This document shows, piece after piece, positions 1 to 64,000 of a stretch of DNA of 64,000 nucleotides (positions are counted from its first letter, which is position 1; each line of letters opens with the position of its first letter). The position numbers and the translations under genes were made by a program. Source of the stretch: Escherichia phage vB_EcoM-Pr121LW; the sequence record MH752840.1; one strand, 5' to 3'. Under the pieces are notes generated by a model, which saw only the letters and a program-made list of their open reading frames with translations, had not been told where the DNA came from and searched no databases.

Positions 1-87
1 TCAGAGATATTTATAAAATTAAGCAAAAAGTCGATGCTATGCAAAAAGGTGATAATATAGTTATCAACTTCTTTGAGGATTTCTAAG
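1..87 (+). CDS. 3' end of upstream tail gene (5'-truncated by window edge)
   Basis: Frame 3 open from window start to TAA 85-87, directly followed by ATG 88 of next gene; no homology assessed. Confidence 0.3.
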
Positions 88-639
88 ATGATTAGAGCGC
101 CATTAGATAATTTATTTCTTGAGAAGCTGGAGCTTGATGGTGTTGAGATCTTAATTGCTGCAAAGCTAGAGCTACCGACAGGGACTGTCAGGGTGTGCTC
201 AGGCACTGGTGTTGTAGTAATTGAGGGTCAACATTTTATAGGGATAGGTGGATCAGCAACATTAACTGCTGTGTCTGAGAAAGATGCCACCAACTTCGGA
301 TCTGTGGTAGCAACATTGAACGGGTTTGATCCTAAGTATGTTGGTGATCTACTGAAGACGGAGTATTCTGGTTGTCGTGCCACGTTGTACATTACCGCTA
401 TGGAGAATGGTCTGCCTGTTACAACTAATGGTTTGTTTGACGGCCTTATAACAGATATGGCTATTCAGACAGGTGAGAACAGTGCTTTGTCCATATCCAT
501 CTCTTCCATCTTCAACAGTTGGTTAAGAGGTTTTCCTTATCGGTACACGGAGGAAAGCCACAGCTCAAGAAACGATAATGACAGATTTTTTAAATATGTG
601 GATCAGGTGGCGAGCCGCCCGATCATTTGGGAGGTTTAA
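88..639 (+). CDS. minor tail protein (tail-tip module, gpL-like position)
   Basis: ORF track 73..639 (TTG); ATG 88 preferred, GAGGA SD 8 nt upstream; two genes upstream of J-like gene. Confidence 0.5.
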   Translation: MIRAPLDNLFLEKLELDGVEILIAAKLELPTGTVRVCSGTGVVVIEGQHFIGIGGSATLTAVSEKDATNFGSVVATLNGFDPKYVGDLLKTEYSGCRATLYITAMENGLPVTTNGLFDGLITDMAIQTGENSALSISISSIFNSWLRGFPYRYTEESHSSRNDNDRFFKYVDQVASRPIIWEV

Positions 640-1064
640 TGAGCACACATCCTCGTTTAGTAGATTGGCAAGAAAGATTGTGGAAAGTGTTTGACGAAGA
701 GGCCACCATACCTTTTGAATGGGGATTCCACGATTGTTGCACCTTTGCAGCCAAGTGTGTTGATGCCCAGTACGGAACAGATTTTCTTTCTAACTTCGAA
801 GGAACGTATAAAACAGAGTTGGAAAGCAAAAGATGGTGCATGCTCCGTTTCAAAACCACACACCTGCCTACTATTTTTGATCTCTTTATGACTCGGCTGG
901 ATACTCATAAACAGGTTCAGCGTGGAGATATTGTCATTTTCGAAGGTCTGAACGGGCTCACCGCTGGTGTGTTCTGGAACAACCAGATTTGGGCGAAAGG
1001 TGATAAAGGGGTCTTTATGTTCGACATGAAAGATTCTATCGTTGTTGATGTCTGGAGGTATTAA
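639..1064 (+). CDS. tail-tip associated protein with HDCC cysteine motif (candidate phage NlpC/P60-like peptidase family)
   Basis: ORF track 627..1064; ATG 639 overlaps upstream stop (TAATG) and its stop overlaps J start; motif GFHDCCTFAAKC. Confidence 0.45.
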   Translation: MSTHPRLVDWQERLWKVFDEEATIPFEWGFHDCCTFAAKCVDAQYGTDFLSNFEGTYKTELESKRWCMLRFKTTHLPTIFDLFMTRLDTHKQVQRGDIVIFEGLNGLTAGVFWNNQIWAKGDKGVFMFDMKDSIVVDVWRY

Positions 1065-4000
1065 TGCCAATTGCAATGATTGATAACATCGTTGCTTCTG
1101 CAAGATCTTCAAGTTATGACTGGAACGCATCCAAGGCAGCTCTGGCTGACAGCCTGAACACTGTTACCACCAGAACTCTGGATAAGATTTTTGAGGGCAA
1201 CAAATCTTACAGAAGTCAGCAAGATAGACAAAAGCTTCTCAGATCTTCTGCTGCACCCTGCTCTGTAGTGTATGGGAAGACACGCACGTCTGGGCTGCTT
1301 GCGTTTTTGGAGCAGGACAGAGACAGAACCCTCCATTGTGCCATTGTTCTTGCTAATCATCCTCTGGAAGGTATAGAAGACATACTCATCGACGGTAATC
1401 CTATTTCCTCGTATGGAGATCTGGTATCGTGGGAGCTACATAACGACAGAAAAACATCTGATCCTTTCATGGGTACACACTGCCCATCGTGGTCACCAGA
1501 TATGATAGGCAGAGGTATCAGTTGGCTGCGTGCCAGCTTCAAGTTTGACCCCAGTAAGTTTCCTTTTGGGTTGCCAAACGTTACACTGGTCAAGGTTGGT
1601 AAAAAATGCTATGACCCCCGCATCAGTAAAGAGGTGTATACCAATAACGCGGCCTTGGTGATCCTGGACTATTTAAGAACGTACCTTAAATGTCCTGACG
1701 AAACCATCAACTGGGAGTCCTTTAGGGAGGCTGCCAATATATGCGACGAGGCGGTAAAAAACGCTGACGGAACCAGTGAGCGACGTTACACCATTAACGG
1801 TGAGTTTGACATGGATGAGGCCCCAGCAAGTATTATGGCAGAAATGCTGAAAGCTTGCGGTGCAGACCTTAGTTATGTTGCTGGTAAGTATGGTTTGCTG
1901 GTTGGTGCATACTATGGCCCAGCAACAATGACACTGAGTGAGGATTGTGTCTGTGGTGAGGTCAAGATCTATCCGGAAGCCTCCTTTGACAAGAGATCCA
2001 ACACAATAACTGGCAGATTCACTAGTCCGACCAAAGGGTATTCTGAAACAGATTTTCCATCAGTGTTTGTCCCAGAGTGGATAGAGAAGGATGGAGAAAG
2101 AAAGATAATTGATATAGACTATCGCTTTGTTACCAGTCCTTATCAAGCTCAGCGTGTTTCTGCAATCTTCTTAAGACGTGCTAGAGCTGGCAGGATTATT
2201 GAAGTCACCTGCAATATGCGAGGTTTTAAATTTAAACCTGGCCGTTACGTTACAATGGACCTTCCAAGTATTGGTATAGTAGGCCAAGAAATGAGGGTTC
2301 TTGAATGGGAGTTCACCAAAAAGGGCGGTGTCAAGGTAAAACTTCGTCAAGATGCTAAAGAGTGGAATGATGCCACAGGGCAACTTCCGGATTCTGGTGA
2401 TGTAGATATTCCGATATCTCCATCTGGTGTAGCTCAACCGCAAAACTTCAGATATTCCGTTCTCCAAGCCGGGGAAGTAACTCACGGTGTTTTGGCTTGG
2501 GACAACGTTGGAACTTACGCTCAAAATATTGTGCAGGTAAGAAAGAACGGAGAGATTGTTTGGACAGCACAGACAGTTGAGCAGTTTGTCCGAGTAGAAG
2601 GCTTGACCAAAGGATCATACACAGCAACCGTGGTTGCAACATCTTATAAAGGTGGTGTATCTCCAGAAGCGTACTGCGAGTTCAACATTCAGGCACCTGA
2701 AGCTCCTGTTTCTGTGGAGGTTAAGCAGGGATACTTTGCTATTACCCTGATCCCGCACAGCAGAGACTTGGCTAGTGTAAGCACCCAGTACGACTTTTGG
2801 ACATCTGGGATGACAAGATTGCCAGATACCAGTGATGTAACAGTTACTTCAAAAGCCACTCGTATGGGTGTTGGTTCAACTTGGACATCTGAAGGTCTGC
2901 AGAACGATAAGATTTATTACTGGTATATCAGGACAACAAATGCTTTTGGTTCATCTGCTTTTGTGGAGTGTGCAGCCCACTGTTACACATCCATAGAAGA
3001 TCTTATGCCACAGATTGATGCTGAGTTCAAAAAGACAGAGACTTATAAAGAGCTTACCGCCAATCTTGATAATGCAGTCAAGGAAATGGATAAAAATGTT
3101 GGTGCAGTCAATGACCGTGTTACTAGCATTTTTGAAGAGCTTGGGGATACAATAGAGGGTGTTGTCAGAGAGACGACAGAAAAATTTACAGGGGTTAATG
3201 GAGAAATTTCTGCCCTTAACAGTAAGCTGGTAGCAGCTCAGCAATCCTTTGACGATAAACTTGCAGCAGAGTCTGGTAGGCTTGGGTCACTAATCGAGAC
3301 AACAAATAGATCAACCGTTGATCTTGTTAATCGTAAAACTCAAGCATTGAGTGAGCAAATAACTGCAACTCAAGGTGCTCTGCGGGAAGAGTTGAAGAAC
3401 ACTGAGAGCAAACTTAACTCCTCTATTCAAGAAACCAACAAGGCAACAACCGATCTGCTAAATAAGACAACGGAAGCTATTAAGCAGGATCTGGTGGCAG
3501 CTACAGGGAAGATCACCAAGCTGGAAGATGATGTGCAGAAAGAGGTTGCCAATCTGCAAGCATCTATTCAAGAAACTAATAGTACAACAGTTGATCTTGT
3601 TAATAATACAGCCACAGCGATCCGTCAAGAACTTACCTCTGCAAAACAAGAAATTGTTGACGAAATGGGTAATATTGATGAGCTCAGGGCTACAGTATCT
3701 AATACCTCTAAAGCTGTAACAACACTTGAGGGTAAAATAGATGCTCAGTGGGGAGCTAAGATTCAGGTTGACAGCCATGGTAATAAATATGTGGCAGGTA
3801 TCCAGCTGGGCATGGAGGGGTCTGGAGGACAAGTTCAATCATACTTCATGGTTAGTGCAAACAACTTTGCGGTATACAACCCCGGAAATGGAACAGCAAC
3901 CCTTGCTTTCGCAATCAAGAACAACCAAGCGTTCTTGAAAGACGCTTTTATAGAGAATGGCACGATCTCCTCTGCCAAGATCGCACAAGAAATTTCGTCA

Positions 4001-4483
4001 AACAACTACGATGGCAACGGGTACCATAAATACGGTTGGTATATTAACAAGAACGGGCATGCCCAATTTATGGATGTGTGGGTGAAAGGCAACATCAACG
4101 CCAGTTCTGGTAACTTCACAGGGGCAGTTAATGCCACCAGTGGTACCTTCCGTGGAGATGTTTATGCCAATAATGGTAGCTTTAGAGGCACCATAGATGC
4201 AACCGGAGGTACATTCCGTGGTCGTGTAGAAGCTTCTGTTATCCGTGCTAACCAGTTCGAAGGTGCAATTGTTGCACACAGGACTTACGGAGATTGTGCT
4301 CCAGTGCATAACTCCCAGCAGAGGGTTTGCCGTTGGAGGTGGAGATACGTAGATAACGTTTCAGGTCAAGGTAAGAACGTAACATTCTTCTTTAAACTGA
4401 ACGGTACTCGTGCCAACTCCCAACTAAATGCGTGGATAGCTGGTCATCAACTCCTTGCTGGCAAGAAGTACGGGAACGGATAA
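1064..4483 (+). CDS. tip attachment / host specificity protein, lambda J-like central tail fibre; 3' end frameshifted by tandem duplication
   Basis: 1139 aa; FN3-like region and segment AKIQVDSHGNKYVAGIQLGMEG...FMVSANNFAVYNP recalled as resembling lambda gpJ; central coiled-coil; G-rich beta-repeat C-terminus. Confidence 0.85.
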   Translation: MPIAMIDNIVASARSSSYDWNASKAALADSLNTVTTRTLDKIFEGNKSYRSQQDRQKLLRSSAAPCSVVYGKTRTSGLLAFLEQDRDRTLHCAIVLANHPLEGIEDILIDGNPISSYGDLVSWELHNDRKTSDPFMGTHCPSWSPDMIGRGISWLRASFKFDPSKFPFGLPNVTLVKVGKKCYDPRISKEVYTNNAALVILDYLRTYLKCPDETINWESFREAANICDEAVKNADGTSERRYTINGEFDMDEAPASIMAEMLKACGADLSYVAGKYGLLVGAYYGPATMTLSEDCVCGEVKIYPEASFDKRSNTITGRFTSPTKGYSETDFPSVFVPEWIEKDGERKIIDIDYRFVTSPYQAQRVSAIFLRRARAGRIIEVTCNMRGFKFKPGRYVTMDLPSIGIVGQEMRVLEWEFTKKGGVKVKLRQDAKEWNDATGQLPDSGDVDIPISPSGVAQPQNFRYSVLQAGEVTHGVLAWDNVGTYAQNIVQVRKNGEIVWTAQTVEQFVRVEGLTKGSYTATVVATSYKGGVSPEAYCEFNIQAPEAPVSVEVKQGYFAITLIPHSRDLASVSTQYDFWTSGMTRLPDTSDVTVTSKATRMGVGSTWTSEGLQNDKIYYWYIRTTNAFGSSAFVECAAHCYTSIEDLMPQIDAEFKKTETYKELTANLDNAVKEMDKNVGAVNDRVTSIFEELGDTIEGVVRETTEKFTGVNGEISALNSKLVAAQQSFDDKLAAESGRLGSLIETTNRSTVDLVNRKTQALSEQITATQGALREELKNTESKLNSSIQETNKATTDLLNKTTEAIKQDLVAATGKITKLEDDVQKEVANLQASIQETNSTTVDLVNNTATAIRQELTSAKQEIVDEMGNIDELRATVSNTSKAVTTLEGKIDAQWGAKIQVDSHGNKYVAGIQLGMEGSGGQVQSYFMVSANNFAVYNPGNGTATLAFAIKNNQAFLKDAFIENGTISSAKIAQEISSNNYDGNGYHKYGWYINKNGHAQFMDVWVKGNINASSGNFTGAVNATSGTFRGDVYANNGSFRGTIDATGGTFRGRVEASVIRANQFEGAIVAHRTYGDCAPVHNSQQRVCRWRWRYVDNVSGQGKNVTFFFKLNGTRANSQLNAWIAGHQLLAGKKYGNG

Positions 4484-4605
4484 CGTTTCAGGTCAAGGTA
4501 AGAACGTAACATTCTTCTTTAAACTGAACGGTACTCGTGCCAACTCCCAACTAAATGCGTGGATAGCTGGTCATCAACTCCTTGCTGGCAAGAAGTACGG
4601 GAACG
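4352..4605 (+). repeat. perfect tandem direct repeat, 2 x 127 bp (4352-4478 and 4479-4605)
   Basis: Both copies identical base for base on manual comparison; junction creates TAA 4481-4483 in J frame. Confidence 0.95.
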
Positions 4606-4790
4606 CCAACGATGGCATGTGTGCAATTGGGATAACAGGTCTAGGTGAACAAACTATAGACATTATTATTGAAATCTACACCCCGTGGTCAACGTCAAAC
4701 GTGACAGGTGTCACAATCTCCTGTCCCACTGTGATCGTTAGTCGTTCTAACTCAAGCTTCCAGGGACCTTGGAACGAGTCTCACGACTAA
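4479..4790 (+). other. displaced out-of-frame C-terminal coding segment of J-like gene
   Basis: ORF track 4455..4790 re-reads repeat copy 2 in the frame J uses in copy 1, then continues 61 codons (ANDGMCAIGITG...NESHD) to TAA 4788-4790. Confidence 0.6.
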
Positions 4791-4797
4791 CCTTTAA

Positions 4798-4826
4798 AGC
4801 CCCGCTTCGGCGGGGTTTATTTTTAT
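4798..4826 (+). terminator. rho-independent terminator, CCCCGC-UUCG-GCGGGG hairpin plus T-run
   Basis: 6-bp GC stem with UUCG tetraloop (4800-4815) followed by TTTATTTTTAT. Confidence 0.7.
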
Positions 4827-4833
4827 GCTCAGA

Positions 4834-4862
4834 TTGACTATTGTTACAAAATTTGGTAAAAT
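4834..4862 (+). promoter_or_regulatory. sigma70-like promoter TTGACT-17-TAAAAT
   Basis: -35 at 4834-4839, -10 at 4857-4862; 33 nt upstream of GTG 4896 with GGAGGA SD. Confidence 0.5.
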
Positions 4863-4895
4863 ACCTTGTAGAGATTTTCATACCGGAGGAGTGAC

Positions 4896-6386
4896 GTGGC
4901 TAAGTATGGATTGACAGAGGCTGGTTTCGTTATACCAACCCTAAATGACCTAATCGTTGAAACTAAGCAAAGCCTGATCCGTGCTTTTGGCGAAAACTTC
5001 AACGTACAGAGTAACTCCGTTGCAGATAAGCTGACCACTATCTTCAACGAGCGAGAGTATCAACTTATTCTTATGGCAGCATCTGTATACGCATCACAGA
5101 CGCTGTATGGGGCAGAAGGTATTTACCTAGACGAACTTCTTGGAAGACGGGGTATTTACCGAAGAGGCCGTTCTAAATCATCAGGTACCTGCCAGTTGAC
5201 GATCAACACAACTGTTCCGTACAATATGATTTACGATTCCAAAACTTATACGTTGGATAGTGGCAACTTTGTTCTTAGCAATGATGTGCAAGTAGCAGGG
5301 AATCTTATTGCTCACAGAATAAATGCTCCAGACCTAAGGATTGGTAAATACAACTTTCAAATTACCAACCAGACAGATGGAAGTATCAAAACAAAAAGTC
5401 TGGTTTTAACAGATAAGGCTCTGGACTCTTCTGATCTGCCAAGCTTTTACGGAGAGATTAAGCAATTCATTGTCGATAATACAACTCTGTTGAACGACGA
5501 TTTGATTCAGATCGATATGTTGACAGGAACGTTGTGGATAGGGTACAATTCGAATCTTGACCAAGTTGGACTTAATAGTAGGGTAGATTTCAGAGTATCC
5601 CCGATTGTAGGGGAAAGAACTATCACCCTAGATGTTATCGCTAACGAGGCTGGTGAGCTGTCAAGAGAGGCAGAAACCGTGACAACAATGTCACCTACTC
5701 CCAGTGGATTTATCAAGCTTACCAACCGAGAAAGATTCAATGAGGGAAGGGATGTTGAGAAAGACTCAGAGTACCGCTTAAGAGCTTCCAGCACAAAACA
5801 GTTAACATCTAAGGCTACCCGTCCTGCAATCCTTAGCGCTGTAAGCGAGGTGAAAGGTGTTGAGAAAGTGAGAGTGTTCTCTAACAATACCGATAAAACT
5901 GATGCTAAAGGTATACCTCCTTACAAGTTCCAAGTGGTTGTGTTTGGTGGTGCAACAGAGGACATTTGCCAAGCACTTTACCAAACTATAGCCTGTACGA
6001 ACAGGACTTATGGTAATATTTTCTACGATGTAACTACATCTGACGGTCAAACTGAAAGAATTTATTATTCCAAGGCAAATACCTACCGCCTGGATGTAAG
6101 AATTACCTACTCCGGTGCTGCGCTTTCCACAACCGAAAAAGATGCCATTGTAGAGGCTCTTTTGCAGGTTGTTAACGGACTGGATGTTGCAGATACGTTG
6201 TACAATATCCAATTGGTCGGTGCTGCATCTGCTGCTGTGTCGATAGGTAGATTTAATAGACTGGTAATTCAAGTTAAACCTGTGGGTGCTTCTGATGAAG
6301 CTTACACTGCAAACGATATTGTTGCAAACATGACCGAGGTGTTTGACCTCGATGAAAGTAATATAACTTTCCAACAAACTATTTAG
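4896..6386 (+). CDS. tail/baseplate structural protein (baseplate J-like candidate)
   Basis: 496 aa, GTG start with GGAGGA SD; position after J; N-terminal pattern loosely like baseplate J family. Confidence 0.5.
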   Translation: MAKYGLTEAGFVIPTLNDLIVETKQSLIRAFGENFNVQSNSVADKLTTIFNEREYQLILMAASVYASQTLYGAEGIYLDELLGRRGIYRRGRSKSSGTCQLTINTTVPYNMIYDSKTYTLDSGNFVLSNDVQVAGNLIAHRINAPDLRIGKYNFQITNQTDGSIKTKSLVLTDKALDSSDLPSFYGEIKQFIVDNTTLLNDDLIQIDMLTGTLWIGYNSNLDQVGLNSRVDFRVSPIVGERTITLDVIANEAGELSREAETVTTMSPTPSGFIKLTNRERFNEGRDVEKDSEYRLRASSTKQLTSKATRPAILSAVSEVKGVEKVRVFSNNTDKTDAKGIPPYKFQVVVFGGATEDICQALYQTIACTNRTYGNIFYDVTTSDGQTERIYYSKANTYRLDVRITYSGAALSTTEKDAIVEALLQVVNGLDVADTLYNIQLVGAASAAVSIGRFNRLVIQVKPVGASDEAYTANDIVANMTEVFDLDESNITFQQTI

Positions 6387-6397
6387 GGCGGTGAGAT

Positions 6398-7084
6398 ATG
6401 GCAGAGATTAAGTCGGATGTTAACCACATCCACACTCTGCCAGATTTTGTTCAGGGGGGTCTTGACTACCTGCCTGGAGATTTTCTGGCTGAGAAGGTTA
6501 ATTTAGTCACATTCTTAACCGTGTACCTTAAAAGGTTGGAGGATGTTGATAAGATGCTGGTAGGTTTGGCTGAAGGAAGATTGCTTAACAATGCCAGCGG
6601 AAGATACCTTGACGAAGTTGGTAATCAACTCGGTATTCTTAGGAATGGACTTTCAGATGCTGATTTTCGTGCCACACTAATTATTCAGCAGGCCGCAGCA
6701 TCAAGGGGCGGGACTCGCGAAGATGTCATCTCCACCTTGCGACAATTGTTCGGAAGAGACAATTTCGATACGTGGAAAGGAGACAACTTCAGGTTTGACA
6801 TAAATATTAGAAAAACTTGCTTTGACATATTGCAGTCTATTGATCAGATCTTAGACATGCTACCACTGCCTTGTCATTTGCGTCTTACAGAATCGCAAGG
6901 GCAAGCTTTTGGTTTTGAAGGTGACTCTACAGCTCTTGGCTTCGGATCAGTGTGGGAAGAAAACCAATTCGGAGTTGGTGGGCTGGCTACTTTGCTGTAT
7001 GTTCCTGACGTAAGACCTGATTGGGACACCACAACCATTTATTGTGAAAGCATTACAGTAAACGCAACTAGACAGGAGGGTTAA
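6398..7084 (+). CDS. tail/baseplate structural protein
   Basis: 228 aa; tightly packed within tail operon; stop overlaps next start. Confidence 0.5.
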   Translation: MAEIKSDVNHIHTLPDFVQGGLDYLPGDFLAEKVNLVTFLTVYLKRLEDVDKMLVGLAEGRLLNNASGRYLDEVGNQLGILRNGLSDADFRATLIIQQAAASRGGTREDVISTLRQLFGRDNFDTWKGDNFRFDINIRKTCFDILQSIDQILDMLPLPCHLRLTESQGQAFGFEGDSTALGFGSVWEENQFGVGGLATLLYVPDVRPDWDTTTIYCESITVNATRQEG

Positions 7085-9156
7085 TGGCAACAGCTGTTTT
7101 TAAACCTTACCGTGATTACTCTACAATGGCTGCACGGTTTCATTACCGCACAGTTCAGGATACTGCCGTTCCTGGTAGGGATTATGATCATGTTGAGGGC
7201 GATATAACTATCCCAGTTGGGGCAACCAGTATTGAGATTCCAGTGGAAATTGTTGACAAATTACCCAACAGGTTACCAAGAAGCTTCTTTATGGAGTTTT
7301 CATCAAAATCTCAAGGGGTGATGATTGGAACACAAAGGGCGAAATGCACAATAGTTTCAGATGAGAATCTTGACAGGATATCTTGGGATACTGTCGAGGA
7401 GAGAATGTTTCACCCAAGATATTGGGTTACAACTACTCAGCAGACTGAAAGTACCTGTATTGTTGCAGATGACAACTGTTGTATTAACCGTTTAGTGTCA
7501 AGAACATATGGAGGTATGGCTGGGTGCATTTGGGAAACAGTTGACAAGTATGACCATTTCGGTATTGGGTTTGATGATCACTATGAGATGAGAAACACCA
7601 AGCTTTGGTTCAGAATGTCAATAACCAATGCCAGCAACTTCTCCACTCCTGAAAAGATGATTATGACTGTAGACCTTGTTGATGGTACAATCATCTATGT
7701 TCCTTTAGCTCAATATGCTGTCAGCATCTCAGAGGATAAGAATGTTGCAGAGATTCATATTGATTTCGAGGACTGCGTCGGGATGGATCAGAACAACAAC
7801 ATGATGGGTGTTGATCCTCGACAGGTGAGAAGAATTTTAATACCGCTTATGCCTAAAGACTGGGTAAGTAATAGCACAGACCCGAGAACGGAAAATGTAG
7901 AGTGTGAGTTGCGCCTAGATCTGCTTCAGCCAGACACGGGCTGGAAAATGATGCAACTTAACAATATTCAGGTTAAAGAGCACGACGTTGGGATCTGCAC
8001 CGCATATGACGATATGTGGAACGTATCTCCTTTAAGGGTGTTGAACAATATCAAGCGTCTGGGCTATACCGGAACCATAAACCATTATGTTGGTATGAGT
8101 CATTATTATGACTACACATGGTCAGGAACCCAATGGTCTATAAACAGAACAGGGGCGCTAAACGCTGCAGCTTATAAATGGCATGATGATTTTATGTACA
8201 ATGCCAAACGACATAACTTCGACGTTATGCAGTCTGTAAGTTTTGAGCTTTACAGCGATGCCTGCCCGTTGGAATGGACCCAAAGAGACTGGAATGATAA
8301 CTACGCTAAAACAGGATATACACCTTGTAGCTACCTCCTGTCTCCAACCATTGAAGAGGGTATGAATTTCCTTACTGCAGTATTTAAGAATTTTGCATCA
8401 GCCGCTATGAGAAACAACCTGCCAGTGATTATGCAGGTTGGTGAACCGTGGTGGTGGTACAATACCGATACTCGTAGACCTTGTATTTATGATTACCCTA
8501 CAAAACAGGCGTTTTATGATGAGACAGGCGAGTATGCCTTAGATATTGGGACTATTGACGATCCTAAAACTGGAGGTGTTTACGACAAGTATGTAGCATT
8601 TTGTCGTGGTAAGCTTGGCGCTCGTATTGCGGCTATTTCAAAGGCAATAAAGGCGCATGCTGCATCAGCTAAGATGACAGCTCTGCTGTTTTTCCCAACC
8701 ATTATGGAAACCGAACTTACGCAAAAGCTTAACCTTGCTGACCAATATAAAAAAGAAGCAGGTGCTCTTGATTTCTTCTGCACTGAGTGCTACGATTGGG
8801 TGATGCAGGGAGGTATTGAAAAGGCAAAAGAGTCTGTAAACATACCTATCGTTAAGTTAGGTTGGCAACCGTCTGAAATACAATACCTTGCAGGGTTCGT
8901 TCCTAGTAAAGAGCTTGCTCCGGTATATGGATACGACCCAACTAGGAATTACCAAGAATTTTTATGGAGATGTATTTGCGGAAACATGGCAACTATAGAG
9001 TATAGATACCCTGAGGTAAAACAGTATGTGTGGGCATACCCGCAAGTAATGTCTGACAGCATCACTGTTACCGCTAGAGATTCTACCGTGCTTCATATGG
9101 GGCAGGTTGCTCTGAAAGGGTATGTAGAAGATGTTGTCCCGCCAGACTTCTCATAA
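7084..9156 (+). CDS. tail structural protein
   Basis: 690 aa; ATG overlaps upstream stop (TAATG); tail operon context. Confidence 0.5.
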   Translation: MATAVFKPYRDYSTMAARFHYRTVQDTAVPGRDYDHVEGDITIPVGATSIEIPVEIVDKLPNRLPRSFFMEFSSKSQGVMIGTQRAKCTIVSDENLDRISWDTVEERMFHPRYWVTTTQQTESTCIVADDNCCINRLVSRTYGGMAGCIWETVDKYDHFGIGFDDHYEMRNTKLWFRMSITNASNFSTPEKMIMTVDLVDGTIIYVPLAQYAVSISEDKNVAEIHIDFEDCVGMDQNNNMMGVDPRQVRRILIPLMPKDWVSNSTDPRTENVECELRLDLLQPDTGWKMMQLNNIQVKEHDVGICTAYDDMWNVSPLRVLNNIKRLGYTGTINHYVGMSHYYDYTWSGTQWSINRTGALNAAAYKWHDDFMYNAKRHNFDVMQSVSFELYSDACPLEWTQRDWNDNYAKTGYTPCSYLLSPTIEEGMNFLTAVFKNFASAAMRNNLPVIMQVGEPWWWYNTDTRRPCIYDYPTKQAFYDETGEYALDIGTIDDPKTGGVYDKYVAFCRGKLGARIAAISKAIKAHAASAKMTALLFFPTIMETELTQKLNLADQYKKEAGALDFFCTECYDWVMQGGIEKAKESVNIPIVKLGWQPSEIQYLAGFVPSKELAPVYGYDPTRNYQEFLWRCICGNMATIEYRYPEVKQYVWAYPQVMSDSITVTARDSTVLHMGQVALKGYVEDVVPPDFS

Positions 9157-9168
9157 TCAGGAGATAAA

Positions 9169-10209
9169 ATGTCAAAACCTAGTTTTCCATTAGAGATTTG
9201 GGCAGAGGAGGATCAGGTTCTGCCTAACACCCACAGACAGAACAGGCTACGCCCGATTGATGATTTGTGGAGAAAAGGTTGGGATCTTGGTCAAAAGCCC
9301 TCATGTGAAGAACTTAACTATATTTTCAATATGCTCGGAACTTGGGCAAAATATATTGCTGACGAGCAGATCCCCGCTCAAGAAGGCCGTTATCTGGTAC
9401 GCGATAATAACTTGAGTGATCTTTTGAACATTCCTGTTGCCCGTAGAAACCTTGGGATTATTACTAAGGAAGAGGCAGACGCCAGGTATGTAAAAGTTAC
9501 AGGTGATACAATGACAGGCCCACTGGGTTTGCAACGTATCAACTTTAAAGCTGCCGAGACAGATAAGGCTTGGATAGAGACAACTATTGGCCCAGATAAG
9601 ACAACTCTCGACTTTGGGTTAAGTGATAATACCGGGTCGTTTGATGATGGTGGTACATCTACAGTAGATGCGTTTCGTTGGAGATTCCAGCCAACTCAAC
9701 CGGATATCAATCCGGAGTTCACTTTGATGTACCTTAACGCGATCACGGCTAACCGTGCGCTGTTGAAAGTGATAGGCAATGTTGAAGTTGTCGATAACAT
9801 GAGGTGCAATAACCTTACTATCAGCAATACAGCAACATTCACCAACTGTAATGTGGCTAGTCAGTTGACGGCTGGGTCAGTGTATGTTAATGGTGGTACA
9901 AGTTGTGACAGTATGGTTGTAAGAAGTCAGCACTGTGTTGTCGGTAACAGAAATGTGGTGCGCTCTGTGAATGGAGTGACGGCTAACGGTAACGGTGATG
10001 TAACAATCACTATCCCGCAGACAGGTGTGCAAGACATCAGAATCGGTGCAAGACTTGTTGACGGCGTTTCTGAATCTCCAATTCGCAACGGCTACGTTGT
10101 CACAGGCTGGCATTTCGGTGACAAAAAAGAGATGCGTGGTTCAACCTACTGGGCAGGACCTTTACAAAAACTTGTAAATGGTCAATGGATCACTGTTAAT
10201 TATGCATAG
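9169..10209 (+). CDS. tail fibre protein, paralogue A
   Basis: 346 aa; GDTMTGPL motif; N- and C-termini (…KLVNGQWITVNYA) shared with 11224..12267; followed by Tfa-like gene. Confidence 0.7.
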   Translation: MSKPSFPLEIWAEEDQVLPNTHRQNRLRPIDDLWRKGWDLGQKPSCEELNYIFNMLGTWAKYIADEQIPAQEGRYLVRDNNLSDLLNIPVARRNLGIITKEEADARYVKVTGDTMTGPLGLQRINFKAAETDKAWIETTIGPDKTTLDFGLSDNTGSFDDGGTSTVDAFRWRFQPTQPDINPEFTLMYLNAITANRALLKVIGNVEVVDNMRCNNLTISNTATFTNCNVASQLTAGSVYVNGGTSCDSMVVRSQHCVVGNRNVVRSVNGVTANGNGDVTITIPQTGVQDIRIGARLVDGVSESPIRNGYVVTGWHFGDKKEMRGSTYWAGPLQKLVNGQWITVNYA

Positions 10210-10223
10210 ATCGGAGGACTAGC

Positions 10224-10808
10224 ATGAAAATACTTCAAGAGTTTAAACTTTACCAACCGGGATCTGGCGAATACCACCCTAACAAGGGAACCAAGGAGCT
10301 GACCCCTCAAGAGGTTGAGGATTACACCGCATACACTGGGTATTTTTTACGTAATGATGATGGCGATTGGTATGTGCAGTCACGAACATTGCGACAAGAA
10401 AATCCGGGTTGTATCTTCCTACTTGTTGACGAGAAGGGAATTCTTAAGACATCTACAGAAGAACCTGATGCCCTATGGCCTGCTCCAGGTCTTCGTGTGG
10501 TTATCGCCAAAAAAGAAGAGGTACCAGAAAACATTATGCTTCACCACGACGCTTTGCGTTTAGTTGGTGATGAATTTGTCACAGACAATGAATTCTTTGT
10601 TCAACAGGCAGAGGGTGTCATAGAGACAGAACTTGCTTGGGCTACTGCTAGAATTGGTGCCTATCAAGACATGATTGACCTTGAATATGATCTTACTGAT
10701 GACCAGAAACGTAACATCAGAGATTTGAAAATGTACAGGGTAAAACTTCTTGAAATAGATACATCTAAAGCCCCTGACATTTTCTTCCCGGAGCGACCTA
10801 CCCTCTAA
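10224..10808 (+). CDS. tfa: tail fibre assembly protein (Tfa-like chaperone)
   Basis: 194 aa; C-terminus QDMIDLEYDL…MYRVKLLEIDTSKAPDIFFPERP recalled as closely matching lambda Tfa C-terminal region. Confidence 0.8.
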   Translation: MKILQEFKLYQPGSGEYHPNKGTKELTPQEVEDYTAYTGYFLRNDDGDWYVQSRTLRQENPGCIFLLVDEKGILKTSTEEPDALWPAPGLRVVIAKKEEVPENIMLHHDALRLVGDEFVTDNEFFVQQAEGVIETELAWATARIGAYQDMIDLEYDLTDDQKRNIRDLKMYRVKLLEIDTSKAPDIFFPERPTL

Positions 10809-10819
10809 GAGGAGGTGTT

Positions 10820-11134
10820 GTGGAGTTGGATTTGGCGGCATTGTACGGTATCTGCATGGGTACCGTTGTCCCGATCTGTGTATGGGCTTTCAACCAGTGG
10901 CACACCAAATGGAAAGGCATTTCCAAGAGGTTGGATGAACTGGAGAAAGACCTCATCTTAGTGAAAAACAGTATGGTTACAAAAGATAAACTTGATTCCG
11001 TTATCGAGACCCGGTTAAGCAAGCTAGAGGCCGATATTAACGACCTTAAGCAGGATGTCAGGACAGATGTCTCCGGTATCCGAGCTGATGTACAAAAGAT
11101 TTTGCACATGCTCGTAGAGCATAGTAAAAGGTAA
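10820..11134 (+). CDS. small membrane-anchored coiled-coil protein
   Basis: 104 aa; GTG start 4 nt after AAGAGGAGG; N-terminal hydrophobic helix then heptad-like region. Confidence 0.45.
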   Translation: MELDLAALYGICMGTVVPICVWAFNQWHTKWKGISKRLDELEKDLILVKNSMVTKDKLDSVIETRLSKLEADINDLKQDVRTDVSGIRADVQKILHMLVEHSKR

Positions 11135-11144
11135 ACAAAGGTCA

Positions 11145-11176
11145 GGACGGAAAGGACTCCGTTCTTGCATTTTGTT
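11145..11176 (+). terminator. candidate rho-independent terminator
   Basis: 6-bp stem with one G-U pair (11145-11164), then TTGCATTTTGTT. Confidence 0.35.
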
Positions 11177-11223
11177 CACTAAAGTGTTAAAATAGTCCTA
11201 AGGAATTTTCTCAGGAGAACGTG

Positions 11224-12267
11224 ATGACTAAACCAGTTATCCCTCTTGATATTTGGGCCAATCAGGATGTTGTGCTTGAAAATACGGGAGAATTGAATAA
11301 GTCCCAACCAAAAAAAGAAGAGAGACTGAAAGGTTGGGATATGACACAAAGAGTGGCATGTGAAGTTGTTAACTTTGAACTTCACATGCTTTCTGCGTGG
11401 TTAAAGCATTTAACAGAAGATGTTGTCCCAGGATGGGATAATAGATTCTTAAGGGTCACTAATAATCTGGCAGACGTTCCAGACAAAGCTGCTGCACGTC
11501 AAGTTCTCAATGTATACTCGCCTGAAGAAATGGATGACCTTTATGTTGACAAGGCTGGAGACACAATGATCCAGACTCAAACTTTAGGTCTTCAAAGAAT
11601 CGAGTTTGCATCCGCGTCAACAGACAATGCGGCGATATACACCACCATAACTTCAGACAAGACGATGATGGATTTCTGGATTATGGACAACATCGGTGGT
11701 GCTGACGGCACAGACCTTGATGATCCCTCTCACCAAATAGACGGTTTCCGTTGGAGATTTCAACCTTCTGGTGGGCAGCCTGTGTTTTCAGCTATGAAGC
11801 TCAATGCTATAACTGCCAACCGTGCAAGACTGGCTATCCAAGGAAATCTTGAATGCAACGACGCAAAAAGTTCCTCTACAAATGCCAATGCAGCTACTAT
11901 ACCAAGAGCCACTGTTAATGGACAACAATCCTGTGGAAGCGCTCAAATAGGTGGAAGAGTTGATTGCAACGATGAAACCGTCAGGGGCCAATATGCAACA
12001 GTTGGTGGAAGAAACGTGGTCCGCAGGGTAAATGGTAACAGCGCAGACGGTAGTGGTAACCTTACTATCCCTATGCCCAGCAGAGGGGTTGATGATGTGA
12101 GGATAGCAAACCGTTTCAAAACCACCTACAGAGAGTCAAGAGTCTACCCTGGACATGTGATGTGCTCGGGTAACTACGCTTATAAACACCCTTATCAAGG
12201 TGATTACTGGACAGGTGCTATCCAAAAACTTGTAAATGGTCAATGGATCACTATATCTTATGCTTAA
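11224..12267 (+). CDS. tail fibre protein, paralogue B
   Basis: ORF track 11221 (GTG); ATG 11224 with CAGGAG SD; GDTMIQTQTLGL motif; termini paralogous to 9169..10209 (…KLVNGQWITISYA). Confidence 0.7.
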   Translation: MTKPVIPLDIWANQDVVLENTGELNKSQPKKEERLKGWDMTQRVACEVVNFELHMLSAWLKHLTEDVVPGWDNRFLRVTNNLADVPDKAAARQVLNVYSPEEMDDLYVDKAGDTMIQTQTLGLQRIEFASASTDNAAIYTTITSDKTMMDFWIMDNIGGADGTDLDDPSHQIDGFRWRFQPSGGQPVFSAMKLNAITANRARLAIQGNLECNDAKSSSTNANAATIPRATVNGQQSCGSAQIGGRVDCNDETVRGQYATVGGRNVVRRVNGNSADGSGNLTIPMPSRGVDDVRIANRFKTTYRESRVYPGHVMCSGNYAYKHPYQGDYWTGAIQKLVNGQWITISYA

Positions 12268-12278
12268 AAAGAGGGTAA

Positions 12279-12545
12279 ATGAAACTAACTCAGTTTTTAT
12301 GGGGACTGGTTGCGGCATCTGATGACCCTACGAAAGTGTCCCAATCTAAGCTATGGTCAAACATAGGTATGGCGGTGATGACTGGGGTGTTTATTCATAT
12401 GGGGTATAATGATACGCTTCCTGAATGGTATGCGTGGATATATGCGCCTTCGGTAGCTTGCCCCCAGCTTATTAGCAAATTCATCTCGCTCCGGTGGGGT
12501 TGCCAGCACCCTGACCACGTTAAAAACGAAGAGCAAAAAGCTTAA
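12279..12545 (+). CDS. small hydrophobic protein
   Basis: 88 aa; AAGAGGG SD; hydrophobic segments; downstream of fibre paralogue B. Confidence 0.45.
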   Translation: MKLTQFLWGLVAASDDPTKVSQSKLWSNIGMAVMTGVFIHMGYNDTLPEWYAWIYAPSVACPQLISKFISLRWGCQHPDHVKNEEQKA

Positions 12546-12554
12546 GGAGAGATC

Positions 12555-14300
12555 ATGGCGCAAGACATGACAAGCTTTGAGCAGGCGGTAGATCAAGTAA
12601 TTGTTGATTCTGAACGTTTGCACCTGATTGTCAACGGTAACGCTGTGGATGAGGTTGTCGTAGAGGATGGGACCACCATCCCTACGGTACGAAAAGCCAT
12701 GCTTGACACCCTTTATTTTAAAACGCCGCCGATCCCTTGGGCGTATGGTGCATCCACAACAGTTTTTAACCAGCTATATGAGTTTAAAGGGGACACAGGG
12801 CCCCAGTGGTGGTACGCTCCCGCAGCATCAAAATCTAACCCGGTTAGAATGCCAGCAGATCCTTCACAATCCCCAAACTGGAGATTATATACTGACTCTG
12901 CAGTAATGGCAAAATACTACGCAAAACTTAACAGCCCAAGGTTCGAAGGTGACCCGCGAGCACCTACACCCCCAATGGACGATAAGTCAGAGTCTATAGC
13001 AAACACAGAGTTTGTTGTTGACTATGTTGATAGCATATTTAAAGCCATGGAGGGGATGAAAGTTACTGTAGGATCTTTGGTGGTAAAAGGTCTTACAGAA
13101 CTCGCTAACACCATAGTTGGTGGCACCCTTACCTTACATGGACCTGTTAATGGGGCAGATTCTACTGCACGCTTTAGGAATCTAATCCTCACGGCAAATA
13201 CTTCTACACTTACTTTTGCGTGGAGCGATCCTAAGCATGCAGACTGGAGAAGTACAGAGCTGCAACCTCATGAAGTGTCCACCCACAGGGTTATAGCTGA
13301 CACTATAACTTCTGGGAAACCAGTGGCTAATAATAACGATGTACATTTTGATGGTCTGGGTAATAACTTTTTTGACTACGTGTACATTCGTGGTAATGCC
13401 ATGAAGGCAGCAACCGAACCGACATTGCAGGTCGATGGGACCACCAGGGTTAAGAACCTTGAGGTGACAGGTACCGTTACAGGGATAACCTACTCTGTTG
13501 ATGGCACCATGATCTACCCTAGCTATATCGAAAGCACGGGTGATGCATTGATAAATGGCGATTTGGAGGTTGGCGGGTCTGTAGTTATTCGAGGTACAGC
13601 CTCTATCCAAAATATAGCTCTGAATACTCTAAGGGTCAATGAGCGTGCAACTTTTGAAGGAGAAGGGCTTACAGCCAATAAAGGTACAATTACCGAGCTG
13701 ACCTCCACCACTTTGACTGCAACAACTGCAAACTCTGAAAACTGCAACATTACCAGAAACTTGCAGGTAAATGGAGATGTTAGTTTAAACGCCGCAGGGA
13801 CTGGCACCACCTACCTTCACAATCTTGAAATATCCGGCACAGTGACCGGGTGGCTGCCAGACTTCTCTAATGTCAACTTTGTCTGTAATGGTATTAACTC
13901 CAGTGGTAAGATAACCACCTCTCAAGAAATTGAGGCTGGTAAAACCATCACTGCCCCTACTTTCCACGCAGGGAAGGTAGATTTCGATTTAGAGGAGGTT
14001 GACGCGTCCAGTGGGACATGGACACCTAACGGGCAGGCCAGTATGTATGTTGTCCACGCTAAAGGGGATTTTACAATAGGGCAGTGGCCTGGGACATCAG
14101 CGGAAGATAAACCTTATCCATTTACTGCGGTTATCTATGTAATTCAGGATGCTGTAGGTCACAACGTGACTTTGCACGATAAGTATGCTATCCTGTCGGC
14201 AACACCTGTTATTAACAACAAGGCTAACAGTGTTACCTTGCTGCAATTAACGTATTGTGGTGTTGGTGATATCGTAGATGTAGTAATTGCACAACGTTAA
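12555..14300 (+). CDS. tail fibre / tail spike protein
   Basis: 581 aa; AAGGAG SD; N-terminal SPRFEGDPRAPTPP…IANTEFV fibre-like motif; repetitive beta-rich body. Confidence 0.6.
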   Translation: MAQDMTSFEQAVDQVIVDSERLHLIVNGNAVDEVVVEDGTTIPTVRKAMLDTLYFKTPPIPWAYGASTTVFNQLYEFKGDTGPQWWYAPAASKSNPVRMPADPSQSPNWRLYTDSAVMAKYYAKLNSPRFEGDPRAPTPPMDDKSESIANTEFVVDYVDSIFKAMEGMKVTVGSLVVKGLTELANTIVGGTLTLHGPVNGADSTARFRNLILTANTSTLTFAWSDPKHADWRSTELQPHEVSTHRVIADTITSGKPVANNNDVHFDGLGNNFFDYVYIRGNAMKAATEPTLQVDGTTRVKNLEVTGTVTGITYSVDGTMIYPSYIESTGDALINGDLEVGGSVVIRGTASIQNIALNTLRVNERATFEGEGLTANKGTITELTSTTLTATTANSENCNITRNLQVNGDVSLNAAGTGTTYLHNLEISGTVTGWLPDFSNVNFVCNGINSSGKITTSQEIEAGKTITAPTFHAGKVDFDLEEVDASSGTWTPNGQASMYVVHAKGDFTIGQWPGTSAEDKPYPFTAVIYVIQDAVGHNVTLHDKYAILSATPVINNKANSVTLLQLTYCGVGDIVDVVIAQR

Positions 14301-14307
14301 TATATCT

Positions 14308-14336
14308 AACCGCTCCTGACGGGGCGGTTTTCTTAT
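14308..14336 (+). terminator. rho-independent terminator
   Basis: 7-bp stem CCGCTCC/GGGGCGG with one G-U pair, then TTTTCTT. Confidence 0.55.
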
Positions 14337-14348
14337 CTGGAGAACACA

Positions 14349-17300
14349 ATGCTTCCAATCCCTTTGCTAAAACTTGGTCGTCATTTCCTCGATAAGAGGG
14401 GTGGAATTAAGGAACTTGCTGTTCTGTCATACCCAATAGACAACAGTGATGGTACAAGCAATACAGTATCCTATGTAAATAGCTTAGCTATACTTTTTGA
14501 TGATGGTCAGCTTAATATTACTGGCTATAATAGGTTCGGAGAGTGTCGGACTGGAGATCTTGATACAATAAACTATCCTAATGAGGCAGCTTGGAACGTA
14601 GACCATGTTTGGAGAGCTGACCGTGCATTTGTAATCCGCACATTCGATAATAAATTTTTCTATATTGGTTGCACAGCTGGTCTTATCGGATCTGAGGCAG
14701 CAGGTGGAAACGATGTTTGTGTCAGAGAGTGGACACCTTTGCCGGAACAGATTGTAACAGGGTTGCATTTGGACACCCATCCTGAGAGACTTGTTGAAGT
14801 AATGGGTGGCGTAAACAATACAGTGTGGGTAATTGCTGCACCAGAGGCTGATGGTATGCTTCACCTGTACGGCTCTGGCAATAATACTTACGGCTCTCTT
14901 CATGTTGACAAAAATCAACACGCTACTCCAGTTAAGATTGGTGAAACATCTGAAAGTCCAGAGACAGGTCCTTGGAAAAATCCAAGAATTAATTGTGAAG
15001 TTCATGACAACTCGGTTATTTTTGGTGGTCCTAACGGATTCTGGATTGCAGGTTACGATTTCTTAAGAAATAACAGCAAAAACGCACTAGTTTATCCAGC
15101 CGAGCATGTGACTCTTGACCAGTTTAAAGGCATCCCAGTGGGCGAGACATGGAAAGGGTTCATGTGTGGGCCTAATGGTGCAATTATAGCCACAGAAAGG
15201 ATGCACAAACCTGATGACCAACAGCTTGTTAATGTGTTTTATGGTCAGGATGTTTGGGGTGACGACACGTGGAGAAGCCTTAACATCACCTATACCCATG
15301 AAGTAATTATGGCTCGCGGGTACGGGACTAGTGGAATTTTCTTCAATAATGGTACAAAACAGTACCGTGGTTTCTCCAGAAACCTGTGTAACGATATTGG
15401 TGCTCAATCTGCTAATAATAATCCTAGGGCCAATTTTATTCATTACAGAGCGCTGGCAACAGCTAAGTTTGTTGAACAGACAGAGCCAGTAAGCTGGACA
15501 GAAAGCGTTTATTTTCAAGGGATCCACAGGGAAGGTTTCTTAGGCACATTTTGTGTGGTAAATGGAAAGCTTTGGTGGTCAGGAATACCACGTGGTAGTT
15601 TTTCAGGATCTAATAACCTCTTTGGCGGCAGACTTAACAGCCAAGGGTTCACAGAGATTCCGGAGAATTGGTATAAAAATGTCCCGGTAGATAGCTGGGG
15701 TATCGAAGACATCTTTGATGTCAATGGTGTGAGCAATGCTAGCAACATTTACATTGGAGATACTGTCAAGATGAAATTGAAACCTCAGCCGGAGGGTGCT
15801 ACGTTCATTATTGACAAGATTGAGTTGGTAAATGCTGCAGGCACTGTTGTTACAGATGCAAACTATCAGTTCTCCACTAACTGGAACCATGGTGGTGCTA
15901 ACGAAGTTGTGGTTACCCAGTATAACCGTAACATCAACAGACGTGGTTTGTATTCTATCAAGATCACCTACCATGACAAGCATGGCACTGGAAGAACCTA
16001 TACGACAAGGACTTTGAACTGGAACACTATAGTTCCTGCGTATCCGTCCGACGGCAAGTGGCATACCGTTGGTAGAAACAAGCAGTTCCATGTTAACGAT
16101 ACTGTATACTTTGGGCTGAATGGGACCCAGCCTGCAGTAGAAGGGGATACATCGTATATGGTCAGACTCCACAGAATGGATGCTGGATCAGTCACTTATG
16201 ATGTGACCCAAGAGATCTACGATCAAAGACGCGCCACGTATGACAATATTGTGAAAACACAAGCCTTGTGGGAGTTCAATCCCAATGGCAAGGGTGGTAA
16301 AATGTTGCAGGTTAATGAGCAGAACGGAACGTCGTTGACTGTTCACGAACACCCAGACCCTTGGCCTGATCCTGGAAAACCTCACCCGGGAGCTCGTACA
16401 CTGAAAATTGTCAGCCATGATGCAGGATATTTCGGAATACGCTGGGAAGCCACAGTAAGATATGCCGACGGGACAACAAACAACATAGGGATCACCCTTG
16501 GTGGCACTAGTGAGGATAACTCACTGAAAATTGCCTATACCCCTAGAGGCATCTCTATTGATAATATGGATGTTGTTCGCAACGGTTACGGTGATGTAAA
16601 TGTCAAAGTTACTCTTGGTGAACATCTCGGTGGGGAAAGGATCATCATGTATGCCTTTGATCATGATCCTCGCACCAACGGAACCTATGCAAATCAGGCG
16701 TGGAGTTACCTGATAAATGCACCTGAGCCGAATACTAAAGAGTTTTATTACGGTATGAAGCGGGATGTGTGCAAGAAAACAGGGACACATGATTGGATTG
16801 CTATCTGCGTTAAAGATGAACGAACCGCTTGGGACGAGCCTGTTAACCGATGGTTCATAGGGATTCCCACCAGAAGTGATAAGTATGTCGCAGAATATAT
16901 TGTGTGCATGGGCGGCACCAACCTGAACTTGTGTTGGAACGAGGATGCAAATAAATACTCTGATTATGACTATATGAGGGATATCTCTTGCAATCAGTGG
17001 TTTAGCCAATCAACAGGTTACCCTCCAAGACAGGCGAGAGTAAACCCTGCAATCTTCACAGACACGCAGGTTTTCTTGACAAAACAGGCCAACGAGGTTC
17101 AGACATTCAAGAATAAATACGATCCTAACAAGTGGTTCTACAACTGTTACGGCGCATTTTTCTGGGGACCTGGTGAGTTACCTGGTGGAGGATCTTGCTT
17201 GAATGAGGCAACTTACGCCAGTGACTACATCATGGGGCAGGTCAAGAAGTATAAGATAATCCCCGGTCCTGAGACTTTGGGCAATGCCGTTGACCCTTAT

Positions 17301-19985
17301 ATCATCATGACTGCACTGAGATCAAACATGGATGGGACATCCATGTCCATGCAAATTCCGGTAACAAACGGATACAAACGTGTTGTGATGATCATTAAGT
17401 GCGACCTGATAGGTAAACAAGTTCTTGCAGAAAACGGGACATCCACACATCCTTTTGAGATCGCTCTACACTATCAGTTTGCTGACTCACCTTTTGCAGG
17501 GGATAAGAGAATATCTGATACAGACGCACAGCGTTGTAAGAAAGTATTGTTGGGTGCAGGTTGGTGGTGGTATGAGTTTGATTTAACAGATAAATTCACC
17601 GACACGTCTAAAGTTGTAACAGGACTTCGTCTAGACTTTGGCGAGAACATGCACAAAGCTGTTTGTGATGGCACCTATGGTGACCCTACAATATACCTAA
17701 AATATGTTTCTTTTGAGCATCCGGAAGATGTTGTCTACGGTCCAAAACTGAGATTGTTTGGCAGCTGGATTGCAAAAGATAGGGTAGGTATGGGTAAGAA
17801 GGTAAGAGGGTTCTTGGTTGATGCAGGAACAGAAGACATGCTGGTTAATGCAGTATGGCCTGAATTACCTGGGACTCAGTGGGACAACTCAGCCAAATCT
17901 GTAAACTGGTTTAACATTCATAGGGCCATGTGGACCACTAACTGCTACTTGTGGAGAGAGCTTAACGATCAGGCCTTTGGCTTCAGCGATGGTAGAAGGA
18001 TGGCGATCATTTGCTGGACAACACTGCAAAGATGTTATGACCATAACTATGAGATTGGAGGCAGGGAATGGAAAAATATCAGGGACAGAATCATAACCAA
18101 TTTTGCAGACGACAACGGTGGCGGAGCACATAACTTTGGCACAAGCCGACTCATCCATTTGAACGGATCCTCAGCCTACAAGAAAGAAGGATACTCTGGG
18201 TCCATGATTGAGTGGGGTCTGGTAAAAGATGCTCGTGTGTTGATGGGTCAGCAACTTGCTGCTGCAATAGGGCCGAACGCAGTACAATCTGTTAAACCAG
18301 CGTGGTTCGATATCCCATTATGGTCATCTGGAACACCAGGAACTGCTGCAATCAACCCTGCCACTGGGGATTTGGAAATCTCCTGGGAAGACTTGAAGCA
18401 GGTCGGTGGTTGGGACAAAACAGGGTATCAGGTTCAGTGGTGGAGAGCTGACGGATCTTTAGCCGCTGATGAGTTTGTTAAGGACAATTTCTACACCATG
18501 TCCTCTGCAAAAGCACAGGAATTGTTCGGTCAGGCAACTCCGTCAACGATCACCATGTCCATGTGCTGTAAAGACAACAGGACTGGAGCTTTGGGGCCAA
18601 GGGTTGCTAAGGTTTTCTCAGGTATTAAATGGAATCCCTCTGTTCAAAGTGTTTCATGGAAGCAAATAGGTGATAACAAGCTGCTAGTTACCCCCGCCTG
18701 TCAGTTCAACGCAACTCTTAACGTTGATCCTGCTGCTGCGGCAAACTCAGCTAAAGCTTCTGACTTCTCTGTGTCTAACACTGCTATGGCAGATGTGAGG
18801 AAGATTGACACGCTGAACGCCAGAATTACCTGTAAAAACACTTATGGCACATTCCAGATCATCAACAACTTCACAGATGCTGATTCTAAGGTAGTGAGGA
18901 CAGCAAGCCAGACTCTGAGTTTAGGAACTCTGGCCTATGCAGCCCTGATCACTGAACAGTCGGCAACACTCCAAGGAGGTGGTGTAGGCAAGTCTATTAC
19001 AACACCTGTGTGGAAGCCAAATGAGTGGGTTGTGTTTGATTTGACTGTGGACTTCTCCAGTGATAATAACTGGACATGGGTAAGGGATTGCTTGTCACAA
19101 CTGATGGGTGGTCCAAGCTCCGTTAGTGATAGCCACGACTCCACTGACCCGAGTGTGTTTCAGGTGGGTAAAACTCACCCGGAGACTGGAGCAACTTTGC
19201 CTGACAGGAAGTATGCTTTGGTTTGCATCTCTTACGGAAAAGCAGATGTCACCTTCTCAGGAACACACACTTATAACGGTACATATAACTTCTCAAGGAA
19301 GTATAGTCTCAAGGCAGGGAACATTATAGATGAGGTTGGTCCGTTATATAACCCTGGCAACGGGATAGGGATTGTAGGCGGCAAACTGCAGATGCAGGAA
19401 CCTTCTATTACTCCTTCCAACGTGTCTGGGATCAGGAAGACTTGGGAAAGTAACAATACTGGCATCGCAACTGTGGATGCTACCACCGGACTGGTAACAT
19501 TTAAAGCTCCCGGTGATGTCACTATAACGTTTATAGTTACTGATGATGCAGGGCGCAAAACGTCTTCAACATCTTTTACTGTCAAACAGATGGCACCACA
19601 GTGGAGAATGTGGATAGGTACAGCAACAAACGGGGCATACCCTAATCCGGCAGGTACTTCTGGTATGAAGACTTTCTCTACAAGCGAACCGATGGAGTAC
19701 GGCAGCGGTCCTAAGGTAGGACAGATGGTATACTTTGGTGCGTATATTCCTGAAATTATAGGGCTTCCGAGAAGTCAGCTTCAGTTGCTGTTTGGGGCTG
19801 GTGTTGACGATCTTGCCACTTTCGGGTATAGCGACAACATCGAGGCTGCAAGGAGTTCAGGATGGGTAGGGTTCAGAATGGAGTCTGGAAAGGAAGGCAG
19901 GATTCTAGGGACAGCCTCTATAGGTGTTATGTTCCCTGGTGACCAGCAGTATCGCCTGAAAGCCTACGCAACTTTCTCTCTTTAA
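14349..19985 (+). CDS. large distal tail protein (1878 aa) with C-terminal Ig-like (Big_2-type) region
   Basis: Single long ORF; C-terminal segment VTFKAPGDVTITFIVTDDAGRKTSSTSFTV typical of bacterial Ig-like folds; last gene of late operon. Confidence 0.75.
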   Translation: MLPIPLLKLGRHFLDKRGGIKELAVLSYPIDNSDGTSNTVSYVNSLAILFDDGQLNITGYNRFGECRTGDLDTINYPNEAAWNVDHVWRADRAFVIRTFDNKFFYIGCTAGLIGSEAAGGNDVCVREWTPLPEQIVTGLHLDTHPERLVEVMGGVNNTVWVIAAPEADGMLHLYGSGNNTYGSLHVDKNQHATPVKIGETSESPETGPWKNPRINCEVHDNSVIFGGPNGFWIAGYDFLRNNSKNALVYPAEHVTLDQFKGIPVGETWKGFMCGPNGAIIATERMHKPDDQQLVNVFYGQDVWGDDTWRSLNITYTHEVIMARGYGTSGIFFNNGTKQYRGFSRNLCNDIGAQSANNNPRANFIHYRALATAKFVEQTEPVSWTESVYFQGIHREGFLGTFCVVNGKLWWSGIPRGSFSGSNNLFGGRLNSQGFTEIPENWYKNVPVDSWGIEDIFDVNGVSNASNIYIGDTVKMKLKPQPEGATFIIDKIELVNAAGTVVTDANYQFSTNWNHGGANEVVVTQYNRNINRRGLYSIKITYHDKHGTGRTYTTRTLNWNTIVPAYPSDGKWHTVGRNKQFHVNDTVYFGLNGTQPAVEGDTSYMVRLHRMDAGSVTYDVTQEIYDQRRATYDNIVKTQALWEFNPNGKGGKMLQVNEQNGTSLTVHEHPDPWPDPGKPHPGARTLKIVSHDAGYFGIRWEATVRYADGTTNNIGITLGGTSEDNSLKIAYTPRGISIDNMDVVRNGYGDVNVKVTLGEHLGGERIIMYAFDHDPRTNGTYANQAWSYLINAPEPNTKEFYYGMKRDVCKKTGTHDWIAICVKDERTAWDEPVNRWFIGIPTRSDKYVAEYIVCMGGTNLNLCWNEDANKYSDYDYMRDISCNQWFSQSTGYPPRQARVNPAIFTDTQVFLTKQANEVQTFKNKYDPNKWFYNCYGAFFWGPGELPGGGSCLNEATYASDYIMGQVKKYKIIPGPETLGNAVDPYIIMTALRSNMDGTSMSMQIPVTNGYKRVVMIIKCDLIGKQVLAENGTSTHPFEIALHYQFADSPFAGDKRISDTDAQRCKKVLLGAGWWWYEFDLTDKFTDTSKVVTGLRLDFGENMHKAVCDGTYGDPTIYLKYVSFEHPEDVVYGPKLRLFGSWIAKDRVGMGKKVRGFLVDAGTEDMLVNAVWPELPGTQWDNSAKSVNWFNIHRAMWTTNCYLWRELNDQAFGFSDGRRMAIICWTTLQRCYDHNYEIGGREWKNIRDRIITNFADDNGGGAHNFGTSRLIHLNGSSAYKKEGYSGSMIEWGLVKDARVLMGQQLAAAIGPNAVQSVKPAWFDIPLWSSGTPGTAAINPATGDLEISWEDLKQVGGWDKTGYQVQWWRADGSLAADEFVKDNFYTMSSAKAQELFGQATPSTITMSMCCKDNRTGALGPRVAKVFSGIKWNPSVQSVSWKQIGDNKLLVTPACQFNATLNVDPAAAANSAKASDFSVSNTAMADVRKIDTLNARITCKNTYGTFQIINNFTDADSKVVRTASQTLSLGTLAYAALITEQSATLQGGGVGKSITTPVWKPNEWVVFDLTVDFSSDNNWTWVRDCLSQLMGGPSSVSDSHDSTDPSVFQVGKTHPETGATLPDRKYALVCISYGKADVTFSGTHTYNGTYNFSRKYSLKAGNIIDEVGPLYNPGNGIGIVGGKLQMQEPSITPSNVSGIRKTWESNNTGIATVDATTGLVTFKAPGDVTITFIVTDDAGRKTSSTSFTVKQMAPQWRMWIGTATNGAYPNPAGTSGMKTFSTSEPMEYGSGPKVGQMVYFGAYIPEIIGLPRSQLQLLFGAGVDDLATFGYSDNIEAARSSGWVGFRMESGKEGRILGTASIGVMFPGDQQYRLKAYATFSL

Positions 19986-19991
19986 CAAGCG

Positions 19992-20030
19992 GTAAATAAA
20001 AAGGGGCCAAATGGCCCCTTTCTTTTTATA
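19992..20030. terminator. bidirectional rho-independent terminator between convergent operons
   Basis: AGGGGCC-AAAT-GGCCCCT hairpin (20002-20019) flanked by A-run upstream and T-run downstream. Confidence 0.75.
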
Positions 20031-20031
20031 A

Positions 20032-20232
20032 TTAGTAATATTCCCAACACGACCCATCTTCAGACGGCTGGACACGCTTGCCTTCATGATCGACATAGGT
20101 GTAACCGCAACCTTCGCAGATAACAGGTGCCGCATAACCTTCCTTCCACTGATCTTCTGTGATCAATCCTTCCAGATCTCTACAGTTAAAACCAAACAAC
20201 TCTTCAGAACAATCTTTGCAAAAATCAGCCAT
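20032..20232 (-). CDS. small zinc-ribbon protein
   Basis: 66 aa; CxxC…CxxC (CKDC, CEGC). Confidence 0.5.
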   Translation of the reverse strand: MADFCKDCSEELFGFNCRDLEGLITEDQWKEGYAAPVICEGCGYTYVDHEGKRVQPSEDGSCWEYY

Positions 20233-20235
20233 TTC

Positions 20236-20682
20236 TCAGTCCTCGCATTTAACAAATTTTTCTACAGATCCGCCAAGCACAGCTTGTTGCTTGATGGCAC
20301 TTGCTTCATCATAGTGGATAGACTTATGTTCCGTACCTCCAAACTTACCTGTGTGGAAGGTGTGCACCCAAATCTCTTTAGGAAGGGATTTATTCTCTTC
20401 CTCCACCAACTCCCACATACCCCACAAGTGATCTGTGATATCTTTGATGAAATATCCCTCTCCTAGGTTTGTATTCACACTATAGGCCGATTCGTGATTT
20501 CCGCAAATATAACGGAAGGCAGTGTACTCTTTTCCTGGTGTGAAGTGGGTATCCATTAGTATAGCTGTTAAAGAATAAGGGTCTCGAAAGCCCAAGAACT
20601 TTAGTTTAACAATTTCGACATTTACATCTGCAAGATTGTCCATGACGATCTCCTCTGTTTGGTTGGTGAGATAATCATACAT
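20236..20682 (-). CDS. hypothetical protein; candidate 2H phosphoesterase
   Basis: 148 aa; two H-x-T/S motifs (THFT at res 45-48, EHKS at 118-121) about 73 residues apart. Confidence 0.5.
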   Translation of the reverse strand: MYDYLTNQTEEIVMDNLADVNVEIVKLKFLGFRDPYSLTAILMDTHFTPGKEYTAFRYICGNHESAYSVNTNLGEGYFIKDITDHLWGMWELVEEENKSLPKEIWVHTFHTGKFGGTEHKSIHYDEASAIKQQAVLGGSVEKFVKCED

Positions 20683-20807
20683 AGATCTGATGTTAGGGTC
20701 AAGCTTAATTTTAAACTATTTTGGAGAGGTATTTTGTTCAGGAGGGTAATCACATAGGATAGGGCAATTTATGAAGGCACAGGCCTCTTTTGAGGCCTTA
20801 AAATCGA

Positions 20808-21188
20808 TTATGACACTTTGACGTAGCGCTCCGACAGAGCTGGAAAGCCAAAAGCAGTACCTATACTACCGTATGCTACCCACCATTGAAGTTCATCGTG
20901 ACACCATTTTCCGATCAGGAAGGTGCTGGGGTAGCGGGTCAGTATTTTGGCATAAGCTTTAGGGTCTGCATCCTCTGGGATAATGATGCTTGGAACATCT
21001 TTGTTATGACCACAGCAGCAGTTTAGAGTTTTCAGTCCTGCCGCCCATAGACTCATGATAGGCTTAGCCATGCACTTATCAAGGCACACACGTTTTTTGC
21101 CGTCTCGAAGTTTTTTAGGCACATCAACGATAACATTTGGATGCTTGGCACCTTTCACTTTCCAATTATAGGATTTACACTTGCACAT
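20808..21188 (-). CDS. Cys-rich hypothetical protein
   Basis: 126 aa; multiple Cys clusters (CKC, CLDKC, CCCGHN). Confidence 0.5.
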   Translation of the reverse strand: MCKCKSYNWKVKGAKHPNVIVDVPKKLRDGKKRVCLDKCMAKPIMSLWAAGLKTLNCCCGHNKDVPSIIIPEDADPKAYAKILTRYPSTFLIGKWCHDELQWWVAYGSIGTAFGFPALSERYVKVS

Positions 21189-21221
21189 CGTTTAATCAGT
21201 CTCCATCTAGAAAGCAATACT

Positions 21222-21392
21222 TTACTTAAAATCTTTGTCACCTATTACGATTGCACGAATCCACTCATTGTGATGTTCAATGGCGGTAAGGTGTAACATA
21301 ATGTAGTGATTGTCATTACTAAACACGGTGCGGTAAGCTTTAGCAGCACCATGATATAACTTCCACATCAGGTAATGATATCTTCGCCTCAT
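21222..21392 (-). CDS. small hypothetical protein (not in ORF track)
   Basis: 56-codon ORF; ATG 5 nt downstream of HAD gene stop; GGAG SD on minus strand. Confidence 0.25.
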   Translation of the reverse strand: MRRRYHYLMWKLYHGAAKAYRTVFSNDNHYIMLHLTAIEHHNEWIRAIVIGDKDFK

Positions 21393-21397
21393 GGCTC

Positions 21398-21868
21398 TTA
21401 CTCCGGTTCAGGATCTGGGTAATCTTCAATAATAAAGGTCCATCCGTTCCGCTTAGCCTCAGACTTATACTCAATCTCCTTCATTGCGAACTCTAACTGA
21501 TTTTTAGCCGGAATACATGCCGGAGAATCATCAATCCAAATATCCGGGTAGATATCAAACTGCGCCAGATAGGCTGCCTTCTGAACACCGCCAGTATAAA
21601 ACACACCAACATCGAGCTCCTTGCGCCAATACTCAATGTCCACGTTGTCTTGAGTGATGAATCGGGAAGTCACAAGGTATACTGTCCACCCTTCCTTTTT
21701 CAAGTCCCTAATCAGGCGGGAGAAGATGAAAGGACTCGCATTAAATGTTCCATCAAAGTCAATGGCAATGATGTGTGTGCCGTGGCGAGTCTCGTATGGA
21801 TTGCTTGTGGTAAGATTACTGTAGTTAAAAGGAACTTCTTCCCCGCAGTAGCTGTAGTCCATATTCAC
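21398..21868 (-). CDS. HAD-superfamily phosphatase (nucleotidase-like)
   Basis: 156 aa; HAD motif I IIAIDFDGTF, motif II VYLVTSR, motif IV IWIDDSP. Confidence 0.65.
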   Translation of the reverse strand: MNMDYSYCGEEVPFNYSNLTTSNPYETRHGTHIIAIDFDGTFNASPFIFSRLIRDLKKEGWTVYLVTSRFITQDNVDIEYWRKELDVGVFYTGGVQKAAYLAQFDIYPDIWIDDSPACIPAKNQLEFAMKEIEYKSEAKRNGWTFIIEDYPDPEPE

Positions 21869-22140
21869 ACCTTCTCGTTGATAAATTTACGGGCGGTTTG
21901 GTGAGTTGTTTCTGCTGTCTTCAGAATGATATTAATTTTATTGTCAAGATCATTCATCTCTGCAGTTAATTCAGGAATCTCTCCAGCATGCATAGTGAAA
22001 TCATACATAGACATGCCCAGAATCTCATTGATGCGACGGTTGCATTCTGCAGCACGCTGGTTCATTTTCCAAGCTAACACCAAAGCCTCCTGCGTAGCCT
22101 CTAGTGCAAAATCTAATACGTCTGCCTCTTCTTTCGTCAT
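21865..22140 (-). CDS. hypothetical protein
   Basis: 91 aa; overlaps downstream gene start by 4 nt. Confidence 0.45.
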   Translation of the reverse strand: MTKEEADVLDFALEATQEALVLAWKMNQRAAECNRRINEILGMSMYDFTMHAGEIPELTAEMNDLDNKINIILKTAETTHQTARKFINEKV

Positions 22141-22198
22141 CTCAGTCTCTCCTGTTGTATTGTTGGTAGGTGTATGAATACCTTATAACTCACCTTTT

Positions 22199-22765
22199 TT
22201 ATTCAAACTGCAATAGTAAGTCCACCACCGCGCTAGGTCTGTCAACAAATTCCCCAGGTCCACATGCCCACAGAGGGTATCCGTCCACATACCGCCAAAT
22301 CCAACCTGCAGTGTGGAGTTCGAGCAGGGCAGTACCGTCCTTACTGTCAACCACTCTTTCCCACAGTGTTGGGCAGCGAAGCTTGAGAATCGGATCACCT
22401 CCCTTATACCCGTCCATGTAGATACCTATTGCAAAGTTCAGCATCATCTTTTTGTGCACTGATCTCTTACTGAGGGTGCTCATCACTTCCTCTTTGTGAA
22501 TGTTTGTAAGCTTCTCTTTGGCTACCCGCAGATCGTTGCAACCATTGTTCAGCAGATCTTCCAGACACTTGATCCGGAGGTCGTGAATGTCTTTGTCGTG
22601 TACCGTTGGCACAGGGTCGTAGCGGTATAGCACTGTTGATACAAGGTTGCTCGGGTGTGGGTCTGACAGCAACCCATAACCCCAATACTCTTCTGTATCT
22701 GAAAGGACAAGACACCCAATGTCTCTGTCAAGCTTTCCTGTGTTGTAAGCCACATTGACCGCCAT
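22199..22765 (-). CDS. hypothetical protein
   Basis: 188 aa; longest ORF in interval, consistent operon strand. Confidence 0.5.
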   Translation of the reverse strand: MAVNVAYNTGKLDRDIGCLVLSDTEEYWGYGLLSDPHPSNLVSTVLYRYDPVPTVHDKDIHDLRIKCLEDLLNNGCNDLRVAKEKLTNIHKEEVMSTLSKRSVHKKMMLNFAIGIYMDGYKGGDPILKLRCPTLWERVVDSKDGTALLELHTAGWIWRYVDGYPLWACGPGEFVDRPSAVVDLLLQFE

Positions 22766-22767
22766 GA

Positions 22768-23013
22768 CTATAGCTCCACTAGCAAAGTGCTTTCAAAGTG
22801 CCGTTCATGCAGACCGTTGTAAGGGACCACTTCCACAACACCATCACGGACATACGGGGCCATCATCGTGGTATAATCTCCAAACGGGTTGGTATTGTCA
22901 CTAACCACAACCACCTTCTGCCCTTCCTTAGCAGAGTGCCAAATAGATCTACACTTCATCAGGTGTTCGAGAGCTCCAGGTAAAATTTTGTTACGTTCTT
23001 TACGGGTCTTCAT
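22768..23013 (-). CDS. hypothetical protein
   Basis: 81 aa; tight packing with neighbours. Confidence 0.45.
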   Translation of the reverse strand: MKTRKERNKILPGALEHLMKCRSIWHSAKEGQKVVVVSDNTNPFGDYTTMMAPYVRDGVVEVVPYNGLHERHFESTLLVEL

Positions 23014-23459
23014 AACAGATATAGCTCCTTATGAAAGTGGTCTTTTAATTTCTCACTGAGAAACTTCTTGATACCTTCCTCTAAAGTGTTTTCGATGTAG
23101 TCCAGCTTAACTGCTTCGATGGACATATCATAGATTGCCAGCTCTAAGCTGTCAAGTCCCATCATAGCATGAACCATAAGATTTTCATCTTCAGATACAT
23201 TCAGGGGACTTCCTATAACATCTGGAGGCAGAATAGTTTCCCAATTATTCTGGGTGGTAGTTCTCCCGCCATCTACTTTACGGCGCAGTTCGAATGTGTT
23301 CTTAGTGTAGAACACTTCATAAGAAACGATACGACTGTCACTCTCATAATAAACGAAGTTCAGGTAGGAGCCTAGCCGCAGTCGGCAAACTTCTACCCCA
23401 AACCATTGTTTCTTATAAGAATTCAGGCTAATGCTGTCGCATTCACGCTTGCTCAACAC
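23010..23459 (-). CDS. hypothetical protein
   Basis: 149 aa; 4-nt overlap with downstream gene. Confidence 0.5.
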   Translation of the reverse strand: MLSKRECDSISLNSYKKQWFGVEVCRLRLGSYLNFVYYESDSRIVSYEVFYTKNTFELRRKVDGGRTTTQNNWETILPPDVIGSPLNVSEDENLMVHAMMGLDSLELAIYDMSIEAVKLDYIENTLEEGIKKFLSEKLKDHFHKELYLL

Positions 23460-23475
23460 GGCTATCTCCTTTTTG

Positions 23476-23709
23476 TTAATCTTCGTAAATCAGGATTTCT
23501 GCTTTAGGTTTTCGTGCTTTCAAGTCCAGCTCTATCCAGTGCACCATGGCTGTTTCAAGAAAAACAGCTTGGATGCATCCGTCCTCAGCGTGCCCCACCA
23601 ACATAACAAGATCTTCACCTTCATCATCTGCATCACGAACATACAGAATCTCTCCAGATTCAAAGTCTTTCACAACCTGATTGCTGGATAATTTACGAAT
23701 TTTTGCCAT
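23476..23709 (-). CDS. hypothetical acidic protein
   Basis: 77 aa. Confidence 0.45.
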   Translation of the reverse strand: MAKIRKLSSNQVVKDFESGEILYVRDADDEGEDLVMLVGHAEDGCIQAVFLETAMVHWIELDLKARKPKAEILIYED

Positions 23710-23710
23710 A

Positions 23711-23974
23711 TCAGAAACCCTCTAAAAAGCTCTTGTAGAAAATAATTTCAGTGTCCACACCTGTCACGATCTTATCGTTTCGGATCTCATCTGTGAGGTA
23801 GGTATCGAAACGTAGTACTTGTGTGGTATTGTCACACATCCACTCAGCTGTGACCATAGCGAAAATCTTAGCATCTTCATTATCTGGTGTGAATGTTACC
23901 ACCTCGCCGCATTTAAACTTTTCGATAGGTTGTGTGTTAGCTTTCGGTTCTGCAATAGTGATTTTCGTGGTCAT
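23711..23974 (-). CDS. hypothetical protein
   Basis: 87 aa. Confidence 0.45.
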   Translation of the reverse strand: MTTKITIAEPKANTQPIEKFKCGEVVTFTPDNEDAKIFAMVTAEWMCDNTTQVLRFDTYLTDEIRNDKIVTGVDTEIIFYKSFLEGF

Positions 23975-24234
23975 TGCTCTTCCTCCATAGTTTCACCAAA
24001 TACTTCGATACGAGCATCGAGCTCGGTTGCTTTCAGCTCCCCAACAAAATATTTTAGTTCTTTCTCGTCCAGATCGTAAGCCCACACACAAGAAGAACAT
24101 GCCACAATCAGTAGCGTAGATACACGACCTGGCTCTGTGATCATGCTCACAATGGTTCCCACAGGGAACGTGTTGATAGCTTTTTTAACTGGGCGTTCAG
24201 CTTTAATTACTACCTCTGTTGCCATAAATAACAT
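23971..24234 (-). CDS. hypothetical protein
   Basis: 87 aa. Confidence 0.45.
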   Translation of the reverse strand: MLFMATEVVIKAERPVKKAINTFPVGTIVSMITEPGRVSTLLIVACSSCVWAYDLDEKELKYFVGELKATELDARIEVFGETMEEEQ

Positions 24235-24240
24235 CCTCTC

Positions 24241-25722
24241 TTACTTAGCGTACTCGATTAATTCCACAGTTTTACCAAAGCTAGGGATATAATTTTTATT
24301 ATACCCTTCGGTTAGAACCCATAAAGTATCGTACTTTTTCCACTTGTTGTCAACAGCCTTTTGTTCAAAGTTATGCTCAAAGTATAGGTCGGTCAGGACG
24401 ATGACATCTTTTGCATTCGGTATGTTAGCATCCAGATACTCGAACACGCAAGCAGCTGTTGTGCCCCATGTTGAGTGGACCTCATAGTTGATCATCTCGT
24501 CTATGTTGCCGCGAGTGTATACTTTAACCTCTCCAACCTCAGTTGACCAACAGAACATTGTAACCTTAAACTCTTTATACAGATTGCACAATCCTGTGAT
24601 TTCATTGAACATTTTCTTTAAAGTTCTTTGAGAGATCGAGCCAGAAACGTCCAAAGCCACCACAATATCTATAGTGTTTTCCGGATTACGACCAGGAACA
24701 ATAACGTGTTGGTTCTTGTTTATAGCTCCGACTTTTCGCATTGTGCTGGTCAAAGACCCAGATCGGCGACCAGGTTTTCTGTAGGTCAGTTCGGCCTTTC
24801 TTTTAGACAACATACGCTGCTTGATGATGTCTATATAATTGATTACAGGCTTACCTCTATTCTTGACAAACTCACGAACCGCCTCAGGGCAACGACCTCC
24901 GGAAGCTTGCATTGCTGCCTCAAGCATGTCACCAGAGTCCTGCATGGCCTGATCTTTATCAGATTGGCTGATTACAGGTTGTGGCTGATCATACCCCATC
25001 GCCTTTCCAAGATCATCACTAGTGCCACCGTTACCACTCATGTGATCGTCGGTTTGTCGTTTATCTCCTTGAGAGTTCTCGCCTTTACCGCTCTTACTTT
25101 TACCGTTATTCTGATCTCTTTGCTTATCAAGAACTGCATAAACGTTCTCAGCAATCCATCCATGAAACTTCATGTCGCAGTAGCAGCTGGCTAAGAAGCC
25201 AAAAGGCTTACCTTTCACGAACGTAGTGCTTTTCCCCTTCGGGAAGAAAACACAAGGAGGTTTGCTAAAGTCAACCACAAGGCCTGTGTTGATAACGTGA
25301 TCACAAGCAATATTGAACAGTTCCGGCTCAAAGCTTTTACCACGGACCAGGTGATCACAGATAATATGCCCCACCTCATGTGACAGAAGGAAGGCCACCT
25401 CTTTCACAGATTTTGGGGAATAGAAAACTTCAGCCATCTCAAACTGCTCGTCAGTTAGAGAAGCCTTAAGAATAGCCTTGCGTTCATCAGCCAATCCCAT
25501 AATGAACTCAGGACTGTAATAGATGCGTTTATGGTCGGTTGCCATGGTGGAGCACCATGTGTGGTTTTCTACGAACTGCAACCCTGACAGTAGTGTGCCA
25601 TAAAACGGCAGCTTTTCAAGGAGATACATACGTGCAGCCTGCAACATTCTCAGGGCATCATCTTTCTGTGAGGTAATGATTTCTGAACTTCTGCTATCCA
25701 TTAAAACTCCAGAAGGGGCCAT
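24241..25722 (-). CDS. VWA-domain protein with N-terminal HExxH metallopeptidase-like domain
   Basis: 493 aa; HEVGHIICDH zinc-binding motif; MIDAS-type VVALDVSGSIS in C-terminal half. Confidence 0.8.
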   Translation of the reverse strand: MAPSGVLMDSRSSEIITSQKDDALRMLQAARMYLLEKLPFYGTLLSGLQFVENHTWCSTMATDHKRIYYSPEFIMGLADERKAILKASLTDEQFEMAEVFYSPKSVKEVAFLLSHEVGHIICDHLVRGKSFEPELFNIACDHVINTGLVVDFSKPPCVFFPKGKSTTFVKGKPFGFLASCYCDMKFHGWIAENVYAVLDKQRDQNNGKSKSGKGENSQGDKRQTDDHMSGNGGTSDDLGKAMGYDQPQPVISQSDKDQAMQDSGDMLEAAMQASGGRCPEAVREFVKNRGKPVINYIDIIKQRMLSKRKAELTYRKPGRRSGSLTSTMRKVGAINKNQHVIVPGRNPENTIDIVVALDVSGSISQRTLKKMFNEITGLCNLYKEFKVTMFCWSTEVGEVKVYTRGNIDEMINYEVHSTWGTTAACVFEYLDANIPNAKDVIVLTDLYFEHNFEQKAVDNKWKKYDTLWVLTEGYNKNYIPSFGKTVELIEYAK

Positions 25723-25729
25723 TGGCCCC
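25713..25729 (-). promoter_or_regulatory. hairpin AGGGGCC-AAT-GGCCCCT spanning SD and start codon of VWA gene
   Basis: Near-identical to the bidirectional terminator palindrome at 20003-20019; start codon of 24241..25722 lies in the loop/stem. Confidence 0.35.
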
Positions 25730-25734
25730 TGTCA

Positions 25735-26775
25735 TTATTTAACGTGTTTGAAAATACCTGCCAACTCGGTCATTGTCATGCGGGTGGTCTTCATAAGATC
25801 TGTCATAGCTTTCTCCATAATTGGAGATACTACCATAAAGTTTCCTTTAGTGAAACCTTTATTCCAGTCGGTCACCAACAGTGGTTTAAGTCCAGCTCCG
25901 AGACGTTCACCAGTTAAAGCACAGCATTTGCGAATATACGAACTCTTAAATTGGCTGAACGACAGATCAACTTTCATACCTGCATCGTAGAACGTTTGAC
26001 AATAGAAAGTGTAAGCCTTAGCAATCTCAACATCATCAGGCAGTGCAGGAACCTCTTCTGCAATCCCCTCTTCGACCTCCTGAGGCTCTTTTTCCTCTTC
26101 AGAGTTCTGTTCTTCAACTTCTTCTGTCACAGTCTCGTTCACGATGTCTGAAATGTGTTTGTTGGCTGCACGATCAGCCATGAAATTTTTAAAGTCCTGC
26201 ATTGGTGACATATCTTCTTCCTCTTCGTCAAATAGTGCTAGTTTATCTTCTTCTGTCCCGTATTGCAAGATGAAATCTTCAAAAGTATAATCACCTTTCA
26301 ATTTCTCCATACGCTCTTCGCTCAGGTGGAGCATCATCTGCTGGACAATTTTTCGATCAGTTTTGTCTTTAATCAGGATTGCAGTCTTTTTATCTACCAG
26401 ACAGTCTTTCAGAGCATTGCACCTCAACCCTACCACACAACAATTGTCAATTGCGTAAGGACCTTCATCATCTATACGCTCCAAAGATGGGTAGAAAGGA
26501 TTTCCCAGCCCGTTTTCATCTGTGTGCATGTCAAAAGGTATAAGGGTATAGTCGCATACTCCATCTCCTAAAAGTTTTTTACCAAATAGGAGGTATTCTT
26601 CCCATGACAGGTTGAACTCTATATCTCGTTTCCGTGCATTATTCTGTTTGCGTCTATATTTTTTAAGCAGGCGCTCTAACTCTTCTGGTGTATAATATTT
26701 TTCAAGATTCATGCGTTGTCTCTCGTGCTCTGTAAGTGAAGAAATCGTATCAATTGTTTCAATAGATGTCAACAT
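25735..26775 (-). CDS. hypothetical protein with acidic linker
   Basis: ORF track 25735..26778 (TTG); ATG 26775 preferred; acidic EEEEDMSP/EEVEEQNSEEEKE stretch; first gene of minus operon. Confidence 0.55.
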   Translation of the reverse strand: MLTSIETIDTISSLTEHERQRMNLEKYYTPEELERLLKKYRRKQNNARKRDIEFNLSWEEYLLFGKKLLGDGVCDYTLIPFDMHTDENGLGNPFYPSLERIDDEGPYAIDNCCVVGLRCNALKDCLVDKKTAILIKDKTDRKIVQQMMLHLSEERMEKLKGDYTFEDFILQYGTEEDKLALFDEEEEDMSPMQDFKNFMADRAANKHISDIVNETVTEEVEEQNSEEEKEPQEVEEGIAEEVPALPDDVEIAKAYTFYCQTFYDAGMKVDLSFSQFKSSYIRKCCALTGERLGAGLKPLLVTDWNKGFTKGNFMVVSPIMEKAMTDLMKTTRMTMTELAGIFKHVK

Positions 26776-26785
26776 CAAAAACGTG

Positions 26786-26814
26786 TTGACTTTACTCTAA
26801 ATCTCCGATATAGT
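26786..26814 (+). promoter_or_regulatory. sigma70-like promoter TTGACT-17-TATAGT
   Basis: -35 at 26786-26791, -10 at 26809-26814, in the divergent intergenic region 41 nt upstream of ATG 26855. Confidence 0.6.
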
Positions 26815-26854
26815 GCACCCATTCGAAAGAAAACTAACATAGGAGCACTTACTT

Positions 26855-27754
26855 ATGGCAAATCTTAACAGTTTTAGTACGCGGTGGAAACAGGACATAA
26901 CAACCAATCTTTCAGCTGGGGACATCCTTTCTGCAATTTACGAGGCTTTAGATGATAAAGCTACTTCAAAAGCGGTTTGTACCAACCCACTAATTCCTGT
27001 AGTGATGAAGGTTATTGAGCGTAGATTGGTATCTGGGTCTGATAAGTGGACATATTTAGATAATGAAGGACACACCTATTCCAATGGGTATGTCGATATA
27101 AAAGTAGAATACGCGGTATCATACCGCCGGAGCGGTTCTGTAACTTTCAACTTCTCTGGAGGTTTTCGATCTCTGGCTACCTCACCTTTTGTTTCCTCAG
27201 AGGAGAAGTATGAGCTGCCATTTCTTTGGATGATGGCTAACGCGACAGGAAAAACCCCCGTTAGCATCCGAGTAAAATACAACTACAACGGATCTAGTAA
27301 GATCTATGCCGAAAGTGTCTCAGCAAGTTTTTATTTTGTGATGGGGGATGGAATCCTCAAACATATAAAGATGTGCGATATGCATGATGTTATAAATGAA
27401 GTGACTGATAAGAATGTTCTAGTGAAAGACCTCAACAATTTTTATACACCCGGAGACTATTACGTCAGCCGTCCACTGTGCATCTTTAATGCCGCACACC
27501 CTCTAGGTGAGTATTTGATCGCCAATAGCGATATTGCCAATAACCGCTTCGAGGTAGCAAGAGTTCAGAATGAGGTATTGACATCTTGCAAGAGCGGTGA
27601 TACGTTTACCGAAGAAGAGATGGGTGTTTTAGAAATGATGGGATATAAGTGTAGCCTTTGGGTAGATGAGGTGTTTAATGATTGCATCTATGGACAGGAT
27701 ATTTACCCATTAAAGAAGTATACTGATACAAGTTTAATTTATGCGAGGGTTTGA
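26855..27754 (+). CDS. hypothetical protein
   Basis: 299 aa; AGGAG SD; first gene of + strand early operon. Confidence 0.55.
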   Translation: MANLNSFSTRWKQDITTNLSAGDILSAIYEALDDKATSKAVCTNPLIPVVMKVIERRLVSGSDKWTYLDNEGHTYSNGYVDIKVEYAVSYRRSGSVTFNFSGGFRSLATSPFVSSEEKYELPFLWMMANATGKTPVSIRVKYNYNGSSKIYAESVSASFYFVMGDGILKHIKMCDMHDVINEVTDKNVLVKDLNNFYTPGDYYVSRPLCIFNAAHPLGEYLIANSDIANNRFEVARVQNEVLTSCKSGDTFTEEEMGVLEMMGYKCSLWVDEVFNDCIYGQDIYPLKKYTDTSLIYARV

Positions 27755-27756
27755 CT

Positions 27757-28029
27757 ATGATGAAGGCATGTGGTAATGTATATTACGTCGGTGAACATGT
27801 TCAGGCAGACAGTGTGTGGAAATCTATTAAGTCCACCACTGACGATGCCTTTCTGAGTGGACTATGTTTCCCCAATCCGGGAGACATCCTCCCTCATCCT
27901 GGAGATTTTGTTGTCAACAAGATGGACGGTTATACCGTGTGCCTGATGGTTGAAAAAATCTTTTTAGACACTAGACACAATCACCGTCTTGTGTTAAAAT
28001 TTCAAGAATGTAAAATGACAATTGCCTAA
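27757..28029 (+). CDS. hypothetical protein
   Basis: ORF track 27751 (TTG); ATG 27757 with GAGGG SD. Confidence 0.5.
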   Translation: MMKACGNVYYVGEHVQADSVWKSIKSTTDDAFLSGLCFPNPGDILPHPGDFVVNKMDGYTVCLMVEKIFLDTRHNHRLVLKFQECKMTIA

Positions 28030-28042
28030 GGAGACCTTACCG

Positions 28043-28399
28043 ATGTCTAAAGTTACTTATCGTGCAGCTATTTACTGCAATGAACACCCAATCAATAATG
28101 ATGGTCACTGCCTTTTCAAAGAAAATCAGTTGGGATGTATTGTCCTCCCTGATGAAGGGGAAGGTTATCTGATTGCATTAACAGGGTTTGAGCCTGAAGC
28201 TTTGGAAGCCAATCTGGACTACCTGGTAGAAGAGGGTGCTGCAGACCTGGTTGCCAATGGCTTCCCCGTAAGCCTTGACGAAGTGGAGCGCTTCATGGGC
28301 AATTACCGTGTAGTGCGTGAGTTTACTATCGAGGTGGAAACTCCAGAGTGGGGCAGCCATGAAACTAATGCCGAAGAAAAAGAAGAGGGGGTAGAATAA
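28043..28399 (+). CDS. acidic hypothetical protein
   Basis: ORF track 28022; ATG 28043 after AAGGAG; Asp/Glu-rich. Confidence 0.5.
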   Translation: MSKVTYRAAIYCNEHPINNDGHCLFKENQLGCIVLPDEGEGYLIALTGFEPEALEANLDYLVEEGAADLVANGFPVSLDEVERFMGNYRVVREFTIEVETPEWGSHETNAEEKEEGVE

Positions 28400-28656
28400 T
28401 GAAAGTGCAGATCTTGACTAATGCCGAGAAGATGTTTATCGAAGATACACCTTTTGAAGCTGGTGAGCTACAGTTCGTTTATTTTGTTGACTTAGATAAG
28501 GTGTTCCCTGCACTGAATCTGGGTCTGGATGAAGTTCCTCATAAGGTTTTGTGCCAAGTTGTTCGTGCATTAGCGGCAGATGGAGAGTTCCACACCCTTC
28601 AAGATGTCCAGACCTACGGGTATCTTGAACTACAACGAGAAGAAGAGGTGGACTGA
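28399..28656 (+). CDS. acidic hypothetical protein
   Basis: 85 aa; ATG overlaps upstream stop. Confidence 0.5.
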   Translation: MKVQILTNAEKMFIEDTPFEAGELQFVYFVDLDKVFPALNLGLDEVPHKVLCQVVRALAADGEFHTLQDVQTYGYLELQREEEVD

Positions 28657-28658
28657 TA

Positions 28659-29039
28659 ATGGCCCGGTGGAAGACAACAATTGACCTGCATGATCAGTGG
28701 TTAGGACGCATCACTGAAGACGGGAAACTAGTGGAGTGGGACAATAAGCATGTTAGCGAGTTGGCAAGCATTGTGGCTGGCAAGTTACGCTCCAAGTTCC
28801 CTGAACAACTGGATCCTGATAATTCAAAGTTCGATCCTGAGTTGGAGGATGTTGTATACTACTTCGATACCGTGGATGACTACGATGCGTGGTTTGCAGC
28901 ACGGGAGCTTTACCCACAAGGCTCTGCTATGCGCCAGATGGAAGAAGATTATCCTCCGTGCGAGCAATTTAATAGCGCAATGACTTGCCTCTACGATTGG
29001 GCAGATAAGAACCTTGTCTGGATTCGGACTGCATTTTAG
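28659..29039 (+). CDS. acidic hypothetical protein
   Basis: 126 aa. Confidence 0.5.
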   Translation: MARWKTTIDLHDQWLGRITEDGKLVEWDNKHVSELASIVAGKLRSKFPEQLDPDNSKFDPELEDVVYYFDTVDDYDAWFAARELYPQGSAMRQMEEDYPPCEQFNSAMTCLYDWADKNLVWIRTAF

Positions 29040-29083
29040 TGGGCAGGAATGGCGGCAAGGATGCTGCTTAAGGAGTAGTAGAG

Positions 29084-29353
29084 ATGTTATACCAGCAATA
29101 TGAACTTCGTGCAGAAAAAGAGTTAAATTTTGACAAAGATATTCACAGATATTATTATGGGAAAGTTAGAGGGCAAGCAAGAAAGTGTACTCCAACACTC
29201 TTTTATGCCAGCAGACGACTAGCGCCAGAAGAGGCAACAGCAGAAAGGGTTGCGTACAACTGGAGAGTCACGTATGATATTGACAGATCCGATGTGATAT
29301 CTGTTTTGGAAAACTTTGAAAACACTTACACACAAGTAGAGGACTTTTACTAA
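29084..29353 (+). CDS. hypothetical protein
   Basis: 89 aa; GGAG SD. Confidence 0.5.
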   Translation: MLYQQYELRAEKELNFDKDIHRYYYGKVRGQARKCTPTLFYASRRLAPEEATAERVAYNWRVTYDIDRSDVISVLENFENTYTQVEDFY

Positions 29354-30537
29354 TGTCAAGAAACGTATTTGAAAGTGGTCAAATCACTGTCCGTGAGTTG
29401 CCAGCTATCATTCAGTTTGCCCAGCGTCATAACCGATCTGTCCTGATTTTAGGACCAATGGGCGTGGGAAAGAGCCAAGTGATGAAGCAGATCGCCGATA
29501 ATATGTTCGGTGAGCGAGATGATAACTTGGTTGACGTGCGACTGTCAGATAAAGATCCTGCCGACTTATCTGGGCTACCTATCCCTGTAGAAGCGGATGG
29601 AACTACACGTACAGTATTTGCAATTCCAGAATTTTGGCCTGCGGATCCTGACTGGAGCGGAATTATCTTTCTGGATGAGCTCACTCATGCAGATAACTAC
29701 CTGCAAAAGGTTGCAATGCAAATTATGCTCGACCACAAGTGCGGTACCTATGCATTCCCTAAGGGTTCTGTTTTTGTGGCTGCTGGTAACCGTTCTACAG
29801 ATGGTGCGGTTCTTTCGGCGCTCGAAGCCCCTCTGGCTAACCGTTTTATCATTGTAGAAGTTACAAGCAATGCAGAGGTGTTTATTGAGGACTACGCATT
29901 CCTTAATGGGGTGCACTCCTCTGTAATTGGATATCTGAAAAGAGTTCCATCAGCTATCGATAATTATGAGGCCATGGCTGAGATTAATTGTCCATCTTTT
30001 GCCACACCACGATCTTGGGTTGCTGCATCTGATATCTTGCACGATTTTGACAGCGGTATTATTTCTGACGCTATGGCCCGTGTTCTTCTGCAAGGTGCTA
30101 TCGGTCACACTGCAGCGGTAGAGATCTGGACTTACCACACCAAGAAACGCAACTTACCGGAAATCGGTCGGATTATGGCAGGAGGTTGCAAAGAATATGT
30201 AGGTCCTAAACAGCCAGACATCTTGTGGATTCTTGGATCTGAAGGCTGTATCGCTATTCGTAATATGATGGAAAATGCAAGTATCTCCGACGAAGATCTT
30301 GTTAGCTGTGTGGCAAACTTCCTCGATTTCCTTTGGGAAAACTTCAAGGACGAGAACCGAGATTTTGTATTCTCGGTCTTTATGGCGATGATGAAACCTA
30401 ATGCCTTAGGAAATGCCTTGCTTATCGGTAAAGGTCGTGACAAGATTGTTGCTCAGCTGATCAAAGCATACCCAAACCTGATGAAGATTGTAAAAGAGTT
30501 TGGTGAAGAGTTTAGCGCCATTTTGGCTAAAGCTTAA
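29353..30537 (+). CDS. AAA+ ATPase, MoxR/AAA_5-like
   Basis: 394 aa; Walker A LILGPMGVGKSQ; Walker B IIFLDELTHA; sensor region AAGNRSTDG. Confidence 0.8.
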   Translation: MSRNVFESGQITVRELPAIIQFAQRHNRSVLILGPMGVGKSQVMKQIADNMFGERDDNLVDVRLSDKDPADLSGLPIPVEADGTTRTVFAIPEFWPADPDWSGIIFLDELTHADNYLQKVAMQIMLDHKCGTYAFPKGSVFVAAGNRSTDGAVLSALEAPLANRFIIVEVTSNAEVFIEDYAFLNGVHSSVIGYLKRVPSAIDNYEAMAEINCPSFATPRSWVAASDILHDFDSGIISDAMARVLLQGAIGHTAAVEIWTYHTKKRNLPEIGRIMAGGCKEYVGPKQPDILWILGSEGCIAIRNMMENASISDEDLVSCVANFLDFLWENFKDENRDFVFSVFMAMMKPNALGNALLIGKGRDKIVAQLIKAYPNLMKIVKEFGEEFSAILAKA

Positions 30538-30546
30538 GGAGGTTGT

Positions 30547-30927
30547 ATGGCTAAAGTAGGTAAGCGGGGGAACTACCTGGTGATATTGACCGAGGAGCCG
30601 GAGAAGGAGTATGAATGCAGCTCCACTTGCGTGATCGATATCCGAGAAAAAGATGTAGATGAAATCTGGTTTAAAATATTGGACGCTTGCGATAGCAGTG
30701 ATTATTTCTTCATCTATGTCAACGATAAGGCTGGGTTCTTCCATGACGACGGAGAGTTGCCGTATGAAATCTATGAACTTGTAGAGGCTTGCCATCGTGG
30801 AGATGCGGAGTTGTTTGGCTTACGGCTGAAAAGCGGTAAATTCTTCTATCAAGATGAGTGCATGAATCTTCATAACTTTGTAGAGGGAACTTGCAACGAT
30901 GGAGAGATTTTGGCACACTACGATTAA
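30547..30927 (+). CDS. hypothetical protein
   Basis: 126 aa; AAGGAGG SD. Confidence 0.5.
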   Translation: MAKVGKRGNYLVILTEEPEKEYECSSTCVIDIREKDVDEIWFKILDACDSSDYFFIYVNDKAGFFHDDGELPYEIYELVEACHRGDAELFGLRLKSGKFFYQDECMNLHNFVEGTCNDGEILAHYD

Positions 30928-30937
30928 TTTCTAAGAC

Positions 30938-30966
30938 CACCCCGCTTCGGCGGGGATTTTCTATTT
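30938..30966 (+). terminator. rho-independent terminator, CCCCGC-UUCG-GCGGGG hairpin
   Basis: Same hairpin core as 4800-4815, followed by ATTTTCTATTT. Confidence 0.7.
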
Positions 30967-30975
30967 GGAGTTATT

Positions 30976-31476
30976 GTGAAAATTAAGATCTTTGCTATTA
31001 TTTTGAGCGCATTTTTATCGCTGCCTGTTGTTGCAGCACCAAAACAAAAAGTATACCATACTTGCAAGCCATCAGATACTAAGGAAAACATTCTAGCATG
31101 CAATATCTACAGGGAAGCTAGAGGGGATGGCACGATGGGTATGCTGGCATCTGGGTTTGCCACCCTAAACAGGAAATCTCATCCCAAATACCCAGACACT
31201 ATAAGAAAGATTGTCTACCAACCTAATCAGTTTTCGTGGACAAACTACGGCAAAACTTTTAAGGTGACAGAAAAAGATTCATGGGATCACGCTAAAAGTC
31301 TTGCAAAGATGCTTCTAAAGGTCTATAATAACAACCATGTTGCATACATGGCTATGGATATAACAGGTGGAGCAACACACTACCATACAACCAAAGTACG
31401 ACCGAAATGGGCAAAAAAGATGCAGAGGACAGCTCAATTCGGGAGCCATATCTACTACAAGGAGCGCAATAAATGA
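30976..31476 (+). CDS. secreted cell-wall hydrolase, SleB/Hydrolase_2-like
   Basis: 166 aa; N-terminal signal peptide MKIKIFAIILSAFLSLPVVAAP; motifs CNIYREARGDG…MLASGFATLNR…YQPNQFSW. Confidence 0.7.
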   Translation: MKIKIFAIILSAFLSLPVVAAPKQKVYHTCKPSDTKENILACNIYREARGDGTMGMLASGFATLNRKSHPKYPDTIRKIVYQPNQFSWTNYGKTFKVTEKDSWDHAKSLAKMLLKVYNNNHVAYMAMDITGGATHYHTTKVRPKWAKKMQRTAQFGSHIYYKERNK

Positions 31477-33455
31477 TCGTAAACAGTAATGAAACTAAAG
31501 CGGTACTGACCGGGAATATGGAGGTAACCAGGGGATCAATTTCTCTGAACAAAGAGACTTTTGGGCTAATCATTAAAGGGATTTACGAAGATAAGGTGCT
31601 GGCAAGCTGCCGTGAACCAATCTTCAATGCTGTGGACTCTCATGTTGAGTCTGGACGTGGTGATGTACCGATCATCATTCACTCTCCTACAGACCTTGAA
31701 CCATACTTCTTTGTACAGGACGTTGGATTGGGCATGTCAGAAGAGATGGTCCGCAACACTTTCATGAACCTCGGGGAGTCAACCAAGCGCAACAGCAACG
31801 CTCTGGTAGGTAATAAAGGTGTTGGTTCAAAGGCTCCGTTCAGCATGGTGGACACTTTCGATGTGATCAGCGTGCATAACGGTGTTGAAAGCACATATCT
31901 ATTGTTCTTGGATCAGGGTATCCCAAACGTTACCAAGATCCGCGAGCGGAAGACTGAAGAGCACAACGGGGTAAAAGTTCAGTTCCATGTTAAGAAAGAG
32001 CATGTCCTGAAATATCGCACTGCTATTGCATCGTGCTTACGCTATGCGAAGTTTCCGTTCACCGTCACCGATCCCATGACCAGTAAGATGTTAGAAGGTG
32101 ACAAGGTTGAGGCACAGTATCGTTACGAGAAGGATGGCTGGAAAATGACCATCCTGAAAGGTTATACCAGTTCTGATGAGAGCCGTGTTGTGATGGGTCA
32201 CCAACCTTACCGCTCTAAGTTCCTGGAGACATTGACCGATTACCCTGCAATCTGCGTGGAAATTCCTATTGGGGATTGCAATATTAACCCTGGGCGTGAA
32301 TGGACCATAGAGGGCCATGACGACGGTGGATTCCAGGATCGCCTGGAGGCCTTTGTCAAAGAAGGTATACGTCTTCGCGGGGCAGAAGTTGTTGCAGAAC
32401 TGGAGACGGCAAAAACCTCCGCAGAAGCACGTGAAATGATGAAGAATAGTGGTGTGTTCGGACACATCTTCGGCAAAAACTTTATGTGGAACCGTTGGGA
32501 AGAAACAGGGCTTGGTGACTTAGGCGATTGTGAAATTTTCGCTGGCGGCTTAAATAAGGGCCGCATAGGCTATGCTCGTTACGGAAAGTCGGAGTTCTTA
32601 CGAGGTGTATACCTTGTATTTAACGACGGAGACGGCAAATATAACCGGAATAAGTGTAACTACTTAAGCGAGATCACCGGACGCAACGTTTTCTATTGCC
32701 GTAACACGGATCTGGTGGAAGAGTTTAAAGAAGCGGCACACCACCCGTTCTTTGCAGATACGGTCAAATTGTTATCAGAACTCCCTCGCCGACCTGTCAA
32801 GAAAGGTGAAACAAAAACTCGTTATGAGCCAGGCTATTGGGTTAAAAAACTTGAGAAGGATGGTTACTTCCGCCGTGAGCGTATTACTAAGGCAGAGTTC
32901 CGGAAGATTAAACACTGCATCCCTTATGAGGGTGATATCCAACGTGGAAGTTGTTGGCTGGGGCAGATGAGTAACATCTACCAGCAAAATTATGACCGTG
33001 TGCGTGCGGCACTTCAGATTCCTGAAGGTGAAGATCTGTACCTGGTATCAGAATCTCGTCTGCTTTGGACTGGTCCTGATTGCCAGTATGTTACAGAGAA
33101 AAATGTGGAACATTTGTTGAAAGAGGACGCCTGGCAATTCTTACTGACTCGCGCAGCAAATGAAACTTCATATGACAGCCTGTATAGACAATTAGGGAAA
33201 ATTATCCCCATGCAAGATTTTGGAAATTATCGGCCACATTTCCACAAGTGGGAAGGTAACACCGCGTGGAAGCACAGTGAGCTAAATCATCGTGCCAAAA
33301 TCTTAATCGCTAACCGAGTCAAGTGCGGGAAGGCCTATATTGCAAGATTGGAAAAGAAATATCCGCTTTTGAAGCATGTGGGCTTGAAATATTGGGACAC
33401 TCCTGCTATGATTGAATACCGTGAACTGATCGACGCAAAGAATAACACCAAATAA
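31473..33455 (+). CDS. rIIA: rIIA-like protein with GHKL-type ATPase domain
   Basis: 660 aa; N box REPIFNAVDSH, G1 box FVQDVGLGMS, G2 GNKGVGSKAPFSMVDTFDVIS; resembles T4 rIIA as recalled. Confidence 0.8.
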   Translation: MIVNSNETKAVLTGNMEVTRGSISLNKETFGLIIKGIYEDKVLASCREPIFNAVDSHVESGRGDVPIIIHSPTDLEPYFFVQDVGLGMSEEMVRNTFMNLGESTKRNSNALVGNKGVGSKAPFSMVDTFDVISVHNGVESTYLLFLDQGIPNVTKIRERKTEEHNGVKVQFHVKKEHVLKYRTAIASCLRYAKFPFTVTDPMTSKMLEGDKVEAQYRYEKDGWKMTILKGYTSSDESRVVMGHQPYRSKFLETLTDYPAICVEIPIGDCNINPGREWTIEGHDDGGFQDRLEAFVKEGIRLRGAEVVAELETAKTSAEAREMMKNSGVFGHIFGKNFMWNRWEETGLGDLGDCEIFAGGLNKGRIGYARYGKSEFLRGVYLVFNDGDGKYNRNKCNYLSEITGRNVFYCRNTDLVEEFKEAAHHPFFADTVKLLSELPRRPVKKGETKTRYEPGYWVKKLEKDGYFRRERITKAEFRKIKHCIPYEGDIQRGSCWLGQMSNIYQQNYDRVRAALQIPEGEDLYLVSESRLLWTGPDCQYVTEKNVEHLLKEDAWQFLLTRAANETSYDSLYRQLGKIIPMQDFGNYRPHFHKWEGNTAWKHSELNHRAKILIANRVKCGKAYIARLEKKYPLLKHVGLKYWDTPAMIEYRELIDAKNNTK

Positions 33456-33465
33456 GGAGACAGCT

Positions 33466-34671
33466 ATGATTTTCATCTACGAACATTTCAAAACTCGTAA
33501 AGAAGCACGCGACCGCCGTGCAGAACTTGAGAAGAAGGGTTTCACATGTGCTATTGAGAAAGGTACTACAACATGGACACTGGCAGTAGGTGCCCCAGAG
33601 CTGTTTGATCCTGACCGAGACAGTGTCTGCTATACCCGTGAGGATTTTGAAACCCGCGAAGAGGCCCGTTTATTCCGCTACGGACTGGAAGACAACGGTA
33701 AGTACGCCATGATCTTAGATTCAGGAGAAGGTTCCGTTAAACGTTGGAGTGTGGTATACCCACTGTGCGTTGTTCACGGTGTGGGGTTCACTGGAGTAGC
33801 AATCAAGTCAGAAGAACCTTCAGTAGAAGTCAAAGATCCGGTGCTGGAGGTGGTAAGCAGTGTTTCTCAACAACAGACTCGAAGCATAGAGCCTTTAGTA
33901 GTTATTTGTGGAGAACTTCTCCAAATCACCTGCAACGAAGGTATTTTTGAAATTCGCCGCAGTGAAAGTGAAGAAGTTTACCAGAAAGTCTTCGACCATA
34001 TCTCTGTTCAGAAATATGACGAGGCAATTGGTGAAATCCTTGTCTGGTTGGAACGCAAGAATGAGTTCACTACACTTGCAGACAACCTGATTATGAAAGA
34101 TGGTAAGCTCTATTACTACGGTGTAGAGATGCAATCTACCATTGCAAAGAAAATTGAGGAAGATTATGTAGATGGAACACTGGACGACCGATATGTTAAA
34201 TTCCTTGTCCGTCTGCTACGCAACCCGTCTGCAAAATCTGTGAACATGCTCTACGATTTCATGCAGGCTAATGACATCCAGGTTGCAGAAGATGGTCGAA
34301 TCATTTGCTATAAAGGGGTTCAGTTTAACGGAGGCAAGTGGGTGGATTGGCACAGCGGTAAAGTTCCACAATACCAGGGTGCTTTTGTATCCATGCCTCG
34401 TAACTTTGTAGAAGATGATCCGGAAGCTGCGTGTTCTTATGGCCTGCACTGCGCCAGCAAAGAGTATGCAGCTGGCTATGGCACCGTAATGATGGTTATG
34501 GTTGACCCTGCGGATGTGGTTAGTGTGCCATACCAACACAACAGTGCTAAGTGCCGTGCATGCCGCTACGAAATCGTAGCAGCACCGGAATCACGCAAAG
34601 ATGGCGATCCGATTGAATACGTAGTTGACCGTGATGGTAACATCATCGACATTATCTACGAGGAGGCGTAA
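33466..34671 (+). CDS. rIIB: rIIB-like protein
   Basis: 401 aa; C-terminal MLYDFMQANDIQVAEDG…SYGLHCASKEY…VDPADVVSVP…AKCRACRYEIV resembles T4 rIIB as recalled; adjacent to rIIA. Confidence 0.8.
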   Translation: MIFIYEHFKTRKEARDRRAELEKKGFTCAIEKGTTTWTLAVGAPELFDPDRDSVCYTREDFETREEARLFRYGLEDNGKYAMILDSGEGSVKRWSVVYPLCVVHGVGFTGVAIKSEEPSVEVKDPVLEVVSSVSQQQTRSIEPLVVICGELLQITCNEGIFEIRRSESEEVYQKVFDHISVQKYDEAIGEILVWLERKNEFTTLADNLIMKDGKLYYYGVEMQSTIAKKIEEDYVDGTLDDRYVKFLVRLLRNPSAKSVNMLYDFMQANDIQVAEDGRIICYKGVQFNGGKWVDWHSGKVPQYQGAFVSMPRNFVEDDPEAACSYGLHCASKEYAAGYGTVMMVMVDPADVVSVPYQHNSAKCRACRYEIVAAPESRKDGDPIEYVVDRDGNIIDIIYEEA

Positions 34672-36041
34672 TGGAAAAAGGGCAGTATGACGTAGGCACA
34701 GATGCTGCCCTCATTGCAATCATGAGCGGTGAGAATGTCTTCGTTTCAGGACCCGCAGGTTGTGGGAAGACGTATCTCATCAACATGATCCAGTCCATGT
34801 ATGGAGACTCTTGCATAACGGTTGCCCCGACAGGGGTAGCCGCATTAAACGTTAATGGAGCAACAGCACACCGAACATTCGATCTTGCAGCAGGTGTGAG
34901 CATGGAGTCGGACTGGACTGCAATAAGGGCAAAAACAGCAAAGCCTTTGAAAAGCAAGGCATTTACCATCCTAATTATCGATGAAATCTCTATGATCCGT
35001 GCTGATAAGTTTATAGAGATGGATAGGAAACTCCGCTTCCTTCGAAAAAATGACAAACCTTTCGGAGGCATACAGGTCATATTGTTTGGCGATTTTTACC
35101 AAGCACCTCCTGTTGTCTCTTCTATGGAGAAGGAAGCCTACTTCAACTTCTACCATACGGACCTGTGTTGCTATACCGAATCTTGGAAAGAGCTTGACCT
35201 CCACAACATAGCCCTAGTAGATCAGTTCCGACAGGAGTCTATTCGATTTGCCACAATGCTCAACTGTGTTCGTGAGGGTCGTCGCATAAAAGAGGTTGTA
35301 GCAGAACTTAATGCTCGTTGTTACAAAGGCGGTGTACCAACAGACGCTCTCACAATTTGCGCCACCAACAAACAAGCGGAGGAAGTGAACAGAAGGTTCT
35401 ATGATGCCATCAACGCCCCAGAAAAGGTATACACTGGTGAAATGAAGGGTAAGTTTCCCTCCACCCTGCCAGTTGAGCAGGAGATGAAGTTGAAAATTGG
35501 CATGAAAGTTATGATAACCGCCAACGATGTTGACCCGACGCACAAAGTACCTTATTATGTTAACGGAACACGTGCCACAATTGTTAAATTTAAGAACAAG
35601 GCGGTGGTGGTAGAGCTTGAAGATGGAACACAGGTTGACATAGAACAGAGGTTGTGGGAGAATAACGAGTATAAGCCATCTCAAAGATACAACATTGCAG
35701 AAAGGAAGATGGAGAAGTTTATAGAGAGGGTAGTGATTGGATCATACAAGCAACTTCCTCTGAAATCTGGGTATGCCGTAACATCTCATAAAAGTCAAGG
35801 ACTTACGCTAGATTGTTACAACCTGGACCTTGGAAAGAACGGAGCTTTCTCTCCTGGGATGACGTATGTTGCTTTGAGTCGAGTTAAGACAATACAAGGG
35901 ATAAACTTGTTGCGTCCACTAAGAGAAGTTGATATTATTGTTGACCCGCGAGTCGTAGAGTTTTACAATACAACATTCCCTGACTTAGACAAAATTGTCA
36001 GGAAAGATTTTGAAACCAGAGCAGAAGAGGGGGACGTATGA
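34671..36041 (+). CDS. SF1B DNA helicase, Pif1/RecD/Dda-like
   Basis: 456 aa; Walker A GPAGCGKTY; Walker B LIIDEISM; motif SHKSQGLTLD. Confidence 0.8.
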   Translation: MEKGQYDVGTDAALIAIMSGENVFVSGPAGCGKTYLINMIQSMYGDSCITVAPTGVAALNVNGATAHRTFDLAAGVSMESDWTAIRAKTAKPLKSKAFTILIIDEISMIRADKFIEMDRKLRFLRKNDKPFGGIQVILFGDFYQAPPVVSSMEKEAYFNFYHTDLCCYTESWKELDLHNIALVDQFRQESIRFATMLNCVREGRRIKEVVAELNARCYKGGVPTDALTICATNKQAEEVNRRFYDAINAPEKVYTGEMKGKFPSTLPVEQEMKLKIGMKVMITANDVDPTHKVPYYVNGTRATIVKFKNKAVVVELEDGTQVDIEQRLWENNEYKPSQRYNIAERKMEKFIERVVIGSYKQLPLKSGYAVTSHKSQGLTLDCYNLDLGKNGAFSPGMTYVALSRVKTIQGINLLRPLREVDIIVDPRVVEFYNTTFPDLDKIVRKDFETRAEEGDV

Positions 36042-36379
36042 GTTTGTGGAGAAATATAGTTAACTACGTGTGTGGCAATCCAACTCCTGAAGAGAAGGAT
36101 GTTGTGATTCACGATTTTACTAAAAGATCTCGTGAAAAAGACCTGCTGCTAACAAAGGTGGTTGATAAAGATCCTGCAGTCGGGGACTGGGCAGGTTTTG
36201 CGTTTACATCGGACAAATACACCTTTAACAAAGGTGACTATCTTGTTGTAGATTTTAACGAAGACATTGAGGGTGCTGAACCTTACTATCAGACCCTTAT
36301 TATTGCAGGGTGCGTTGATCTCTCTGCAGGAATGCACAGTTTGATTCTTTTTGAGCTTGACTCTGAAGACCTTCAGTAG
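36038..36379 (+). CDS. hypothetical protein
   Basis: 113 aa; ATGA overlap with helicase stop. Confidence 0.5.
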   Translation: MSLWRNIVNYVCGNPTPEEKDVVIHDFTKRSREKDLLLTKVVDKDPAVGDWAGFAFTSDKYTFNKGDYLVVDFNEDIEGAEPYYQTLIIAGCVDLSAGMHSLILFELDSEDLQ

Positions 36380-36439
36380 TAAGATGTTAGTCTAAAGGGG
36401 AGGCACTCCTCCCCACAAAAACTAAGGAAGCACTAAACG

Positions 36440-36742
36440 ATGAAACGTTATAAACCATACACTTTTGAAATCGATTTCGAACTTGACGATATGTTTACTG
36501 TGGAAGCTCAAGCAGTTGTCCAGTTGCCAGACTCGGAGTGCCGTGACTCTGATGTTGACTATTACGGATTTAGACAAATTACCGATGTGCGTGTTTACCA
36601 CAACGGTGAAGAGGTGGACTTCCACCAACTACCAAACGATATGCGCCACTCAATTTACAAACGTGCAGCCCGTGAACTAGAGTCCTATCTGGATGCAGCG
36701 ACGACAGCAGCTGCATTTGCTGAAGAAGTTGGAGGTTTCTGA
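36440..36742 (+). CDS. hypothetical protein
   Basis: 100 aa; AAGGAAG SD. Confidence 0.5.
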   Translation: MKRYKPYTFEIDFELDDMFTVEAQAVVQLPDSECRDSDVDYYGFRQITDVRVYHNGEEVDFHQLPNDMRHSIYKRAARELESYLDAATTAAAFAEEVGGF

Positions 36743-37137
36743 TGATTACAGGTGTAAAGATTATCCAATACCACTTAACCAAATTGGAAGATGCTGAAAA
36801 AGAGCTTGCAGAAGTTCTGAATAGTGGATATACTTTGCTATCATGCGCCTGCTCAGATACCTACGCTGTGTGGACACTTACCCGGAAGGAAGAGCCTGCA
36901 TGGGTCTTGGTGCCAAACCCTAAGATTATTAGTGAGGTGGATGACTACCCTCAGGACGGCCTGTCAGAAGACTGGGAAGTATGGGAAGGTGGTGAAAACC
37001 CTGCACCAGGTAAGTGGGTAAAATATAAACTACGTAGTGGTGCACAGTACGCTGACTACTCTGATAACCTAGACTGGAGTCATTCTTCACTAGGATCGTC
37101 TGCAAGTTCATATGATATCGTTGCTTTTCAGGAATAA
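36742..37137 (+). CDS. hypothetical protein
   Basis: 131 aa; start overlaps upstream stop. Confidence 0.5.
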   Translation: MITGVKIIQYHLTKLEDAEKELAEVLNSGYTLLSCACSDTYAVWTLTRKEEPAWVLVPNPKIISEVDDYPQDGLSEDWEVWEGGENPAPGKWVKYKLRSGAQYADYSDNLDWSHSSLGSSASSYDIVAFQE

Positions 37138-37149
37138 GGAGAAGGTGGT

Positions 37150-37632
37150 ATGTCAGATTTTATGTGGAAAGTTGGTTATTCCTCCCCTGAAATGTGTAAG
37201 GCCTGTTTTGTGAAAATAGGTCGCGAAGATATCGACAAAGTGATCCTTAAGTTTCGTGATGTGGCTGTGATCGGCAACCGAGTGCTTAAGCACTTAAAGA
37301 ATCTGAAGCTCACCAAAAAGAAATTCTTCGGACTTTTCGAAGAGAAAGTTGATGCTTGGACCCATTGCATTCAGGAAGCTAAATCTCACTACAGTGCTAT
37401 CGTTACCCCAGAACGGGTAGCCAAGATGGAAGGACTCATCAACAGCACAGAGTTTGAGTGTCTGAAAGCTGCACTCGATAGTTATCCGAAATGCCTCAAG
37501 CACTTGGACAAGTATGTAGAAAAGGATGGGGAAATGTATCTCACCCTGGACGCATACTATGAGATGCAAGAAATTTTAAATTTAGATTTGACATTGGTAT
37601 CCACCGAGTATACAATAGGTATCCGGGTTTAA
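37150..37632 (+). CDS. hypothetical protein
   Basis: 160 aa; AGGAGAAGG SD. Confidence 0.5.
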   Translation: MSDFMWKVGYSSPEMCKACFVKIGREDIDKVILKFRDVAVIGNRVLKHLKNLKLTKKKFFGLFEEKVDAWTHCIQEAKSHYSAIVTPERVAKMEGLINSTEFECLKAALDSYPKCLKHLDKYVEKDGEMYLTLDAYYEMQEILNLDLTLVSTEYTIGIRV

Positions 37633-37638
37633 CACTAG

Positions 37639-37666
37639 GCCCTGCCCGAAAGGGTGGGGCTTTTTG
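37639..37666 (+). terminator. rho-independent terminator GCCCTGCCC-GAAA-GGGTGGGGC plus T5
   Basis: GC-rich stem with G-U pairs, GAAA loop, TTTTT; identical hairpin recurs at 47785. Confidence 0.7.
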
Positions 37667-37683
37667 CATTAGGAGACAGCAAA

Positions 37684-38448
37684 TTGAAATTTATCTACAA
37701 AGAACACTACCACAAAGGTGTTGTGTGGAGTCTATTTGACGGGTCTGGTGGTGCAGTCATTGACTGGGCAAAAGCTGGGTACCTGTGCCTGTGCTTTAAT
37801 GCAGAAGGTGCTGATCACGGCAGTTATGCAGAGGTGATAACCGATCATCCCAACATTCACTATGTGGATTATTGGATTGACCCATGGTTCCCTCAGGAAA
37901 CTTTTTGCATGTACCCAGCTCCAGACTTTATTCTTGCATTTCCTCCGTGCACGCATTTAGCGGTATCAGGTGCTGCACATTTTAAGAAAAAGCTGGCTAA
38001 GGACCCTATGATCCAAATTAATGCTGTAAAGGATGCTCGGGTTGCGGAAGAGCTGGGAGAGATTTACGATTGCCCGTGGCATGTAGAGAATCCTGTAGGT
38101 GTTATGTCCACACTGTGGCGCAAACCTGATTACCGTTTTCATCCTTCTGACTATGGCGGGTATTTACCGGAGGATGATGTAAACCCTTGGTTTCCTGAAT
38201 TTATAGCTCCACGCGATGCCTATCCAAAAATAACTTGCGGCTGGATAGGTAATGGATTTATAATCCCGGCCACAAAACCTGTCCCGCAAATAGTTGACGC
38301 GGTTAGCGGGTATTCCATGCAACACGCTAAGCTAGGTGGAAAAAGTGCAAGGACGAAGATGATTCGAAGCCTCACACCCCGTGGCTGGGCAAAAGCCGTA
38401 TTCTTAGCAAACGAGCCTGTAGTAAGGAGCAGAATTAATGGGAAGTAA
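37684..38448 (+). CDS. C5-cytosine DNA methyltransferase-like protein (non-canonical)
   Basis: ORF track 37654 (GTG inside terminator); TTG 37684 preferred, AGGAG SD 8 nt upstream; motif I SLFDGSGG, motif IV-like FPPCTH, motif VI-like HVENPVG with canonical spacing; PCT replaces PCQ. Confidence 0.5.
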   Translation: MKFIYKEHYHKGVVWSLFDGSGGAVIDWAKAGYLCLCFNAEGADHGSYAEVITDHPNIHYVDYWIDPWFPQETFCMYPAPDFILAFPPCTHLAVSGAAHFKKKLAKDPMIQINAVKDARVAEELGEIYDCPWHVENPVGVMSTLWRKPDYRFHPSDYGGYLPEDDVNPWFPEFIAPRDAYPKITCGWIGNGFIIPATKPVPQIVDAVSGYSMQHAKLGGKSARTKMIRSLTPRGWAKAVFLANEPVVRSRINGK

Positions 38449-40516
38449 ATTTATGGCATCTGCATATAACCGTTTCGGTGAGCCAAACCCGAAAGCAACT
38501 AAGTATAAAAGTGGGGGAAGTGTGAAACGAGACTATCGTGATGAAAAAGAAGTTGAAACTGTAGAGACTGTTTTAGAAAATACTAAAATCGTCCCTGTCC
38601 CACAACAAAATATTGGTCTGATGGCTGCACAATATTTTGGTGTGCGATCAGCATTGTCCCAAGAAGACGGTGTGACAGTTACTGCAACATATTTCCCATA
38701 TTACGACCGCTACGGGAATCTGTCCGGTTTCAAAAAGCGTGACTGGACGATCCCCAAAGAGCAACGTGGGCACTTTACGACGGTTGGGATCGTAAAGGCT
38801 AACTCCCAGATGTTTGGGCAAAAGCTGTGTGCATCTTCTAACAACCGTAAGCAGATTAACGTTTGTGAGGGGGAAGGCGATGTTATTGCAGCATGGCAGG
38901 CTGCATATCAGATACAAGTAAAAGGGATTCTCACCAACGCTAAAGCCCCGGCAAAGGTGAAACAGTGGGCTAAAGAGGTCCAGGACGGGATCGATGCAGT
39001 TATCAACGGGGGTGATCTGGCAGGAAAACCCTGCCTACCTTTTGTTGGAATTAACTGTGGATGTGCAAACGCAGTAGATACTTTTGCAAACAATGAGAAA
39101 TTTATCCGTAGCTACGGAACAGTGGTCCTTGCAATGGACAACGATGCAGCTAACGAGGTAGAGAAGCAAAAACACGTTATCAAAGGTGTTGAAGCCACAC
39201 ATAATATCGCGGCATTTTTGATGGCTGATAACGTTTACCACGTGGAATACCCCAGCGAGGTAAACGATCCTGACGGTGTAAAAGATATCCGTGACATGCT
39301 GAAGGCTAAAAAGCTGGAAGATATTGTCAACATGTTCCGTCACCCAGTCAAATATGTGCCCGATGCTGTATCTGATTTAGAAGACTTCTCCATTGAATCT
39401 CTTCGTAAGAAGACTTCTAATGGCGTAGATATCAGCGCGGAGTTCCCTAAATTACAGAAGATGCTGAAAGGACTCCACAAAGGCACCTTGATGATGCTGA
39501 CAGGCCCATCTGGCGGTGGTAAAACAACTGTAGCCAAGAAACTAGAGCACTGCATTGCAAAATACTTGATGGATCCGACATGCCCTAAAGCCGATGATTA
39601 TGAAGAGGATGATCGCCTGTGTCTGATTCACCTTGAAGAGGACCCTGAGGAAGCAATTAACTCTCTGTACGCCAACCAGTTGGGGTTTGATGTTAAAGAG
39701 TTTGTTGAAGACCCTAGTCAGTTCCTGACTGATCAGGAGCATGCTGAGATTCACCAATCTTGGGCCAAGGCTGGAAAAATCAAAGTGTTCAAGCATTTTG
39801 GGTCTATTCCTGTAGATGAGTTGATCACTAAGCTTAAACAAATGGTGTGTCTGTATCACTGCCGTTACATTGTGCTGGATCACCTGTCCATGGTAATTTC
39901 AGGGCTTAATGTTAAGGATGAGCGCAAAGAACTTGACATGGCTATGACGCAACTAGCCGCGTTCTGTAAGCAGTTTAATGTATTTATCTTGGTGATCGCT
40001 CACCTGAAACGCACAGAGATTGTGCCTCCAAAGGACAAGGATGGGAATCCGTTACCTTTCTGGTATCCTGTACGAAAAGAGAACCTTCGGGGTAGTGCCG
40101 GATTGGAGCAACTTAGCTGGGTAGTTGTTGGGGTGGAGGCAGAAGAGATGGTGGATCGTTCCCGTGGACGTGTCCGACTGGTAGGTCTTAAAAACCGCCC
40201 AGCAAAAACGTTAGGCATTGCGGATACCTTAGTTATGGATCCCCACACAGGTAAGTTCCATGATGCCAGCAACTGGTACTGGGACAAAGAAATGCAGATG
40301 TTCACAGACGGCGAAGGTGGGGAAGTTGTTTGGAGACCTCAAGCTATGTTTGAGGATCAAGAGCACGCAGTTGTAGAAACACCTGTAGGTAGGGTTGTGG
40401 CTGATAAGGTTGTAACTCCTACTGTTAACCCTGTTGACACACAGGAAGACCTTCCGTATGATGATCCGTCCTCTGACCCTGTTCCTGGCTTTGAAGACGA
40501 TGAAACACCTTTTTAA
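38438..40516 (+). CDS. DNA primase-helicase (Toprim primase fused to DnaB-like helicase)
   Basis: 692 aa; Walker A LTGPSGGGKTT in C-terminal half; T7 gp4-like architecture. Confidence 0.85.
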   Translation: MGSKFMASAYNRFGEPNPKATKYKSGGSVKRDYRDEKEVETVETVLENTKIVPVPQQNIGLMAAQYFGVRSALSQEDGVTVTATYFPYYDRYGNLSGFKKRDWTIPKEQRGHFTTVGIVKANSQMFGQKLCASSNNRKQINVCEGEGDVIAAWQAAYQIQVKGILTNAKAPAKVKQWAKEVQDGIDAVINGGDLAGKPCLPFVGINCGCANAVDTFANNEKFIRSYGTVVLAMDNDAANEVEKQKHVIKGVEATHNIAAFLMADNVYHVEYPSEVNDPDGVKDIRDMLKAKKLEDIVNMFRHPVKYVPDAVSDLEDFSIESLRKKTSNGVDISAEFPKLQKMLKGLHKGTLMMLTGPSGGGKTTVAKKLEHCIAKYLMDPTCPKADDYEEDDRLCLIHLEEDPEEAINSLYANQLGFDVKEFVEDPSQFLTDQEHAEIHQSWAKAGKIKVFKHFGSIPVDELITKLKQMVCLYHCRYIVLDHLSMVISGLNVKDERKELDMAMTQLAAFCKQFNVFILVIAHLKRTEIVPPKDKDGNPLPFWYPVRKENLRGSAGLEQLSWVVVGVEAEEMVDRSRGRVRLVGLKNRPAKTLGIADTLVMDPHTGKFHDASNWYWDKEMQMFTDGEGGEVVWRPQAMFEDQEHAVVETPVGRVVADKVVTPTVNPVDTQEDLPYDDPSSDPVPGFEDDETPF

Positions 40517-40574
40517 TGTTTAACCAAGAGTGGGAGGGGTAGTACAACCGCCTCCCCTTTAAGGAGAACACTTT

Positions 40575-43352
40575 ATGAGTATGTATAGCTTCGATTTTGA
40601 GGCCTCTGGGCTTTTGGAAGATCCAGACCTTTATTATCACTGCGGCCTGTTTAAAGCGTTGAATAAGAACCGTTTTATGCTGTTCCTTCCTCTGAATGAC
40701 CGCACACACTACTCCGAGGAGGATATAGAGAAGGCTAAGAACTTTATTCTGGCAAAGAAAACTCTTTATAAGGATTTTGAAGTTCGCATAGCAGATTTTT
40801 CGGAGTTGGAAGGTTGGCTTACAGGAAATTCTGACTGGTCACCAACAGCTTTGAACTGCCATAACTGCTACAGTTATGACTTTATGCTGATGGAGAGATT
40901 GTCCGGTATTCATTTTGATATGTTCCGTGACCCTAAGTGTATGGGGACTATCAACGACCACCAGGTTAATCTGTTTGATACGTTGGCGATGAGCCGAATC
41001 TTGTGGCCTGATCGCCCTTTACCAAAAGGTTGTCCGGACTCTGTATTCAACCCGGTTACTAAGAAAATGCAGCCTGTTGGTCCTCACGGACTTATGGCAT
41101 GGGGCTACGCCCTTGGTAACCAGAAAGTTCAAATTGATGACTGGCGCGATCTTCCGTTGTGGAAGTATGTGGATCGTGTATTCGAGGACGTTATCATCCA
41201 GGAGCTGCTCTGGAAAGAGCTGGTAGCGGAATCAAAAGGTGTATTCTACGGCAAATCTGACATGCAGAACTTTATGTACGATCCTGCCAAAGAGAAGCCG
41301 AAAGGGTTCAAGAAGATCACCTGGAAGAACGCATTACGCCGAGGCATGCTGCAGCACTTCCTGATGGAACTGCAGGCCCGTCAGGGTGTGTATTTTGACA
41401 TAGATGGAGCTATTGCTTTACGTGACCGTTGCGATGCGTGGATGAAAGAAATCGCTGATCGTGTTGAACCTCAACTTCCTTTAAAAGAGTTATCAATATC
41501 TCAGCGGCCCAAGTTCCCTGAAAAGCCGTTTAACCAAGACGGGACAATCTCTAATAATGGTTGGAAATGGTTAAAAGATAAGCTTGGCTATCCTGTAGAC
41601 ATGAGCGCTTTAGATTTCAAATCCCCGCCTAAGCGAGCATTTACCTCTACAGGAGATGTCAGCAAGATGGGGATAAAATGGTGTGAAGAGATGGGCTGCA
41701 AAGACCCCGATAAGATGGCTGATTTCTTGAGAGGCTATATTAAGGGCACTTCCACACCTCACCCTTTGCCTAAAGAGCTGATGGATCAGGCAATAAGTGA
41801 TCTACAGCAGAAGCGAATGCCGGACTGCAAGATACCTATGAAAATCAGCAATCAGGACGACATTAAGCGGTATCTGATCAGTGCTGGCTGGCTACCGACA
41901 ATGTGGAGAACTAAGGATGTAACTAAAGATAGCAAGAAGAAAGCTCTACCTGATGCGGATGTTGATGCACGAGTATATGCATATATGGACGAGCTTTTAG
42001 AGTCAGAGTATTGTGACCTGATTATCAACTTCTGGAACAAAACTGATGCCAAGTTCCAGACAACTGTGCACAAGTTCCGAAGCTTTCCTAACTCTGAAAG
42101 GATTAAAAAGGAAGTATTCGGGAAAATACGTAGAAAAGCCAGAGCACTTATTACTTCTCCGCAACTGAAAGATACGTTTGGACACCTGTGTCCGAATCTT
42201 GAAAAATTGAACGGAGAGATGGCTAAAGATATCGTCTTGTGGTTATCATTGCGAAACCGCAGATCAGTCCTTGACCCAATCAAGGAGGATAAGGTTGATA
42301 CTGGTCTTCTTAATCACCCACGTTTGAAGATTGACCATAAGCTTCCTGCTAAAAGCTCTGGATTAACAAACACTTCCAGACAGAAACACAGTATTTGTGC
42401 AAACATGCCTAAACCATCCCCCAAAGTGGTTATGGGTAAAGAGATGCGCAGTCTGTGGGGTGTTCCTCCTGGATACTTTCAGATCGGTATTGACGGGTCC
42501 AACTTAGAGCAGCTTATCGGGGCTTGGGGTGCCTTTGAGTTCGACAACGGCTTGTATTATGATGTTGTAAGTAACGGGGACGCACACCAAAACAATGCTG
42601 AGGCATATACAAAAGTAGCAGGCAGAGAGGTGTCTCGTAACGACGGTAAACCTATCACGTATGGGGTTATGTACGGGGCACAAAAAGATAAAGTTGCAGA
42701 TATGCTGGACATCTCTCCAGAGTTGGGACAAAGGGTAATCGATGCACTCTGGGATGCCAACCCTGGTCTCAAGGGGCGCAAAGAGGATCTGGAGAAATTC
42801 TGGGAAGCAACTGGTAAGAAGTTTATCTACTCTTTTGATGGTCATGCTATCTGGACCAGATCTAAACACTCTTTACTTAATGCATACCAACAGAATGGTG
42901 GTGCATCGCTGTGTGACTTAGTTGGGATACTTATGCACCACCAGATGGTGAAGCGTGGGTGGTACGATGAAGGTGTTCGTCGTATTATCTATTACCATGA
43001 TGAGTACCAACTTCAGGTCCCTGACACTCCTAAGTATAAGACTGTGTACACCTTCGACACAATTGAAGAACTGGAAGCATTTAAGGCAGAGCAGGAGGCC
43101 AAACTTCATGTGTTCGACGGTCATAAGTACAAAAAGGCACGCAAGGATGAGGACGGAAACGAAGTGGTTGACAGAGACGGAAACACGGTGTACGATCCTA
43201 TCCTGAACGATGACGGAAAGCTTGAACTTATCTGGAGCCCTGTGGGTGAAATGGTGGTGCATTGCTTCTGGCAAGCTTCTAAAATGATGGGAGTCCCGTT
43301 CCAGATCACAGGTGAATACTTGTGTGGTCGTAACTGGGGTGATTGTCACTAA
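40575..43352 (+). CDS. family A DNA polymerase with 3'-5' exonuclease domain
   Basis: 925 aa; Exo I FDFEASGL; motif A-like IGIDGSNLEQ; motif B K…YGVMYGAQ; motif C YYHDEYQ. Confidence 0.9.
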   Translation: MSMYSFDFEASGLLEDPDLYYHCGLFKALNKNRFMLFLPLNDRTHYSEEDIEKAKNFILAKKTLYKDFEVRIADFSELEGWLTGNSDWSPTALNCHNCYSYDFMLMERLSGIHFDMFRDPKCMGTINDHQVNLFDTLAMSRILWPDRPLPKGCPDSVFNPVTKKMQPVGPHGLMAWGYALGNQKVQIDDWRDLPLWKYVDRVFEDVIIQELLWKELVAESKGVFYGKSDMQNFMYDPAKEKPKGFKKITWKNALRRGMLQHFLMELQARQGVYFDIDGAIALRDRCDAWMKEIADRVEPQLPLKELSISQRPKFPEKPFNQDGTISNNGWKWLKDKLGYPVDMSALDFKSPPKRAFTSTGDVSKMGIKWCEEMGCKDPDKMADFLRGYIKGTSTPHPLPKELMDQAISDLQQKRMPDCKIPMKISNQDDIKRYLISAGWLPTMWRTKDVTKDSKKKALPDADVDARVYAYMDELLESEYCDLIINFWNKTDAKFQTTVHKFRSFPNSERIKKEVFGKIRRKARALITSPQLKDTFGHLCPNLEKLNGEMAKDIVLWLSLRNRRSVLDPIKEDKVDTGLLNHPRLKIDHKLPAKSSGLTNTSRQKHSICANMPKPSPKVVMGKEMRSLWGVPPGYFQIGIDGSNLEQLIGAWGAFEFDNGLYYDVVSNGDAHQNNAEAYTKVAGREVSRNDGKPITYGVMYGAQKDKVADMLDISPELGQRVIDALWDANPGLKGRKEDLEKFWEATGKKFIYSFDGHAIWTRSKHSLLNAYQQNGGASLCDLVGILMHHQMVKRGWYDEGVRRIIYYHDEYQLQVPDTPKYKTVYTFDTIEELEAFKAEQEAKLHVFDGHKYKKARKDEDGNEVVDRDGNTVYDPILNDDGKLELIWSPVGEMVVHCFWQASKMMGVPFQITGEYLCGRNWGDCH

Positions 43353-43401
43353 TGTAAACTATCAGCACAGGGAGGTGCTGTCAAGCAAAGAGGAAACTTT
43401 T

Positions 43402-43686
43402 ATGGTAGTAGAACCAACAAAAACATTTACATCCATGACTATTCCTGTTATTATGCAGGTGGAGTGTGTTCAGGTATCTCAAGTGTGGCCTGGCACCAAA
43501 ATCCCAACAGGGCCTGATTTCTTTCAGGTTGGGAAAGTGTACAATGTCTGGAAGGCACCAGATTGTTACCCTTTCATTAAAGATGACCGTGGGATGCTGT
43601 GGTACCTTGGAAATGACTTGACACTGCACCTTGGGAATACTATTATTGCAGTATTCAGACTTAACAAGAAGGAGACCGATCAATGA
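43402..43686 (+). CDS. small protein, paralogue family member 1
   Basis: ORF track 43312 overlaps pol; ATG 43402 with AGAGGA SD; motif IKDDRGMLWY. Confidence 0.5.
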   Translation: MVVEPTKTFTSMTIPVIMQVECVQVSQVWPGTKIPTGPDFFQVGKVYNVWKAPDCYPFIKDDRGMLWYLGNDLTLHLGNTIIAVFRLNKKETDQ

Positions 43687-43910
43687 CGACTTTGGTTAAA
43701 GCTACCTTTGTAGAAGAAAAGATGACAGACCTGTCATTCTTTAAAGAAGGAAAGACCTACGAGGTTTATTACGATAAAGCTCGTGCAAACAAAATGATTA
43801 AAGACGAGGAAGGGGTTGCCTGGTATATCTCTCACCTGGCAAACGGTGAGTATCATATCTACGGGACCACTTTGCTTGCCAAGTTTGTAGTTGTTGAAGA
43901 GGACCTATGA
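43683..43910 (+). CDS. small protein, paralogue family member 2
   Basis: 75 aa; motif IKDEEGVAWY. Confidence 0.5.
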   Translation: MTTLVKATFVEEKMTDLSFFKEGKTYEVYYDKARANKMIKDEEGVAWYISHLANGEYHIYGTTLLAKFVVVEEDL

Positions 43911-44101
43911 AAGCAAAGTATCTTGCTGAAGGTATGAATAGGTATTTTACCCTTGGTGAAGAATATTGGCCCTTTACAAACAACGGCGATGTCTACGTGA
44001 AAGATAATTTCGGCACGCCGTGGTTTCTGCACTCTAATGGGCTGGGATACTCTATTTACTGCGGTGCAGTGAACAACACAACTCTTGCAGAGTTCGTTTA
44101 G
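43907..44101 (+). CDS. small protein, paralogue family member 3
   Basis: 64 aa; motif VKDNFGTPWF. Confidence 0.5.
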   Translation: MKAKYLAEGMNRYFTLGEEYWPFTNNGDVYVKDNFGTPWFLHSNGLGYSIYCGAVNNTTLAEFV

Positions 44102-44111
44102 AGGAGGTAGG

Positions 44112-44483
44112 ATGCTAGTAAAAGGTACCCACACAGTCAAACAACGTATTGAAGTTGAGATTGATGACTGTGAGCTGAAGCATATTTTACGGTCATGCTC
44201 CAACGTTTTGCTCCTTAGTATTCTTCAGGAGCGAGCGGAGAACGAGTTCTTAAATGCATTGGCAGGCCGTCCAGGTGACTTTTGTGTGCGTAAGCGTGGT
44301 GACAACAAGTCATGGTTGTGGGAAATCGATGCCGACTGGGATTACCACAAAAATGAGGGCATAGATGAGCCTATTCGTGAACTGACGGACAAAGAGATTC
44401 AGATGTACAATGAAGTTTGTCATTGGGCAACACGCCAACAAATTTACCTAGACCCTGTGTGGCTGATTGAAAATAGCCATTGA
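44112..44483 (+). CDS. hypothetical protein
   Basis: ORF track 44085; ATG 44112 after AGAGGAGG. Confidence 0.5.
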   Translation: MLVKGTHTVKQRIEVEIDDCELKHILRSCSNVLLLSILQERAENEFLNALAGRPGDFCVRKRGDNKSWLWEIDADWDYHKNEGIDEPIRELTDKEIQMYNEVCHWATRQQIYLDPVWLIENSH

Positions 44484-44559
44484 CAAGAAGTAAGATTAGA
44501 TATAAGATGCTTCACACAAACAAAGCGTTGATTTTTAAATAACTAAGGAGACTGCCAAG

Positions 44560-44814
44560 ATGAAAATTACTTTGAAGCCAGAATGCGTTGCAAATGACCG
44601 AGCTTTTAAAGATTGCACAGTCGGTGCAATCTATGAAGCAGAGTTTTGTGAGAACCCTCTGGTAAAAGCCCTTCTGGAAGAAGGGGCCCCTTTATCACAA
44701 GAAGAGATTGATGAGCTGGAAAACTCAGCACAGTGCCTTACCTTTAAAGATGATGAAGGAGACTCTGTCTGGTGCACTGTTAATGAGGTAGTTTTTGTAA
44801 AACCTGAACATTAA
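44560..44814 (+). CDS. small protein, paralogue family member 4
   Basis: 84 aa; motif FKDDEGDSVWC; AAGGAG SD. Confidence 0.5.
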   Translation: MKITLKPECVANDRAFKDCTVGAIYEAEFCENPLVKALLEEGAPLSQEEIDELENSAQCLTFKDDEGDSVWCTVNEVVFVKPEH

Positions 44815-44817
44815 TAC

Positions 44818-44846
44818 TTGACAACAGTGATAGGGCCTAATATAAT
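44818..44846 (+). promoter_or_regulatory. sigma70 promoter TTGACA-17-TATAAT with -10 inside a 9-bp-arm palindrome
   Basis: -35 at 44818-44823, -10 at 44841-44846; palindrome GATAGGGCC-N9-GGCCCTATC at 44829-44855. Confidence 0.65.
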
Positions 44847-44877
44847 GGCCCTATCAAAACGAAAGGGGACCACAGCA

Positions 44878-45150
44878 ATGACCAAACAATATCAACGAAT
44901 TAAAGCCAAGGTTAAGCCAGACTATCTGGAGAAAGACTCTGCTTTTCGGGACTGCACAGCCGACAAAGTTTACACAGGGGCCGTCCTGTTGAACGATGAA
45001 CTTGAAGTAGATATTCTGGGTAAAGAGGCCACTATTAAGGACGACCAAGGCGATTATGTTTGCTGCACCACACGTGAGCTAGAAATCTTAGAATACTTCG
45101 GTGAAATCTTCACCTCTCTTGATGATTACTTAGATGATGAGGAAGCGTGA
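44878..45150 (+). CDS. small protein, paralogue family member 5
   Basis: ORF track 44818 would include the promoter; ATG 44878 preferred; motif IKDDQGDYVCC. Confidence 0.5.
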   Translation: MTKQYQRIKAKVKPDYLEKDSAFRDCTADKVYTGAVLLNDELEVDILGKEATIKDDQGDYVCCTTRELEILEYFGEIFTSLDDYLDDEEA

Positions 45151-45539
45151 TGAAAAATATTTGGGATATCAATATCTTTGAAGCCTCTAAGCTTGATGGT
45201 GCTGATGGAGTGATTATGGTATCTGATGGCAAGGCAACACTAACTTCCGGAGATATCATCTATGCCTTGGACGAGCTGGCGCTTCTGAAATCTACCGGTA
45301 ACACTCTAGAGGAGCGTCTTCAAGGCTTCGCCTTCAAAGAAGGTACAAATACAGCCATGATGTGCACCACACGGACAGTTCAGATGGGTAACGGTGTCTA
45401 TATGATTATTGCTGTGTGTCCTAAATTCAGCAACGTCAACAAAGATGATGCTGACGCGGTGAACGATGTGGTTGTTCTCTTCGTGGGTGACGCTATGGCA
45501 GATCTGATGAATGCAGGGGAAGCAGCAAATGAAGACTGA
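45147..45539 (+). CDS. hypothetical protein
   Basis: 130 aa. Confidence 0.5.
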   Translation: MMKNIWDINIFEASKLDGADGVIMVSDGKATLTSGDIIYALDELALLKSTGNTLEERLQGFAFKEGTNTAMMCTTRTVQMGNGVYMIIAVCPKFSNVNKDDADAVNDVVVLFVGDAMADLMNAGEAANED

Positions 45540-45831
45540 AAACATCACCCCAGCAGGGTTCTTAAAAGTATACCGTGAACTGCTGTATACTACAGAGGAC
45601 AGTGTTCTAGAGTATCCAGAATATCTCTTGCTGTATAAGTATCTGCAGGAGGCTGGTGAAAATCTGCCAGTTAGTGCAGAAGGCGGTCCGAACTGGGTAT
45701 ACAGCGCATGGAGAAAGGTTGACATTATCCCAGACCCAGGCAAAGATATGGTAGTTTGGCAGCTTATCAACAACATCGGGATTCCAATCTTTGATGAAGC
45801 TGTTAAAATCTATTTTGAACTTGACGATTAA
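45529..45831 (+). CDS. hypothetical protein
   Basis: ORF track 45511; ATG 45529 preferred. Confidence 0.45.
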   Translation: MKTENITPAGFLKVYRELLYTTEDSVLEYPEYLLLYKYLQEAGENLPVSAEGGPNWVYSAWRKVDIIPDPGKDMVVWQLINNIGIPIFDEAVKIYFELDD

Positions 45832-45848
45832 TATCAGGAGACCTTAAG

Positions 45849-46094
45849 ATGACTGAAGTAGTTGCTCGCGCAGGACAGAAAGTACGTTGTGTTGAAGTAG
45901 GTTTTGGTGGCAAAGGGTGTCAAAACTTGACTCAAGGTAAGGAATACGCTGTTATCTCTGGTGGTGGCGACGAAAGTATTGTGTTCGAGGGCCACATCCT
46001 GGATGCTGAAAACTTTGAAATCTTTGACGACGATGGGGATCCGATCACCTGCCTGCTGGACGGGAATTGGGGAACTTTCGAAGTGATTGGCTAA
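45849..46094 (+). CDS. small protein, paralogue family member 6
   Basis: 81 aa; motif FDDDGDPITC. Confidence 0.5.
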   Translation: MTEVVARAGQKVRCVEVGFGGKGCQNLTQGKEYAVISGGGDESIVFEGHILDAENFEIFDDDGDPITCLLDGNWGTFEVIG

Positions 46095-46104
46095 CAAATA
46101 CCTA

Positions 46105-46133
46105 TTGTAATTTACAGAAGGGGATGCTAAAAT
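46105..46133 (+). promoter_or_regulatory. candidate promoter TTGTAA-17-TAAAAT
   Basis: -35 at 46105-46110, -10 at 46128-46133; upstream of ATG 46178. Confidence 0.4.
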
Positions 46134-46177
46134 AGTGTCTCCTTCTATGTTGTTCAAATAAAATCGGAGATTCCATA

Positions 46178-46543
46178 ATGGAACAAATGAACGATCAAGA
46201 GTCGGTTGCGATGAACGAGCAAGAACAACCTCAAGAATTTTTCTTAGGGTTAAGTAAAGATCAAGTGTCTCTTTTGCTAGTGCTTTCTTCTTTCATGGGA
46301 AGACTTCAGGAGCTCACACAACAACCGGAGGCTGAACAATTATTTCAGGCTCTGCGTGAAGAAGAAAAATATCGTCGTTTGGACTATGCCTTAGGTTGGG
46401 TAGCTCAACAACGAGATATGCTAATGGCCCTCTCTGGGACCACAAGTTTTGCAATGGGCCTATTGGCTCAAGTTCAGGACAAATTAATTCAAGCAGGGTT
46501 TGCACACACGGCAAACACTAACGAAGAACAAGGAGACAAATAA
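46178..46543 (+). CDS. hypothetical protein
   Basis: 121 aa; Gln/Glu-rich. Confidence 0.5.
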   Translation: MEQMNDQESVAMNEQEQPQEFFLGLSKDQVSLLLVLSSFMGRLQELTQQPEAEQLFQALREEEKYRRLDYALGWVAQQRDMLMALSGTTSFAMGLLAQVQDKLIQAGFAHTANTNEEQGDK

Positions 46544-47769
46544 TGAGCGTTATTCAACAATTTGCTAACCCGATGAATCCGCGTGAAACTGTTTTACTGG
46601 CTCACGGTATGATCAAGCGTGTTAGCATCAAACCTATTAAAGGAGCTGATCCTGCAACAGGTATTAAAACCACCGTGTGGCAAGGTAAGAAAATTGAATC
46701 CAGCCACACCATCTCTTTACTGATTTCTGAACTGGATTCCTCTGATAACCTACTTCAAGGCGGTGAAGAAGTCTGGATCAGCATGGGTGATAAGCTGCTT
46801 AAACCTGGCCATCAAGACTCTGTCTCTGTTAAGATTGATGACAAGTGGGAAACCGTAACGCCAGGATGGATCGTAAATATTCCTTTGAAGGCAAACGAGC
46901 ATAACGGTAAGACCTATTACAAAGGCTCACTGGCTAAGATGGTCAAGCTGGGTGCAGGAGAGGCTCCAGCAGCGACTCAGCAGCAAAAACAGCAACAAGG
47001 TGCACAATCACAAGGCCAGAAGCAGAAACCTCAGCAGAATGCCAATCAGGACGTTTTACGCATCTATGGCGATGTGACTCAGATTGTTGGCAACGTGGTT
47101 ACTGTTAATGACCACAAGATCGGCGAAGGTGCTATGGTTGTCACGGATGAGCAGCTTAAAGACCTGGTGGTAGGTGGTCGTGTTGCAGCCATTGTTGACA
47201 AAGACACCGGAAACATTATCAGTGGTTTCAAAGCCTATCCACCTAAGGCAGAGAACGGCACCCAAGGTTCTGGTGGCAAGCGTAAATCCTCTTACGACCC
47301 TATTGGTGTGGAGACTGGGCATAGCATCAATGCGTTGCAAATCATCCTGGATCGCGGGTTTAAGGTAGACGACCCACTAGGTGTGGCTAAAGCACTGCAC
47401 GTAGTCACCATTGAGCTTAAGAAAGAGTATGCTCAAGCCACCAACCGAACTGAAGATGAAGTAGGTGCCAGTGTCGGTAATGCGGTGTTGAACGCTTGTC
47501 GCCGTATTGACAAGAAAACGAAAGTTGATGATTTTGCAGCGGCAATTACTGCAGAAGCAAAAGATGTGTTGACTAATCTGGCTGAGCCGTTGTACGATTG
47601 GATCAAGAACGGTGCTGGGTCAACTGACCATCAAGAACCTCAGGCTGCCAAACAGGAAGCAGCTCCACAGCAAAACACTGTAGACGCTCCTCCTGTAAAT
47701 GATGGGGAAGACGACCCGATGGATCAGAATCCAGCACAGTACGCCTTTGATGATGACATCCCCTTCTAA
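46543..47769 (+). CDS. ssDNA-binding protein-like, C-terminus DDDIPF
   Basis: 408 aa; Gln-rich linker; acidic C-terminal tail ending FDDDIPF as in bacterial SSB; replication-module context. Confidence 0.5.
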   Translation: MSVIQQFANPMNPRETVLLAHGMIKRVSIKPIKGADPATGIKTTVWQGKKIESSHTISLLISELDSSDNLLQGGEEVWISMGDKLLKPGHQDSVSVKIDDKWETVTPGWIVNIPLKANEHNGKTYYKGSLAKMVKLGAGEAPAATQQQKQQQGAQSQGQKQKPQQNANQDVLRIYGDVTQIVGNVVTVNDHKIGEGAMVVTDEQLKDLVVGGRVAAIVDKDTGNIISGFKAYPPKAENGTQGSGGKRKSSYDPIGVETGHSINALQIILDRGFKVDDPLGVAKALHVVTIELKKEYAQATNRTEDEVGASVGNAVLNACRRIDKKTKVDDFAAAITAEAKDVLTNLAEPLYDWIKNGAGSTDHQEPQAAKQEAAPQQNTVDAPPVNDGEDDPMDQNPAQYAFDDDIPF

Positions 47770-47784
47770 CATCTAGTTAACATA

Positions 47785-47814
47785 GCCCTGCCCGAAAGGG
47801 TGGGGCATTTTTGT
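47785..47814 (+). terminator. rho-independent terminator GCCCTGCCC-GAAA-GGGTGGGGC plus T-run
   Basis: Second copy of the 37639 terminator hairpin, followed by ATTTTTGT. Confidence 0.7.
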
Positions 47815-47831
47815 ATAAGGAGATCTGAAAA

Positions 47832-48248
47832 ATGACATTAGAAGATATCATTGTTAAACCTGAGAACTATGACCAATACAACCTGTCAACTCAATCTGTA
47901 GACCTTGGATGCGCCACAGTCAGTGCGTGGCTGGTTAACGGAAAAGAGCTGGACAAGTGCTTAGAAGCTCACATGTCTGTTAACAAGTTTCTGGATGAAA
48001 ATACTCACTGGCTTGAGGGTGCTGGAGTATATGCTTCATGGTTGGAGAGCATGGGCTTTGACTATCAATCTGATGAAGGGTGGTGGAGCTATCTAGCTAT
48101 CTGTCCAGAAACACTGCAATGCTTCATGAAATATTCTGAAGATTTGGAGTACCGGGCGGTGGTTGATAGTGCTATTGCCCGTTATAGCCGTAAACCTTTT
48201 TCCCACGACATTAAAACTGTGGAAGAGTTTGTTGAAGTTTTCTGTTGA
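47832..48248 (+). CDS. hypothetical protein
   Basis: 138 aa; AAGGAG SD. Confidence 0.5.
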   Translation: MTLEDIIVKPENYDQYNLSTQSVDLGCATVSAWLVNGKELDKCLEAHMSVNKFLDENTHWLEGAGVYASWLESMGFDYQSDEGWWSYLAICPETLQCFMKYSEDLEYRAVVDSAIARYSRKPFSHDIKTVEEFVEVFC

Positions 48249-48343
48249 CACAGGTTGAAAGGTGTGCAATTATAACTTCATAGACTGGAGGACGTGATGA
48301 ACGAAGAAAACTGGGATGTATAACTAACAGGAGGCCACTGCCC

Positions 48344-48541
48344 ATGATTTATCGAATCCGTGTAAGAGAAGATGCACCAGGCTGTTACTTTGACTGGCGT
48401 GGGTGGTGGTTTCTCCACCCAATGGATGGACTCACAGATAGAATGCTGGATGCTGCCTTTTATACAGATACCGACATAGAATATAATCTCTATCTGAAAG
48501 ACGGTATAGATAACGGCCTGTTTGAAGCAATTCCTGTGTAA
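48344..48541 (+). CDS. hypothetical protein
   Basis: 65 aa; AGGAGG SD. Confidence 0.45.
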   Translation: MIYRIRVREDAPGCYFDWRGWWFLHPMDGLTDRMLDAAFYTDTDIEYNLYLKDGIDNGLFEAIPV

Positions 48542-48609
48542 GAGACTGTGATAGCTATGTTTTATGATCTTCCTGTAGCACCACCACCTGTTGAACCCGG
48601 AGAACTAAG

Positions 48610-49035
48610 ATGATCTATGAAATGCCAAAACTGATTCATGACGATGCCCAAAACGCTCACACCATTATTATGGGTAAGCGCATGGATATTATTTGTCATA
48701 AAGATTTCTGGGAAGGGAGTTACTTCACGGAATATTTTGGTAAACTGGATAATGGTCTGCTGATCCAGTTCTACACCGATGCGGAAAACAATATCTGCTG
48801 GGAGTTCGAAACTGAAGATATCCATAAACTTTTCACCTTCCTAGGTATTAAGGTTGAGGCCAAGTTCGAAGAAGGTGAGTGCGACGATTGTGGATTCTAC
48901 GAGGTAACAGATTTCTATCTCCCAAGTGGTGAGAACCTTTACTATGAAAGCCACTTCGGCAACTCAAATATGCCACAAGGTTGGGATGAGTTTTTTGAAA
49001 TTGTGGAAGAGGAGCTGGCATACCGTGATTATTGA
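48610..49035 (+). CDS. hypothetical protein
   Basis: 141 aa. Confidence 0.5.
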   Translation: MIYEMPKLIHDDAQNAHTIIMGKRMDIICHKDFWEGSYFTEYFGKLDNGLLIQFYTDAENNICWEFETEDIHKLFTFLGIKVEAKFEEGECDDCGFYEVTDFYLPSGENLYYESHFGNSNMPQGWDEFFEIVEEELAYRDY

Positions 49036-49483
49036 TACTGTAGAGGGAGATTTAATCTCCCTTTTTAAGAGCGGCGCTGGTCACCTGATCCACGGTTGTA
49101 ACTGCTTCCACACAATGGGCAAGGGGATAGCAAAACAGATTGCCCGTGAGTTCCCTCAAGCATTGGCAGCTGACAAAGAGACCAGACATGGTTGCCTAAG
49201 TAAACTGGGTGCGTTCTCCCGATGGGAGCACTTATCTCCGAGAGGTATTGTCTACGGAATCAATCTGTATACTCAGTTCTACCCAGGACCTAATGCTGAA
49301 TATTTCTCAATCCTGAAAGGCTTTGAGCTAGTCAATGAGGTATTCAGTGGATCGACTTTACCATTCTACATCCCTAAGATCGGGTGCGGCATAGGCGGTT
49401 TGAAGTGGGAGCACGTAGAGGACGTTATTAACCTTGCCACTTTTGATATGAATATTATCGTGGTGGAGTACAAAAAGTGTTGA
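49025..49483 (+). CDS. macro-domain protein (ADP-ribose binding/processing)
   Basis: ORF track 48926 overlaps upstream gene; GTG 49025 preferred; motifs HGCNCFHTMGKGIAKQIAREFP and PKIGCGIGGL. Confidence 0.65.
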   Translation: MIIDTVEGDLISLFKSGAGHLIHGCNCFHTMGKGIAKQIAREFPQALAADKETRHGCLSKLGAFSRWEHLSPRGIVYGINLYTQFYPGPNAEYFSILKGFELVNEVFSGSTLPFYIPKIGCGIGGLKWEHVEDVINLATFDMNIIVVEYKKC

Positions 49484-49508
49484 CAGCGGGTTTTTGAGAT
49501 GGTATAGT
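49480..49508 (+). promoter_or_regulatory. sigma70 promoter TTGACA-17-TATAGT
   Basis: -35 at 49480-49485 overlaps macro gene stop; -10 at 49503-49508. Confidence 0.6.
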
Positions 49509-49536
49509 CACCACAACGATTGAGAGAGGGAGCACT

Positions 49537-49707
49537 ATGGAGACTAAAATCTTAATTCTGGCTGTGATAGATACAACCGAAGGGGCTGTGTTCGAATCTG
49601 CAGGAGGGTATTTCTACCTACCCTACGGAAAAAGAACTGCTGAACCAGGTAAAGATTCAATCATCAAAGTGTTCCCGTGTGCTTTCTGGCTGGATATTTT
49701 GGTATAA
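49537..49707 (+). CDS. small hypothetical protein (not in ORF track)
   Basis: 56 codons; GAGGGAG SD; directly downstream of promoter. Confidence 0.3.
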   Translation: METKILILAVIDTTEGAVFESAGGYFYLPYGKRTAEPGKDSIIKVFPCAFWLDILV

Positions 49708-49733
49708 GATTGCAGAGGATTTGGGAGAGAATT

Positions 49734-49928
49734 ATGAGAAACAAGAGAGAGCTTTACTCTGGCGAGTGGATAAACGATCAACAGGTTGGAGAGGTAACCT
49801 GCTTCCGGTGTTTTACTCGGTACAATCTTAAAACTGCACCAAAAAGTGTTCCAAAGACTGATGGTTATTACATAAAAGAGCCTCATTGCCCGAAATGTAA
49901 ATGCCGAGTATACTGGAGTAACCTGTAA
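49734..49928 (+). CDS. small zinc-ribbon protein
   Basis: ORF track 49677 (GTG); ATG 49734 with GGAGAG SD; CFRC…CPKC. Confidence 0.45.
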   Translation: MRNKRELYSGEWINDQQVGEVTCFRCFTRYNLKTAPKSVPKTDGYYIKEPHCPKCKCRVYWSNL

Positions 49929-49932
49929 AAGA

Positions 49933-49960
49933 TTGACATCTGAAAACTGCGGTGTATAAT
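49933..49960 (+). promoter_or_regulatory. sigma70 promoter TTGACA-16-TATAAT
   Basis: -35 at 49933-49938, -10 at 49955-49960. Confidence 0.6.
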
Positions 49961-49991
49961 ACAAACATAAACTAGCAGAGAGGGATATATT

Positions 49992-50183
49992 ATGGTAATT
50001 TTTAATCGAGACGGTATCATAGTCAGGCAGCACCCATTCCTTGAATACTATCAAATTGAGCAATGGTGCTACGGAGATTGCAGTCACTCCTATGGGCAAA
50101 GTTGGGGATATCGCACAGTTTTTGAATCAACAGACCTTGACAAAGTAAGACAGAAAGTTTTAGAACTTATTAACAACAAGTGA
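49992..50183 (+). CDS. hypothetical protein
   Basis: 63 aa. Confidence 0.45.
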   Translation: MVIFNRDGIIVRQHPFLEYYQIEQWCYGDCSHSYGQSWGYRTVFESTDLDKVRQKVLELINNK

Positions 50184-50193
50184 GTATCGTGCC

Positions 50194-50526
50194 ATGGTAA
50201 CATTGGAAAGACGTAAAGCTATCGCCGCCACACTGGCAGACATCTTTTGGGATTGCAACTTAAAAGATACCCGAAATTGTGGCGCATCTGTAGATGTATT
50301 ATTCCCACGGCCTACCATTGTTGCAATGGGAAACCTGTCAAACGTAGTGTACGGAGCATGGGACAAAGAAGGTGGATTCTATATCTGGCAACCTGACTAC
50401 GGAGCCTGGAAAGAGGTAAGGGGTGCGGTTGACTTTGGGCCTACAAGTGCTAAGATGGATGGCTGGGAAATTTATGTTGGAAACGACATGAAGCTGAAAG
50501 GCGAGATTGTTTACTGGTTGCCTTAA
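50194..50526 (+). CDS. hypothetical protein
   Basis: 110 aa. Confidence 0.5.
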   Translation: MVTLERRKAIAATLADIFWDCNLKDTRNCGASVDVLFPRPTIVAMGNLSNVVYGAWDKEGGFYIWQPDYGAWKEVRGAVDFGPTSAKMDGWEIYVGNDMKLKGEIVYWLP

Positions 50527-50546
50527 GAACGTGCAGGAGATAAAGT

Positions 50547-50792
50547 ATGAACAAAGGGTGGACATTCGTAGACGGCGTTAAAAACATGCCTCTTGGAAAG
50601 TATATTGTAGCCATGGCAGATGAGAATGGCAAGGTGGATTTCGGAGTTTGCGAGGTTGTTCTTGCAGGATCTGGCGACTATGTGCACAAAACTGGGATAA
50701 TTAACGGTCATTTCTACTTTGATTACAACCCTGTTGTGGCGTATATGGCTATGCCAGAGTTTAAGTTCCCAAAGGAGGGTGCTGATGTTTAA
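50547..50792 (+). CDS. hypothetical protein
   Basis: 81 aa; AGGAG SD. Confidence 0.5.
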   Translation: MNKGWTFVDGVKNMPLGKYIVAMADENGKVDFGVCEVVLAGSGDYVHKTGIINGHFYFDYNPVVAYMAMPEFKFPKEGADV

Positions 50793-50982
50793 GCTTAAAT
50801 CCGCATGGAACATTGCTGTAGGTGACGAGATCCGTATTCCCGGTGGAGAAACTATTATGAAGATATCTCGTATCGAGTATGAAGGTGACCGTGTATTCCA
50901 CATCTTTGCAGAAGATGGTCGAGAAATTTATATACAGGCAGGCTCTCACATCTATATCCGTAAGAAAGGGGACGACAAATGA
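50785..50982 (+). CDS. hypothetical protein
   Basis: ORF track 50719; ATG 50785 after AAGGAGGG preferred. Confidence 0.45.
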   Translation: MFKLKSAWNIAVGDEIRIPGGETIMKISRIEYEGDRVFHIFAEDGREIYIQAGSHIYIRKKGDDK

Positions 50983-51311
50983 CAGAGATCATCGTTTCAA
51001 CTGCAGGGTATGTATTCCTGACAATCATTGCGCTGGCTATTCTGGTGGCGGTGTATGGATTTGTTATCCTGCCTATTCTTGAGACATTTAGTTTGTGTCG
51101 GTGTTGGAGAAAAGCTTACGGACCACAACCGTGGAAAGACTGGTTCCATTTGGTGCGTATAGCGTTCTCTTATGCCTATGACCACTCTAGCAGTGCATGC
51201 GTAACCGGGTACCATGCCTACAACTGGAACTGGGAAGGGTTGGGGAGATGGACTGTTACAAAAACTATACCCTTACGGTTGTACAAAGGAAAGAACAAAC
51301 TGGGCACCTGA
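50979..51311 (+). CDS. small membrane protein
   Basis: 110 aa; N-terminal hydrophobic helix FLTIIALAILVAVYGFVILPIL. Confidence 0.5.
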   Translation: MTEIIVSTAGYVFLTIIALAILVAVYGFVILPILETFSLCRCWRKAYGPQPWKDWFHLVRIAFSYAYDHSSSACVTGYHAYNWNWEGLGRWTVTKTIPLRLYKGKNKLGT

Positions 51312-51355
51312 TATTTTAAGTTATCAGGTTCCCAGAGATCAGGAGGATTTCTAAA

Positions 51356-51568
51356 ATGGATTTCCTCCTTTTGATATTTCACCGGACCAGATATTTTAAA
51401 ATTCTTAGAAAATCAGAAAATGGATCGAAAACTAAAATGGATTTTTTCAACACAGGCGCGGAAAATTGTGCCAATCTATCTAGCCGTTTGCACCATATTC
51501 GAAATCACCGTTCCAGATTTCCCACACATACACACCTCCCCGCCATACCTTTCTCCACTCACTCTTAG
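51356..51568 (+). CDS. basic His/Arg-rich hypothetical protein
   Basis: 70 aa; strong AGGAGG SD 7 nt upstream; sits inside repeat-rich region so coding status uncertain. Confidence 0.35.
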   Translation: MDFLLLIFHRTRYFKILRKSENGSKTKMDFFNTGAENCANLSSRLHHIRNHRSRFPTHTHLPAIPFSTHS

Positions 51569-51620
51569 TGATTTATGACGGAAAACCCATCACTATCAGT
51601 GAGTTGCGGTACAATTTTTC

Positions 51621-51800
51621 CAGTACTCGATCTACTTTTCATTTCATGGTTTGGATTTTCTGAAAATTTTTCTCGATAAATTTCTCAGTACTCGATCTGT
51701 TTTTCGTTTTCTGAATCGGATTTTCTGGAAATCGTTCCGGCTCTCGACCTGAAATTTTTGGGGACGAAATCGATTTTTCGTTTTCAGAAATGGATTTTTA
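51621..51800. repeat. AT-rich direct repeats with ~65-bp period (two good copies plus a degenerate third)
   Basis: CAGTACTCGATCT at 51621 and 51686; shared TTTTCnTTTTC…GGATTTTCTGRAAA tails. Confidence 0.7.
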
Positions 51801-51912
51801 AAATTTCTATATGGGAATATTTTATGGGGTACTGTTTTATAGGAAATTGTTACGGATGGTAATTAGCATGCTAATTAAATTTATTAAATGCGAGGAGTTC
51901 TCATTTAGAATT

Positions 51913-51931
51913 TTGAATGATAATCATTCTC
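51913..51931. promoter_or_regulatory. Fur-box-like palindrome (15/19 to GATAATGATAATCATTATC)
   Basis: ttgAATGATAATCATTcTC; core AATGATAATCATT is a perfect 6-1-6 palindrome. Confidence 0.35.
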
Positions 51932-51946
51932 GTTTGCAGAATAACG

Positions 51947-51969
51947 GGCAGGCCCGGTGATTGTCTCCC
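51947..51969 (+). repeat. GC-rich 23-bp element GGCAGGCCCGGTGATTGTCTCCC (copy A)
   Basis: Inverted copy at 61604-61626 (22/23 identical); variant at 52088-52121. Confidence 0.8.
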
Positions 51970-52048
51970 GGCCCCTACTGCCCCGGCTTGCTATTATAGT
52001 AACACACAGGACAAAGAAAGCAAGAAGTTTTTGCATAAATTTTTAGAC

Positions 52049-52067
52049 GATAATGATAATCGTTCTC
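52049..52067. promoter_or_regulatory. Fur-box-like site (17/19 to GATAATGATAATCATTATC)
   Basis: GATAATGATAATCgTTcTC; followed 20 nt later by GC element variant, repeating the arrangement at 51913-51969. Confidence 0.4.
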
Positions 52068-52087
52068 ATTTCATGCAGCGCCCATCC

Positions 52088-52121
52088 CCGGTGGTTGTCT
52101 CCCCCGTCACCGGTGCCTGCC
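52088..52121. repeat. variant GC element CCGGTGGTTGTCTCCC…CACCGGTGCCTGCC (copy B)
   Basis: Carries both halves of the 23-bp element in rearranged, partly inverted form. Confidence 0.6.
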
Positions 52122-52146
52122 GTCCTTTCGATAGGTATATTGTGCC

Positions 52147-52285
52147 ACCTGGCGGGGCCGCTGTCAACACTTTTCAAAAAATTTTTCTAACCTGATGCGC
52201 TAACCGCTGCAACCTGGCGGGGCCAGCCTGGCAGTACCTAACTGACCAGGTAGGAGAGAATGAAGGCTTGTAAACCTGGTGGGCC
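52147..52285 (+). repeat. three direct copies of ACCTGG(C/T)GGGCC at 62-65 bp spacing
   Basis: Copies at 52147, 52212 and 52274; related copies at 52451 and 59321. Confidence 0.6.
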
Positions 52286-52326
52286 TATGCTATAGGATAG
52301 GTAACAATTGAAGAGGAGGTACAAAA

Positions 52327-52503
52327 ATGAAAGGTAATATAATCCCCCTGGAAAATGTAGCTATTAATGACGCTGAGGCTATCGCCCTGGTTGAAAAGGC
52401 TATGGCGGGAGCGTTGGAACATAAAGAAGAGTACGAAAAAATGATGGTTAACCTGGCAGGGGCGGCGGCTGGAGAATTCTGCCCAAAAAATAATTTTACA
52501 TAA
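52327..52503 (+). CDS. small hypothetical protein (58 aa, not in ORF track)
   Basis: GAGGAGG SD 7 nt upstream of ATG; stop abuts next promoter. Confidence 0.45.
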   Translation: MKGNIIPLENVAINDAEAIALVEKAMAGALEHKEEYEKMMVNLAGAAAGEFCPKNNFT

Positions 52504-52506
52504 TGG

Positions 52507-52535
52507 TTGACAGCTCGGATAGTTCTTGTTATTCT
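52507..52535 (+). promoter_or_regulatory. sigma70-like promoter TTGACA-17-TATTCT
   Basis: -35 at 52507-52512, -10 at 52530-52535. Confidence 0.5.
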
Positions 52536-52587
52536 TATCCTCGCAAGGTGAACAACACCACACTAATTAACAAAGAGGATAAAAATC

Positions 52588-52785
52588 ATGAACGCATACG
52601 GAATCAAAGTACGTCGCAACACTCGCCAGGTGGTCACCGACCAAGTGATTTGCCGGGTGGATGTAACCATCAACAACGGGCAAGGCCTTTATAAATTTCG
52701 TCGCGGTCATAGCTATACCCTGCAACAGCTTAACCGTTGCGCCCTGACAAAAGGTCAGATCAACCACTGGTTTAATAAAAAATAA
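52588..52785 (+). CDS. small basic hypothetical protein
   Basis: 65 aa; SD/start context AAGAGGATAAAAATCATG. Confidence 0.5.
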   Translation: MNAYGIKVRRNTRQVVTDQVICRVDVTINNGQGLYKFRRGHSYTLQQLNRCALTKGQINHWFNKK

Positions 52786-52788
52786 ATA

Positions 52789-52817
52789 TTGACATATAGT
52801 CTGACACAAAATATACT
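52789..52817 (+). promoter_or_regulatory. sigma70 promoter TTGACA-17-TATACT
   Basis: -35 at 52789-52794, -10 at 52812-52817. Confidence 0.65.
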
Positions 52818-52849
52818 GAAATCACAAAAGACACTAAGAGGATAAAATC

Positions 52850-53248
52850 ATGAAAACCACAACCTTTAATTTTGATAATGCCGACTTCTCTTTTTCTGAT
52901 GTCAAGAACTGCCGCCGTGATCGTGGATTTTACAAGGCTTATAATCTGGTGGGCCTGGACGATGACAATAATTTGCACGAAGTAGCTGAGATCCGGTATT
53001 ATGCCGCCTCCAGCGGTAACACTCATTATTGCGTCTTTTGGATGCACGACAGCAAGAACAACAAGTACGGTTATACTGGTGGCAAGGCGAGCGGTCACGG
53101 TTATGATAAGGCCAATGCAGCACTTGAAAGCGCGTTAAATGCTATGGGGATCACTGCCAACGGCTGGATCTATGAAGATGAGTTTTTGTCAGCACTTGCT
53201 GCCCACCTGGGGTATAAAAAGCACATTGTGACATGCGCCCACGAATAA
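52850..53248 (+). CDS. hypothetical protein
   Basis: 132 aa; SD AAGAGGATAAAATCATG. Confidence 0.55.
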   Translation: MKTTTFNFDNADFSFSDVKNCRRDRGFYKAYNLVGLDDDNNLHEVAEIRYYAASSGNTHYCVFWMHDSKNNKYGYTGGKASGHGYDKANAALESALNAMGITANGWIYEDEFLSALAAHLGYKKHIVTCAHE

Positions 53249-53260
53249 AAAAAAAAAAAA
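53247..53260 (+). repeat. A14 homopolymer tract immediately upstream of promoter
   Basis: 14 consecutive A starting within stop codon of 52850..53248. Confidence 0.9.
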
Positions 53261-53263
53261 TTA

Positions 53264-53291
53264 TTGACACGCTGCAAAATTAAAGTAAACT
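53264..53291 (+). promoter_or_regulatory. sigma70-like promoter TTGACA-16-TAAACT
   Basis: -35 at 53264-53269, -10 at 53286-53291; A-tract upstream. Confidence 0.55.
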
Positions 53292-53301
53292 AGACACAAA
53301 A

Positions 53302-53320
53302 GGCGGGAATGTTTCCCGCC
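53302..53320 (+). promoter_or_regulatory. 5' leader hairpin GGCGGGA-N5-TCCCGCC
   Basis: 7-bp GC stem between -10 and SD; same stem recurs at 55813-55831. Confidence 0.6.
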
Positions 53321-53339
53321 AACACAAAGGAAAAAGATC

Positions 53340-53735
53340 ATGAATAAGAACGTACGCCGCATCATGAACGAACTGGCAAACGATGAAAAAATTATTGATA
53401 TGCATTTGGTCAACATTTGCCGCCGTTGTGTAACATATAACAACCGCGCCGCAAAAGCGCGTGAGATGAACGCAAAAGGCACCTTAAAGCCCTTTCAGGT
53501 GGTTGTAAAATCTATAGCTAATGCAGCAGGCCAGGCGCATGACCACAACAACGAGAGCACTAATATTGATCCGTCTTACGTAATGAAACGGATCCGGACT
53601 TGCAAGAATAAAGAGCAGGTGTATAACGTCATAGATTGGCTGGACTCCATGGGCGATGTGGTTTATAATAGGTTTTCTGCAGCTATCGAGATCCAGCTTG
53701 ACAGACTGGACGGGAAAGTACTGAAAACTTACTGA
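53340..53735 (+). CDS. hypothetical protein
   Basis: 131 aa. Confidence 0.55.
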   Translation: MNKNVRRIMNELANDEKIIDMHLVNICRRCVTYNNRAAKAREMNAKGTLKPFQVVVKSIANAAGQAHDHNNESTNIDPSYVMKRIRTCKNKEQVYNVIDWLDSMGDVVYNRFSAAIEIQLDRLDGKVLKTY

Positions 53736-53783
53736 GTTTATTTTTAGATGGCCTTGACTCCAGGGCCATCAATAAAGTAAACT
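53736..53783 (+). repeat. 45-bp repeated element copy 1: promoter with -35 TTGACT in loop of GATGGCC/GGCCATC inverted repeat
   Basis: TTTATTTTTAGATGGCCTTGACTCCAGGGCCATCAATAAAGTAAA identical at 54357 and 58075; -35 at 53754-53759, -10 TAAACT at 53778-53783. Confidence 0.75.
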
Positions 53784-53814
53784 AACCACAGTTGAGCGGA
53801 AAGGGGGCTTAAAG

Positions 53815-53934
53815 ATGAGTACTACACGCCAGCACACAAAGGTAACTATTATCGTTTGCATCATTGGTTACATCCTGGCGCAAATGTTGATGGGTAGCGC
53901 CAACGGTATCGCAAAATTTTTCTTAAACTTTTAA
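53815..53934 (+). CDS. small hydrophobic peptide (39 aa, not in ORF track)
   Basis: AAAGGGGG SD; predicted single TM helix IIVCIIGYILAQMLMG. Confidence 0.4.
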   Translation: MSTTRQHTKVTIIVCIIGYILAQMLMGSANGIAKFFLNF

Positions 53935-53962
53935 TTGACAAGCTAACTTAGATCAGTATACT
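53935..53962 (+). promoter_or_regulatory. sigma70 promoter TTGACA-16-TATACT
   Basis: -35 at 53935-53940, -10 at 53957-53962. Confidence 0.6.
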
Positions 53963-54012
53963 AAACACATAAACGGGAAAACTTCCCAGAACACACAAAA
54001 GGAGAAAACACC

Positions 54013-54354
54013 ATGACTACTATGACCGCCGCAGAAAAAGCTATGCAGATCGCTGCGCTGAAAAAACAGATCGCAGACCTTGAGAACAAGATCGATAACT
54101 TTGAAATCGACGAGGACAAGTACGACGAAAACTATGATGAATGGTTAGACGAGATCTACGGCGAAATTATGATCGGAAACATTTCTTTTCTTCCGTCGCG
54201 TATCCTCAAGGAGCTAGATCCTATCGCTTACCGCTGCGGATTTAGCGACTACATCGACAGCCTGGATATTGAGGACGATGAAGAATACCAGGAATTGCAG
54301 ACAGAGCTTGAAGAAGTGAAAGAAGAGCTTTCAGAGCTGGAAGAAAACGAGTAA
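54013..54354 (+). CDS. acidic coiled-coil hypothetical protein
   Basis: 113 aa; AAGGAG SD; Glu/Asp-rich C-terminus. Confidence 0.55.
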   Translation: MTTMTAAEKAMQIAALKKQIADLENKIDNFEIDEDKYDENYDEWLDEIYGEIMIGNISFLPSRILKELDPIAYRCGFSDYIDSLDIEDDEEYQELQTELEEVKEELSELEENE

Positions 54355-54402
54355 ATTTATTTTTAGATGGCCTTGACTCCAGGGCCATCAATAAAGTAAA
54401 CT
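54355..54402 (+). repeat. 45-bp repeated element copy 2 (promoter in inverted repeat)
   Basis: -35 TTGACT 54373-54378 between GATGGCC 54366-54372 and GGCCATC 54383-54389; -10 TAAACT 54397-54402. Confidence 0.75.
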
Positions 54403-54443
54403 TTACACTGTTAACACTGAACTAATACAGAGGAGTTAAAACC

Positions 54444-54689
54444 ATGGCCGCACTAATTACCAAATATTACGCCCCTACCAACACCAAAAGCGCCCGTATC
54501 ATGGTAAAAGGCTTCGGACGTAAAAAGGTTTACACCTGGGATTATTCCCTAGACATGGAAGACAACTACACCAACGCGATGACCGATTTTATTAACGAGC
54601 TGAATACGCGGATCTTAACAAATTATAAAATTACCGACATTGCTTATATAGGTGAAGGCGGGATCTGTTTTGTAGGCATTGTGAAATAG
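54444..54689 (+). CDS. hypothetical protein
   Basis: 81 aa; GAGGAG SD. Confidence 0.55.
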   Translation: MAALITKYYAPTNTKSARIMVKGFGRKKVYTWDYSLDMEDNYTNAMTDFINELNTRILTNYKITDIAYIGEGGICFVGIVK

Positions 54690-54737
54690 TTATTTTTTCG
54701 GTGGTCCTTGCTGCAGGGCCATCTATAAAGATAATTT
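54690..54737 (+). repeat. diverged copy of the 45-bp element with CTTGCT-17-GATAAT
   Basis: TTATTTTTTCGGTGGTCCTTGCTGCAGGGCCATCTATAAAGATAATTT; partial inverted repeat retained. Confidence 0.5.
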
Positions 54738-54764
54738 ACTAACACCATGAAAGGAGAAAGTAAC

Positions 54765-55118
54765 ATGATCAGCGGGGCTAGTTTTATTATTGGCGCTATT
54801 GCTACGGCTTTAATTGTAAACAAGATCCAGGATAAAAAGGAAAGAGGAAGTACCGCCCTTGCAGAATATCCATTTTGGACATTCAACGATAACGAAGATT
54901 ATATTGTAAAGTATAAAAATAAAGAAGGTTACCAAGTAACACCGCGACCGATCCCTGCTTACAAGATGCAGGAAACACTATACCGCCTGGAGGCGGGGGG
55001 CGCAAAAATTGTAGACTTTTGGGGATACGATCACACAGATCAGGAAGCTATAAAGCGACGTATCAGGGCTATTCAGGCCAATATTGAAGTTAGCAAGGGG
55101 GGAATATATGAAGATTAA
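54765..55118 (+). CDS. hypothetical protein with N-terminal hydrophobic segment
   Basis: ORF track 54747; ATG 54765 after AAAGGAG preferred. Confidence 0.5.
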   Translation: MISGASFIIGAIATALIVNKIQDKKERGSTALAEYPFWTFNDNEDYIVKYKNKEGYQVTPRPIPAYKMQETLYRLEAGGAKIVDFWGYDHTDQEAIKRRIRAIQANIEVSKGGIYED

Positions 55119-55305
55119 TTTTGAGAAAATTGTAAAGCGATCTCATGATTCCGAAGAGCTGCCGGAACGCCGCCAGCGTAACAATAAACTGAATAAGCCA
55201 AAAAGATTTGGGAAGATCTGGCGGAATCATTATGATCGTAAATTGCCGGGCCTCCTTTTGGAACGTGAACGGCAGGCGGAACGATACCGCCACAAAGGCA
55301 ACTAA
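55106..55305 (+). CDS. small basic hypothetical protein
   Basis: ORF track 55084; ATG 55106 after AAGGGGGG preferred; overlaps upstream stop. Confidence 0.45.
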
Positions 55306-55313
55306 CAACCAAC

Positions 55314-55342
55314 GCCCCGCCATAGTGCGGGGCTTTTTATTT
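55314..55342 (+). terminator. rho-independent terminator GCCCCGC-CATAGT-GCGGGGC plus T5
   Basis: 7-bp GC stem followed by TTTTTATTT. Confidence 0.75.
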
Positions 55343-55464
55343 CTATCCTACGAATAGCGCCCCTGGTTGGCCCTGTAAGCGCCAAAAAGCCCCCCCACCT
55401 ATGCAATCGCCCCCTTTAACCTGAAAACATCGCCCAGGGCCGTTTTATGGCGTTAAAAATATCA

Positions 55465-55492
55465 TTGACATCGTCAACAGGTTAGCTATACT
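55465..55492 (+). promoter_or_regulatory. sigma70 promoter TTGACA-16-TATACT
   Basis: -35 at 55465-55470, -10 at 55487-55492. Confidence 0.6.
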
Positions 55493-55524
55493 AACCACAT
55501 CAAAGAGAGAAAGGAGTAAACGCC

Positions 55525-55785
55525 ATGCGTAAATTAAAAAATTTTGATAAAGTTGATGTTATCCTGAATAATTTCTACTACTGCAACAACAAGGCTATTT
55601 GGTGGCGTGATAGTTCCACCGATAAAGTCAAGGCGCGCTTTCTTCAGGGGCATTGGCAAGGCCGCCCAGTGATTAAAATCATGGGGCAATTGGTAGCGTT
55701 TAAAAATTGCCGCCGTGTTGATGACGTTGAGGAGATTTTAAACATTTTGCGCCACAATAATTTAAAAAATAGTGTTGACAAGTAA
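55525..55785 (+). CDS. hypothetical protein
   Basis: 86 aa; AAGGAG SD. Confidence 0.55.
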   Translation: MRKLKNFDKVDVILNNFYYCNNKAIWWRDSSTDKVKARFLQGHWQGRPVIKIMGQLVAFKNCRRVDDVEEILNILRHNNLKNSVDK

Positions 55786-55802
55786 ATCTCAATAAGTATA
55801 AT
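55775..55802 (+). promoter_or_regulatory. sigma70 promoter TTGACA-16-TATAAT
   Basis: -35 at 55775-55780 overlaps upstream stop; -10 at 55797-55802; leader hairpin at 55813-55831. Confidence 0.65.
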
Positions 55803-55859
55803 TAAACACACAGGCGGGAAAACTTCCCGCCACCAACAAAGAAAACAGGAGAAAATATC

Positions 55860-56483
55860 ATGACCACCGTTAACATTACCACAGGTTACAATTTATCTTT
55901 CGACGTGCTGACCGACGAACAAAAAGAAAAAGCCGTTGAAATGGTCCGCGAAAGAGAAGAACACAGCGGGGATAACTTTTTTGCAGAAAGTGTAATTGAA
56001 TACTATAAAGAATATGTTTTTCCAGAGTACGGGCTTGAAGATACAGATGTACATTGGTCCGGCTTTTGGTGCCAGGGCGACGGCGCGTCAATTAGCGCTG
56101 AAAATGTAAACTTAGAAAAATTCTTGCGTAAAGTCAAGTCTTTGACTAAATTCCGCTCAATTCGTCACTTGTTCGGCACAATGCACGATGGCGAGCTATC
56201 CGCAAGCGTTGAGCGTATCCCGTTTAGCCATTATCACCACGAAAACACAATAGGCGGGTGCATCGATACCAATTGGCTAGACCTGACCACCAAGCAAGAG
56301 GATAAAGTTGAAGAGCTGGAAGAGCTGATCACCGAGACGGTACGGGAGCTATCCCGCAAGGTTTACGTAGACCTGGAGCAAGCCTATCTTGAACAATTCA
56401 CTACCGAAAACCTGATCGGCCTTATCGAGGCCAATGATTGGCGGTTTGATGTGGATGAATATGGCGAGATGACTTTTTCATAA
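55860..56483 (+). CDS. acidic hypothetical protein (207 aa)
   Basis: CAGGAG SD; Asp/Glu-rich. Confidence 0.55.
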   Translation: MTTVNITTGYNLSFDVLTDEQKEKAVEMVREREEHSGDNFFAESVIEYYKEYVFPEYGLEDTDVHWSGFWCQGDGASISAENVNLEKFLRKVKSLTKFRSIRHLFGTMHDGELSASVERIPFSHYHHENTIGGCIDTNWLDLTTKQEDKVEELEELITETVRELSRKVYVDLEQAYLEQFTTENLIGLIEANDWRFDVDEYGEMTFS

Positions 56484-56491
56484 ATAAAGTG

Positions 56492-56519
56492 TTGCAATAA
56501 CCTAAAAACCTGCTATATT
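56492..56519 (+). promoter_or_regulatory. sigma70-like promoter TTGCAA-16-TATATT
   Basis: -35 at 56492-56497, -10 at 56514-56519; leader hairpin G6CAA…TTGC7 at 56529-56551. Confidence 0.5.
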
Positions 56520-56576
56520 AAAACTCAAGGGGGGCAAGACGTTTGCCCCCCCACACAAAACAAAGAGGAAAACATC

Positions 56577-56957
56577 ATGAAAAACACTACTAAAGCTATT
56601 GACACCGTCATGTTTAACCTGGTTACCTTTCGCGAGGATATGAAAGATCTTCCACGTGAAACAGTGTGCGATCACATTGAAAACTATCGCAAACTAATCA
56701 AAGAGTTGCCTTTAAAACGTGACCAGTATGCGGCTAACGCTATGCTCAACGCCATGATCAAAAAGATGATTCAGTGTGATTTAACCATGGCCTATGATTA
56801 TGCAGGTGGTCGTTTTGCAGTATACAATCAGCCCGTGCCTGGTATGGGCACCACCGAAGAATTGCACGCGCTCAATCTAAAACAAGACGTGTGGGATAGT
56901 ATGCCCCGCGTGGTGGTGTGGGCAGAAAGCGGAAAGATTTACGGCGATAATTTTTAA
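56577..56957 (+). CDS. hypothetical protein
   Basis: 126 aa; AAGAGGAAAACATCATG context. Confidence 0.55.
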   Translation: MKNTTKAIDTVMFNLVTFREDMKDLPRETVCDHIENYRKLIKELPLKRDQYAANAMLNAMIKKMIQCDLTMAYDYAGGRFAVYNQPVPGMGTTEELHALNLKQDVWDSMPRVVVWAESGKIYGDNF

Positions 56958-56966
56958 TCAGGTAAC

Positions 56967-56992
56967 AGGCGGCATATTTGCCGCCTTATTGT
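56967..56992 (+). terminator. candidate terminator AGGCGGCA-TATT-TGCCGCCT
   Basis: 8-bp stem, then TATTGTT (weak T-run). Confidence 0.45.
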
Positions 56993-57021
56993 TAAACAGA
57001 ACTGCAAAAGAGGTACATAGA

Positions 57022-57393
57022 ATGGAATTTATTATTTTGGCTGTATTGGTTGCCTTGTTTAACGCCTGGATCGCTGGCAAGATAGGTAGATCCGCCTTTT
57101 TATGGTTTATTATATCTATTTTCCTGGGGGTGGTTGCAACTATTGTATTGGTTATCCTTGCAATTGTTGACAAGGGGAATAATAGAAAGGGTAAAGTATT
57201 TTCAGACCTGTACGACGCTCAAACGTTTGTCAACGCCTATTATAGTGATCTTCCAGTCTCCCTACGCTGCAGCCTGGCACAACAGGTTTTTGATGAGGCT
57301 AAAACCAGAGATCAAGCCCACGAGATATGTTTAACTGAGGCGGATCGCCTATTTGAGAGGAATAGAAAATATGTGGGCCAACCGTTTAAATAA
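57022..57393 (+). CDS. small membrane protein (two predicted TM helices)
   Basis: ORF track 56989; ATG 57022 after AAGAGG preferred. Confidence 0.5.
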   Translation: MEFIILAVLVALFNAWIAGKIGRSAFLWFIISIFLGVVATIVLVILAIVDKGNNRKGKVFSDLYDAQTFVNAYYSDLPVSLRCSLAQQVFDEAKTRDQAHEICLTEADRLFERNRKYVGQPFK

Positions 57394-57503
57394 TGCCACG
57401 TTAATTAATCCCTTTAGTGAAGATTTGAAGCCAGCCGCCTGGCGTGACGGATTCAATAACGAACGCTTTATTTTCAGGCCTGATCTTGAGGAATTTTATA
57501 ACA

Positions 57504-57629
57504 ATGGATCGAACAACAGCGGAGATAATTTTTCTTGTGGTGTGCGTCGTGATAGGACTCCTGGGGGCCATTGTAAACCACGTCACTACTACCAGAAGGA
57601 AAGGGGGAGACGATGACAACCAAGGATAA
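57504..57629 (+). CDS. small membrane peptide (41 aa)
   Basis: ATG 57504 after GAGGA; TM helix IIFLVVCVVIGLLGAIV then charged tail; conflicts with alternative frame 57371..57616. Confidence 0.35.
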   Translation: MDRTTAEIIFLVVCVVIGLLGAIVNHVTTTRRKGGDDDNQG

Positions 57630-57732
57630 GCCCAGCACCGATAAGGTGCGCCGGGTTATGGTATGGCTGGAGATCATCGCCCTTGAAATATTGTTAGGCG
57701 TAGGGATGTACTTTATCGCTGTAAGTAACTAA
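57613..57732 (+). CDS. small membrane peptide (39 aa, not in ORF track)
   Basis: AAAGGGGGAG SD; TM helix VMVWLEIIALEILLGVGMYFIAV; followed by terminator. Confidence 0.4.
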   Translation: MTTKDKPSTDKVRRVMVWLEIIALEILLGVGMYFIAVSN

Positions 57733-57737
57733 GAACG

Positions 57738-57766
57738 GCCCCCGATCATGGGGGCTTATCTTTTTA
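57738..57766 (+). terminator. rho-independent terminator GCCCCC-GATCAT-GGGGGC plus T-run
   Basis: 6-bp GC stem followed by TTATCTTTTT. Confidence 0.75.
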
Positions 57767-57787
57767 AAAAATTTTTCTTCCAGGGTG

Positions 57788-57815
57788 TTGCAATCCGGTC
57801 CGGAATGTGGATAAT
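57788..57815 (+). promoter_or_regulatory. sigma70-like promoter TTGCAA-16-GATAAT
   Basis: -35 at 57788-57793, -10 at 57810-57815. Confidence 0.5.
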
Positions 57816-57871
57816 GACAATCAACGGGGAGCTAATCCCCACCAACACAAAAACCAGAAAGGAGAAACAAA

Positions 57872-58072
57872 ATGAGCAACAATATCCGCGTTATTAACTT
57901 CAAAAAAGAAGAAAAAATTGCCGTGCTGATTGACGGTCAAGAAATCTTCAAGGGCGACTATGAAGATCATCAAACGGCGATTAGTATCACTCGCGTGATT
58001 GGTTACCATAATTTTTACCCCCAAGGCGCTGAGGCAGCGATTAAACGAATCAAAGAGATTGTAGGCCTGTAA
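57872..58072 (+). CDS. hypothetical protein
   Basis: 66 aa; AAAGGAG SD. Confidence 0.55.
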   Translation: MSNNIRVINFKKEEKIAVLIDGQEIFKGDYEDHQTAISITRVIGYHNFYPQGAEAAIKRIKEIVGL

Positions 58073-58073
58073 A

Positions 58074-58121
58074 ATTTATTTTTAGATGGCCTTGACTCCA
58101 GGGCCATCAATAAAGTAAATT
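58074..58121 (+). repeat. 45-bp repeated element copy 3 (promoter in inverted repeat)
   Basis: -35 TTGACT 58092-58097 between GATGGCC 58085-58091 and GGCCATC 58102-58108; -10 TAAATT 58116-58121. Confidence 0.75.
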
Positions 58122-58165
58122 TAAACCCTGTTAAAATACCACGCAGTTAACAAGGAGTGATAGAC

Positions 58166-58465
58166 ATGTTTATCCAGGCTAATAATCTTTATTTCTTTGA
58201 TGGTCAGATCGTAGATGGTGTGGAAGTGGAGATCACCGGGTGCCCTGGCGGTCAGGCTATGACTTTTCGGAATAATGCCTTTAATGATTCTCATATCGTT
58301 ATGAGAATGGAAGTTACGAAGCTGGATGACAAGAAAACACTTATTGACTATTCTGTGAAAGATCATCCAGACTACCACATGATCCATGGTGATTTGTGCA
58401 CTGTTGACCGTGACAAGGTGGGCGGCATCGTGATCGCTATTGTGAACGATGTTTTCTCAAACTAA
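58166..58465 (+). CDS. hypothetical protein
   Basis: ORF track 58157; ATG 58166 after AAGGAG preferred. Confidence 0.5.
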   Translation: MFIQANNLYFFDGQIVDGVEVEITGCPGGQAMTFRNNAFNDSHIVMRMEVTKLDDKKTLIDYSVKDHPDYHMIHGDLCTVDRDKVGGIVIAIVNDVFSN

Positions 58466-58482
58466 TTTCAACAGGTGATTTT

Positions 58483-58833
58483 ATGAAAGTTAAATTATAT
58501 TACCTTAATGAGCTTAACCCCCTTGCCCAGGTCCGCGCCCTAGCTAATACCTTGATTTGTGAGAAATCTGTATATTGTGTTGAGCTTAACGCTATGCGTG
58601 AACGTCTCAAAGGTGGTTACTTTAACATCCATGCTGCAATCAACGGCCTGAATATGGAATTTATCCGTTTACGTAACAGCCGCCGGAATCTGGCAAGAAT
58701 GGAACAAGATCCGGCCCACCTTCGTAAGCTGGTTATTGAAAATCATCTGATGTTTAATGCCGAGGGTGATTATTACCATTTTCACCGCAAACGCTGGTAC
58801 CGTGGCGGCAATACAGGCAAGAATGCAAAATAA
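58483..58833 (+). CDS. hypothetical basic protein
   Basis: 116 aa. Confidence 0.5.
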   Translation: MKVKLYYLNELNPLAQVRALANTLICEKSVYCVELNAMRERLKGGYFNIHAAINGLNMEFIRLRNSRRNLARMEQDPAHLRKLVIENHLMFNAEGDYYHFHRKRWYRGGNTGKNAK

Positions 58834-58870
58834 GGCCCCAGGCAGGGCCTACAGCGACCTAAACACTAGC

Positions 58871-58902
58871 AGGCTATGCAATCGCATAGCCTTTATTGTT
58901 TT
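58871..58902 (+). terminator. rho-independent terminator AGGCTATGC-AATC-GCATAGCCT plus T-run
   Basis: 9-bp stem followed by TTATTGTTTT; a second hairpin AGGCCC-CAGGCA-GGGCCT lies at 58833-58850. Confidence 0.7.
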
Positions 58903-58949
58903 GACGTTACAACGGCCCTAAGGCGCTTAAAAAATTTTTAAAGAAGTAC

Positions 58950-58977
58950 TTGCATCATTCCCGACAATATGGATAAT
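58950..58977 (+). promoter_or_regulatory. sigma70-like promoter TTGCAT-16-GATAAT
   Basis: -35 at 58950-58955, -10 at 58972-58977. Confidence 0.5.
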
Positions 58978-59035
58978 AAGAGTTGTCGAGGGGGGAGGCC
59001 CCCAATCATTGACCAGATAGATAGGAGTTAAAATC

Positions 59036-59320
59036 ATGGCTATTGTTACCGCTGGCGATGTAGTAGAAATGGAAGCAAAATACTTAAAAGAGGGTATGCA
59101 TATCCTACGGAATGATCAAGAGTTATTATTAACGATGGTTGACTATAATCCCGGCCAGGATTATCCAAGCATCGACTACTTTTTTGAGTATGTTAATGAA
59201 GAGTTGAAAGAGGATGAGGCCTACTGCGGTGAGTTCTGCAACTTCTTTTGTCCTGATGAGGTTGTAAAGGTTATTTATCAACCTGGCGTAGCTTTCCCGC
59301 TGCACGCTATCAATAAATAA
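59036..59320 (+). CDS. acidic hypothetical protein
   Basis: 94 aa; TAGGAG SD. Confidence 0.55.
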   Translation: MAIVTAGDVVEMEAKYLKEGMHILRNDQELLLTMVDYNPGQDYPSIDYFFEYVNEELKEDEAYCGEFCNFFCPDEVVKVIYQPGVAFPLHAINK

Positions 59321-59384
59321 ACCTGGCGGGGCCGAAAAGGCCCCTACAGCATAAAATTATGAAAATAAAGAGAGGTAAATCATC

Positions 59385-59618
59385 ATGATGGAACAAATTA
59401 AACGCACCGAGGCTATTAATGGCAATGTGATCTATTTTGTTAGCAAAAACGAAAAAGGCGTACCATATGCGGCGGTAATAGTACAACCTGACGGCGATTA
59501 TTGGTTTACTGTGTACGGCGCTTATTCTTTTGGGCGTCCAGTGCATGATAAAATTTTGAAAGTAGCGAACCCTACCGGGAAGAATATCACAGCAGAAAAA
59601 TTTTTTGAAAATAGTTGA
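59385..59618 (+). CDS. hypothetical protein
   Basis: 77 aa; AGAGAGG SD; ACCTGGCGGGGCC motif and GGGGCC…GGCCCC hairpin in leader. Confidence 0.5.
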   Translation: MMEQIKRTEAINGNVIYFVSKNEKGVPYAAVIVQPDGDYWFTVYGAYSFGRPVHDKILKVANPTGKNITAEKFFENS

Positions 59619-59642
59619 CATGACCATATAAAACTGTAATAT
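59615..59642 (+). promoter_or_regulatory. sigma70 promoter TTGACA-16-TAATAT
   Basis: -35 at 59615-59620 overlaps upstream stop; -10 at 59637-59642. Confidence 0.55.
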
Positions 59643-59693
59643 ATAAATCAAAGGGAGCAACAAGCCCCACCAACCACAAAGAGGATAAAAATC

Positions 59694-59873
59694 ATGGCTA
59701 TTATTGCAAAGACCGAGATCGTAGGCTTAGATTCTATTCTCCTCGCATATGAGGAAGCTATAGAAATGTATGTGGTTTCCTATGGTGAGTATATCCGTGA
59801 ATATGAATCTATTGATCTAGCTTTTGAATGTTATATTCGCCAGGTTAATAAAGCGTACGATGATTATCGTTAA
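59694..59873 (+). CDS. small acidic hypothetical protein (59 aa, not in ORF track)
   Basis: AAGAGGATAAAAATCATG start context identical to other array genes. Confidence 0.45.
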   Translation: MAIIAKTEIVGLDSILLAYEEAIEMYVVSYGEYIREYESIDLAFECYIRQVNKAYDDYR

Positions 59874-59965
59874 AATAGTTTGACAACAAACAACCATCTA
59901 ACAAAGCATAATACATAAGGTGGTAGAATGATCCGCCACCCCGGAACAAAGAAGAGGTAAACATC

Positions 59966-60211
59966 ATGAAAAGCAATAAAGGTTATAACGGTTACAAAAA
60001 CAAAACTCATTGGAATGTAAGCCTTTGGATTAATAACGATGAGTCATTGTACCGGTTGGCCCAAGGCTTTATTAACGCTAATGCTAATCGTAATGATGCG
60101 GCGCGGGATATGATGCTTTTTCTGGAGCTAACCGGACAAGATAAGACCCCGGACGGCTTCAAGTACAGCACTACGGCGATCCGTGCCGCGATGGTTGGAA
60201 TGAAACACTAA
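59966..60211 (+). CDS. hypothetical protein
   Basis: 81 aa; AAGAGG SD; leader hairpin GGTGG…CCACC. Confidence 0.55.
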   Translation: MKSNKGYNGYKNKTHWNVSLWINNDESLYRLAQGFINANANRNDAARDMMLFLELTGQDKTPDGFKYSTTAIRAAMVGMKH

Positions 60212-60288
60212 AAGCACATAGCCGCCTTACCCTGGGGCTGTGGTAGCGGCCCCATGAATAAGGTTACTAACAGAAGAGAATAAACACC

Positions 60289-60393
60289 ATGAAACAGAAA
60301 TTAATCGATGCAGTGATCTTGATTATTGCCCTGGGTATTGGCCTGATTGCAACCATGTCTAATATGATCTTGTCTTCCAACGGTATCGGGTGA
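60289..60393 (+). CDS. small hydrophobic peptide (34 aa, not in ORF track)
   Basis: TM-like AVILIIALGIGLIATM; weak SD GAAGAG. Confidence 0.3.
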   Translation: MKQKLIDAVILIIALGIGLIATMSNMILSSNGIG

Positions 60394-60402
60394 GGTTGGC
60401 AA

Positions 60403-60618
60403 ATGATCACTAACAAAACGGGCAAAACAGAATTTTTACGCAACTTACAGATCGGCAAGCCTGAGATCTGGTACTGCACTAAAACACCGCGTGACGAAAT
60501 GAAAGACTTCACCGCCACGCTGCAACGGGTAAAGATATCTATCACGCAGAAAAAGGCCTTACTAGTGGTGGAAGGGGAGATCCCCCAAACCGTTGTTATA
60601 GTTGAGCGTACCGCATAG
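60403..60618 (+). CDS. hypothetical protein
   Basis: 71 aa. Confidence 0.45.
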   Translation: MITNKTGKTEFLRNLQIGKPEIWYCTKTPRDEMKDFTATLQRVKISITQKKALLVVEGEIPQTVVIVERTA

Positions 60619-60709
60619 TTTAATTTATACCGATACCCGAAAATTAACCAACAAATCATAAACAGGCGGTTACCGCCGCCTTAAACGTAGCAGAAAGAGG
60701 ATAGGCACA

Positions 60710-61000
60710 ATGAAAAAGATGATCGCAGTGGTTGCCCTGGTTGTTGGACTTAGTGCGCCTGCAATGGCTAATGAGCTGGCAAAAGAGGTTAATCTAACGG
60801 ATATTCATGCCGTCAATCGAATCGGGGTTACTTATCGCTTATGCCTTGCCACTAAAACTTTTAGTGACGGTACAACAGAGTACTACGGATTCGAGGGTAT
60901 CCGGTGCGGTGAACTTGCTCGCGACCTTAAGGAAGATCCAGACCTGGAAGATTTGCCGATGACGGTAAACGGTAAAGCTTACGTAAACCGCCAACAATAA
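60710..61000 (+). CDS. secreted/periplasmic small protein
   Basis: 96 aa; signal peptide MKKMIAVVALVVGLSAPAMA; AAGAGGATAGG SD. Confidence 0.55.
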   Translation: MKKMIAVVALVVGLSAPAMANELAKEVNLTDIHAVNRIGVTYRLCLATKTFSDGTTEYYGFEGIRCGELARDLKEDPDLEDLPMTVNGKAYVNRQQ

Positions 61001-61016
61001 GTAAGGGAGATGTAAA

Positions 61017-61208
61017 ATGAATACTGAACAAGTTAGAAAGGTATTGGCGGTACTGCGTTATCATAATCATAGAAAGGTCATAGACGATCCTGATTATGTT
61101 GATTCAAGCCTGGAAGAGGATACACTACAAGCTATAAGTAACATGCACGAATTGCTAAAGCGCATGACAGAGAAAAACCGACCTGACTACATAGGGGGTA
61201 AAATATGA
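61017..61208 (+). CDS. hypothetical protein
   Basis: 63 aa; AAGGGAG SD. Confidence 0.5.
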   Translation: MNTEQVRKVLAVLRYHNHRKVIDDPDYVDSSLEEDTLQAISNMHELLKRMTEKNRPDYIGGKI

Positions 61209-61516
61209 TCGCTATTACGCCAACCGTTTTAGATTGGTATCGGCAACGTATAGCGCCACCGCTGGCTATCTTCAAAGATGCGGAAGCAAAACAACGCCGG
61301 ATCTCAATACATGAGATCATCAACCTTAACGCTGGAGGCACACCATACCGCCCAGGACCTGGCCGTGAGATGGACAATACATTGGCGATCCTGAAGATAC
61401 GCCGTAAACGGTCCTCCCTTACGCTGGATTCATTACACACAATGCAGTCTCCGTTCCAGGTGACTGGGAAACGGATCGCCAGGTCCTGGACAAAGGCCAA
61501 TGACCGGACCGTATAA
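61205..61516 (+). CDS. hypothetical protein
   Basis: 103 aa; ATGA overlap with upstream gene. Confidence 0.5.
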   Translation: MIAITPTVLDWYRQRIAPPLAIFKDAEAKQRRISIHEIINLNAGGTPYRPGPGREMDNTLAILKIRRKRSSLTLDSLHTMQSPFQVTGKRIARSWTKANDRTV

Positions 61517-61603
61517 ATAAAAAGTGTTTTGGTACTGATTTTGGGGTTGACTTGTTCGGCCCCTTTTGCTATTCTTATTAAACGGGCGGCACTTGGGAAC
61601 AGG

Positions 61604-61626
61604 GGGAGACAATCACCAGGCCTGCC
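61604..61626 (-). repeat. GC-rich 23-bp element, inverted copy C (reverse complement GGCAGGCCTGGTGATTGTCTCCC)
   Basis: 22/23 identical to copy A at 51947-51969 in opposite orientation. Confidence 0.8.
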
Positions 61627-61651
61627 TGTCATATAAGAACTATAAAAACCG

Positions 61652-61680
61652 TTGACATCTGCCATGGGGTGGGGTAACAT
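61652..61680 (+). promoter_or_regulatory. sigma70-like promoter TTGACA-17-TAACAT
   Basis: -35 at 61652-61657, -10 at 61675-61680; leader hairpin GGGCA…TGCCC at 61691-61704. Confidence 0.55.
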
Positions 61681-61733
61681 TATCTTGAAGGGGCAAAGGT
61701 GCCCACACAACAACCAGAAGAGAGGAAAACACT

Positions 61734-62006
61734 ATGTCAAGCTGGATTAATCAAGAAGTCGAATCACGTTTTAATGCTATTTGGGATCTCATCGAAAAAG
61801 AAGACGGCACATCAAGCCCCTACCTCAACAATTTGGAATTCCATTTTGTGGAAGCGATGAACGCAGAACATGATCACGAAGGTGGTGCGGACGAGTTCGC
61901 TAAAGGGTATGGCTTCAACAATGCCAATGAAATGATCGAGGCGGTTGTGCTCCAGGCTGAGGAAGATTATCAATTAAAAACGCTTGAATTCTGCCGCCGT
62001 AAGTAA
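61734..62006 (+). CDS. acidic hypothetical protein
   Basis: 90 aa; AGAGAGGAAAACACTATG context. Confidence 0.55.
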   Translation: MSSWINQEVESRFNAIWDLIEKEDGTSSPYLNNLEFHFVEAMNAEHDHEGGADEFAKGYGFNNANEMIEAVVLQAEEDYQLKTLEFCRRK

Positions 62007-62066
62007 TAAGATAATGACACGGGCCGGGAGGCCCACTAATCAGAACCACACAAAGAGGTAAACATC

Positions 62067-62330
62067 ATGAAACGTCTTGATCAGCTTAAACTAGTTCAGT
62101 ACATGGCCTACAAAGTTCTTGAAGTCCAAAAAGGTAGCAAAAAAGAGGTTTGCGAGAAAGCATATAAGATCTTTACCCGTAAAAAAGATGATTGGATGTT
62201 ACGCCAGACTAAAAAAGCCGATATCTTGGGGTACCTGGAAGAAGAGATCCGACTTGAAGAGCAAGAAGAGATCCGTCGCAGTGAGGCAGATTATCAGGCA
62301 GCTTGGGAAAACTGGATGAGTAACAAATAA
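62067..62330 (+). CDS. hypothetical protein (Lys/Glu-rich)
   Basis: 87 aa; AAAGAGG SD. Confidence 0.55.
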   Translation: MKRLDQLKLVQYMAYKVLEVQKGSKKEVCEKAYKIFTRKKDDWMLRQTKKADILGYLEEEIRLEEQEEIRRSEADYQAAWENWMSNK

Positions 62331-62397
62331 TACAACAAGTTACATGGTCAGGGGGCAATAAAGCCCCTTGATCGCATAAAAATTATGCCATCCTTGG

Positions 62398-62426
62398 TTG
62401 ACATGGATCGGCAGTTTTGCTATATT
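62398..62426 (+). promoter_or_regulatory. sigma70 promoter TTGACA-17-TATATT
   Basis: -35 at 62398-62403, -10 at 62421-62426. Confidence 0.6.
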
Positions 62427-62475
62427 CTTTTTTGAAGGGAAGTTGTAAGAAAATTAACTAAGAGGTAAAAACACC

Positions 62476-62895
62476 ATGAACATCAAATCTAATAATCCGG
62501 CATATAGCTTTGATAACGCTTTTTGTCACGGTCCGGCGGCGAAAGGATTCGAAATCGATGGTAAACTAATTATTGTCAATGTTGACGGGGAAGAGGTTGC
62601 AGTATATCCGGTGGCAGACGTAAAAAGCCGTTTGCAATGCCGCATGGATGTTACCGCCTATCAGCTTGATCCGGTCCGCATAGTTGCCCTGGTCCTGGAA
62701 GAAGAAATTAAAGCCATGCACCATAGCAACAGGTTTATTGGTGACGCACAGGATAATATGAAGGTATGCCGCCATAAAGTTAATGAAGTGCTTAAAGAAT
62801 ATGGCTTTAAAGATCTGATGATCAAACGTGAGGAAAAATTCCGCTACCGTAACGACCTGGCAAATCGAATCTATGAAATATACGAATCATTATAA
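62476..62895 (+). CDS. hypothetical protein
   Basis: 139 aa; AAGAGG SD. Confidence 0.55.
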   Translation: MNIKSNNPAYSFDNAFCHGPAAKGFEIDGKLIIVNVDGEEVAVYPVADVKSRLQCRMDVTAYQLDPVRIVALVLEEEIKAMHHSNRFIGDAQDNMKVCRHKVNEVLKEYGFKDLMIKREEKFRYRNDLANRIYEIYESL

Positions 62896-62913
62896 TTTCT
62901 TAACTAAACTATC

Positions 62914-62942
62914 AGGGGCTTTAAAAGGCCCCTTTCTTTTTG
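62914..62942 (+). terminator. rho-independent terminator AGGGGC…GCCCCT plus T-run
   Basis: 6-bp stem followed by TTCTTTTTG; last terminator before noncoding end region. Confidence 0.7.
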
Positions 62943-63549
62943 TCTGTATTTCTCCTACCACAAACGGCCCCACCTGGCAAGTGGAATAATTGACTAGCCA
63001 TCAATCCCACACACTGTACAAATATACATGTAAAATAGCTATTGCATAATCTTTCATTGTGTGGTAGCAGGGCCATTTTTACACGTTTTTCCTTCCAAAA
63101 TTGCACGTAATGCAGCTATTGCACAAAATTTAACCTGATGCATATCTTCAGTGTCCTGTCAACAACTAAAAATCTTTATAAGTCATACACTTACACAACC
63201 ACAAAAGCGTGTTCTACGTGAAAAATCGGGTATAACTATAGCCACTAAATTCCAGAATTCACGTAGCGTCACCATTCTATAGTCTGCTAAGCATTTATTC
63301 CAACCATAGAATAACGGAATAGTCAATACCTGCATAAAATAATTATTCGTTTAAACTGCATAACATAAATCAGCCAGGGTGTCAACATTTTTCGTAAACA
63401 GTCAGAAATTGTCACGGTTAGTTATCATAAACAGAGAAATATTTAGTTGTCTAATGTTTACTGTACATTACTATATTGACTGGAATCATTAGATGACTAA
63501 GAGAAAGATAAGAAATAATTAACAATACAACTATTTTATCCGTAACAAT

Positions 63550-63743
63550 AAGGCAACTATGCAAACGAATGGCATGGCGCGACGGAGTCGCGACATAATA
63601 TAAAAGCAGTAACCATCACCCCCGTGATAGTTTGTCTGCAAACTATTAATCAGATCATAGTTGCCTTGTATTTAGTTAATCATGACATAACAAGCAAGGC
63701 AACTATAGATCTGCTAATAGTTGCCCTGCTTTTATATTATGTC
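63550..63743. repeat. palindrome/iteron cluster: four copies of AAGGCAACTAT in alternating orientation, 18-bp inverted repeat pair, CGCGAC-GGA-GTCGCG palindrome
   Basis: Sites at 63550, 63657(rc), 63696, 63717(rc); GACATAATATAAAAGCAG at 63592-63609 and its reverse complement at 63726-63743. Confidence 0.8.
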
Positions 63744-63836
63744 ATATATTATTAACCTGTTAATTGTCAGCTTATTGGCTGTTAGCTTGTCAATTGTTAA
63801 CTTGCTAATTGTTTTCATGCAAACGAATGTCATGGC
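63559..63836. repeat. 20-bp direct repeat ATGCAAACGAATG(G/T)CATGGC (two copies)
   Basis: Copies at 63559-63578 and 63817-63836. Confidence 0.8.
63757..63815. repeat. short tandem AT-rich repeats (TTAATTGTCAGC / TTGTCAATTGTTAAC / TTGCTAATTGTT)
   Basis: Four imperfect 12-15 bp units in tandem. Confidence 0.6.
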
Positions 63837-63849
63837 TTATCATCTTTGT

Positions 63850-63895
63850 GTAAACTGTCAAGGTGTAAACTATCCAGGCGTAAACAGTCTATGCA
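63850..63895. repeat. three tandem GTAAAC-containing ~15-bp units
   Basis: GTAAACTGTCAAGG / GTAAACTATCCAGG / GTAAACAGTCTATGCAGG. Confidence 0.6.
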
Positions 63896-64000
63896 GGAAC
63901 AATCTATACGTGAACAGTGAAACATGAAATAATAACGATTGTTATTGTGTCATATTGTGCTGCAGTGTGTTATGTTGTGCCCAGTGTGTCCAGTATGTCA

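What the first reader, a model, noticed from the sequence alone, without database searches (positions are those of the whole stretch)
46543..47769. Large SSB-like protein ending in the host-SSB tip DDDIPF
The 408-aa product of the replication module has a Gln-rich flexible linker and terminates …YAFDDDIPF, the same acidic tip bacterial SSB uses to recruit partner proteins. A phage protein carrying this tip could bind ssDNA while recruiting, or competing for, host SSB-interacting enzymes.
Basis: partly seen in the sequence, partly recalled or inferred. Interest (0 to 1): 0.45.

Follow-up and report, generated by a model that had tools for sequence, protein, structure and literature searches.

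The report
Vequintavirus SSB-like protein with host tip
This rV5-like phage gene encodes a two-OB-fold, SSB-like protein ending in the same DDDIPF peptide as E. coli SSB; the reading is right, but a 2026 preprint already described it for a 99%-identical ortholog that triggers the DRT10 defence system.

Summary
Window 46543..47769 (+) encodes a 408-aa protein with a Gln-rich disordered linker that ends in ...YAFDDDIPF.

- an SSB/PriB-like OB fold (aa 1-139);
- a second compact OB fold (170-236);
- a four-helix bundle (253-355);
- an acidic disordered tail carrying the tip.

About 90% of full-length family representatives end in an acidic ...PF/F tip. No other SSB is detectable in the rV5 genome. 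The gene lies in a T7-like replisome module, and the primase/helicase there also ends in an acidic ...EDDETPF tail.

The SSB-like reading is supported but not new. bioRxiv 10.64898/2026.04.29.721553 describes Bas52_0087 (403/408 identical) with the same architecture and C-tip. That work shows genetically that it is required to trigger the DRT10 defence, with ExoI (SbcB) as a modulator. Biochemical proof of ssDNA binding or tip-partner binding is still missing.

A side finding appears undescribed. In 52 of 115 vequintavirus records, and on many unrelated phage SSBs, the tip is capped by a conserved 14-15-aa extension (APIGLQY...). In some cases an overlapping HNH endonuclease gene accompanies it.

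The parts
46543..47769 (+). CDS of the 408-aa SSB-like protein (stop codon included); PHROG 4477; ortholog of rV5 ORF214 and Bas52_0087
46530..46535 (+). Shine-Dalgarno AAGGAG, 7 nt before the ATG; the upstream ORF's TAA overlaps the ATG (TAATG), which suggests translational coupling
46543..46959 (+). OB fold 1 (aa 1-139), SSB/PriB-like by fold; nearly invariant H55, G82, G108, E119, K123, Y126
46960..47049 (+). Gln-rich disordered linker (aa 140-169; 13 Q of 30)
   Evidence: pLDDT 25-33; composition
47050..47250 (+). OB fold 2 (aa 170-236): compact beta1-beta2-beta3-helix-beta4-beta5 barrel; absent from the short-form relatives (phi92 gp156, KP2025)
47251..47298 (+). Gly/Lys-rich linker (aa 237-252) ending at D252, the nearly invariant residue mutated (D252V) in a DRT10 escape phage
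47299..47607 (+). Four-helix bundle (aa 253-355), the most conserved part (G255, G259, H260, N263, G312, L316, N317-R320). It contains Y351 (escape mutation Y351C). Putative oligomerisation domain
47608..47748 (+). Acidic, Pro/Gln-rich disordered tail (aa 356-402)
   Evidence: pLDDT below 40; composition
47749..47766 (+). C-terminal tip DDDIPF (aa 403-408), identical to the E. coli SSB tip; uncapped in this window
47785..47816 (+). Intrinsic-terminator-like hairpin (9 pairs, 7 GC) with a T-run, 16 nt after the stop. In rV5 the cap+HNH cassette sits between the IPF codon and this conserved terminator region
46178..46543 (+). Upstream 121-aa ORF (PHROG 7310, unknown function), translationally coupled. 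A similar-sized ORF sits directly upstream of the homolog in every clade examined (rV5 ORF215, KpS11_040, phi92 gp157), but its homology was not tested. Possible partner
38438..40516 (+). gp4-like DNA primase/helicase whose C-terminus is also acidic and ends ...GFEDDETPF (tail codons 40493-40513)
40575..43352 (+). Family-A (T7-like) DNA polymerase, the candidate docking partner for both acidic tails
   Evidence: rV5 annotation

Best explanation
This is the phage's own single-stranded-DNA-binding protein, from a family with no sequence similarity to canonical SSBs. Inferred: two OB folds in one chain bind ssDNA at the phage replication fork, and the conserved four-helix bundle mediates self-association. 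Inferred: the long acidic disordered tail presents a DDDIPF-COOH tip that acts as a protein-recruitment handle. Because the tip is identical to the host SSB tip, it most likely docks on host SSB-interactome enzymes. ExoI/SbcB is the one with genetic support. Docking would recruit these enzymes to phage ssDNA or titrate them away from host SSB. Inferred, by analogy with T7 gp2.5 and gp4: the same tail probably also contacts the phage's family-A DNA polymerase. Shown here: the sequence features, their conservation, the predicted folds and the absence of any other detectable SSB. Shown in the preprint: a genetic requirement for DRT10 activation, and loss of that activity in the D252V and Y351C mutants of the helical bundle.
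Confidence: 0.7

Rival explanations
1. T7-style internal wiring. The acidic Phe-ended tail serves mainly to dock on the phage's own family-A DNA polymerase or primase-helicase, as gp2.5 and gp4 tails do in T7. Its identity to the host tip is then a by-product of tail shuffling between ssb-like genes rather than host mimicry. This is compatible with the protein being the replicative SSB; it disputes only the partner.
For: The primase/helicase of the same phage ends ...EDDETPF, a near copy of the DDDIPF logic. The replisome is T7-like. T7 precedent: PMC12339929. Tails look modular and exchangeable: the same cap follows the tip in three unrelated protein families, sometimes with a homing endonuclease gene.
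Against: The tip is exactly the enterobacterial SSB tip, and many relatives end in PPMDFDDDIPF, which from my own recollection matches the end of E. coli SSB. That is more than T7-type acidity plus a terminal Phe requires. The genetics link the protein to the ExoI-modulated DRT10 pathway.
Confidence: 0.35
2. Decoy or sponge. The protein is not the replicative SSB. It is primarily a competitor that titrates host SSB-binding enzymes (ExoI, RecQ, PriA, chi) away from host SSB, shutting down host DNA metabolism or protecting phage DNA ends.
For: Exact host tip. The preprint's model has Bas52_0087 competing with or displacing SbcB, and SbcB overexpression attenuates DRT10.
Against: A decoy does not need two conserved OB folds and a conserved bundle. 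No other SSB is detectable in the genome, although the phage encodes its own replisome. Expression alone is not toxic. The capped alleles are viable and common.
Confidence: 0.15
3. Recombination mediator or annealing protein (RecO-like: OB fold plus helical domain), or a primosome/helicase-loading factor (PriB-like), rather than a general SSB.
Against: The RecO matches score no better than the SSB and RPA OB folds. There is no Zn-finger and no RecO or PriB Pfam signal. RecO and PriB bind the SSB tip rather than carry it, whereas this family carries the tip in about 90% of members.
Confidence: 0.1
4. The C-terminal similarity is coincidental and the protein has nothing to do with ssDNA.
For: There is no sequence-family support.
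Against: Probability about 2e-8 per position, family-wide conservation, two predicted OB folds, and independent genetics.
Confidence: 0.01

Closest known systems
Bas52_0087 (QXV84166.1) of Escherichia phage RudolfGeigy/Bas52, described in bioRxiv 10.64898/2026.04.29.721553
   Same: 403/408 identical. Same predicted architecture: OB-fold-1, OB-fold-2, four-helix bundle, disordered C-terminus, FDDDIPF C-tip. D252 and Y351 are both present in the window protein.
   Different: Five substitutions only.
E. coli-type bacterial SSB (Pfam PF00436)
   Same: OB fold for ssDNA, a disordered linker, an acidic C-terminal tip with identical last six residues (DDDIPF); some relatives share a longer stretch (PPMDFDDDIPF).
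   Different: No detectable sequence homology. Two OB folds per chain instead of one. An extra conserved four-helix bundle. Oligomeric state unknown, whereas canonical SSB tetramerises through the OB domain itself.
Bacteriophage T7 gp2.5 (with gp4 and gp5)
   Same: Phage-encoded SSB working with a family-A polymerase and a gp4-like primase-helicase. Both SSB and helicase carry acidic tails ending in Phe. In T7 these tails dock on a basic patch of the polymerase and the terminal Phe is essential (PMC12339929).
   Different: No sequence similarity. gp2.5 has a single OB fold. The tip here copies the host SSB tip rather than being merely acidic plus Phe.
Multi-OB single-chain SSBs (eukaryotic/archaeal RPA; Thermus/Deinococcus SSB; baculovirus LEF-3)
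   Different: No Zn-finger, no heterotrimer partners identified, and a bacterial-type SSB tip.
Short-form relatives: phi92 gp156 (Stephanstirmvirinae) and the Klebsiella phage KP2025 'SSB'
   Same: Same OB1, four-helix bundle and acidic tail with DDDIPF.
   Different: They lack OB2 (about 275-315 aa). phi92 gp156 carries the 15-aa cap.
HK620 SSB and Sak4 (PMC5928155)
   Same: A phage SSB whose last six residues (NDYPPF) recruit a partner protein to SSB-coated ssDNA.
   Different: HK620 SSB is a distant canonical SSB, and its partner is a phage annealase. No annealase was identified next to the window gene.

Membership tests
Bacterial/phage canonical SSB family (Pfam PF00436) | Significant match to the SSB sequence profile | tested here: not met
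   No Pfam hit for the window protein or any of 31 family members. HHalign of the OB1 alignment against a canonical phage-SSB OB alignment gives probability 0.3%. tblastn with E. coli SSB hits only the tail.
Bacterial/phage canonical SSB family (Pfam PF00436) | OB fold of the nucleic-acid-binding superfamily | tested here: met
Bacterial/phage canonical SSB family (Pfam PF00436) | Disordered linker followed by an acidic C-terminal tip ending ...D-D-D-I-P-F-COOH | tested here: met
Bacterial/phage canonical SSB family (Pfam PF00436) | Sequence-independent, high-affinity ssDNA binding; homotetramer | not testable with these tools
   Needs purified protein (EMSA, SEC-MALS). No multimer prediction was available.
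SSB-Ct interactome hub (tip binds ExoI, chi, PriA, RecQ and others) | Free alpha-carboxylate of the terminal Phe after an acidic stretch | tested here: met
   The window allele ends ...FDDDIPF*. This is not so in the capped alleles of rV5 and 51 other records.
SSB-Ct interactome hub (tip binds ExoI, chi, PriA, RecQ and others) | Physical binding of the tip to host partners | not testable with these tools
   Only indirect genetics exist: SbcB dosage modulates the DRT10 response that depends on the ortholog.
T7 gp2.5-type phage SSB | Sequence or Pfam similarity to gp2.5 / DUF2815 | tested here: not met
No Pfam hit. Only a weak Foldseek hit to a DUF2815 protein, E 8e-3.
T7 gp2.5-type phage SSB | Acidic Phe-terminated tail, working with a family-A polymerase and a gp4-like helicase that has a similar tail | tested here: met
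   Context only. Actual tail-polymerase binding was not tested.
PHROG 4477 (unknown function) | Full-length match to the family profile | tested here: met
   E 1.3e-172, residues 1-408 against profile 1-393 of 393.
DRT10 trigger protein (Bas52_0087 orthologs) | Orthology to Bas52_0087, with D252 and Y351 conserved | tested here: met
   403/408 identity; D252 and Y351 present. Syntenic position.
RecO-like recombination mediators | RecO profile match; OB plus helical plus Zn-binding domains | tested here: not met

The most novel reading that the evidence does not exclude
The SSB tip itself is a mobile, switchable module. A conserved 14-15-residue cap (APIGLQY-P-x-[LI]-L-x-C-[MI]* or APIGLQY-G-[KR]-x-x-I-[YH]-x-[IL]*) is added directly after ...D-D-D-[IT]-P-F. 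It appears in three unrelated phage protein families: canonical SSB, this family, and a gp4-like primase/helicase. Sometimes an overlapping Zn-finger HNH endonuclease gene comes with it, with its ATG inside the cap codons. The most novel reading is that the DNA encoding the tip and stop codon is a homing or insertion site. On this reading, capping converts a host-interactome-competent SSB tip into one that no longer engages ExoI, chi or PriA. That would alter partner choice or let the phage escape defences that sense the phage-SSB/ExoI axis, such as DRT10. The window carries the uncapped state of this polymorphism.
Probability: 0.25. Interest if true: 0.7.

Novelty: already known. Interest (0 to 1): 0.3.

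Why it matters
The protein fills the 'missing SSB' slot in the rV5-type replisome; the 2013 rV5 genome paper names no SSB. It represents an SSB architecture that sequence-based annotation cannot see, and almost all of the 242 matching phage records call it hypothetical. It is also biologically consequential: its 99%-identical ortholog is the phage factor that sets off the DRT10 reverse-transcriptase defence, in a pathway tuned by host ExoI, a classic binder of the SSB tip. Proper annotation of this family (long forms in Vequintavirinae, short forms in phi92-like Stephanstirmvirinae) would help predict which therapeutic coliphages are sensitive to defences that sense SSB. If the capped-tip polymorphism proves functional, it would be a simple natural switch for testing what the SSB tip does during infection.

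Tried and rejected
1. Sequence-family assignment. Pfam (window protein and all 31 aligned members), PDB sequence search, and HHalign against canonical SSB OB domains all gave nothing.

2. I considered that the rV5 insertion after the IPF codon might be a group I intron whose splicing would restore DDDIPF-stop. I rejected this from sequence features rather than a structural test. The cap occurs alone, without any HNH gene, in many genomes. Its codons outside the search pattern vary in the coding pattern, with 3rd > 1st > 2nd position differences (1689/1188/831), so it is translated.

3. I considered that the cap is merely the out-of-frame 5' edge of the HNH gene. I rejected this as a general explanation: only about 8 of 54 capped tails in IMG/VR have the HNH Zn-finger domain downstream.

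5. The upstream partner ORF has only spurious alpha-repeat matches, no Pfam hit, and a PHROG of unknown function.

6. Per-phage DRT10 sensitivity of capped versus uncapped BASEL vequintaviruses is not available as text.

7. A literature search for the cap motif 'IGLQY' gave zero papers. The Hna paper and the BME3 paper were not informative.

Full report
**1. The observation**

The window has a single ORF at 46543..47769 on the + strand (ATG start, 408 aa). Its product ends ...DQNPAQYAFDDDIPF*. A strong Shine-Dalgarno (AAGGAG, 46530-46535) precedes the ATG by 7 nt. The stop of the upstream 121-aa ORF overlaps the start (TAATG). A 9-bp, GC-rich hairpin with a T-run follows 16 nt after the stop (47785-47806). 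The upstream ORF and this gene therefore look like a translationally coupled pair closed by a terminator.

A separate acidic Pro/Gln-rich tail (residues 356-408; 12 D/E against 1 K/R) carries the tip.

With the window's amino-acid composition, DDDIPF is expected at a given position with probability about 2.4e-8. Chance can be dismissed even before conservation is considered.

**2. Where the window comes from**

The gene is 97-99% identical in DNA to 115 phage records of the genus Vequintavirus (rV5, FFH2, the BASEL phages and others). The protein is 100% identical to that of phiWec193. Nearly every record calls it 'hypothetical protein'. Two distant relatives are auto-annotated as 'ssDNA-binding domain-containing protein' (KpS11) or 'single-stranded DNA-binding protein' (KP2025).

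It is rV5 ORF214. It lies downstream of the primase/helicase (ORF230) and the T7-like DNA polymerase (ORF228) on the same strand. In the window these are 38438..40516 and 40575..43352.

**3. What the protein is**

Sequence methods are blind to it:
- No Pfam hit for the protein or for any of 31 aligned relatives.
- No PDB sequence hit.
- A full-length match only to PHROG 4477, 'unknown function'.

An AlphaFold2 model built on the family alignment (mean pLDDT 73.5; folded parts 80-94) shows the following:
- a beta-domain, aa 1-139;
- a disordered Q-rich linker, 140-169;
- a small beta-domain with the classic beta1-beta2-beta3-helix-beta4-beta5 order, 170-236;
- a short linker;
- a four-helix bundle, 253-355;
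- a disordered tail, 362-408.

Profile-profile comparison of OB1 with canonical phage and E. coli-type SSB OB domains gives no signal (HHalign probability 0.3%). This is an SSB-like fold, not a member of the PF00436 sequence family.

**4. The family**

A word-indexed search found 56 relatives. An exhaustive HMM search of 1.84 billion cluster representatives found 239 clusters at E<=1e-3, of which 164 are at E<=1e-10. They come in two sizes:
- long forms of about 370-420 aa, like the window protein;
- short forms of about 260-315 aa that lack OB2, such as phi92 gp156 and the KP2025 'SSB'.

The helical bundle is the most conserved part (invariant G255, G259, H260, N263, G312, L316). It was not seen in any other architecture.

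Of 131 full-length representatives, 102 end in an acidic-x-PF tip, very often ...MDFDDDIPF. Twelve more end in another acidic tail finishing in Phe. The tip is therefore a defining feature of the family and not an accident of this phage.

**5. Is it the phage's SSB?**

The rV5 genome paper lists ligase, polymerase and two helicases but no SSB (PMC3606486). The full rV5 annotation contains none.

A phage that brings its own primase-helicase and polymerase is expected to bring an SSB, and this is the only candidate. That argument is at sequence level only. A second cryptic OB protein cannot be excluded.

**6. How the tail may work**

Two non-exclusive readings fit.

(a) Host mimicry. The last six residues equal the E. 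coli SSB tip, and several relatives share a longer stretch with it. The tip could therefore engage the host SSB interactome.

(b) T7-style wiring. The window's primase/helicase also ends in an acidic tail with a terminal Pro-Phe (...GFEDDETPF). In T7, the acidic Phe-terminated tails of gp2.5 and gp4 both dock on the polymerase, and the terminal Phe is essential (PMC12339929). The HK620 SSB/Sak4 work shows that a phage SSB tip can recruit a phage partner (PMC5928155).

**7. Prior work**

A bioRxiv preprint of 30 April 2026 (10.64898/2026.04.29.721553) isolated escape mutants of BASEL phage Bas52 on the DRT10 (UG17) reverse-transcriptase defence. Both mutations map to Bas52_0087 (D252V, Y351C).

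[quoted passage not shown] They place both substitutions at a putative oligomerisation interface. They also show that the protein enhances DRT10 restriction during infection but is not sufficient alone, and that SbcB (ExoI) overexpression attenuates defence.

I located Bas52_0087 (QXV84166.1) in phage RudolfGeigy. It is 403/408 identical to the window protein, with D252 and Y351 conserved. In my model these residues sit at the start of helix 1 and near the end of helix 4 of the bundle.

Neither ssDNA binding nor tip-partner binding has been measured. DRT10 protects against Vequintavirinae and Stephanstirmvirinae. I find the long and short forms of this family in those same two groups.

**8. 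An unexpected polymorphism at the tip**

In rV5 itself the protein does not end at IPF. It continues ...CDDIPF-APVGLQYGKSRIHAL*. Relative to the window, rV5 has an insertion that begins exactly after the IPF codon and ends just before the conserved terminator. It contains the 15-codon cap and a 207-aa Zn-finger/HNH-type endonuclease gene (ORF213) whose ATG lies inside the cap codons (CAATATGG).

The cassette is present in 52 of the 115 vequintavirus records. The window has the uncapped allele.

The cap is not restricted to this family:
- tblastn with the capped tail finds it on annotated canonical SSBs of Vibrio, Proteus and lambdoid mEp phages, and on phi92 gp156.
- It also occurs on the primase/helicase of Klebsiella phage P8734 (...DDDTPF-APIGLQYAKHAIYVI*). 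In that genome the SSB-like protein is uncapped, while in the relative KpS11 the SSB-like protein is the capped one.

A degenerate-pattern scan of IMG/VR gave 58 loci, about 54 of them genuine tails. Most are on E. coli-type SSBs. There are two cap classes...GLQYPALL[NM]CM* and ...GLQYG[KR]SRIYAL*. Only about 8 have the HNH Zn-finger domain directly downstream.

In the codons not fixed by the search pattern, pairwise differences by codon position are 1188/831/1689 (1st/2nd/3rd). Hydrophobic and Cys positions are conserved. This indicates a translated peptide under selection.

The same pattern in one genome per bacterial species (596 Gb) gave only about ten real cases, in Vibrio, Providencia, Sodalis, Pseudoalteromonas and similar genera. 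The cap is therefore enriched in phages relative to bacterial genomes. No paper in the library contains the motif.

Canonical partners grip the free carboxylate of the terminal Phe (my own knowledge of the ExoI, RecQ and chi complexes). A cap should therefore change or abolish that docking. This is untested, and it is also evidence that a free tip is not essential for the phage.

**9. Verdict**

The best explanation is that this is the vequintavirus replicative SSB, from a family with no sequence similarity to canonical SSBs: two OB folds, an oligomerising four-helix bundle, and an acidic tail with a host-type tip used to engage ExoI-type host partners and probably the phage polymerase (confidence about 0.7).

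The finding is already known through the 2026 preprint, so the interest of the finding as stated is modest (0.3). The capped-tip/HNH polymorphism is the part that seems new and worth following up.

Noticed in passing
L001:10225-10867 (rV5), corresponding to the junction at window 47766/47767: In rV5 and 51 other vequintavirus records, a cassette is inserted exactly between the IPF codon and the stop. It adds a 15-aa cap (APVGLQYGKSRIHAL) to the SSB tip. It also carries a 207-aa Zn-finger/HNH 'endonuclease VII' gene whose ATG lies inside the cap codons. The window has the empty (uncapped) site, so this is a presence/absence polymorphism among genomes more than 95% identical.
   Followed up: partly
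L018-L075 (IMG/VR), L009, L010, L011, L013, and about 10 of L078-L137: A conserved 14-15-aa extension after ...DDDIPF is widespread on canonical phage SSBs. It has two classes, APIGLQYPALLNCM* and APIGLQYGKSRIYAL*. It also occurs on phi92 gp156 and on a primase/helicase (...DDDTPF+cap). It is mostly found without an HNH gene, it shows coding-type selection, and it is rare in bacterial genomes. No paper in the library mentions the motif. Its function is unknown.
   Followed up: partly
window 40493-40516 (end of primase/helicase ORF 38438..40516): The gp4-like primase/helicase ends in an acidic tail ...DPVPGFEDDETPF*. It resembles the SSB-like protein's tip and recalls the paired acidic Phe-terminated tails of T7 gp4 and gp2.5.
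   Followed up: partly
window 46178-46543 (+): A 121-aa ORF (PHROG 7310, unknown function) is translationally coupled to the SSB-like gene (TAATG overlap). A similar-sized ORF sits directly upstream of the homolog in rV5, KpS11, phi92, KP2025 and the metagenomic relatives, though its homology was not tested. It may be a functional partner. No Pfam or PDB match beyond spurious alpha-repeat hits.
   Followed up: partly
window 40575-43352 versus L001:2776-5198: The window's DNA polymerase ORF is 925 aa (as in JeffSchatz), whereas rV5 annotates a 775-aa polymerase preceded by a tiny ORF. The primase-to-polymerase-end interval is about 350 nt longer in the window. This could be an indel or an annotation difference in the polymerase N-terminal region.
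   Followed up: no
window 48926-49483 (+): A 185-aa ORF with a Macro-domain match (PF01661, E 2.4e-6) and PHROG 335 'phosphatase', homologous to RB49 Tk.4. It is a possible ADP-ribose-processing enzyme two genes downstream of the SSB-like gene.
   Followed up: no
window 44818-44846 (+) and 43618-43646 (+): A perfect (12/12) and a near-perfect (11/12) sigma-70 consensus promoter with 17-nt spacers, within the block of small ORFs between the polymerase and the SSB-like gene. This matches the many early sigma-70 promoters annotated in rV5.
   Followed up: no
L009:1523-2086 (mEp554) versus L001:10244-10867 (rV5): The endonucleases that overlap capped SSB tails share an N-terminal Zn-finger module (M-x-x-[VI]-ESTxCKRCIKCG...DGHxNKCKxC) but have different C-terminal nuclease parts. 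This suggests a common DNA-targeting domain for the tip-coding site.
   Followed up: no

What the first reader, a model, noticed from the sequence alone, without database searches (positions are those of the whole stretch)
49025..49483. Stand-alone macro-domain protein
A protein of about 152 aa carries macro-domain signatures (HGCNCFHTMGKGIAKQIA and PKIGCGIGGL). Macro domains bind or hydrolyse ADP-ribose adducts; the DarG antitoxin that reverses DarT DNA ADP-ribosylation is a macro domain. The phage protein may therefore reverse host ADP-ribosylation-based defence or process NAD-derived signals.
Basis: partly seen in the sequence, partly recalled or inferred. Interest (0 to 1): 0.55.

Follow-up and report, generated by a model that had tools for sequence, protein, structure and literature searches.

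The report
Phage macro-domain anti-DarT enzyme (AdfM-type)
This is a real, well-conserved 152-residue macro-domain enzyme of an rV5-like E. coli phage, belonging to the same family as phage T4 Tk.4/AdfM, which lets T4 escape the DarTG2 defence that ADP-ribosylates phage DNA; it is an ordinary, untested member of a recently characterised kind.

Summary
Window 49025-49483 (+) is a 152-aa gene with a GTG start preceded by AGGAG. It carries both quoted motifs, passes Pfam's Macro threshold, gives a confident model (pLDDT 96.5) and is under purifying selection (dN/dS 0.12-0.23).

The window is a Vequintavirus (rV5-like E. coli phage). Near-identical genes are already annotated as 'macro domain protein', 'phosphatase' or 'O-acetyl-ADP-ribose deacetylase'.

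One refinement: the family has an invariant Gln (Q84) where DarG and TARG1 have the catalytic Lys. Streptomyces SCO6735, a proven thymidine-ADPr DNA hydrolase, has the same Gln.

The Bas54 orthologue is dispensable on E. coli K-12.

Verdict: new member of a known kind, low to moderate interest.

The parts
49025..49483 (+). Coding sequence of the 152-aa macro-domain protein (GTG start, TGA stop), an AdfM/Tk.4-family ADP-ribosyl hydrolase
49010..49014 (+). Shine-Dalgarno-like AGGAG, 10 nt upstream of the GTG start, inside the 3' end of the upstream gene
   Evidence: Read directly from the sequence
49091..49144 (+). Motif 1, residues H23-A40 (HGCNCFHTMGKGIAKQIA). It contains H23, G24 and the invariant N26 (codon 49100-49102), plus the G32-x-G34 loop. 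H23 and N26 correspond to SCO6735 H24 and N27; G24 aligns with V25, whose role there is through its backbone
   Evidence: Residue roles in SCO6735 are taken from PMC9411070
49262..49276 (+). Motif N80-L-Y-T-Q84. Q84 (CAG, 49274-49276) occupies the position of the catalytic Lys of DarG (K80) and TARG1 (K84), and equals Gln85 of SCO6735
   Evidence: Profile-to-PDB alignments. Q84, N80 and Y82 are invariant in 82 plus 142 family members
49373..49402 (+). Motif 2, residues P117-L126 (PKIGCGIGGL): the glycine-rich loop that binds the ADP-ribose diphosphate in macro domains. P117, G120 and G122 are invariant
48610..49035 (+). Upstream 141-aa gene of unknown function (PHROG 8157). Its stop overlaps the macro gene's start by 11 nt, so the two are probably co-transcribed and translationally coupled. 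It is not a conserved partner
   Evidence: tblastn finds it in only 176 phage records against 2,782 for the macro gene. No similarity to T4 Vs
49480..49508 (+). Sigma-70-like promoter match (TTGACA-17-TATAGT with TG) that begins in the macro gene's stop codon. It probably drives the next small gene (49537-49707) and marks the 3' edge of the unit
   Evidence: 11 of 12 consensus matches. This is a consensus match only; function is not shown
48245..48273 (+). Candidate sigma-70-like promoter (TTGACA-17-AATTAT, TG) upstream of the 48344-48541 / 48610-49035 / 49025-49483 gene run. A terminator-like hairpin lies further upstream at 47785-47806
   Evidence: 10 of 12 matches. The region has 28 promoter-like sites against 14.3 +/- 2.9 in shuffles. 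Assignment to this unit is inference

Best explanation
The gene encodes an orphan, antitoxin-like ADP-ribosyl glycohydrolase of the phage AdfM (T4 Tk.4) family.

Proposed mechanism (inferred, not shown for this protein):
- It is made from a block of small accessory genes rich in host-type promoter matches, probably early in infection.
- When a host DarT2 toxin ADP-ribosylates thymidines in single-stranded phage DNA and stalls replication, the macro domain binds the ADP-ribose moiety. The glycine-rich loop G120-G125 would hold the diphosphate.
- N26 would lock Q84, and Q84 would position the distal ribose.
- The enzyme would then hydrolyse the ribose-thymine N-glycosidic bond, releasing free ADP-ribose and restoring intact DNA.

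The catalytic position holds an invariant Gln rather than the Lys of DarG and TARG1. The chemistry is therefore expected to follow the water-mediated mechanism proposed for Streptomyces SCO6735, not a lysine-dependent one. The protein has no DarT-binding domain, so it should act mainly on the modification. SCO6735 also inhibits DarT directly, so that cannot be excluded here.

Shown here: the gene is real and is a TARG1/DarG-class macro domain; it is homologous to Tk.4; the active-site residues are conserved; the orthologue is dispensable on K-12.

Inferred: the substrate, the timing and the defence it counters.
For: Macro domain:
- Pfam match above cut-off.
- AlphaFold2 model with pLDDT 96.5.

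Class:
- Foldseek gives the same set.
- The only PADLOC hit is DarG (E 1.1e-13). The best NCBIfam hit is the DarG macro region.

Family:
- 39% identity over the full length to T4 Tk.4, E 4e-40.
- 69% identity to the Krischvirus GEC-3S gene that sits at the tk.4 position (regB, vs.1, vs, macro, tk.3-like genes, tk, rI), which is itself 44% identical to T4 Tk.4.
- All three fall in PHROG 335.

Function of homologues:
- T4 tk.4/adfM was the single significant hit of a transposon screen on a DarTG2 host, and a clean knockout became DarTG2-sensitive.
- PhiKZ AdfM removes DarT2 ADP-ribose from DNA.

Active site:
- N26, N80, Y82, Q84, P117, G120 and G122 are invariant in 82 homologues and in 142 further cluster representatives.
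- Q84 aligns with SCO6735 Gln85. That residue is essential for hydrolysis of thymidine-linked ADP-ribose on DNA, and SCO6735 protects against DarT.

Accessory character:
- The Bas54 orthologue bas54_0092 (81% identity) tolerated insertions at 31 of 31 TA sites on K-12.
- The gene is nevertheless under purifying selection, dN/dS 0.12-0.23.
- It is present in 2,782 of 50,697 phage records.
Against: - No experiment exists for any Vequintavirus macro protein, and I found no report of how these phages fare on DarTG2 hosts.
- The T4 evidence is genetic only, from a preprint. Enzymatic removal was stated there as 'seems likely'.
- At 39% identity, substrate specificity could differ.
- The biochemically proven phage AdfM (PhiKZ gp104) is only 23% identical and has the DarG-type Lys.
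- The protein lacks the extended mobile loop and the Lys89 that SCO6735 uses for DNA binding. Its calculated pI is 6.6, not basic.
- Macro domains of this class also act on protein-linked ADP-ribose, O-acetyl-ADP-ribose and ADP-ribose-1''-phosphate.
- bas54_0092 showed no depletion in the one clinical-isolate comparison readable in the stored supplement (log2FC +0.42, q = 1).
Confidence: 0.62

Rival explanations
1. It is a housekeeping enzyme for small ADP-ribose metabolites: an ADP-ribose-1''-phosphate phosphatase (Poa1p-like) or an O-acetyl-ADP-ribose deacetylase. It would clear by-products of the phage's own NAD-consuming enzymes. In particular, Vequintaviruses carry a Sir2, RNA ligase and Nudix cluster that has been proposed to act in tRNA/RNA repair.
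For: - Poa1p residue H23 (the site of the deposited H23A mutant structure) is conserved as H23, and Poa1p S30 corresponds to T30.
- PHROG 335 and RefSeq call the family 'phosphatase'. BP9 annotates it as an O-acetyl-ADP-ribose deacetylase.
- The relative JES2013 encodes a putative RNA ligase (gp076), Sir2 (gp078) and a nucleotide pyrophosphohydrolase (gp079).
- Iyer et al. 2022 propose that such phage sirtuins act like KptA and generate ADP-ribose cyclic phosphate (PMC9503650).
Against: - The macro gene lies about 50 kb from the Sir2 cluster in JES2013. Iyer et al. note that these sirtuins are not coupled to a macro gene.
- T4 has Tk.4 but, to my knowledge, no sirtuin, and the T4 phenotype is specific to DarTG2.
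- The 'phosphatase' labels are transferred names, not tested functions.
Confidence: 0.14
2. It erases ADP-ribose from proteins or RNA rather than DNA. It would either undo host ADP-ribosyltransferase defence toxins that modify RNA or proteins (for example CmdT-type mRNA ADP-ribosylation), or tune ADP-ribosylation by phage-encoded transferases.
For: - TARG1 (protein Glu/Asp-ADP-ribose) is the top Foldseek hit.
- SCO6735 also de-modifies auto-ADP-ribosylated PARP1, and Q85 is required for that activity too.
- The T-even phages that carry Tk.4 also encode the Alt, ModA and ModB transferases (established knowledge; Alt and ModA are mentioned).
Against: - TARG1's Lys/Asp catalytic dyad is absent (Q84).
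- No ADP-ribosyltransferase is annotated in the complete genome of the relative JES2013.
- The only phenotype known for the family is sensitivity to DarTG2.
Confidence: 0.12
3. It intercepts ADP-ribose-derived immune signals. It would bind as a sponge, or cleave, molecules such as Thoeris gcADPR or His-ADPR so that the host effector is not activated.
For: - Iyer et al. argue that phage macro domains may prefer soluble ADP-ribose derivatives.
Against: - The strictly conserved catalytic-site residues point to an enzyme of the DarG/SCO6735 type.
- I found no report of a phage macro domain acting against Thoeris.
Confidence: 0.06

Closest known systems
T4 Tk.4 = AdfM (anti-DarT factor macro; HIDEN-SEQ preprint, bioRxiv 10.1101/2025.11.20.689424)
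   Same: - Stand-alone macro domain of about 152-155 aa, alignable end to end at 39% identity, E 4e-40.
- Same PHROG 335.
- Same HGCNCFHTMG and NLYTQFxPGPN motifs, including the Gln at the catalytic position.
- Dispensable on K-12.
- The Krischvirus gene at the tk.4 position is 69% identical to the window protein.
   Different: - Different phage family (Vequintavirinae against Straboviridae) and different neighbours: here an unknown 141-aa gene, in T4 vs and tk.3.
- The second glycine loop differs slightly (IGCGIGGL here, IGAGIGKG in T4).
- The anti-DarTG2 phenotype is shown only for T4.
PhiKZ gp104 = AdfM of chimalliviruses (Cell Rep 2026, PMC13309987)
   Same: - Phage-encoded orphan macro domain of the DarG class.
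- Same PHROG 335.
- Biochemically removes DarT2 ADP-ribose from DNA.
   Different: - Only 23% identity.
- Keeps the DarG-type catalytic Lys (FPTKDNW; K78) where the window protein has Q84.
- Scores 133 bits on the PADLOC DarG model against 49 bits here.
- It is imported into a phage nucleus, which Vequintaviruses are not known to form.
DarG2 antitoxin macro domain (T. aquaticus, M. tuberculosis; PDB 5M31, 5M3E, 5M3I)
   Same: - Conserved Asn (N22 in DarG, N26 here) and glycine loop.
   Different: - No C-terminal DarT-binding domain and no adjacent darT.
- The catalytic Lys80 is replaced by Gln.
- NCBIfam DarG equivalog score is 47 bits against a cut-off of 250.
Streptomyces coelicolor SCO6735 and Bacteroides BT1257 (PDB 5E3B, 2AFC/2FG1)
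   Same: - Orphan macro domains of the same class with Gln at the catalytic position (SCO6735 Q85 = Q84 here).
- Conserved His-x-x-Asn (H24/N27 = H23/N26) and IGCG loop.
- SCO6735 hydrolyses thymidine-linked ADP-ribose on DNA and protects against DarT.
   Different: - About 22-23% identity.
- The loop after the Gln is shorter (QFYPGPN against QHGMKTGSKGAP), so Lys89 of the SCO6735 mobile loop has no counterpart.
- K34 is matched by K33 in this protein but is mostly Ala across the family.
- These are cellular proteins, not phage proteins.
Human TARG1/OARD1 (PDB 4J5R, 4J5S)
   Same: - Best Foldseek match (E 7e-10, TM 0.78-0.85).
- Same class.
   Different: The Lys84/Asp125 dyad that defines TARG1 catalysis on Glu/Asp-ADP-ribose is absent here (mechanism from PMC9411070).
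Yeast Poa1p, ADP-ribose-1''-phosphate phosphatase (PDB 6LFQ-6LFU)
   Same: - The N-terminal motif IHSCNCNGSWGGGIA aligns with IHGCNCFHTMGKGIA, with H23 conserved.
- It is the source of the 'phosphatase' label.
   Different: - Poa1p is about 25 residues longer, with insertions.
- S30 corresponds to T30.
- The match is split into two weak stretches in the single-sequence search.
- No phosphatase activity has been shown for any member of the phage family.

Membership tests
Macro domain superfamily (Pfam PF01661) | Profile match above the curated gathering score | tested here: met
   28.3 bits against a cut-off of 22, E 1.9e-6. The family profile hits 16 solved macro domains at E down to 1e-16.
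Macro domain superfamily (Pfam PF01661) | Three-layer alpha/beta/alpha macro fold with a glycine-rich ADP-ribose-binding loop | tested here: met
   [not shown]
TARG1 / DarG / Poa1p / SCO6735 class of macro domains ('ALC1-like' in PMC9411070) | Closest structures and sequences are members of this class rather than MacroD, PARG, viral nsp3 or macroH2A types | tested here: met
   [not shown]
Phage AdfM, T4 Tk.4 type | Full-length sequence homology to T4 Tk.4 with shared signature motifs | tested here: met
   39% identity over 152 of 155 residues, E 4e-40. Same PHROG 335. 69% identity to the Krischvirus gene at the tk.4 position.
Phage AdfM, T4 Tk.4 type | Dispensable on hosts that lack DarTG2 | tested here: met
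   From the literature, for the 81%-identical orthologue: bas54_0092 had 31 of 31 TA sites disrupted and was classed 'Non-essential' on K-12. This was not tested for this exact phage.
Phage AdfM, T4 Tk.4 type | Required for, or sufficient for, phage growth on a DarTG2 host | not testable with these tools
   Shown only for T4 and for PhiKZ gp104. I found no data for Vequintavirinae.
Phage AdfM, T4 Tk.4 type | Removes thymidine-linked ADP-ribose from ssDNA | not testable with these tools
   Biochemistry exists for PhiKZ AdfM, DarG and SCO6735, not for the Tk.4 lineage.
DarG2 antitoxin (NCBIfam NF048014 equivalog; PADLOC DarG) | Score at or above the equivalog cut-off, with two-domain architecture (macro plus C-terminal DarT-binding domain) | tested here: not met
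   47.4 bits against a cut-off of 250. Only profile positions 3-139 of 338 are matched, and the protein is 152 aa. PADLOC DarG positions 4-141 of 329 are matched.
DarG2 antitoxin (NCBIfam NF048014 equivalog; PADLOC DarG) | Catalytic lysine (K80 in T. aquaticus DarG) | tested here: not met
   Gln84 aligns with the first Lys of DarG's TKKHW, the residue I assign as K80. It is invariant as Gln in 224 family members.
DarG2 antitoxin (NCBIfam NF048014 equivalog; PADLOC DarG) | Encoded next to a darT toxin gene | tested here: not met
   The ten neighbouring ORFs have no Pfam hits and only PHROGs of unknown function. The upstream gene has no PADLOC hit.
SCO6735 / BT1257-type (Gln-type) DNA ADP-ribosyl hydrolases | Gln at the catalytic position, held by the conserved Asn (Q85/N27 in SCO6735), with His24 and Gly126/128 | tested here: met
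   Q84, N26, H23, G120 and G122 align to these residues. I checked the numbering against the mutants listed in PMC9411070.
SCO6735 / BT1257-type (Gln-type) DNA ADP-ribosyl hydrolases | Extended, positively charged mobile loop after the Gln (Lys89) | tested here: not met
   The loop is about 5 residues shorter (QFYPGPN) and has no Lys. The K34 equivalent is Lys here but Ala in most family members.
Poa1p-type ADP-ribose-1''-phosphate phosphatase | Residues H23 and S30, sites of the deposited Poa1p mutant structures; phosphatase activity | tested here: inconclusive
   H23 is conserved and S30 corresponds to T30. T30 is only moderately conserved in the family (80 of 142). Activity is not testable here.

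The most novel reading that the evidence does not exclude
The Tk.4/Vequintavirus lineage may not be a simple DarG copy. It may be a separate, Gln-type recruitment of a macro domain with a lysine-independent, water-mediated mechanism and a broader or different substrate range than thymidine-ADPr DNA. For example, it might also clear ADP-ribose-1''-phosphate or cyclic phosphate from the phage's own Sir2/RNA-ligase repair module, or ADP-ribosylated RNA or His-ADPR-type signals. A single 17-kDa enzyme would then disarm several NAD-based defences.
Probability: 0.15. Interest if true: 0.55.

Novelty: new member of a known kind. Interest (0 to 1): 0.28.

Why it matters
DarTG systems stop phage replication by ADP-ribosylating phage DNA. 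Knowing which therapeutic or typing phages carry an eraser helps predict host range. rV5-like phages are widely used against E. coli O157:H7.

If the assignment holds, most Vequintaviruses carry a ready-made anti-DarTG2 factor. In that case AdfM-type macro domains would be among the commonest phage counter-defence genes: homologues occur in 2,782 of 50,697 phage records.

The invariant Gln at the catalytic position suggests that phages recruited macro erasers at least twice, once as the Lys type (PhiKZ) and once as the Gln type (T4 and rV5). This gives enzymologists a compact natural model of the lysine-independent mechanism so far proposed only for SCO6735.

Tried and rejected
- **Longer ORF from GTG 48926 (185 aa).** Rejected. 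It overlaps the upstream gene in another frame, and all homologues start at MII.
- **Filing the protein as DarG.** Rejected on score, architecture, catalytic residue and context.
- **A functional partner in the overlapping upstream gene.** It has no Pfam or PADLOC hit, no similarity to T4 Vs, and occurs in only 176 phage records. I treat it as a neighbour only.
- **An ADP-ribosyltransferase, NADAR or NAD-salvage gene nearby.** None is annotated around the gene. The complete genome of the relative JES2013 has a Sir2, RNA ligase and Nudix cluster about 50 kb away.
- **tRNA and Rfam scans of the window.** Nothing found.
- **Literature searches that led nowhere.** A search for 'AdfM' was swamped by journal DOIs, one search failed on a short term, and the LeRoux 2022 DarTG paper is not held.
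- **Not done.** I could not inspect side-chain geometry in the model. The Q84-N26 contact is inferred from alignment to SCO6735, not measured. I did not test whether E. coli hosts of this phage carry DarTG2, because no DarT DNA query was available for the E. coli genome collection.

Full report
**Observation**

The stretch 49025-49483 on the + strand is an open frame of 152 codons plus a stop. It starts at a GTG that overlaps the TGA of the preceding gene (48610-49035) by 11 nt. An AGGAG lies 10 nt upstream.

The mechanical ORF list extends the frame back to GTG 48926. That extension runs through the upstream gene in another frame. All annotated relatives use the 49025-equivalent start, and T4 and Krischvirus Tk.4 align from residue 1.

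The macro assignment is well above chance:
- Pfam PF01661 scores 28.3 bits against a gathering score of 22.
- PHROG 335 matches at E 4.8e-59.
- A profile of 82 homologues hits solved macro domains at E about 1e-16.
- The AlphaFold2 model has mean pLDDT 96.5 and pTM 0.91.

Comparison with five orthologues gives dN/dS of 0.12-0.23, with dS up to 1.1. This is a gene under purifying selection.

**Where it sits**

The window is a Vequintavirus, an rV5-like myovirus of E. coli. A 2.8-kb stretch around the gene is 95-97.5% identical to O157 typing phage 4, BP9, JES2013 and others. In those records the gene is already called 'macro domain protein', 'phosphatase' or 'O-acetyl-ADP-ribose deacetylase'.

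The gene lies downstream of the replication module (rIIB, helicase, AAA ATPase, DNA polymerase). It is inside a run of about fifty small same-strand genes of unknown function. The ten nearest ORFs have no Pfam hits and fall only in PHROGs of unknown function.

Sigma-70-type promoter matches are about twice as frequent here as in shuffled sequence: 28 against 14.3 +/- 2.9. One 11-of-12 match starts in the gene's stop codon, and a perfect consensus lies at 49933-49960. This fits host-polymerase, probably early, transcription, but that is inference.

**Fold class**

The next score is 13.8, for coronavirus, alphavirus, PARP and MacroD macro domains. Foldseek and sequence-profile rankings give the same set plus SCO6735. 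The protein therefore belongs to the TARG1/DarG/Poa1p/SCO6735 class.

**Link to a characterised phage function**

tblastn finds homologues in 2,782 of 50,697 phage records. Among them are the tk.4 genes of T4-like phages.
- The T4 Tk.4 protein, taken from NC_000866, aligns end to end at 39% identity, E 4e-40.
- A bridge makes the relationship firmer. In Krischvirus GEC-3S, the gene at the tk.4 position (regB, vs.1, vs, macro, three small genes, tk, rI) is 69% identical to the window protein and 44% identical to T4 Tk.4.
- A 2025 preprint reports that tk.4 was the single significant hit when a T4 transposon library was grown on a DarTG2 host. A clean knockout became DarTG2-sensitive, and the authors named the gene adfM.
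- Independently, PhiKZ gp104, also named AdfM, was shown to remove DarT2-made ADP-ribose from DNA and to protect chimalliviruses from DarTG2.

All three proteins fall in PHROG 335.

**Active site**

The window protein is not a miniature DarG.
- Against the NCBIfam DarG equivalog it scores 47 bits (cut-off 250) and covers only the macro half.
- It has no DarT-binding domain and no darT neighbour.
- Where DarG has 'TKKHW' and TARG1 'TKKR', with the catalytic Lys (K80 and K84), this protein has 'YTQF'.
- Gln84 is invariant in 82 homologues and in 142 further 50%-cluster representatives. So are N26, N80, Y82, P117, G120 and G122.
- T4 Tk.4 has the same NLYTQFxPGPN motif. PhiKZ gp104 keeps the Lys (FPTKDNW), is only 23% identical, and scores far higher on the DarG model.

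The Gln has a precedent. In Streptomyces SCO6735, Gln85 occupies this position and is essential. Asn27 holds it in place, and a backbone-positioned water is proposed to start hydrolysis of thymidine-linked ADP-ribose. SCO6735 protects cells against DarT.

I checked the register of the profile alignment against the published mutants. H24, N27, K34 and Q85 of SCO6735 correspond to H23, N26, K33 and Q84 here, and SCO6735 V25 aligns with G24.

There are differences. The loop after the Gln is shorter and lacks SCO6735's Lys89. K33 is Ala in most family members.

So phages appear to carry two kinds of macro eraser, a Lys type (PhiKZ) and a Gln type (T4, Krischvirus, rV5-like). I did not find this distinction stated in the papers I read.

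**Dispensability**

Bas54 of the BASEL collection is phage MaxBurger. Its gene bas54_0092 is the syntenic orthologue, 81% identical. In the HIDEN-SEQ data, all 31 TA sites took insertions and the gene was classed non-essential on E. coli K-12. T4 tk.4 behaves the same way, with 45 of 46 sites hit.

A gene that is dispensable in the laboratory yet conserved and under purifying selection is what one expects of a counter-defence gene. In the one clinical-isolate comparison readable in the stored supplement, the gene was not depleted. That says only that that strain did not require it.

**Most likely mechanism**

The protein is an orphan, antitoxin-like ADP-ribosyl glycohydrolase that strips DarT2-type thymidine ADP-ribose from single-stranded phage DNA, allowing replication to proceed. 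The glycine loops would bind the diphosphate, and N26 and Q84 would position the distal ribose. Chemistry would follow the lysine-independent route proposed for SCO6735.

What is shown is the fold, the class, the family membership, the residue conservation and the accessory status. Substrate, timing and target defence are inferred from homologues. I put this at about 0.6.

**Rivals**

- *Metabolite housekeeping* (ADP-ribose-1''-phosphate phosphatase or O-acetyl-ADP-ribose deacetylase). This is the source of the database labels. It gains some colour from a Sir2, RNA ligase and Nudix cluster in the relative JES2013, which Iyer et al. interpret as NAD-dependent RNA repair. That cluster is about 50 kb away and is not known to be coupled to a macro gene.
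- *Erasing protein or RNA ADP-ribosylation.* This is compatible with the class but lacks the TARG1 dyad and any phenotype.

**Verdict**

The finding is real and its interpretation is essentially right. It is, however, an untested member of a family that is already widely annotated and, since 2025-2026, functionally characterised in T4 and PhiKZ.

The only modestly new point is the invariant Gln-type active site shared with T4 AdfM and SCO6735. Novelty: new member of a known kind. Interest: low to moderate.

Noticed in passing
window 51312-52326: About 1 kb with no convincing ORF, 1.8 kb downstream of the macro gene. It contains three copies of a 47-nt unit spaced 65 and 74 nt apart (51613-51798). 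It also has a two-copy unit of about 55 nt spaced about 135 nt apart (51916-51969 and 52052-52103), and TGCnACCTGGCGGGGCC twice (52143, 52208). No Rfam family or tRNA matches. It could be iterons, an origin, or small RNAs.
   Followed up: partly
GenBank MG0656xx records (hits H2-H5, H11-H13 and others): Sixteen records named 'Campylobacter phage', with host given as Campylobacter jejuni, are about 96-97% identical to this E. coli Vequintavirus over the region. The host labels are probably wrong, or the lysates were contaminated.
   Followed up: no
window 47770-47831, 40517-40574 and 36380-36439: The window lacks three insertions present in relatives. One is the homing endonuclease ('endonuclease VII') overlapping the end of the 408-aa gene in JES2013, Bas54 and Bas58. 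The second is the HNH endonuclease between the AAA ATPase and the DNA polymerase. The third is a 1.3-kb methyltransferase gene in JES2013. These are mobile-gene presence/absence polymorphisms.
   Followed up: partly
window 46543-47769: A 408-aa protein with no Pfam match (PHROG 4477, unknown function). Its Bas54 counterpart by gene order, bas54_0087, is classed 'Essential', with only 8 of 57 TA sites hit. This is an essential Vequintavirus gene of unknown function, 1.3 kb upstream of the macro gene.
   Followed up: no
L010 (JES2013 NC_022323) 65875-68633, outside the window: Vequintavirus relatives carry an adjacent putative RNA ligase (gp076), Sir2 (gp078) and nucleotide pyrophosphohydrolase (gp079). 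This matches the sirtuin-based RNA-repair neighbourhood proposed by Iyer et al. 2022. It is a possible second NAD/ADP-ribose link in this phage group.
   Followed up: partly
L011 (Krischvirus GEC-3S) 3001-3456; hits H132-H138: Both the macro gene (69% identity) and the unrelated upstream 141-aa gene (about 37% identity, at a different locus) are shared between Vequintaviruses and Krischvirus-type T4-like phages of E. coli. This suggests exchange of accessory genes between the two groups.
   Followed up: partly
window 49933-49960 and 45500-53000 generally: A perfect sigma-70 consensus (TTGACA-16-TATAAT) lies at 49933-49960. Promoter-like sites across the small-gene block are about twice as frequent as in shuffles (28 against 14.3 +/- 2.9).
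   Followed up: no
BFVD entry A0A481YV05 (Marseillevirus LCMAC103): The best viral structure match (TM 0.93, 39% identity) is the macro part of a 302-aa 'SNF2 subfamily protein' from a giant-virus metagenome bin. Either a phage-type Gln macro domain has been fused in a eukaryotic virus, or the bin is contaminated.
   Followed up: no

Follow-up and report, generated by a model that had tools for sequence, protein, structure and literature searches.

What function is served by a gene-free interval of ~1 kb in the genome of Escherichia phage vB_EcoM-Pr121LW, an rV5-like Vequintavirus? The interval occupies positions 51312-52326 of the 64-kb stretch of DNA analyzed here (MH752840.1; hereafter the window), where it separates two co-directional gene blocks. 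It lies ~8 kb downstream of the T7-like replisome genes, which encode a Pif1 helicase, a DnaB-type primase-helicase and PolA, and is followed directly by the sigma70-driven early gene array; the flanking genes themselves encode small hypothetical proteins. An initial annotation of the sequence had described the repeats of the interval and their setting as typical of a replication origin, with a regulatory RNA locus or a packaging signal as alternatives. Skew analysis in the rV5 genome paper was aimed at an origin but located none (PMC3606486), and therefore no other origin is established for rV5; in that genome, skew follows gene orientation (PMC3606486), and GC skew in the window likewise tracks gene orientation only. 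A literature search found no paper on origins, transcriptomes or Fur in the Vequintavirinae, and the BASEL and Septuagintavirus papers contained nothing on genome ends. The interval is a conserved, cis-acting control region without genes, and it most likely serves as a replication origin for the phage, possibly the primary one. The more specific reading favored in this study, that of a transcription-activated, iteron-bearing origin on which host Fur acts as a gate or a shaping factor, is given slightly under an even chance.

Neither strand of the interval is coding. The initial annotation had placed a single weak open reading frame (ORF) within it, which was right in spirit: when three plus-strand and six minus-strand ORFs were compared with 14 relatives, the ORFs of the interval showed stops or frameshifts and no third-position bias. 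Differences at the three codon positions numbered 34/32/31, 14/13/15 and 6/8/8 for the plus-strand ORFs, compared to 9/8/22 for a flanking gene. ORF199, ORF198 and a bas54_0101-like ORF were rejected as genes on account of stops or frameshifts in relatives, as were the minus-strand ORFs, which follow the same pattern or are missing in other genera. Annotators disagree on the interval or annotate nothing in it, and ORF199, ORF198 and their equivalents should be dropped from annotation. The core (51650-52170) is nevertheless 96-100% conserved across 14 Vequintavirus relatives, compared to 85-92% in the flanking genes. The Seunavirus GAP31, the Mydovirus Mydo and several uncultured contigs have their elements in the same order, running from GATATTT boxes through three ~65-bp iterons (core GGTTCTCGATC) and Fur boxes to a GC-rich leader and a minus-strand promoter. 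Phages of the phAPEC8 type keep the Fur boxes and promoters with different repeats, the pattern to be expected of repeats that change along with a phage-specific binding protein. A search of IMG/VR with the flanking proteins returned two loci only, and no similarity of the region to plasmids or E. coli chromosomes was found, apart from one phage genome deposited as a plasmid.

The periodicity of ~65 bp that had drawn attention to the interval is real. In a 4-mer autocorrelation of 51312-52326, the peak falls at lag 65 with 37 matches (mean across lags 6.6), while the block-shuffle maximum averages 14.6 +/- 2.1 and reached 37 in 0/200 shuffles; lags 134 and 136 correspond to a duplicated Fur-box/GC-rich unit. 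Tandem Repeats Finder did not detect the 65-bp repeats because the units are too divergent. The direct repeat CAGTACTCGATCT was confirmed at 51621 and 51686, and three repeat units begin at 51613, 51678 and 51752 (spacing 65 and 74 bp). In an alignment with the GAP31 and Mydo repeats (three copies in each phage), which have the core in common, iteron 1 (51613..51677, plus strand, ~65 bp) consists of a core, (C)AGTACTCGATC, that includes GATC, followed by TTTTC, GGATTTTCT and the A/T tract GAAAATTTTT. Its conservation is below that of the other two: iteron 2 (51678..51742, plus strand) is 96-99% conserved, and iteron 3 (51743..51815, plus strand, 74 bp) has a core degenerated to GGCTCTCGACC and contains an imperfect AT-rich hairpin. 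GATC sites in the repeat cores are 2-4 fold enriched.

To the left of the iterons, a block conserved at 91-100% (51338..51450, plus strand) holds three AAAATGGAT boxes at 51353, 51417 and 51434, and two (G)ATATTTTAA boxes at 51310 and 51390 form a repeat of ~80 bp. The four-copy motif of the initial annotation was recovered as A(A)AATGGAT at those three positions and GAAATGGAT at 51785 (four matches in the window, 1.08 expected). The GGATTTT of the left block is found again within every iteron, and GATATTT and AAATGG(A/T)TTT boxes also occur in GAP31, Mydo, L049, L020 and L053. Between left block and iterons lies a variable spacer (51451..51612, no strand assigned) with 74-86% column conservation, 1-3 bp indels and a 16-bp inverted repeat (51557-51604), which evolves as fast as the flanking genes or faster. 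At the left edge of the region, an imperfect 14-bp hairpin on the minus strand (51300..51335), CTGGGCACCTGATA / TATCAGGTTCCCAG followed by TTTGTTCTTTCC, might act as a terminator for leftward transcripts; it is not conserved in the rV5 subgroup.

To the right of the iterons, the DNA becomes easy to melt. The AT-rich tract at 51781..51931 (GC 0.26, no strand assigned) is the least stable duplex of the locus and the second least stable 100-150-bp segment in all 64 kb, which makes it a candidate DNA-unwinding element; it is highly conserved and contains a perfect 18-bp palindrome, TAATTAGCATGCTAATTA, at 51860-51877. Farther right, conserved minus-strand promoters read the repeat units, a feature that the initial annotation had missed. 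Promoter P_B- (52139..52167, minus strand) combines TTGACA-17-CACAAT with an extended -10 TG, scoring 10/12 plus TG, and has a predicted start at ~52132. A homologue scoring at least 9/12 stands at a fixed distance in 23/23 relatives, and one scoring at least 10/12 in 10/23, compared to 1.3% of control windows; the relatives' spacers are homologous to that of the window's P_B-. Promoter P_A- (51993..52023, minus strand), in tandem with it 136 bp away, has TTGCTT (52023->52018), a suboptimal 19-nt spacer and a perfect TATAAT (51998->51993), with a predicted start at ~51986. Its positional homologues are TTGATC-16-TATTAT with TG in GAP31 and TTGCTT-16-TATTCT in phAPEC8. The AT-rich tract starts about 55-200 nt downstream of these predicted leftward promoters; the order from right to left is minus-strand sigma70 promoters, GC-rich leaders, Fur operators, least stable duplex and three iterons.

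The promoters also bear on the ACCTGG(C/T)GGGCC motifs, which the initial annotation had treated as a set of three. The positions (52147, 52212 and 52274) were right, and the ACCTGGYGGGSC family is indeed overrepresented (five matches in 64 kb, 0.59 expected, a count reached in 0/100 shuffles), with the remaining two matches at 52944 and 59321; the copies are nonetheless heterogeneous. The first ACCTGGCGGGGCC motif (52147-52158) is the spacer of P_B-. The second (52212..52223, conserved, no strand assigned) lies 65 bp upstream of it, where P_B- has a degenerate duplicate (CTGCCA-17-TGCAGC, minus strand). The third falls outside the conserved core, since several relatives diverge past ~52235, and would be the spacer of a possible plus-strand promoter, TTGTAA-17-TATAGG (52268..52296), for the first early gene (ATG 52327), in a variable region. 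Each leftward promoter is followed by a GC-rich leader on the minus strand. Leader A (51942..51985) carries, at 51956-51967, the conserved motif GGTGATTGTCTC (on the transcribed strand, GAGACAATCACC) and has no stable or covarying fold; leader B (52078..52131) carries GGTGGTTGTCTC at 52090-52101 and a hairpin, CCGGTG...CACCGG.

Bacterial Fur operators are described by a 19-bp consensus, GATAATGATAATCATTATC, or by a 7-1-7 motif, TGATAATnATTATCA. The Fur-like/GC composite units of the initial annotation proved to contain strong matches to this consensus, in a unit duplicated at 134-136 bp, and the boxes are, as judged by sequence, canonical Fur operators, an identity that had been overlooked. 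Operator B, GATAATGATAATCGTTCTC (52049..52071, 7-1-7 core 52054-52068, no strand assigned), matches the consensus at 17/19 positions (0.04 expected per window) and is the duplicate of unit A. Operators A' and A (51889..51935, no strand assigned) are 29 bp apart; across genera, no other part of the region can be aligned. A' is degenerate (tGCGAGGAGTTCTCA, 51889-51903), while A (51913-51935) includes the 20-mer AATGATAATCATTCTCGTTT at 51916-35, with an A instead of G at position 17, and the 7-1-7 core TGATAATCATTCTCG at 51918-51932. The 7-1-7 motif occurs with one mismatch at 51918 and at 52054, and only three sites with two mismatches or fewer exist in 64 kb, two of them in the interval. The exact operator-A 20-mer is found in more than 120 bacterial genomes, and in many phyla identical operators stand at most 50 nt upstream of Fur-regulon genes for TonB-dependent receptors, Fur, iron-binding proteins and PepSY_TM proteins; the ORFs beside seven sampled copies encode two TonB-dependent receptors, three Fur proteins, one solute-binding protein and one PepSY_TM protein. 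Bacterial Fur operators lie over -35/-10 elements, whereas the phage boxes lie at about +55 to +80 from the predicted leftward starts, with no iron gene after them. On the plus strand, operator A sits between TTGAAT and CAGAAT; a Fur-repressed plus-strand promoter TTGAAT-18-CAGAAT was considered and rejected, as its score is 8/12 and conservation of the -10 element is lacking.

Transposon insertion data are available for Bas54, which is 92% identical to the window phage, from a HIDEN-SEQ screen (supplementary table 8 of bioRxiv 10.1101/2025.11.20.689424, mapped here to window coordinates). According to that table, genes on either side of the interval carry insertions in 86-100% of sites, compared to 0/11 TA sites in bas54_0101 (~51758-51862), called 'Essential', 1/3 sites in 51606-51752, and 5/15 sites in 51917-52195, the last with ~13 reads versus ~200 in neighbours (10.1101/2025.11.20.689424). 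The insertion-free stretch overlaps iteron 3 and coincides with the AT-rich tract. Together with the cross-genus conservation, this insertion-free island makes a cis-acting essential element likely, and bas54_0100 to bas54_0102, which the tabulated screen scores as essential or near-essential, are most likely a cis element rather than genes. It is important to note that another non-coding region, Bas54 92,786-95,297 (from 62.9 kb onward in the window), is likewise insertion-free; the duplex of lowest stability in the window lies there, along with further Fur-like boxes. That region is at least as good a candidate for the origin.

The first part of the favored mechanism concerns transcription. 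Early after infection, host sigma70 polymerase would start at the tandem promoters P_B- (52167->52139) and P_A- (52023->51993), and the leftward transcripts would cross the GC-rich leader and then a Fur operator before transcription reached the 150-bp easily melted tract at 51781-51931. A phage protein presumably binds the three phased iterons (51613-51815) on the far side of that tract, and presumably also the GGATTTT/AAATGGAT boxes at 51338-51450. The tract may then be opened by transcription or an R-loop acting jointly with the nucleoprotein complex on the iterons, which would allow the upstream-encoded T7-like primase-helicase and PolA to load. Iron-bound Fur at its operators would act as a gate, a roadblock or an architectural factor, linking initiation to host iron.

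Two kinds of known origin can be compared with this scheme. At the primary origin of T7, the tandem promoters phi1.1A and phi1.1B precede an AT-rich segment; oriF and oriG of T4 each consist of a promoter plus a downstream unwinding element, with an R-loop as primer. The phage interval resembles these origins in that its predicted tandem promoters are directed into an easily melted AT-rich tract downstream, near a T7-like replisome. It differs in that the promoters are of the host sigma70 type rather than the phage RNA polymerase or MotA type, in the Fur operators between promoter and AT tract, and in the three 65-bp iterons past the tract. Iteron-type origins include lambda ori and those of the plasmids pSC101, R6K and P1 (oriR), with classical iterons of 17-22 bp. 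Like these, the interval has phased direct repeats beside an AT-rich unwinding element, GATC in the repeat cores and host-factor sites nearby. Unlike them, it has atypically long units of 65-74 bp with an 11-bp core and no recognized initiator gene in or beside it; its host-factor site is that of Fur, as opposed to IHF, DnaA or Fis, and no DnaA box (TTATCCACA, one mismatch allowed) occurs in 51312-52326. The origin proposal of the initial annotation is supported in part, by the non-coding setting, by the phased iteron-like repeats beside easily melted DNA and by the location downstream of the replisome genes; the region at 62.9 kb is a rival candidate.

There are several potential alternatives to an origin. 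The least unlikely is a Fur-gated non-coding transcription unit, in which the leftward promoters yield one or more regulatory RNAs, in the form of a leader or a long non-coding RNA, over 52132 to ~51300. Such RNAs would steer the early-to-middle switch or host functions, Fur would tune their level to iron, and the repeats would be RNA or protein-binding modules rather than parts of an origin. The conservation of the leftward promoters fits this alternative, as does the frequent placement of Fur operators just past sigma70 promoters in unrelated viral contigs, and the intolerance of insertions tabulated for Bas54 is also compatible with an essential RNA. Moreover, Seunavirus, Mydovirus and Phapecoctavirus phages encode a structured RNA straight after P_B- (alignment A3, model R1), with a covariation score of 0.242 versus 0.113 in shuffles (0/500) and at most 0.086 in slid controls, compensatory changes, and strand-specific G-U pairs that fit the minus strand. 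For relatives, the regulatory RNA locus suggested by the initial annotation is partly borne out, but this structured RNA is absent from the window: with filters off, the best cmsearch match in the window lies in coding DNA outside the region and scored 10.7 bits (E 0.35), while scores within the region itself were 6.6-7.7 bits. A search of the region against Rfam at E up to 10 gave nothing at E<=1 (best match snoR130, 18 bits, E 6.8), a search of three relatives and the second non-coding region at E up to 1 gave nothing credible, and tRNA and tmRNA searches found none. Fold energies over 51935-52200 are unremarkable on both strands (z -0.5 and -1.35), the leader motif GAGACAA(N)CACC lacks a hairpin that is consistent from genus to genus, the iterons are conserved as sequence blocks rather than as pairing, and no convincing terminator was found.

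An ordinary operon boundary is decidedly unlikely. Its components would be terminators or insulators that close off the middle genes, repeats bound by proteins, and promoters that serve the early array; the apparent essentiality would then be an artefact of transposon selection. This explanation draws on the location between co-directional gene blocks, on the hairpins followed by T-runs in the repeats, and on a count of promoter-like sites no higher than the shuffle expectation. In addition, no description is given of the promoter that drives the anti-CRISPR gene of the HIDEN-SEQ transposon (10.1101/2025.11.20.689424); insertions in poorly transcribed non-coding DNA might drop out for technical reasons, and both large non-coding regions are insertion-free. 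Conservation above that of the adjacent genes and an architecture shared across genera would nonetheless be unexpected for a passive boundary, and the early genes downstream are served by consensus promoters of their own and tolerate insertions. Furthermore, the five of 15 tabulated sites in 51917-52195 that did yield insertions were recovered at ~15-fold lower reads, which speaks for a cost in fitness as opposed to a complete failure to express the marker. Very unlikely, finally, is another signal for DNA transactions, such as a pac site or an injection or anchoring signal built from host-factor sites like that of the T5 FST region, although such a signal would be cis-essential too. The T5 FST region contains 66-bp DRE repeats and nine DRD repeats, and its Repeat Region 3 is thought to be an 'injection stop signal' and not an origin (Davison, bioRxiv 10.1101/866236). 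It is the closest architectural relative of the interval, which counts against an origin: both are large, conserved and untranslated, with ~66-bp direct repeats, short iterons, Fur-type boxes and conservation above that of neighbouring genes. Iterons and an array of Fur-type boxes are present in the FST repeat region of the T5-like phage DT571/2 (genome 6.7-8.0 kb), as is the TTATCTCAAA motif, which that region has in common with GAP31 and phAPEC8. The T5 region differs in lying in a terminal repeat and in having eight DnaA boxes, on which Davison's model relies and which the interval lacks; its function is itself a proposal, and the preprint does not mention Fur (10.1101/866236). The rV5 genome is reported to be circularly permuted (PMC3606486), and therefore has no fixed first-injected end; the terminase genes are ~80 kb away (Bas54 coordinates), and the packaging signal suggested by the initial annotation is unlikely.

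On the reading of the interval as an origin, these findings give the rV5-like phages (Vequintavirinae, Stephanstirmvirinae), in which a replication origin had not previously been defined, a concrete and mechanistically testable candidate of ~600 bp; the group is widely used in phage therapy cocktails and is represented in the BASEL collection. The presence of Fur sites, identified by sequence, in a control region is unusual for a lytic phage. Canonical Fur operators are also present in more than 100 unrelated viral contigs, and in many uncultured viral contigs they adjoin DnaA boxes and iteron-like repeats. A broader proposal, that host Fur is a built-in part of origins or master control regions in large lytic phages, is rather doubtful; if it held, a Fur roadblock, or a nucleoprotein scaffold built by Fur, would let the iron status of the host license phage DNA replication or the early programme. 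The operators here and in the other contigs suggest that lytic phages may commonly read host iron. This possibility has hardly been explored by experiment, and it bears on how phages perform at iron-limited infection sites.

The window belongs to an rV5-like myovirus (Vequintavirus), and its positions 51200-52400 share 96.8% identity with Escherichia phage isim and 94.3% with rV5. This segment was matched in 121 phage records and was at least 80% covered in 113 of them. The genes that precede the repeat-rich interval (51312-52326) include those for a Pif1-like helicase (34671-36041), a primase-helicase of the DnaB type (38438-40516) and a family A DNA polymerase (40575-43352). The interval is followed by the first of a series of small genes, every one of which has a sigma70 promoter close to consensus. 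A PLSDB entry from cattle faeces, CP057073.1 (137,565 bp; 95.9% identity with the region at 17005-17733), was registered as a non-mobilizable E. coli 'plasmid', has the length of an rV5-like phage genome, and is probably a phage carried by or co-assembled with the isolate. In addition, 16-17 'Campylobacter phage' records (GenBank MG0656xx) match the whole length of this E. coli rV5-like region at approximately 90% identity, and their Campylobacter jejuni host labels look doubtful.

The rV5 counterpart of the interval (116.5-117.8 kb, opposite strand) is annotated with ORF199, ORF198 and ORF197; other annotations of the interval place different small ORFs there, on one strand or the other, or contain no ORF at all. 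ORF199 was rejected as a gene (frame changes or stops in most of 13 relatives), as were ORF198 (start within a Fur box, two stops in one relative, a frameshift in another) and bas54_0101, a 34-codon ORF annotated in the relative Bas54 (TTG start, no Shine-Dalgarno sequence, stops in one relative). Minus-strand ORFs behaved in the same way, and the intact one at 51905-52036 crosses a promoter and a Fur box, lacks codon bias and has no counterpart in phage GAP31. Third-position bias in variable columns is absent from ORF199 (34/32/31), ORF198 (14/13/15) and the bas54_0101-type ORF (6/8/8), compared to 9/8/22 at the 3' end of the flanking gene, where it is present. The interval is non-coding.

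The motif positions in the initial annotation were all confirmed, and so was its 65-bp periodicity, with 37 4-mer matches at lag 65, where other lags average 6.6; this score was reached by 0 of 200 composition-preserving shuffles, whose maximum averaged 14.6 +/- 2.1. ACCTGGYGGGSC occurs five times in the 64 kb (0.59 expected), and the 'Fur-like' unit is present as a duplicate offset by 134-136 bp. Three ACCTGG motifs had been regarded as a further repeat series; they are correctly placed, but the first is the spacer of a predicted promoter and the third falls outside the conserved unit, since several relatives diverge completely after ~52235. The window, GAP31 and Mydo together supply nine copies of the ~65-bp repeat, whose aligned consensus is GGGTTCTCGATCG-TTTTTC-N-ATCGTATTTTTT-N-AAAAAATTTTT. 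GATC is found in every iteron core (window 51613-51815; L002:2232-2448; L004:2238-2450; L049:1495-1712, the L-numbers denoting related phages or IMG/VR contigs), at 2-4 times the density of surrounding sequence (28 vs 6.9 per kb in Mydo), which recalls enterobacterial origins controlled by Dam and SeqA.

Across an alignment of 14 Vequintavirus genomes, conservation was 96-100% at 51650-52170 and 91-100% at 51350-51450, compared to 85-92% in the flanking genes and 74-86%, with small indels, in the spacer at 51450-51650. Sensitive BLAST against other genera limited the match to ~51875-51971 (a Fur box and GC-rich leader). Reading the loci revealed a common order, shared by GAP31 (Seunavirus), Mydo (Mydovirus), phAPEC8 (Phapecoctavirus) and several IMG/VR contigs. 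It starts with GATATTT boxes where the upstream gene ends and continues with AAATGG(A/T)TTT or TTATCTCAAA boxes, three ~65-bp direct repeats, two to four Fur-type boxes at 29-bp spacing, a GC-rich element, and early genes. Phages of the phAPEC8 type retain the Fur boxes and promoters and have different repeats.

The '-10-like' boxes beyond each GC-rich element are parts of minus-strand promoters. P_B- (52167 to 52139) reads TTGACA-17-CACAAT with an extended -10 TG, its spacer being the first ACCTGGCGGGGCC motif. Homologues, TTGACA-17-TATAAT and TTGACA-17-TATACT among them, stand at a fixed distance in all 23 relatives; 10 of the 23 score at least 10/12, compared to 1.3% of control windows. P_A- (52023 to 51993, minus strand) reads TTGCTT-19-TATAAT, and its positional homologues are TTGATC-16-TATTAT with TG in GAP31 and TTGCTT-16-TATTCT in phAPEC8. 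The locus therefore reads from right to left: P_B-, a GC-rich leader, Fur box B (52049-52071), P_A-, a GC-rich leader, Fur boxes A (51916-51935) and A' (51889-51903), a palindrome-bearing AT-rich tract, the three iterons, a variable spacer and AAATGGAT boxes. By nearest-neighbour stability, the AT-rich tract (51781-51931, GC 0.26) ranks as the second least stable 100-150-bp duplex of the 64 kb; it contains the perfect palindrome TAATTAGCATGCTAATTA (51860-51877). In relatives, the 17-18-nt spacers of the conserved leftward promoter (for example L003, L049, L053, L141, L148, L151) consist of GC-rich inverted repeats, and the two arms covary from phage to phage (GCCCagggatcGGGC, GCCCCagggaatGGGGC, CCCCGtgtaatgCGGGG, GGGGCgcaaGCTCCT), a pattern that suggests an operator or bidirectional terminator embedded in the promoter. 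ACCTGGCGGGGCC also recurs at 59321 (window 59270-59360), preceded by ACCTGGCG at 59282 and followed by a gene start at 59386; there it forms a perfect hairpin with a downstream GAAAAGGCCCC and may represent a regulatory hairpin or promoter-spacer element that recurs.

The best-fitting, if tentative, interpretation is that the interval is a replication origin combining two known designs. The tandem promoters would fire into the unwinding element, in keeping with the T7-like replisome encoded upstream, as at the T7 primary origin and T4 oriF/oriG; phased iterons would lie beside the unwinding element, as they do in the origins of lambda and of plasmids. Between subfamilies the iterons vary and the host-factor sites stay constant, which would be expected of iterons bound by a phage-specific protein. 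Skew analysis gave no origin for rV5 (PMC3606486), and our literature search found no later report of one. A second non-coding region, running between convergent gene blocks from 62.9 kb to past the window end (Bas54 92,786-95,297; L007:4787-7298), contains the window's least stable duplex (63402-63552), repeats including GTGTGTAAAC, GATATTTG boxes and, immediately beyond the window, a cluster of 4-5 Fur-like boxes, and is free of insertions in HIDEN-SEQ (10.1101/2025.11.20.689424). It is a candidate rival or second origin, and either region, or both, could be an origin.

Bas54 (phage MaxBurger), 91.6% identical over the interval, has a HIDEN-SEQ transposon map (bioRxiv 10.1101/2025.11.20.689424, supplementary table 8). 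Insertions occupied 18 of 21 TA sites in bas54_0099 (window 50979-51311; Non-essential) and 86-100% in bas54_0103-0109 (52327 onward; Intermediate for 0103, Non-essential for 0104-0109), compared to 1 of 3 in bas54_0100 (about 51606-51752; NA), 0 of 11 in bas54_0101 (about 51758-51862; Essential) and 5 of 15 in bas54_0102 (about 51917-52195; Strong fitness defect), the last with ~13 reads vs ~200 in neighbours. The authors did not comment on the interval, their sole remark concerning the insertion-free non-coding region between bas54_0134 and bas54_0135 (~2 kb; about 2.5 kb by annotation). As bas54_0100-0102 are not real genes, these data are most simply explained by a cis-acting essential element whose centre is iteron 3 and the AT-rich tract, with the reservation that the promoter of the anti-CRISPR marker is undescribed, so weak marker expression in non-coding DNA could mimic essentiality. 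It is quite unlikely that the interval is an ordinary operon boundary and its essentiality a screening artefact.

A Fur-gated non-coding RNA locus is possible but doubtful. The regulatory RNA raised by the initial annotation has a basis in relatives outside Vequintavirus, where a structured motif lies immediately downstream of P_B-: among 21 sequences, 93.6% of cells were paired (85.8% in shuffles), seven pairs showed compensatory changes, the covariation score was 0.242, compared to 0.113 in shuffles (0/500) and no more than 0.086 in slid controls, and G-U/A-U alternation was compatible with the minus strand only. The window itself has no counterpart; a covariance model built on the motif found nothing there, and in Vequintavirus the duplicate of the Fur-box unit takes the place of this RNA. 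No Rfam family matched the window region, three relatives or the second non-coding region, the interval contains no tRNA, and its folding energies are ordinary. The motif in relatives is a candidate new structured RNA of ~80 nt that matches no Rfam family (L002:2669-2755, L003:2689-2770, L004:2677-2762, all minus strand, and 18 more), carried by Seunavirus, Mydovirus, Phapecoctavirus, Hena1-like phages and uncultured relatives, with a variable hairpin (five covarying pairs), a long-range CGGCG/CGCCG helix, an invariant 3' AAGGUNNAUCGCCGGUAG and a possible CCNN/NNGG pseudoknot. Least probable is a signal for packaging or of the injection type, comparable to the FST repeat region of T5, which is thought to stop DNA injection and has 66-bp and nine short repeats, in a description that never mentions Fur (Davison, bioRxiv 10.1101/866236). 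The T5-like phage DT571/2 does combine GTCGGATTTGCACA iterons, a Fur-type box and half-site array and DnaA boxes at 6.7-8.0 kb (L045:6700-8000), but rV5 is reported to be circularly permuted (PMC3606486), making an injection-stop function unlikely here. In the FST ('injection stop') repeat region of T5-like phages (DT571/2, L019, L060 and L070), the array of Fur-type boxes and half-sites (AATGATTCTCATTT and variants) lies between the GTCGGATTTGCACA iterons and the DnaA boxes.

If the interval is an origin, the canonical Fur operators placed between its promoter and unwinding element set it apart. Fur box B agrees with 17 of the 19 positions of the Fur consensus (0.04 expected), and two of the three sites in the whole window that fit the 7-1-7 motif with at most two mismatches fall in the interval. 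The 20-mer AATGATAATCATTCTCRTTT has exact matches, among those listed, in over 120 viral contigs whose flanks are unrelated (IMG/VR L008-L127; for example L009, L011, L029, L035, L115, L028, L042 and L116), and its A variant is exact in more than 120 bacterial genomes of many phyla; in the seven cases sampled there, it lies at most 50 nt upstream of genes for TonB-dependent receptors, fur, a periplasmic solute-binding protein or a PepSY_TM protein. Because of the consensus match and this placement, AATGATAATCATTCTCRTTT is a canonical Fur operator, which Fur would presumably bind in the phage as well. The boxes are placed approximately +55 to +80 from the predicted leftward starts, which favours a roadblock or architectural role over classical promoter occlusion. 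In viral contigs, AATGATAATCATTCTCRTTT frequently follows a consensus sigma70 promoter directly or occurs in arrays of 2-6 boxes, and in some cases it adjoins DnaA boxes and iteron-like repeats. Within 400 nt of it, the density of strict DnaA boxes is 0.256 per kb, approximately ten-fold that in the rest of these loci (0.022 per kb). Fur operators across many phage contigs form a wider pattern that merits separate study.
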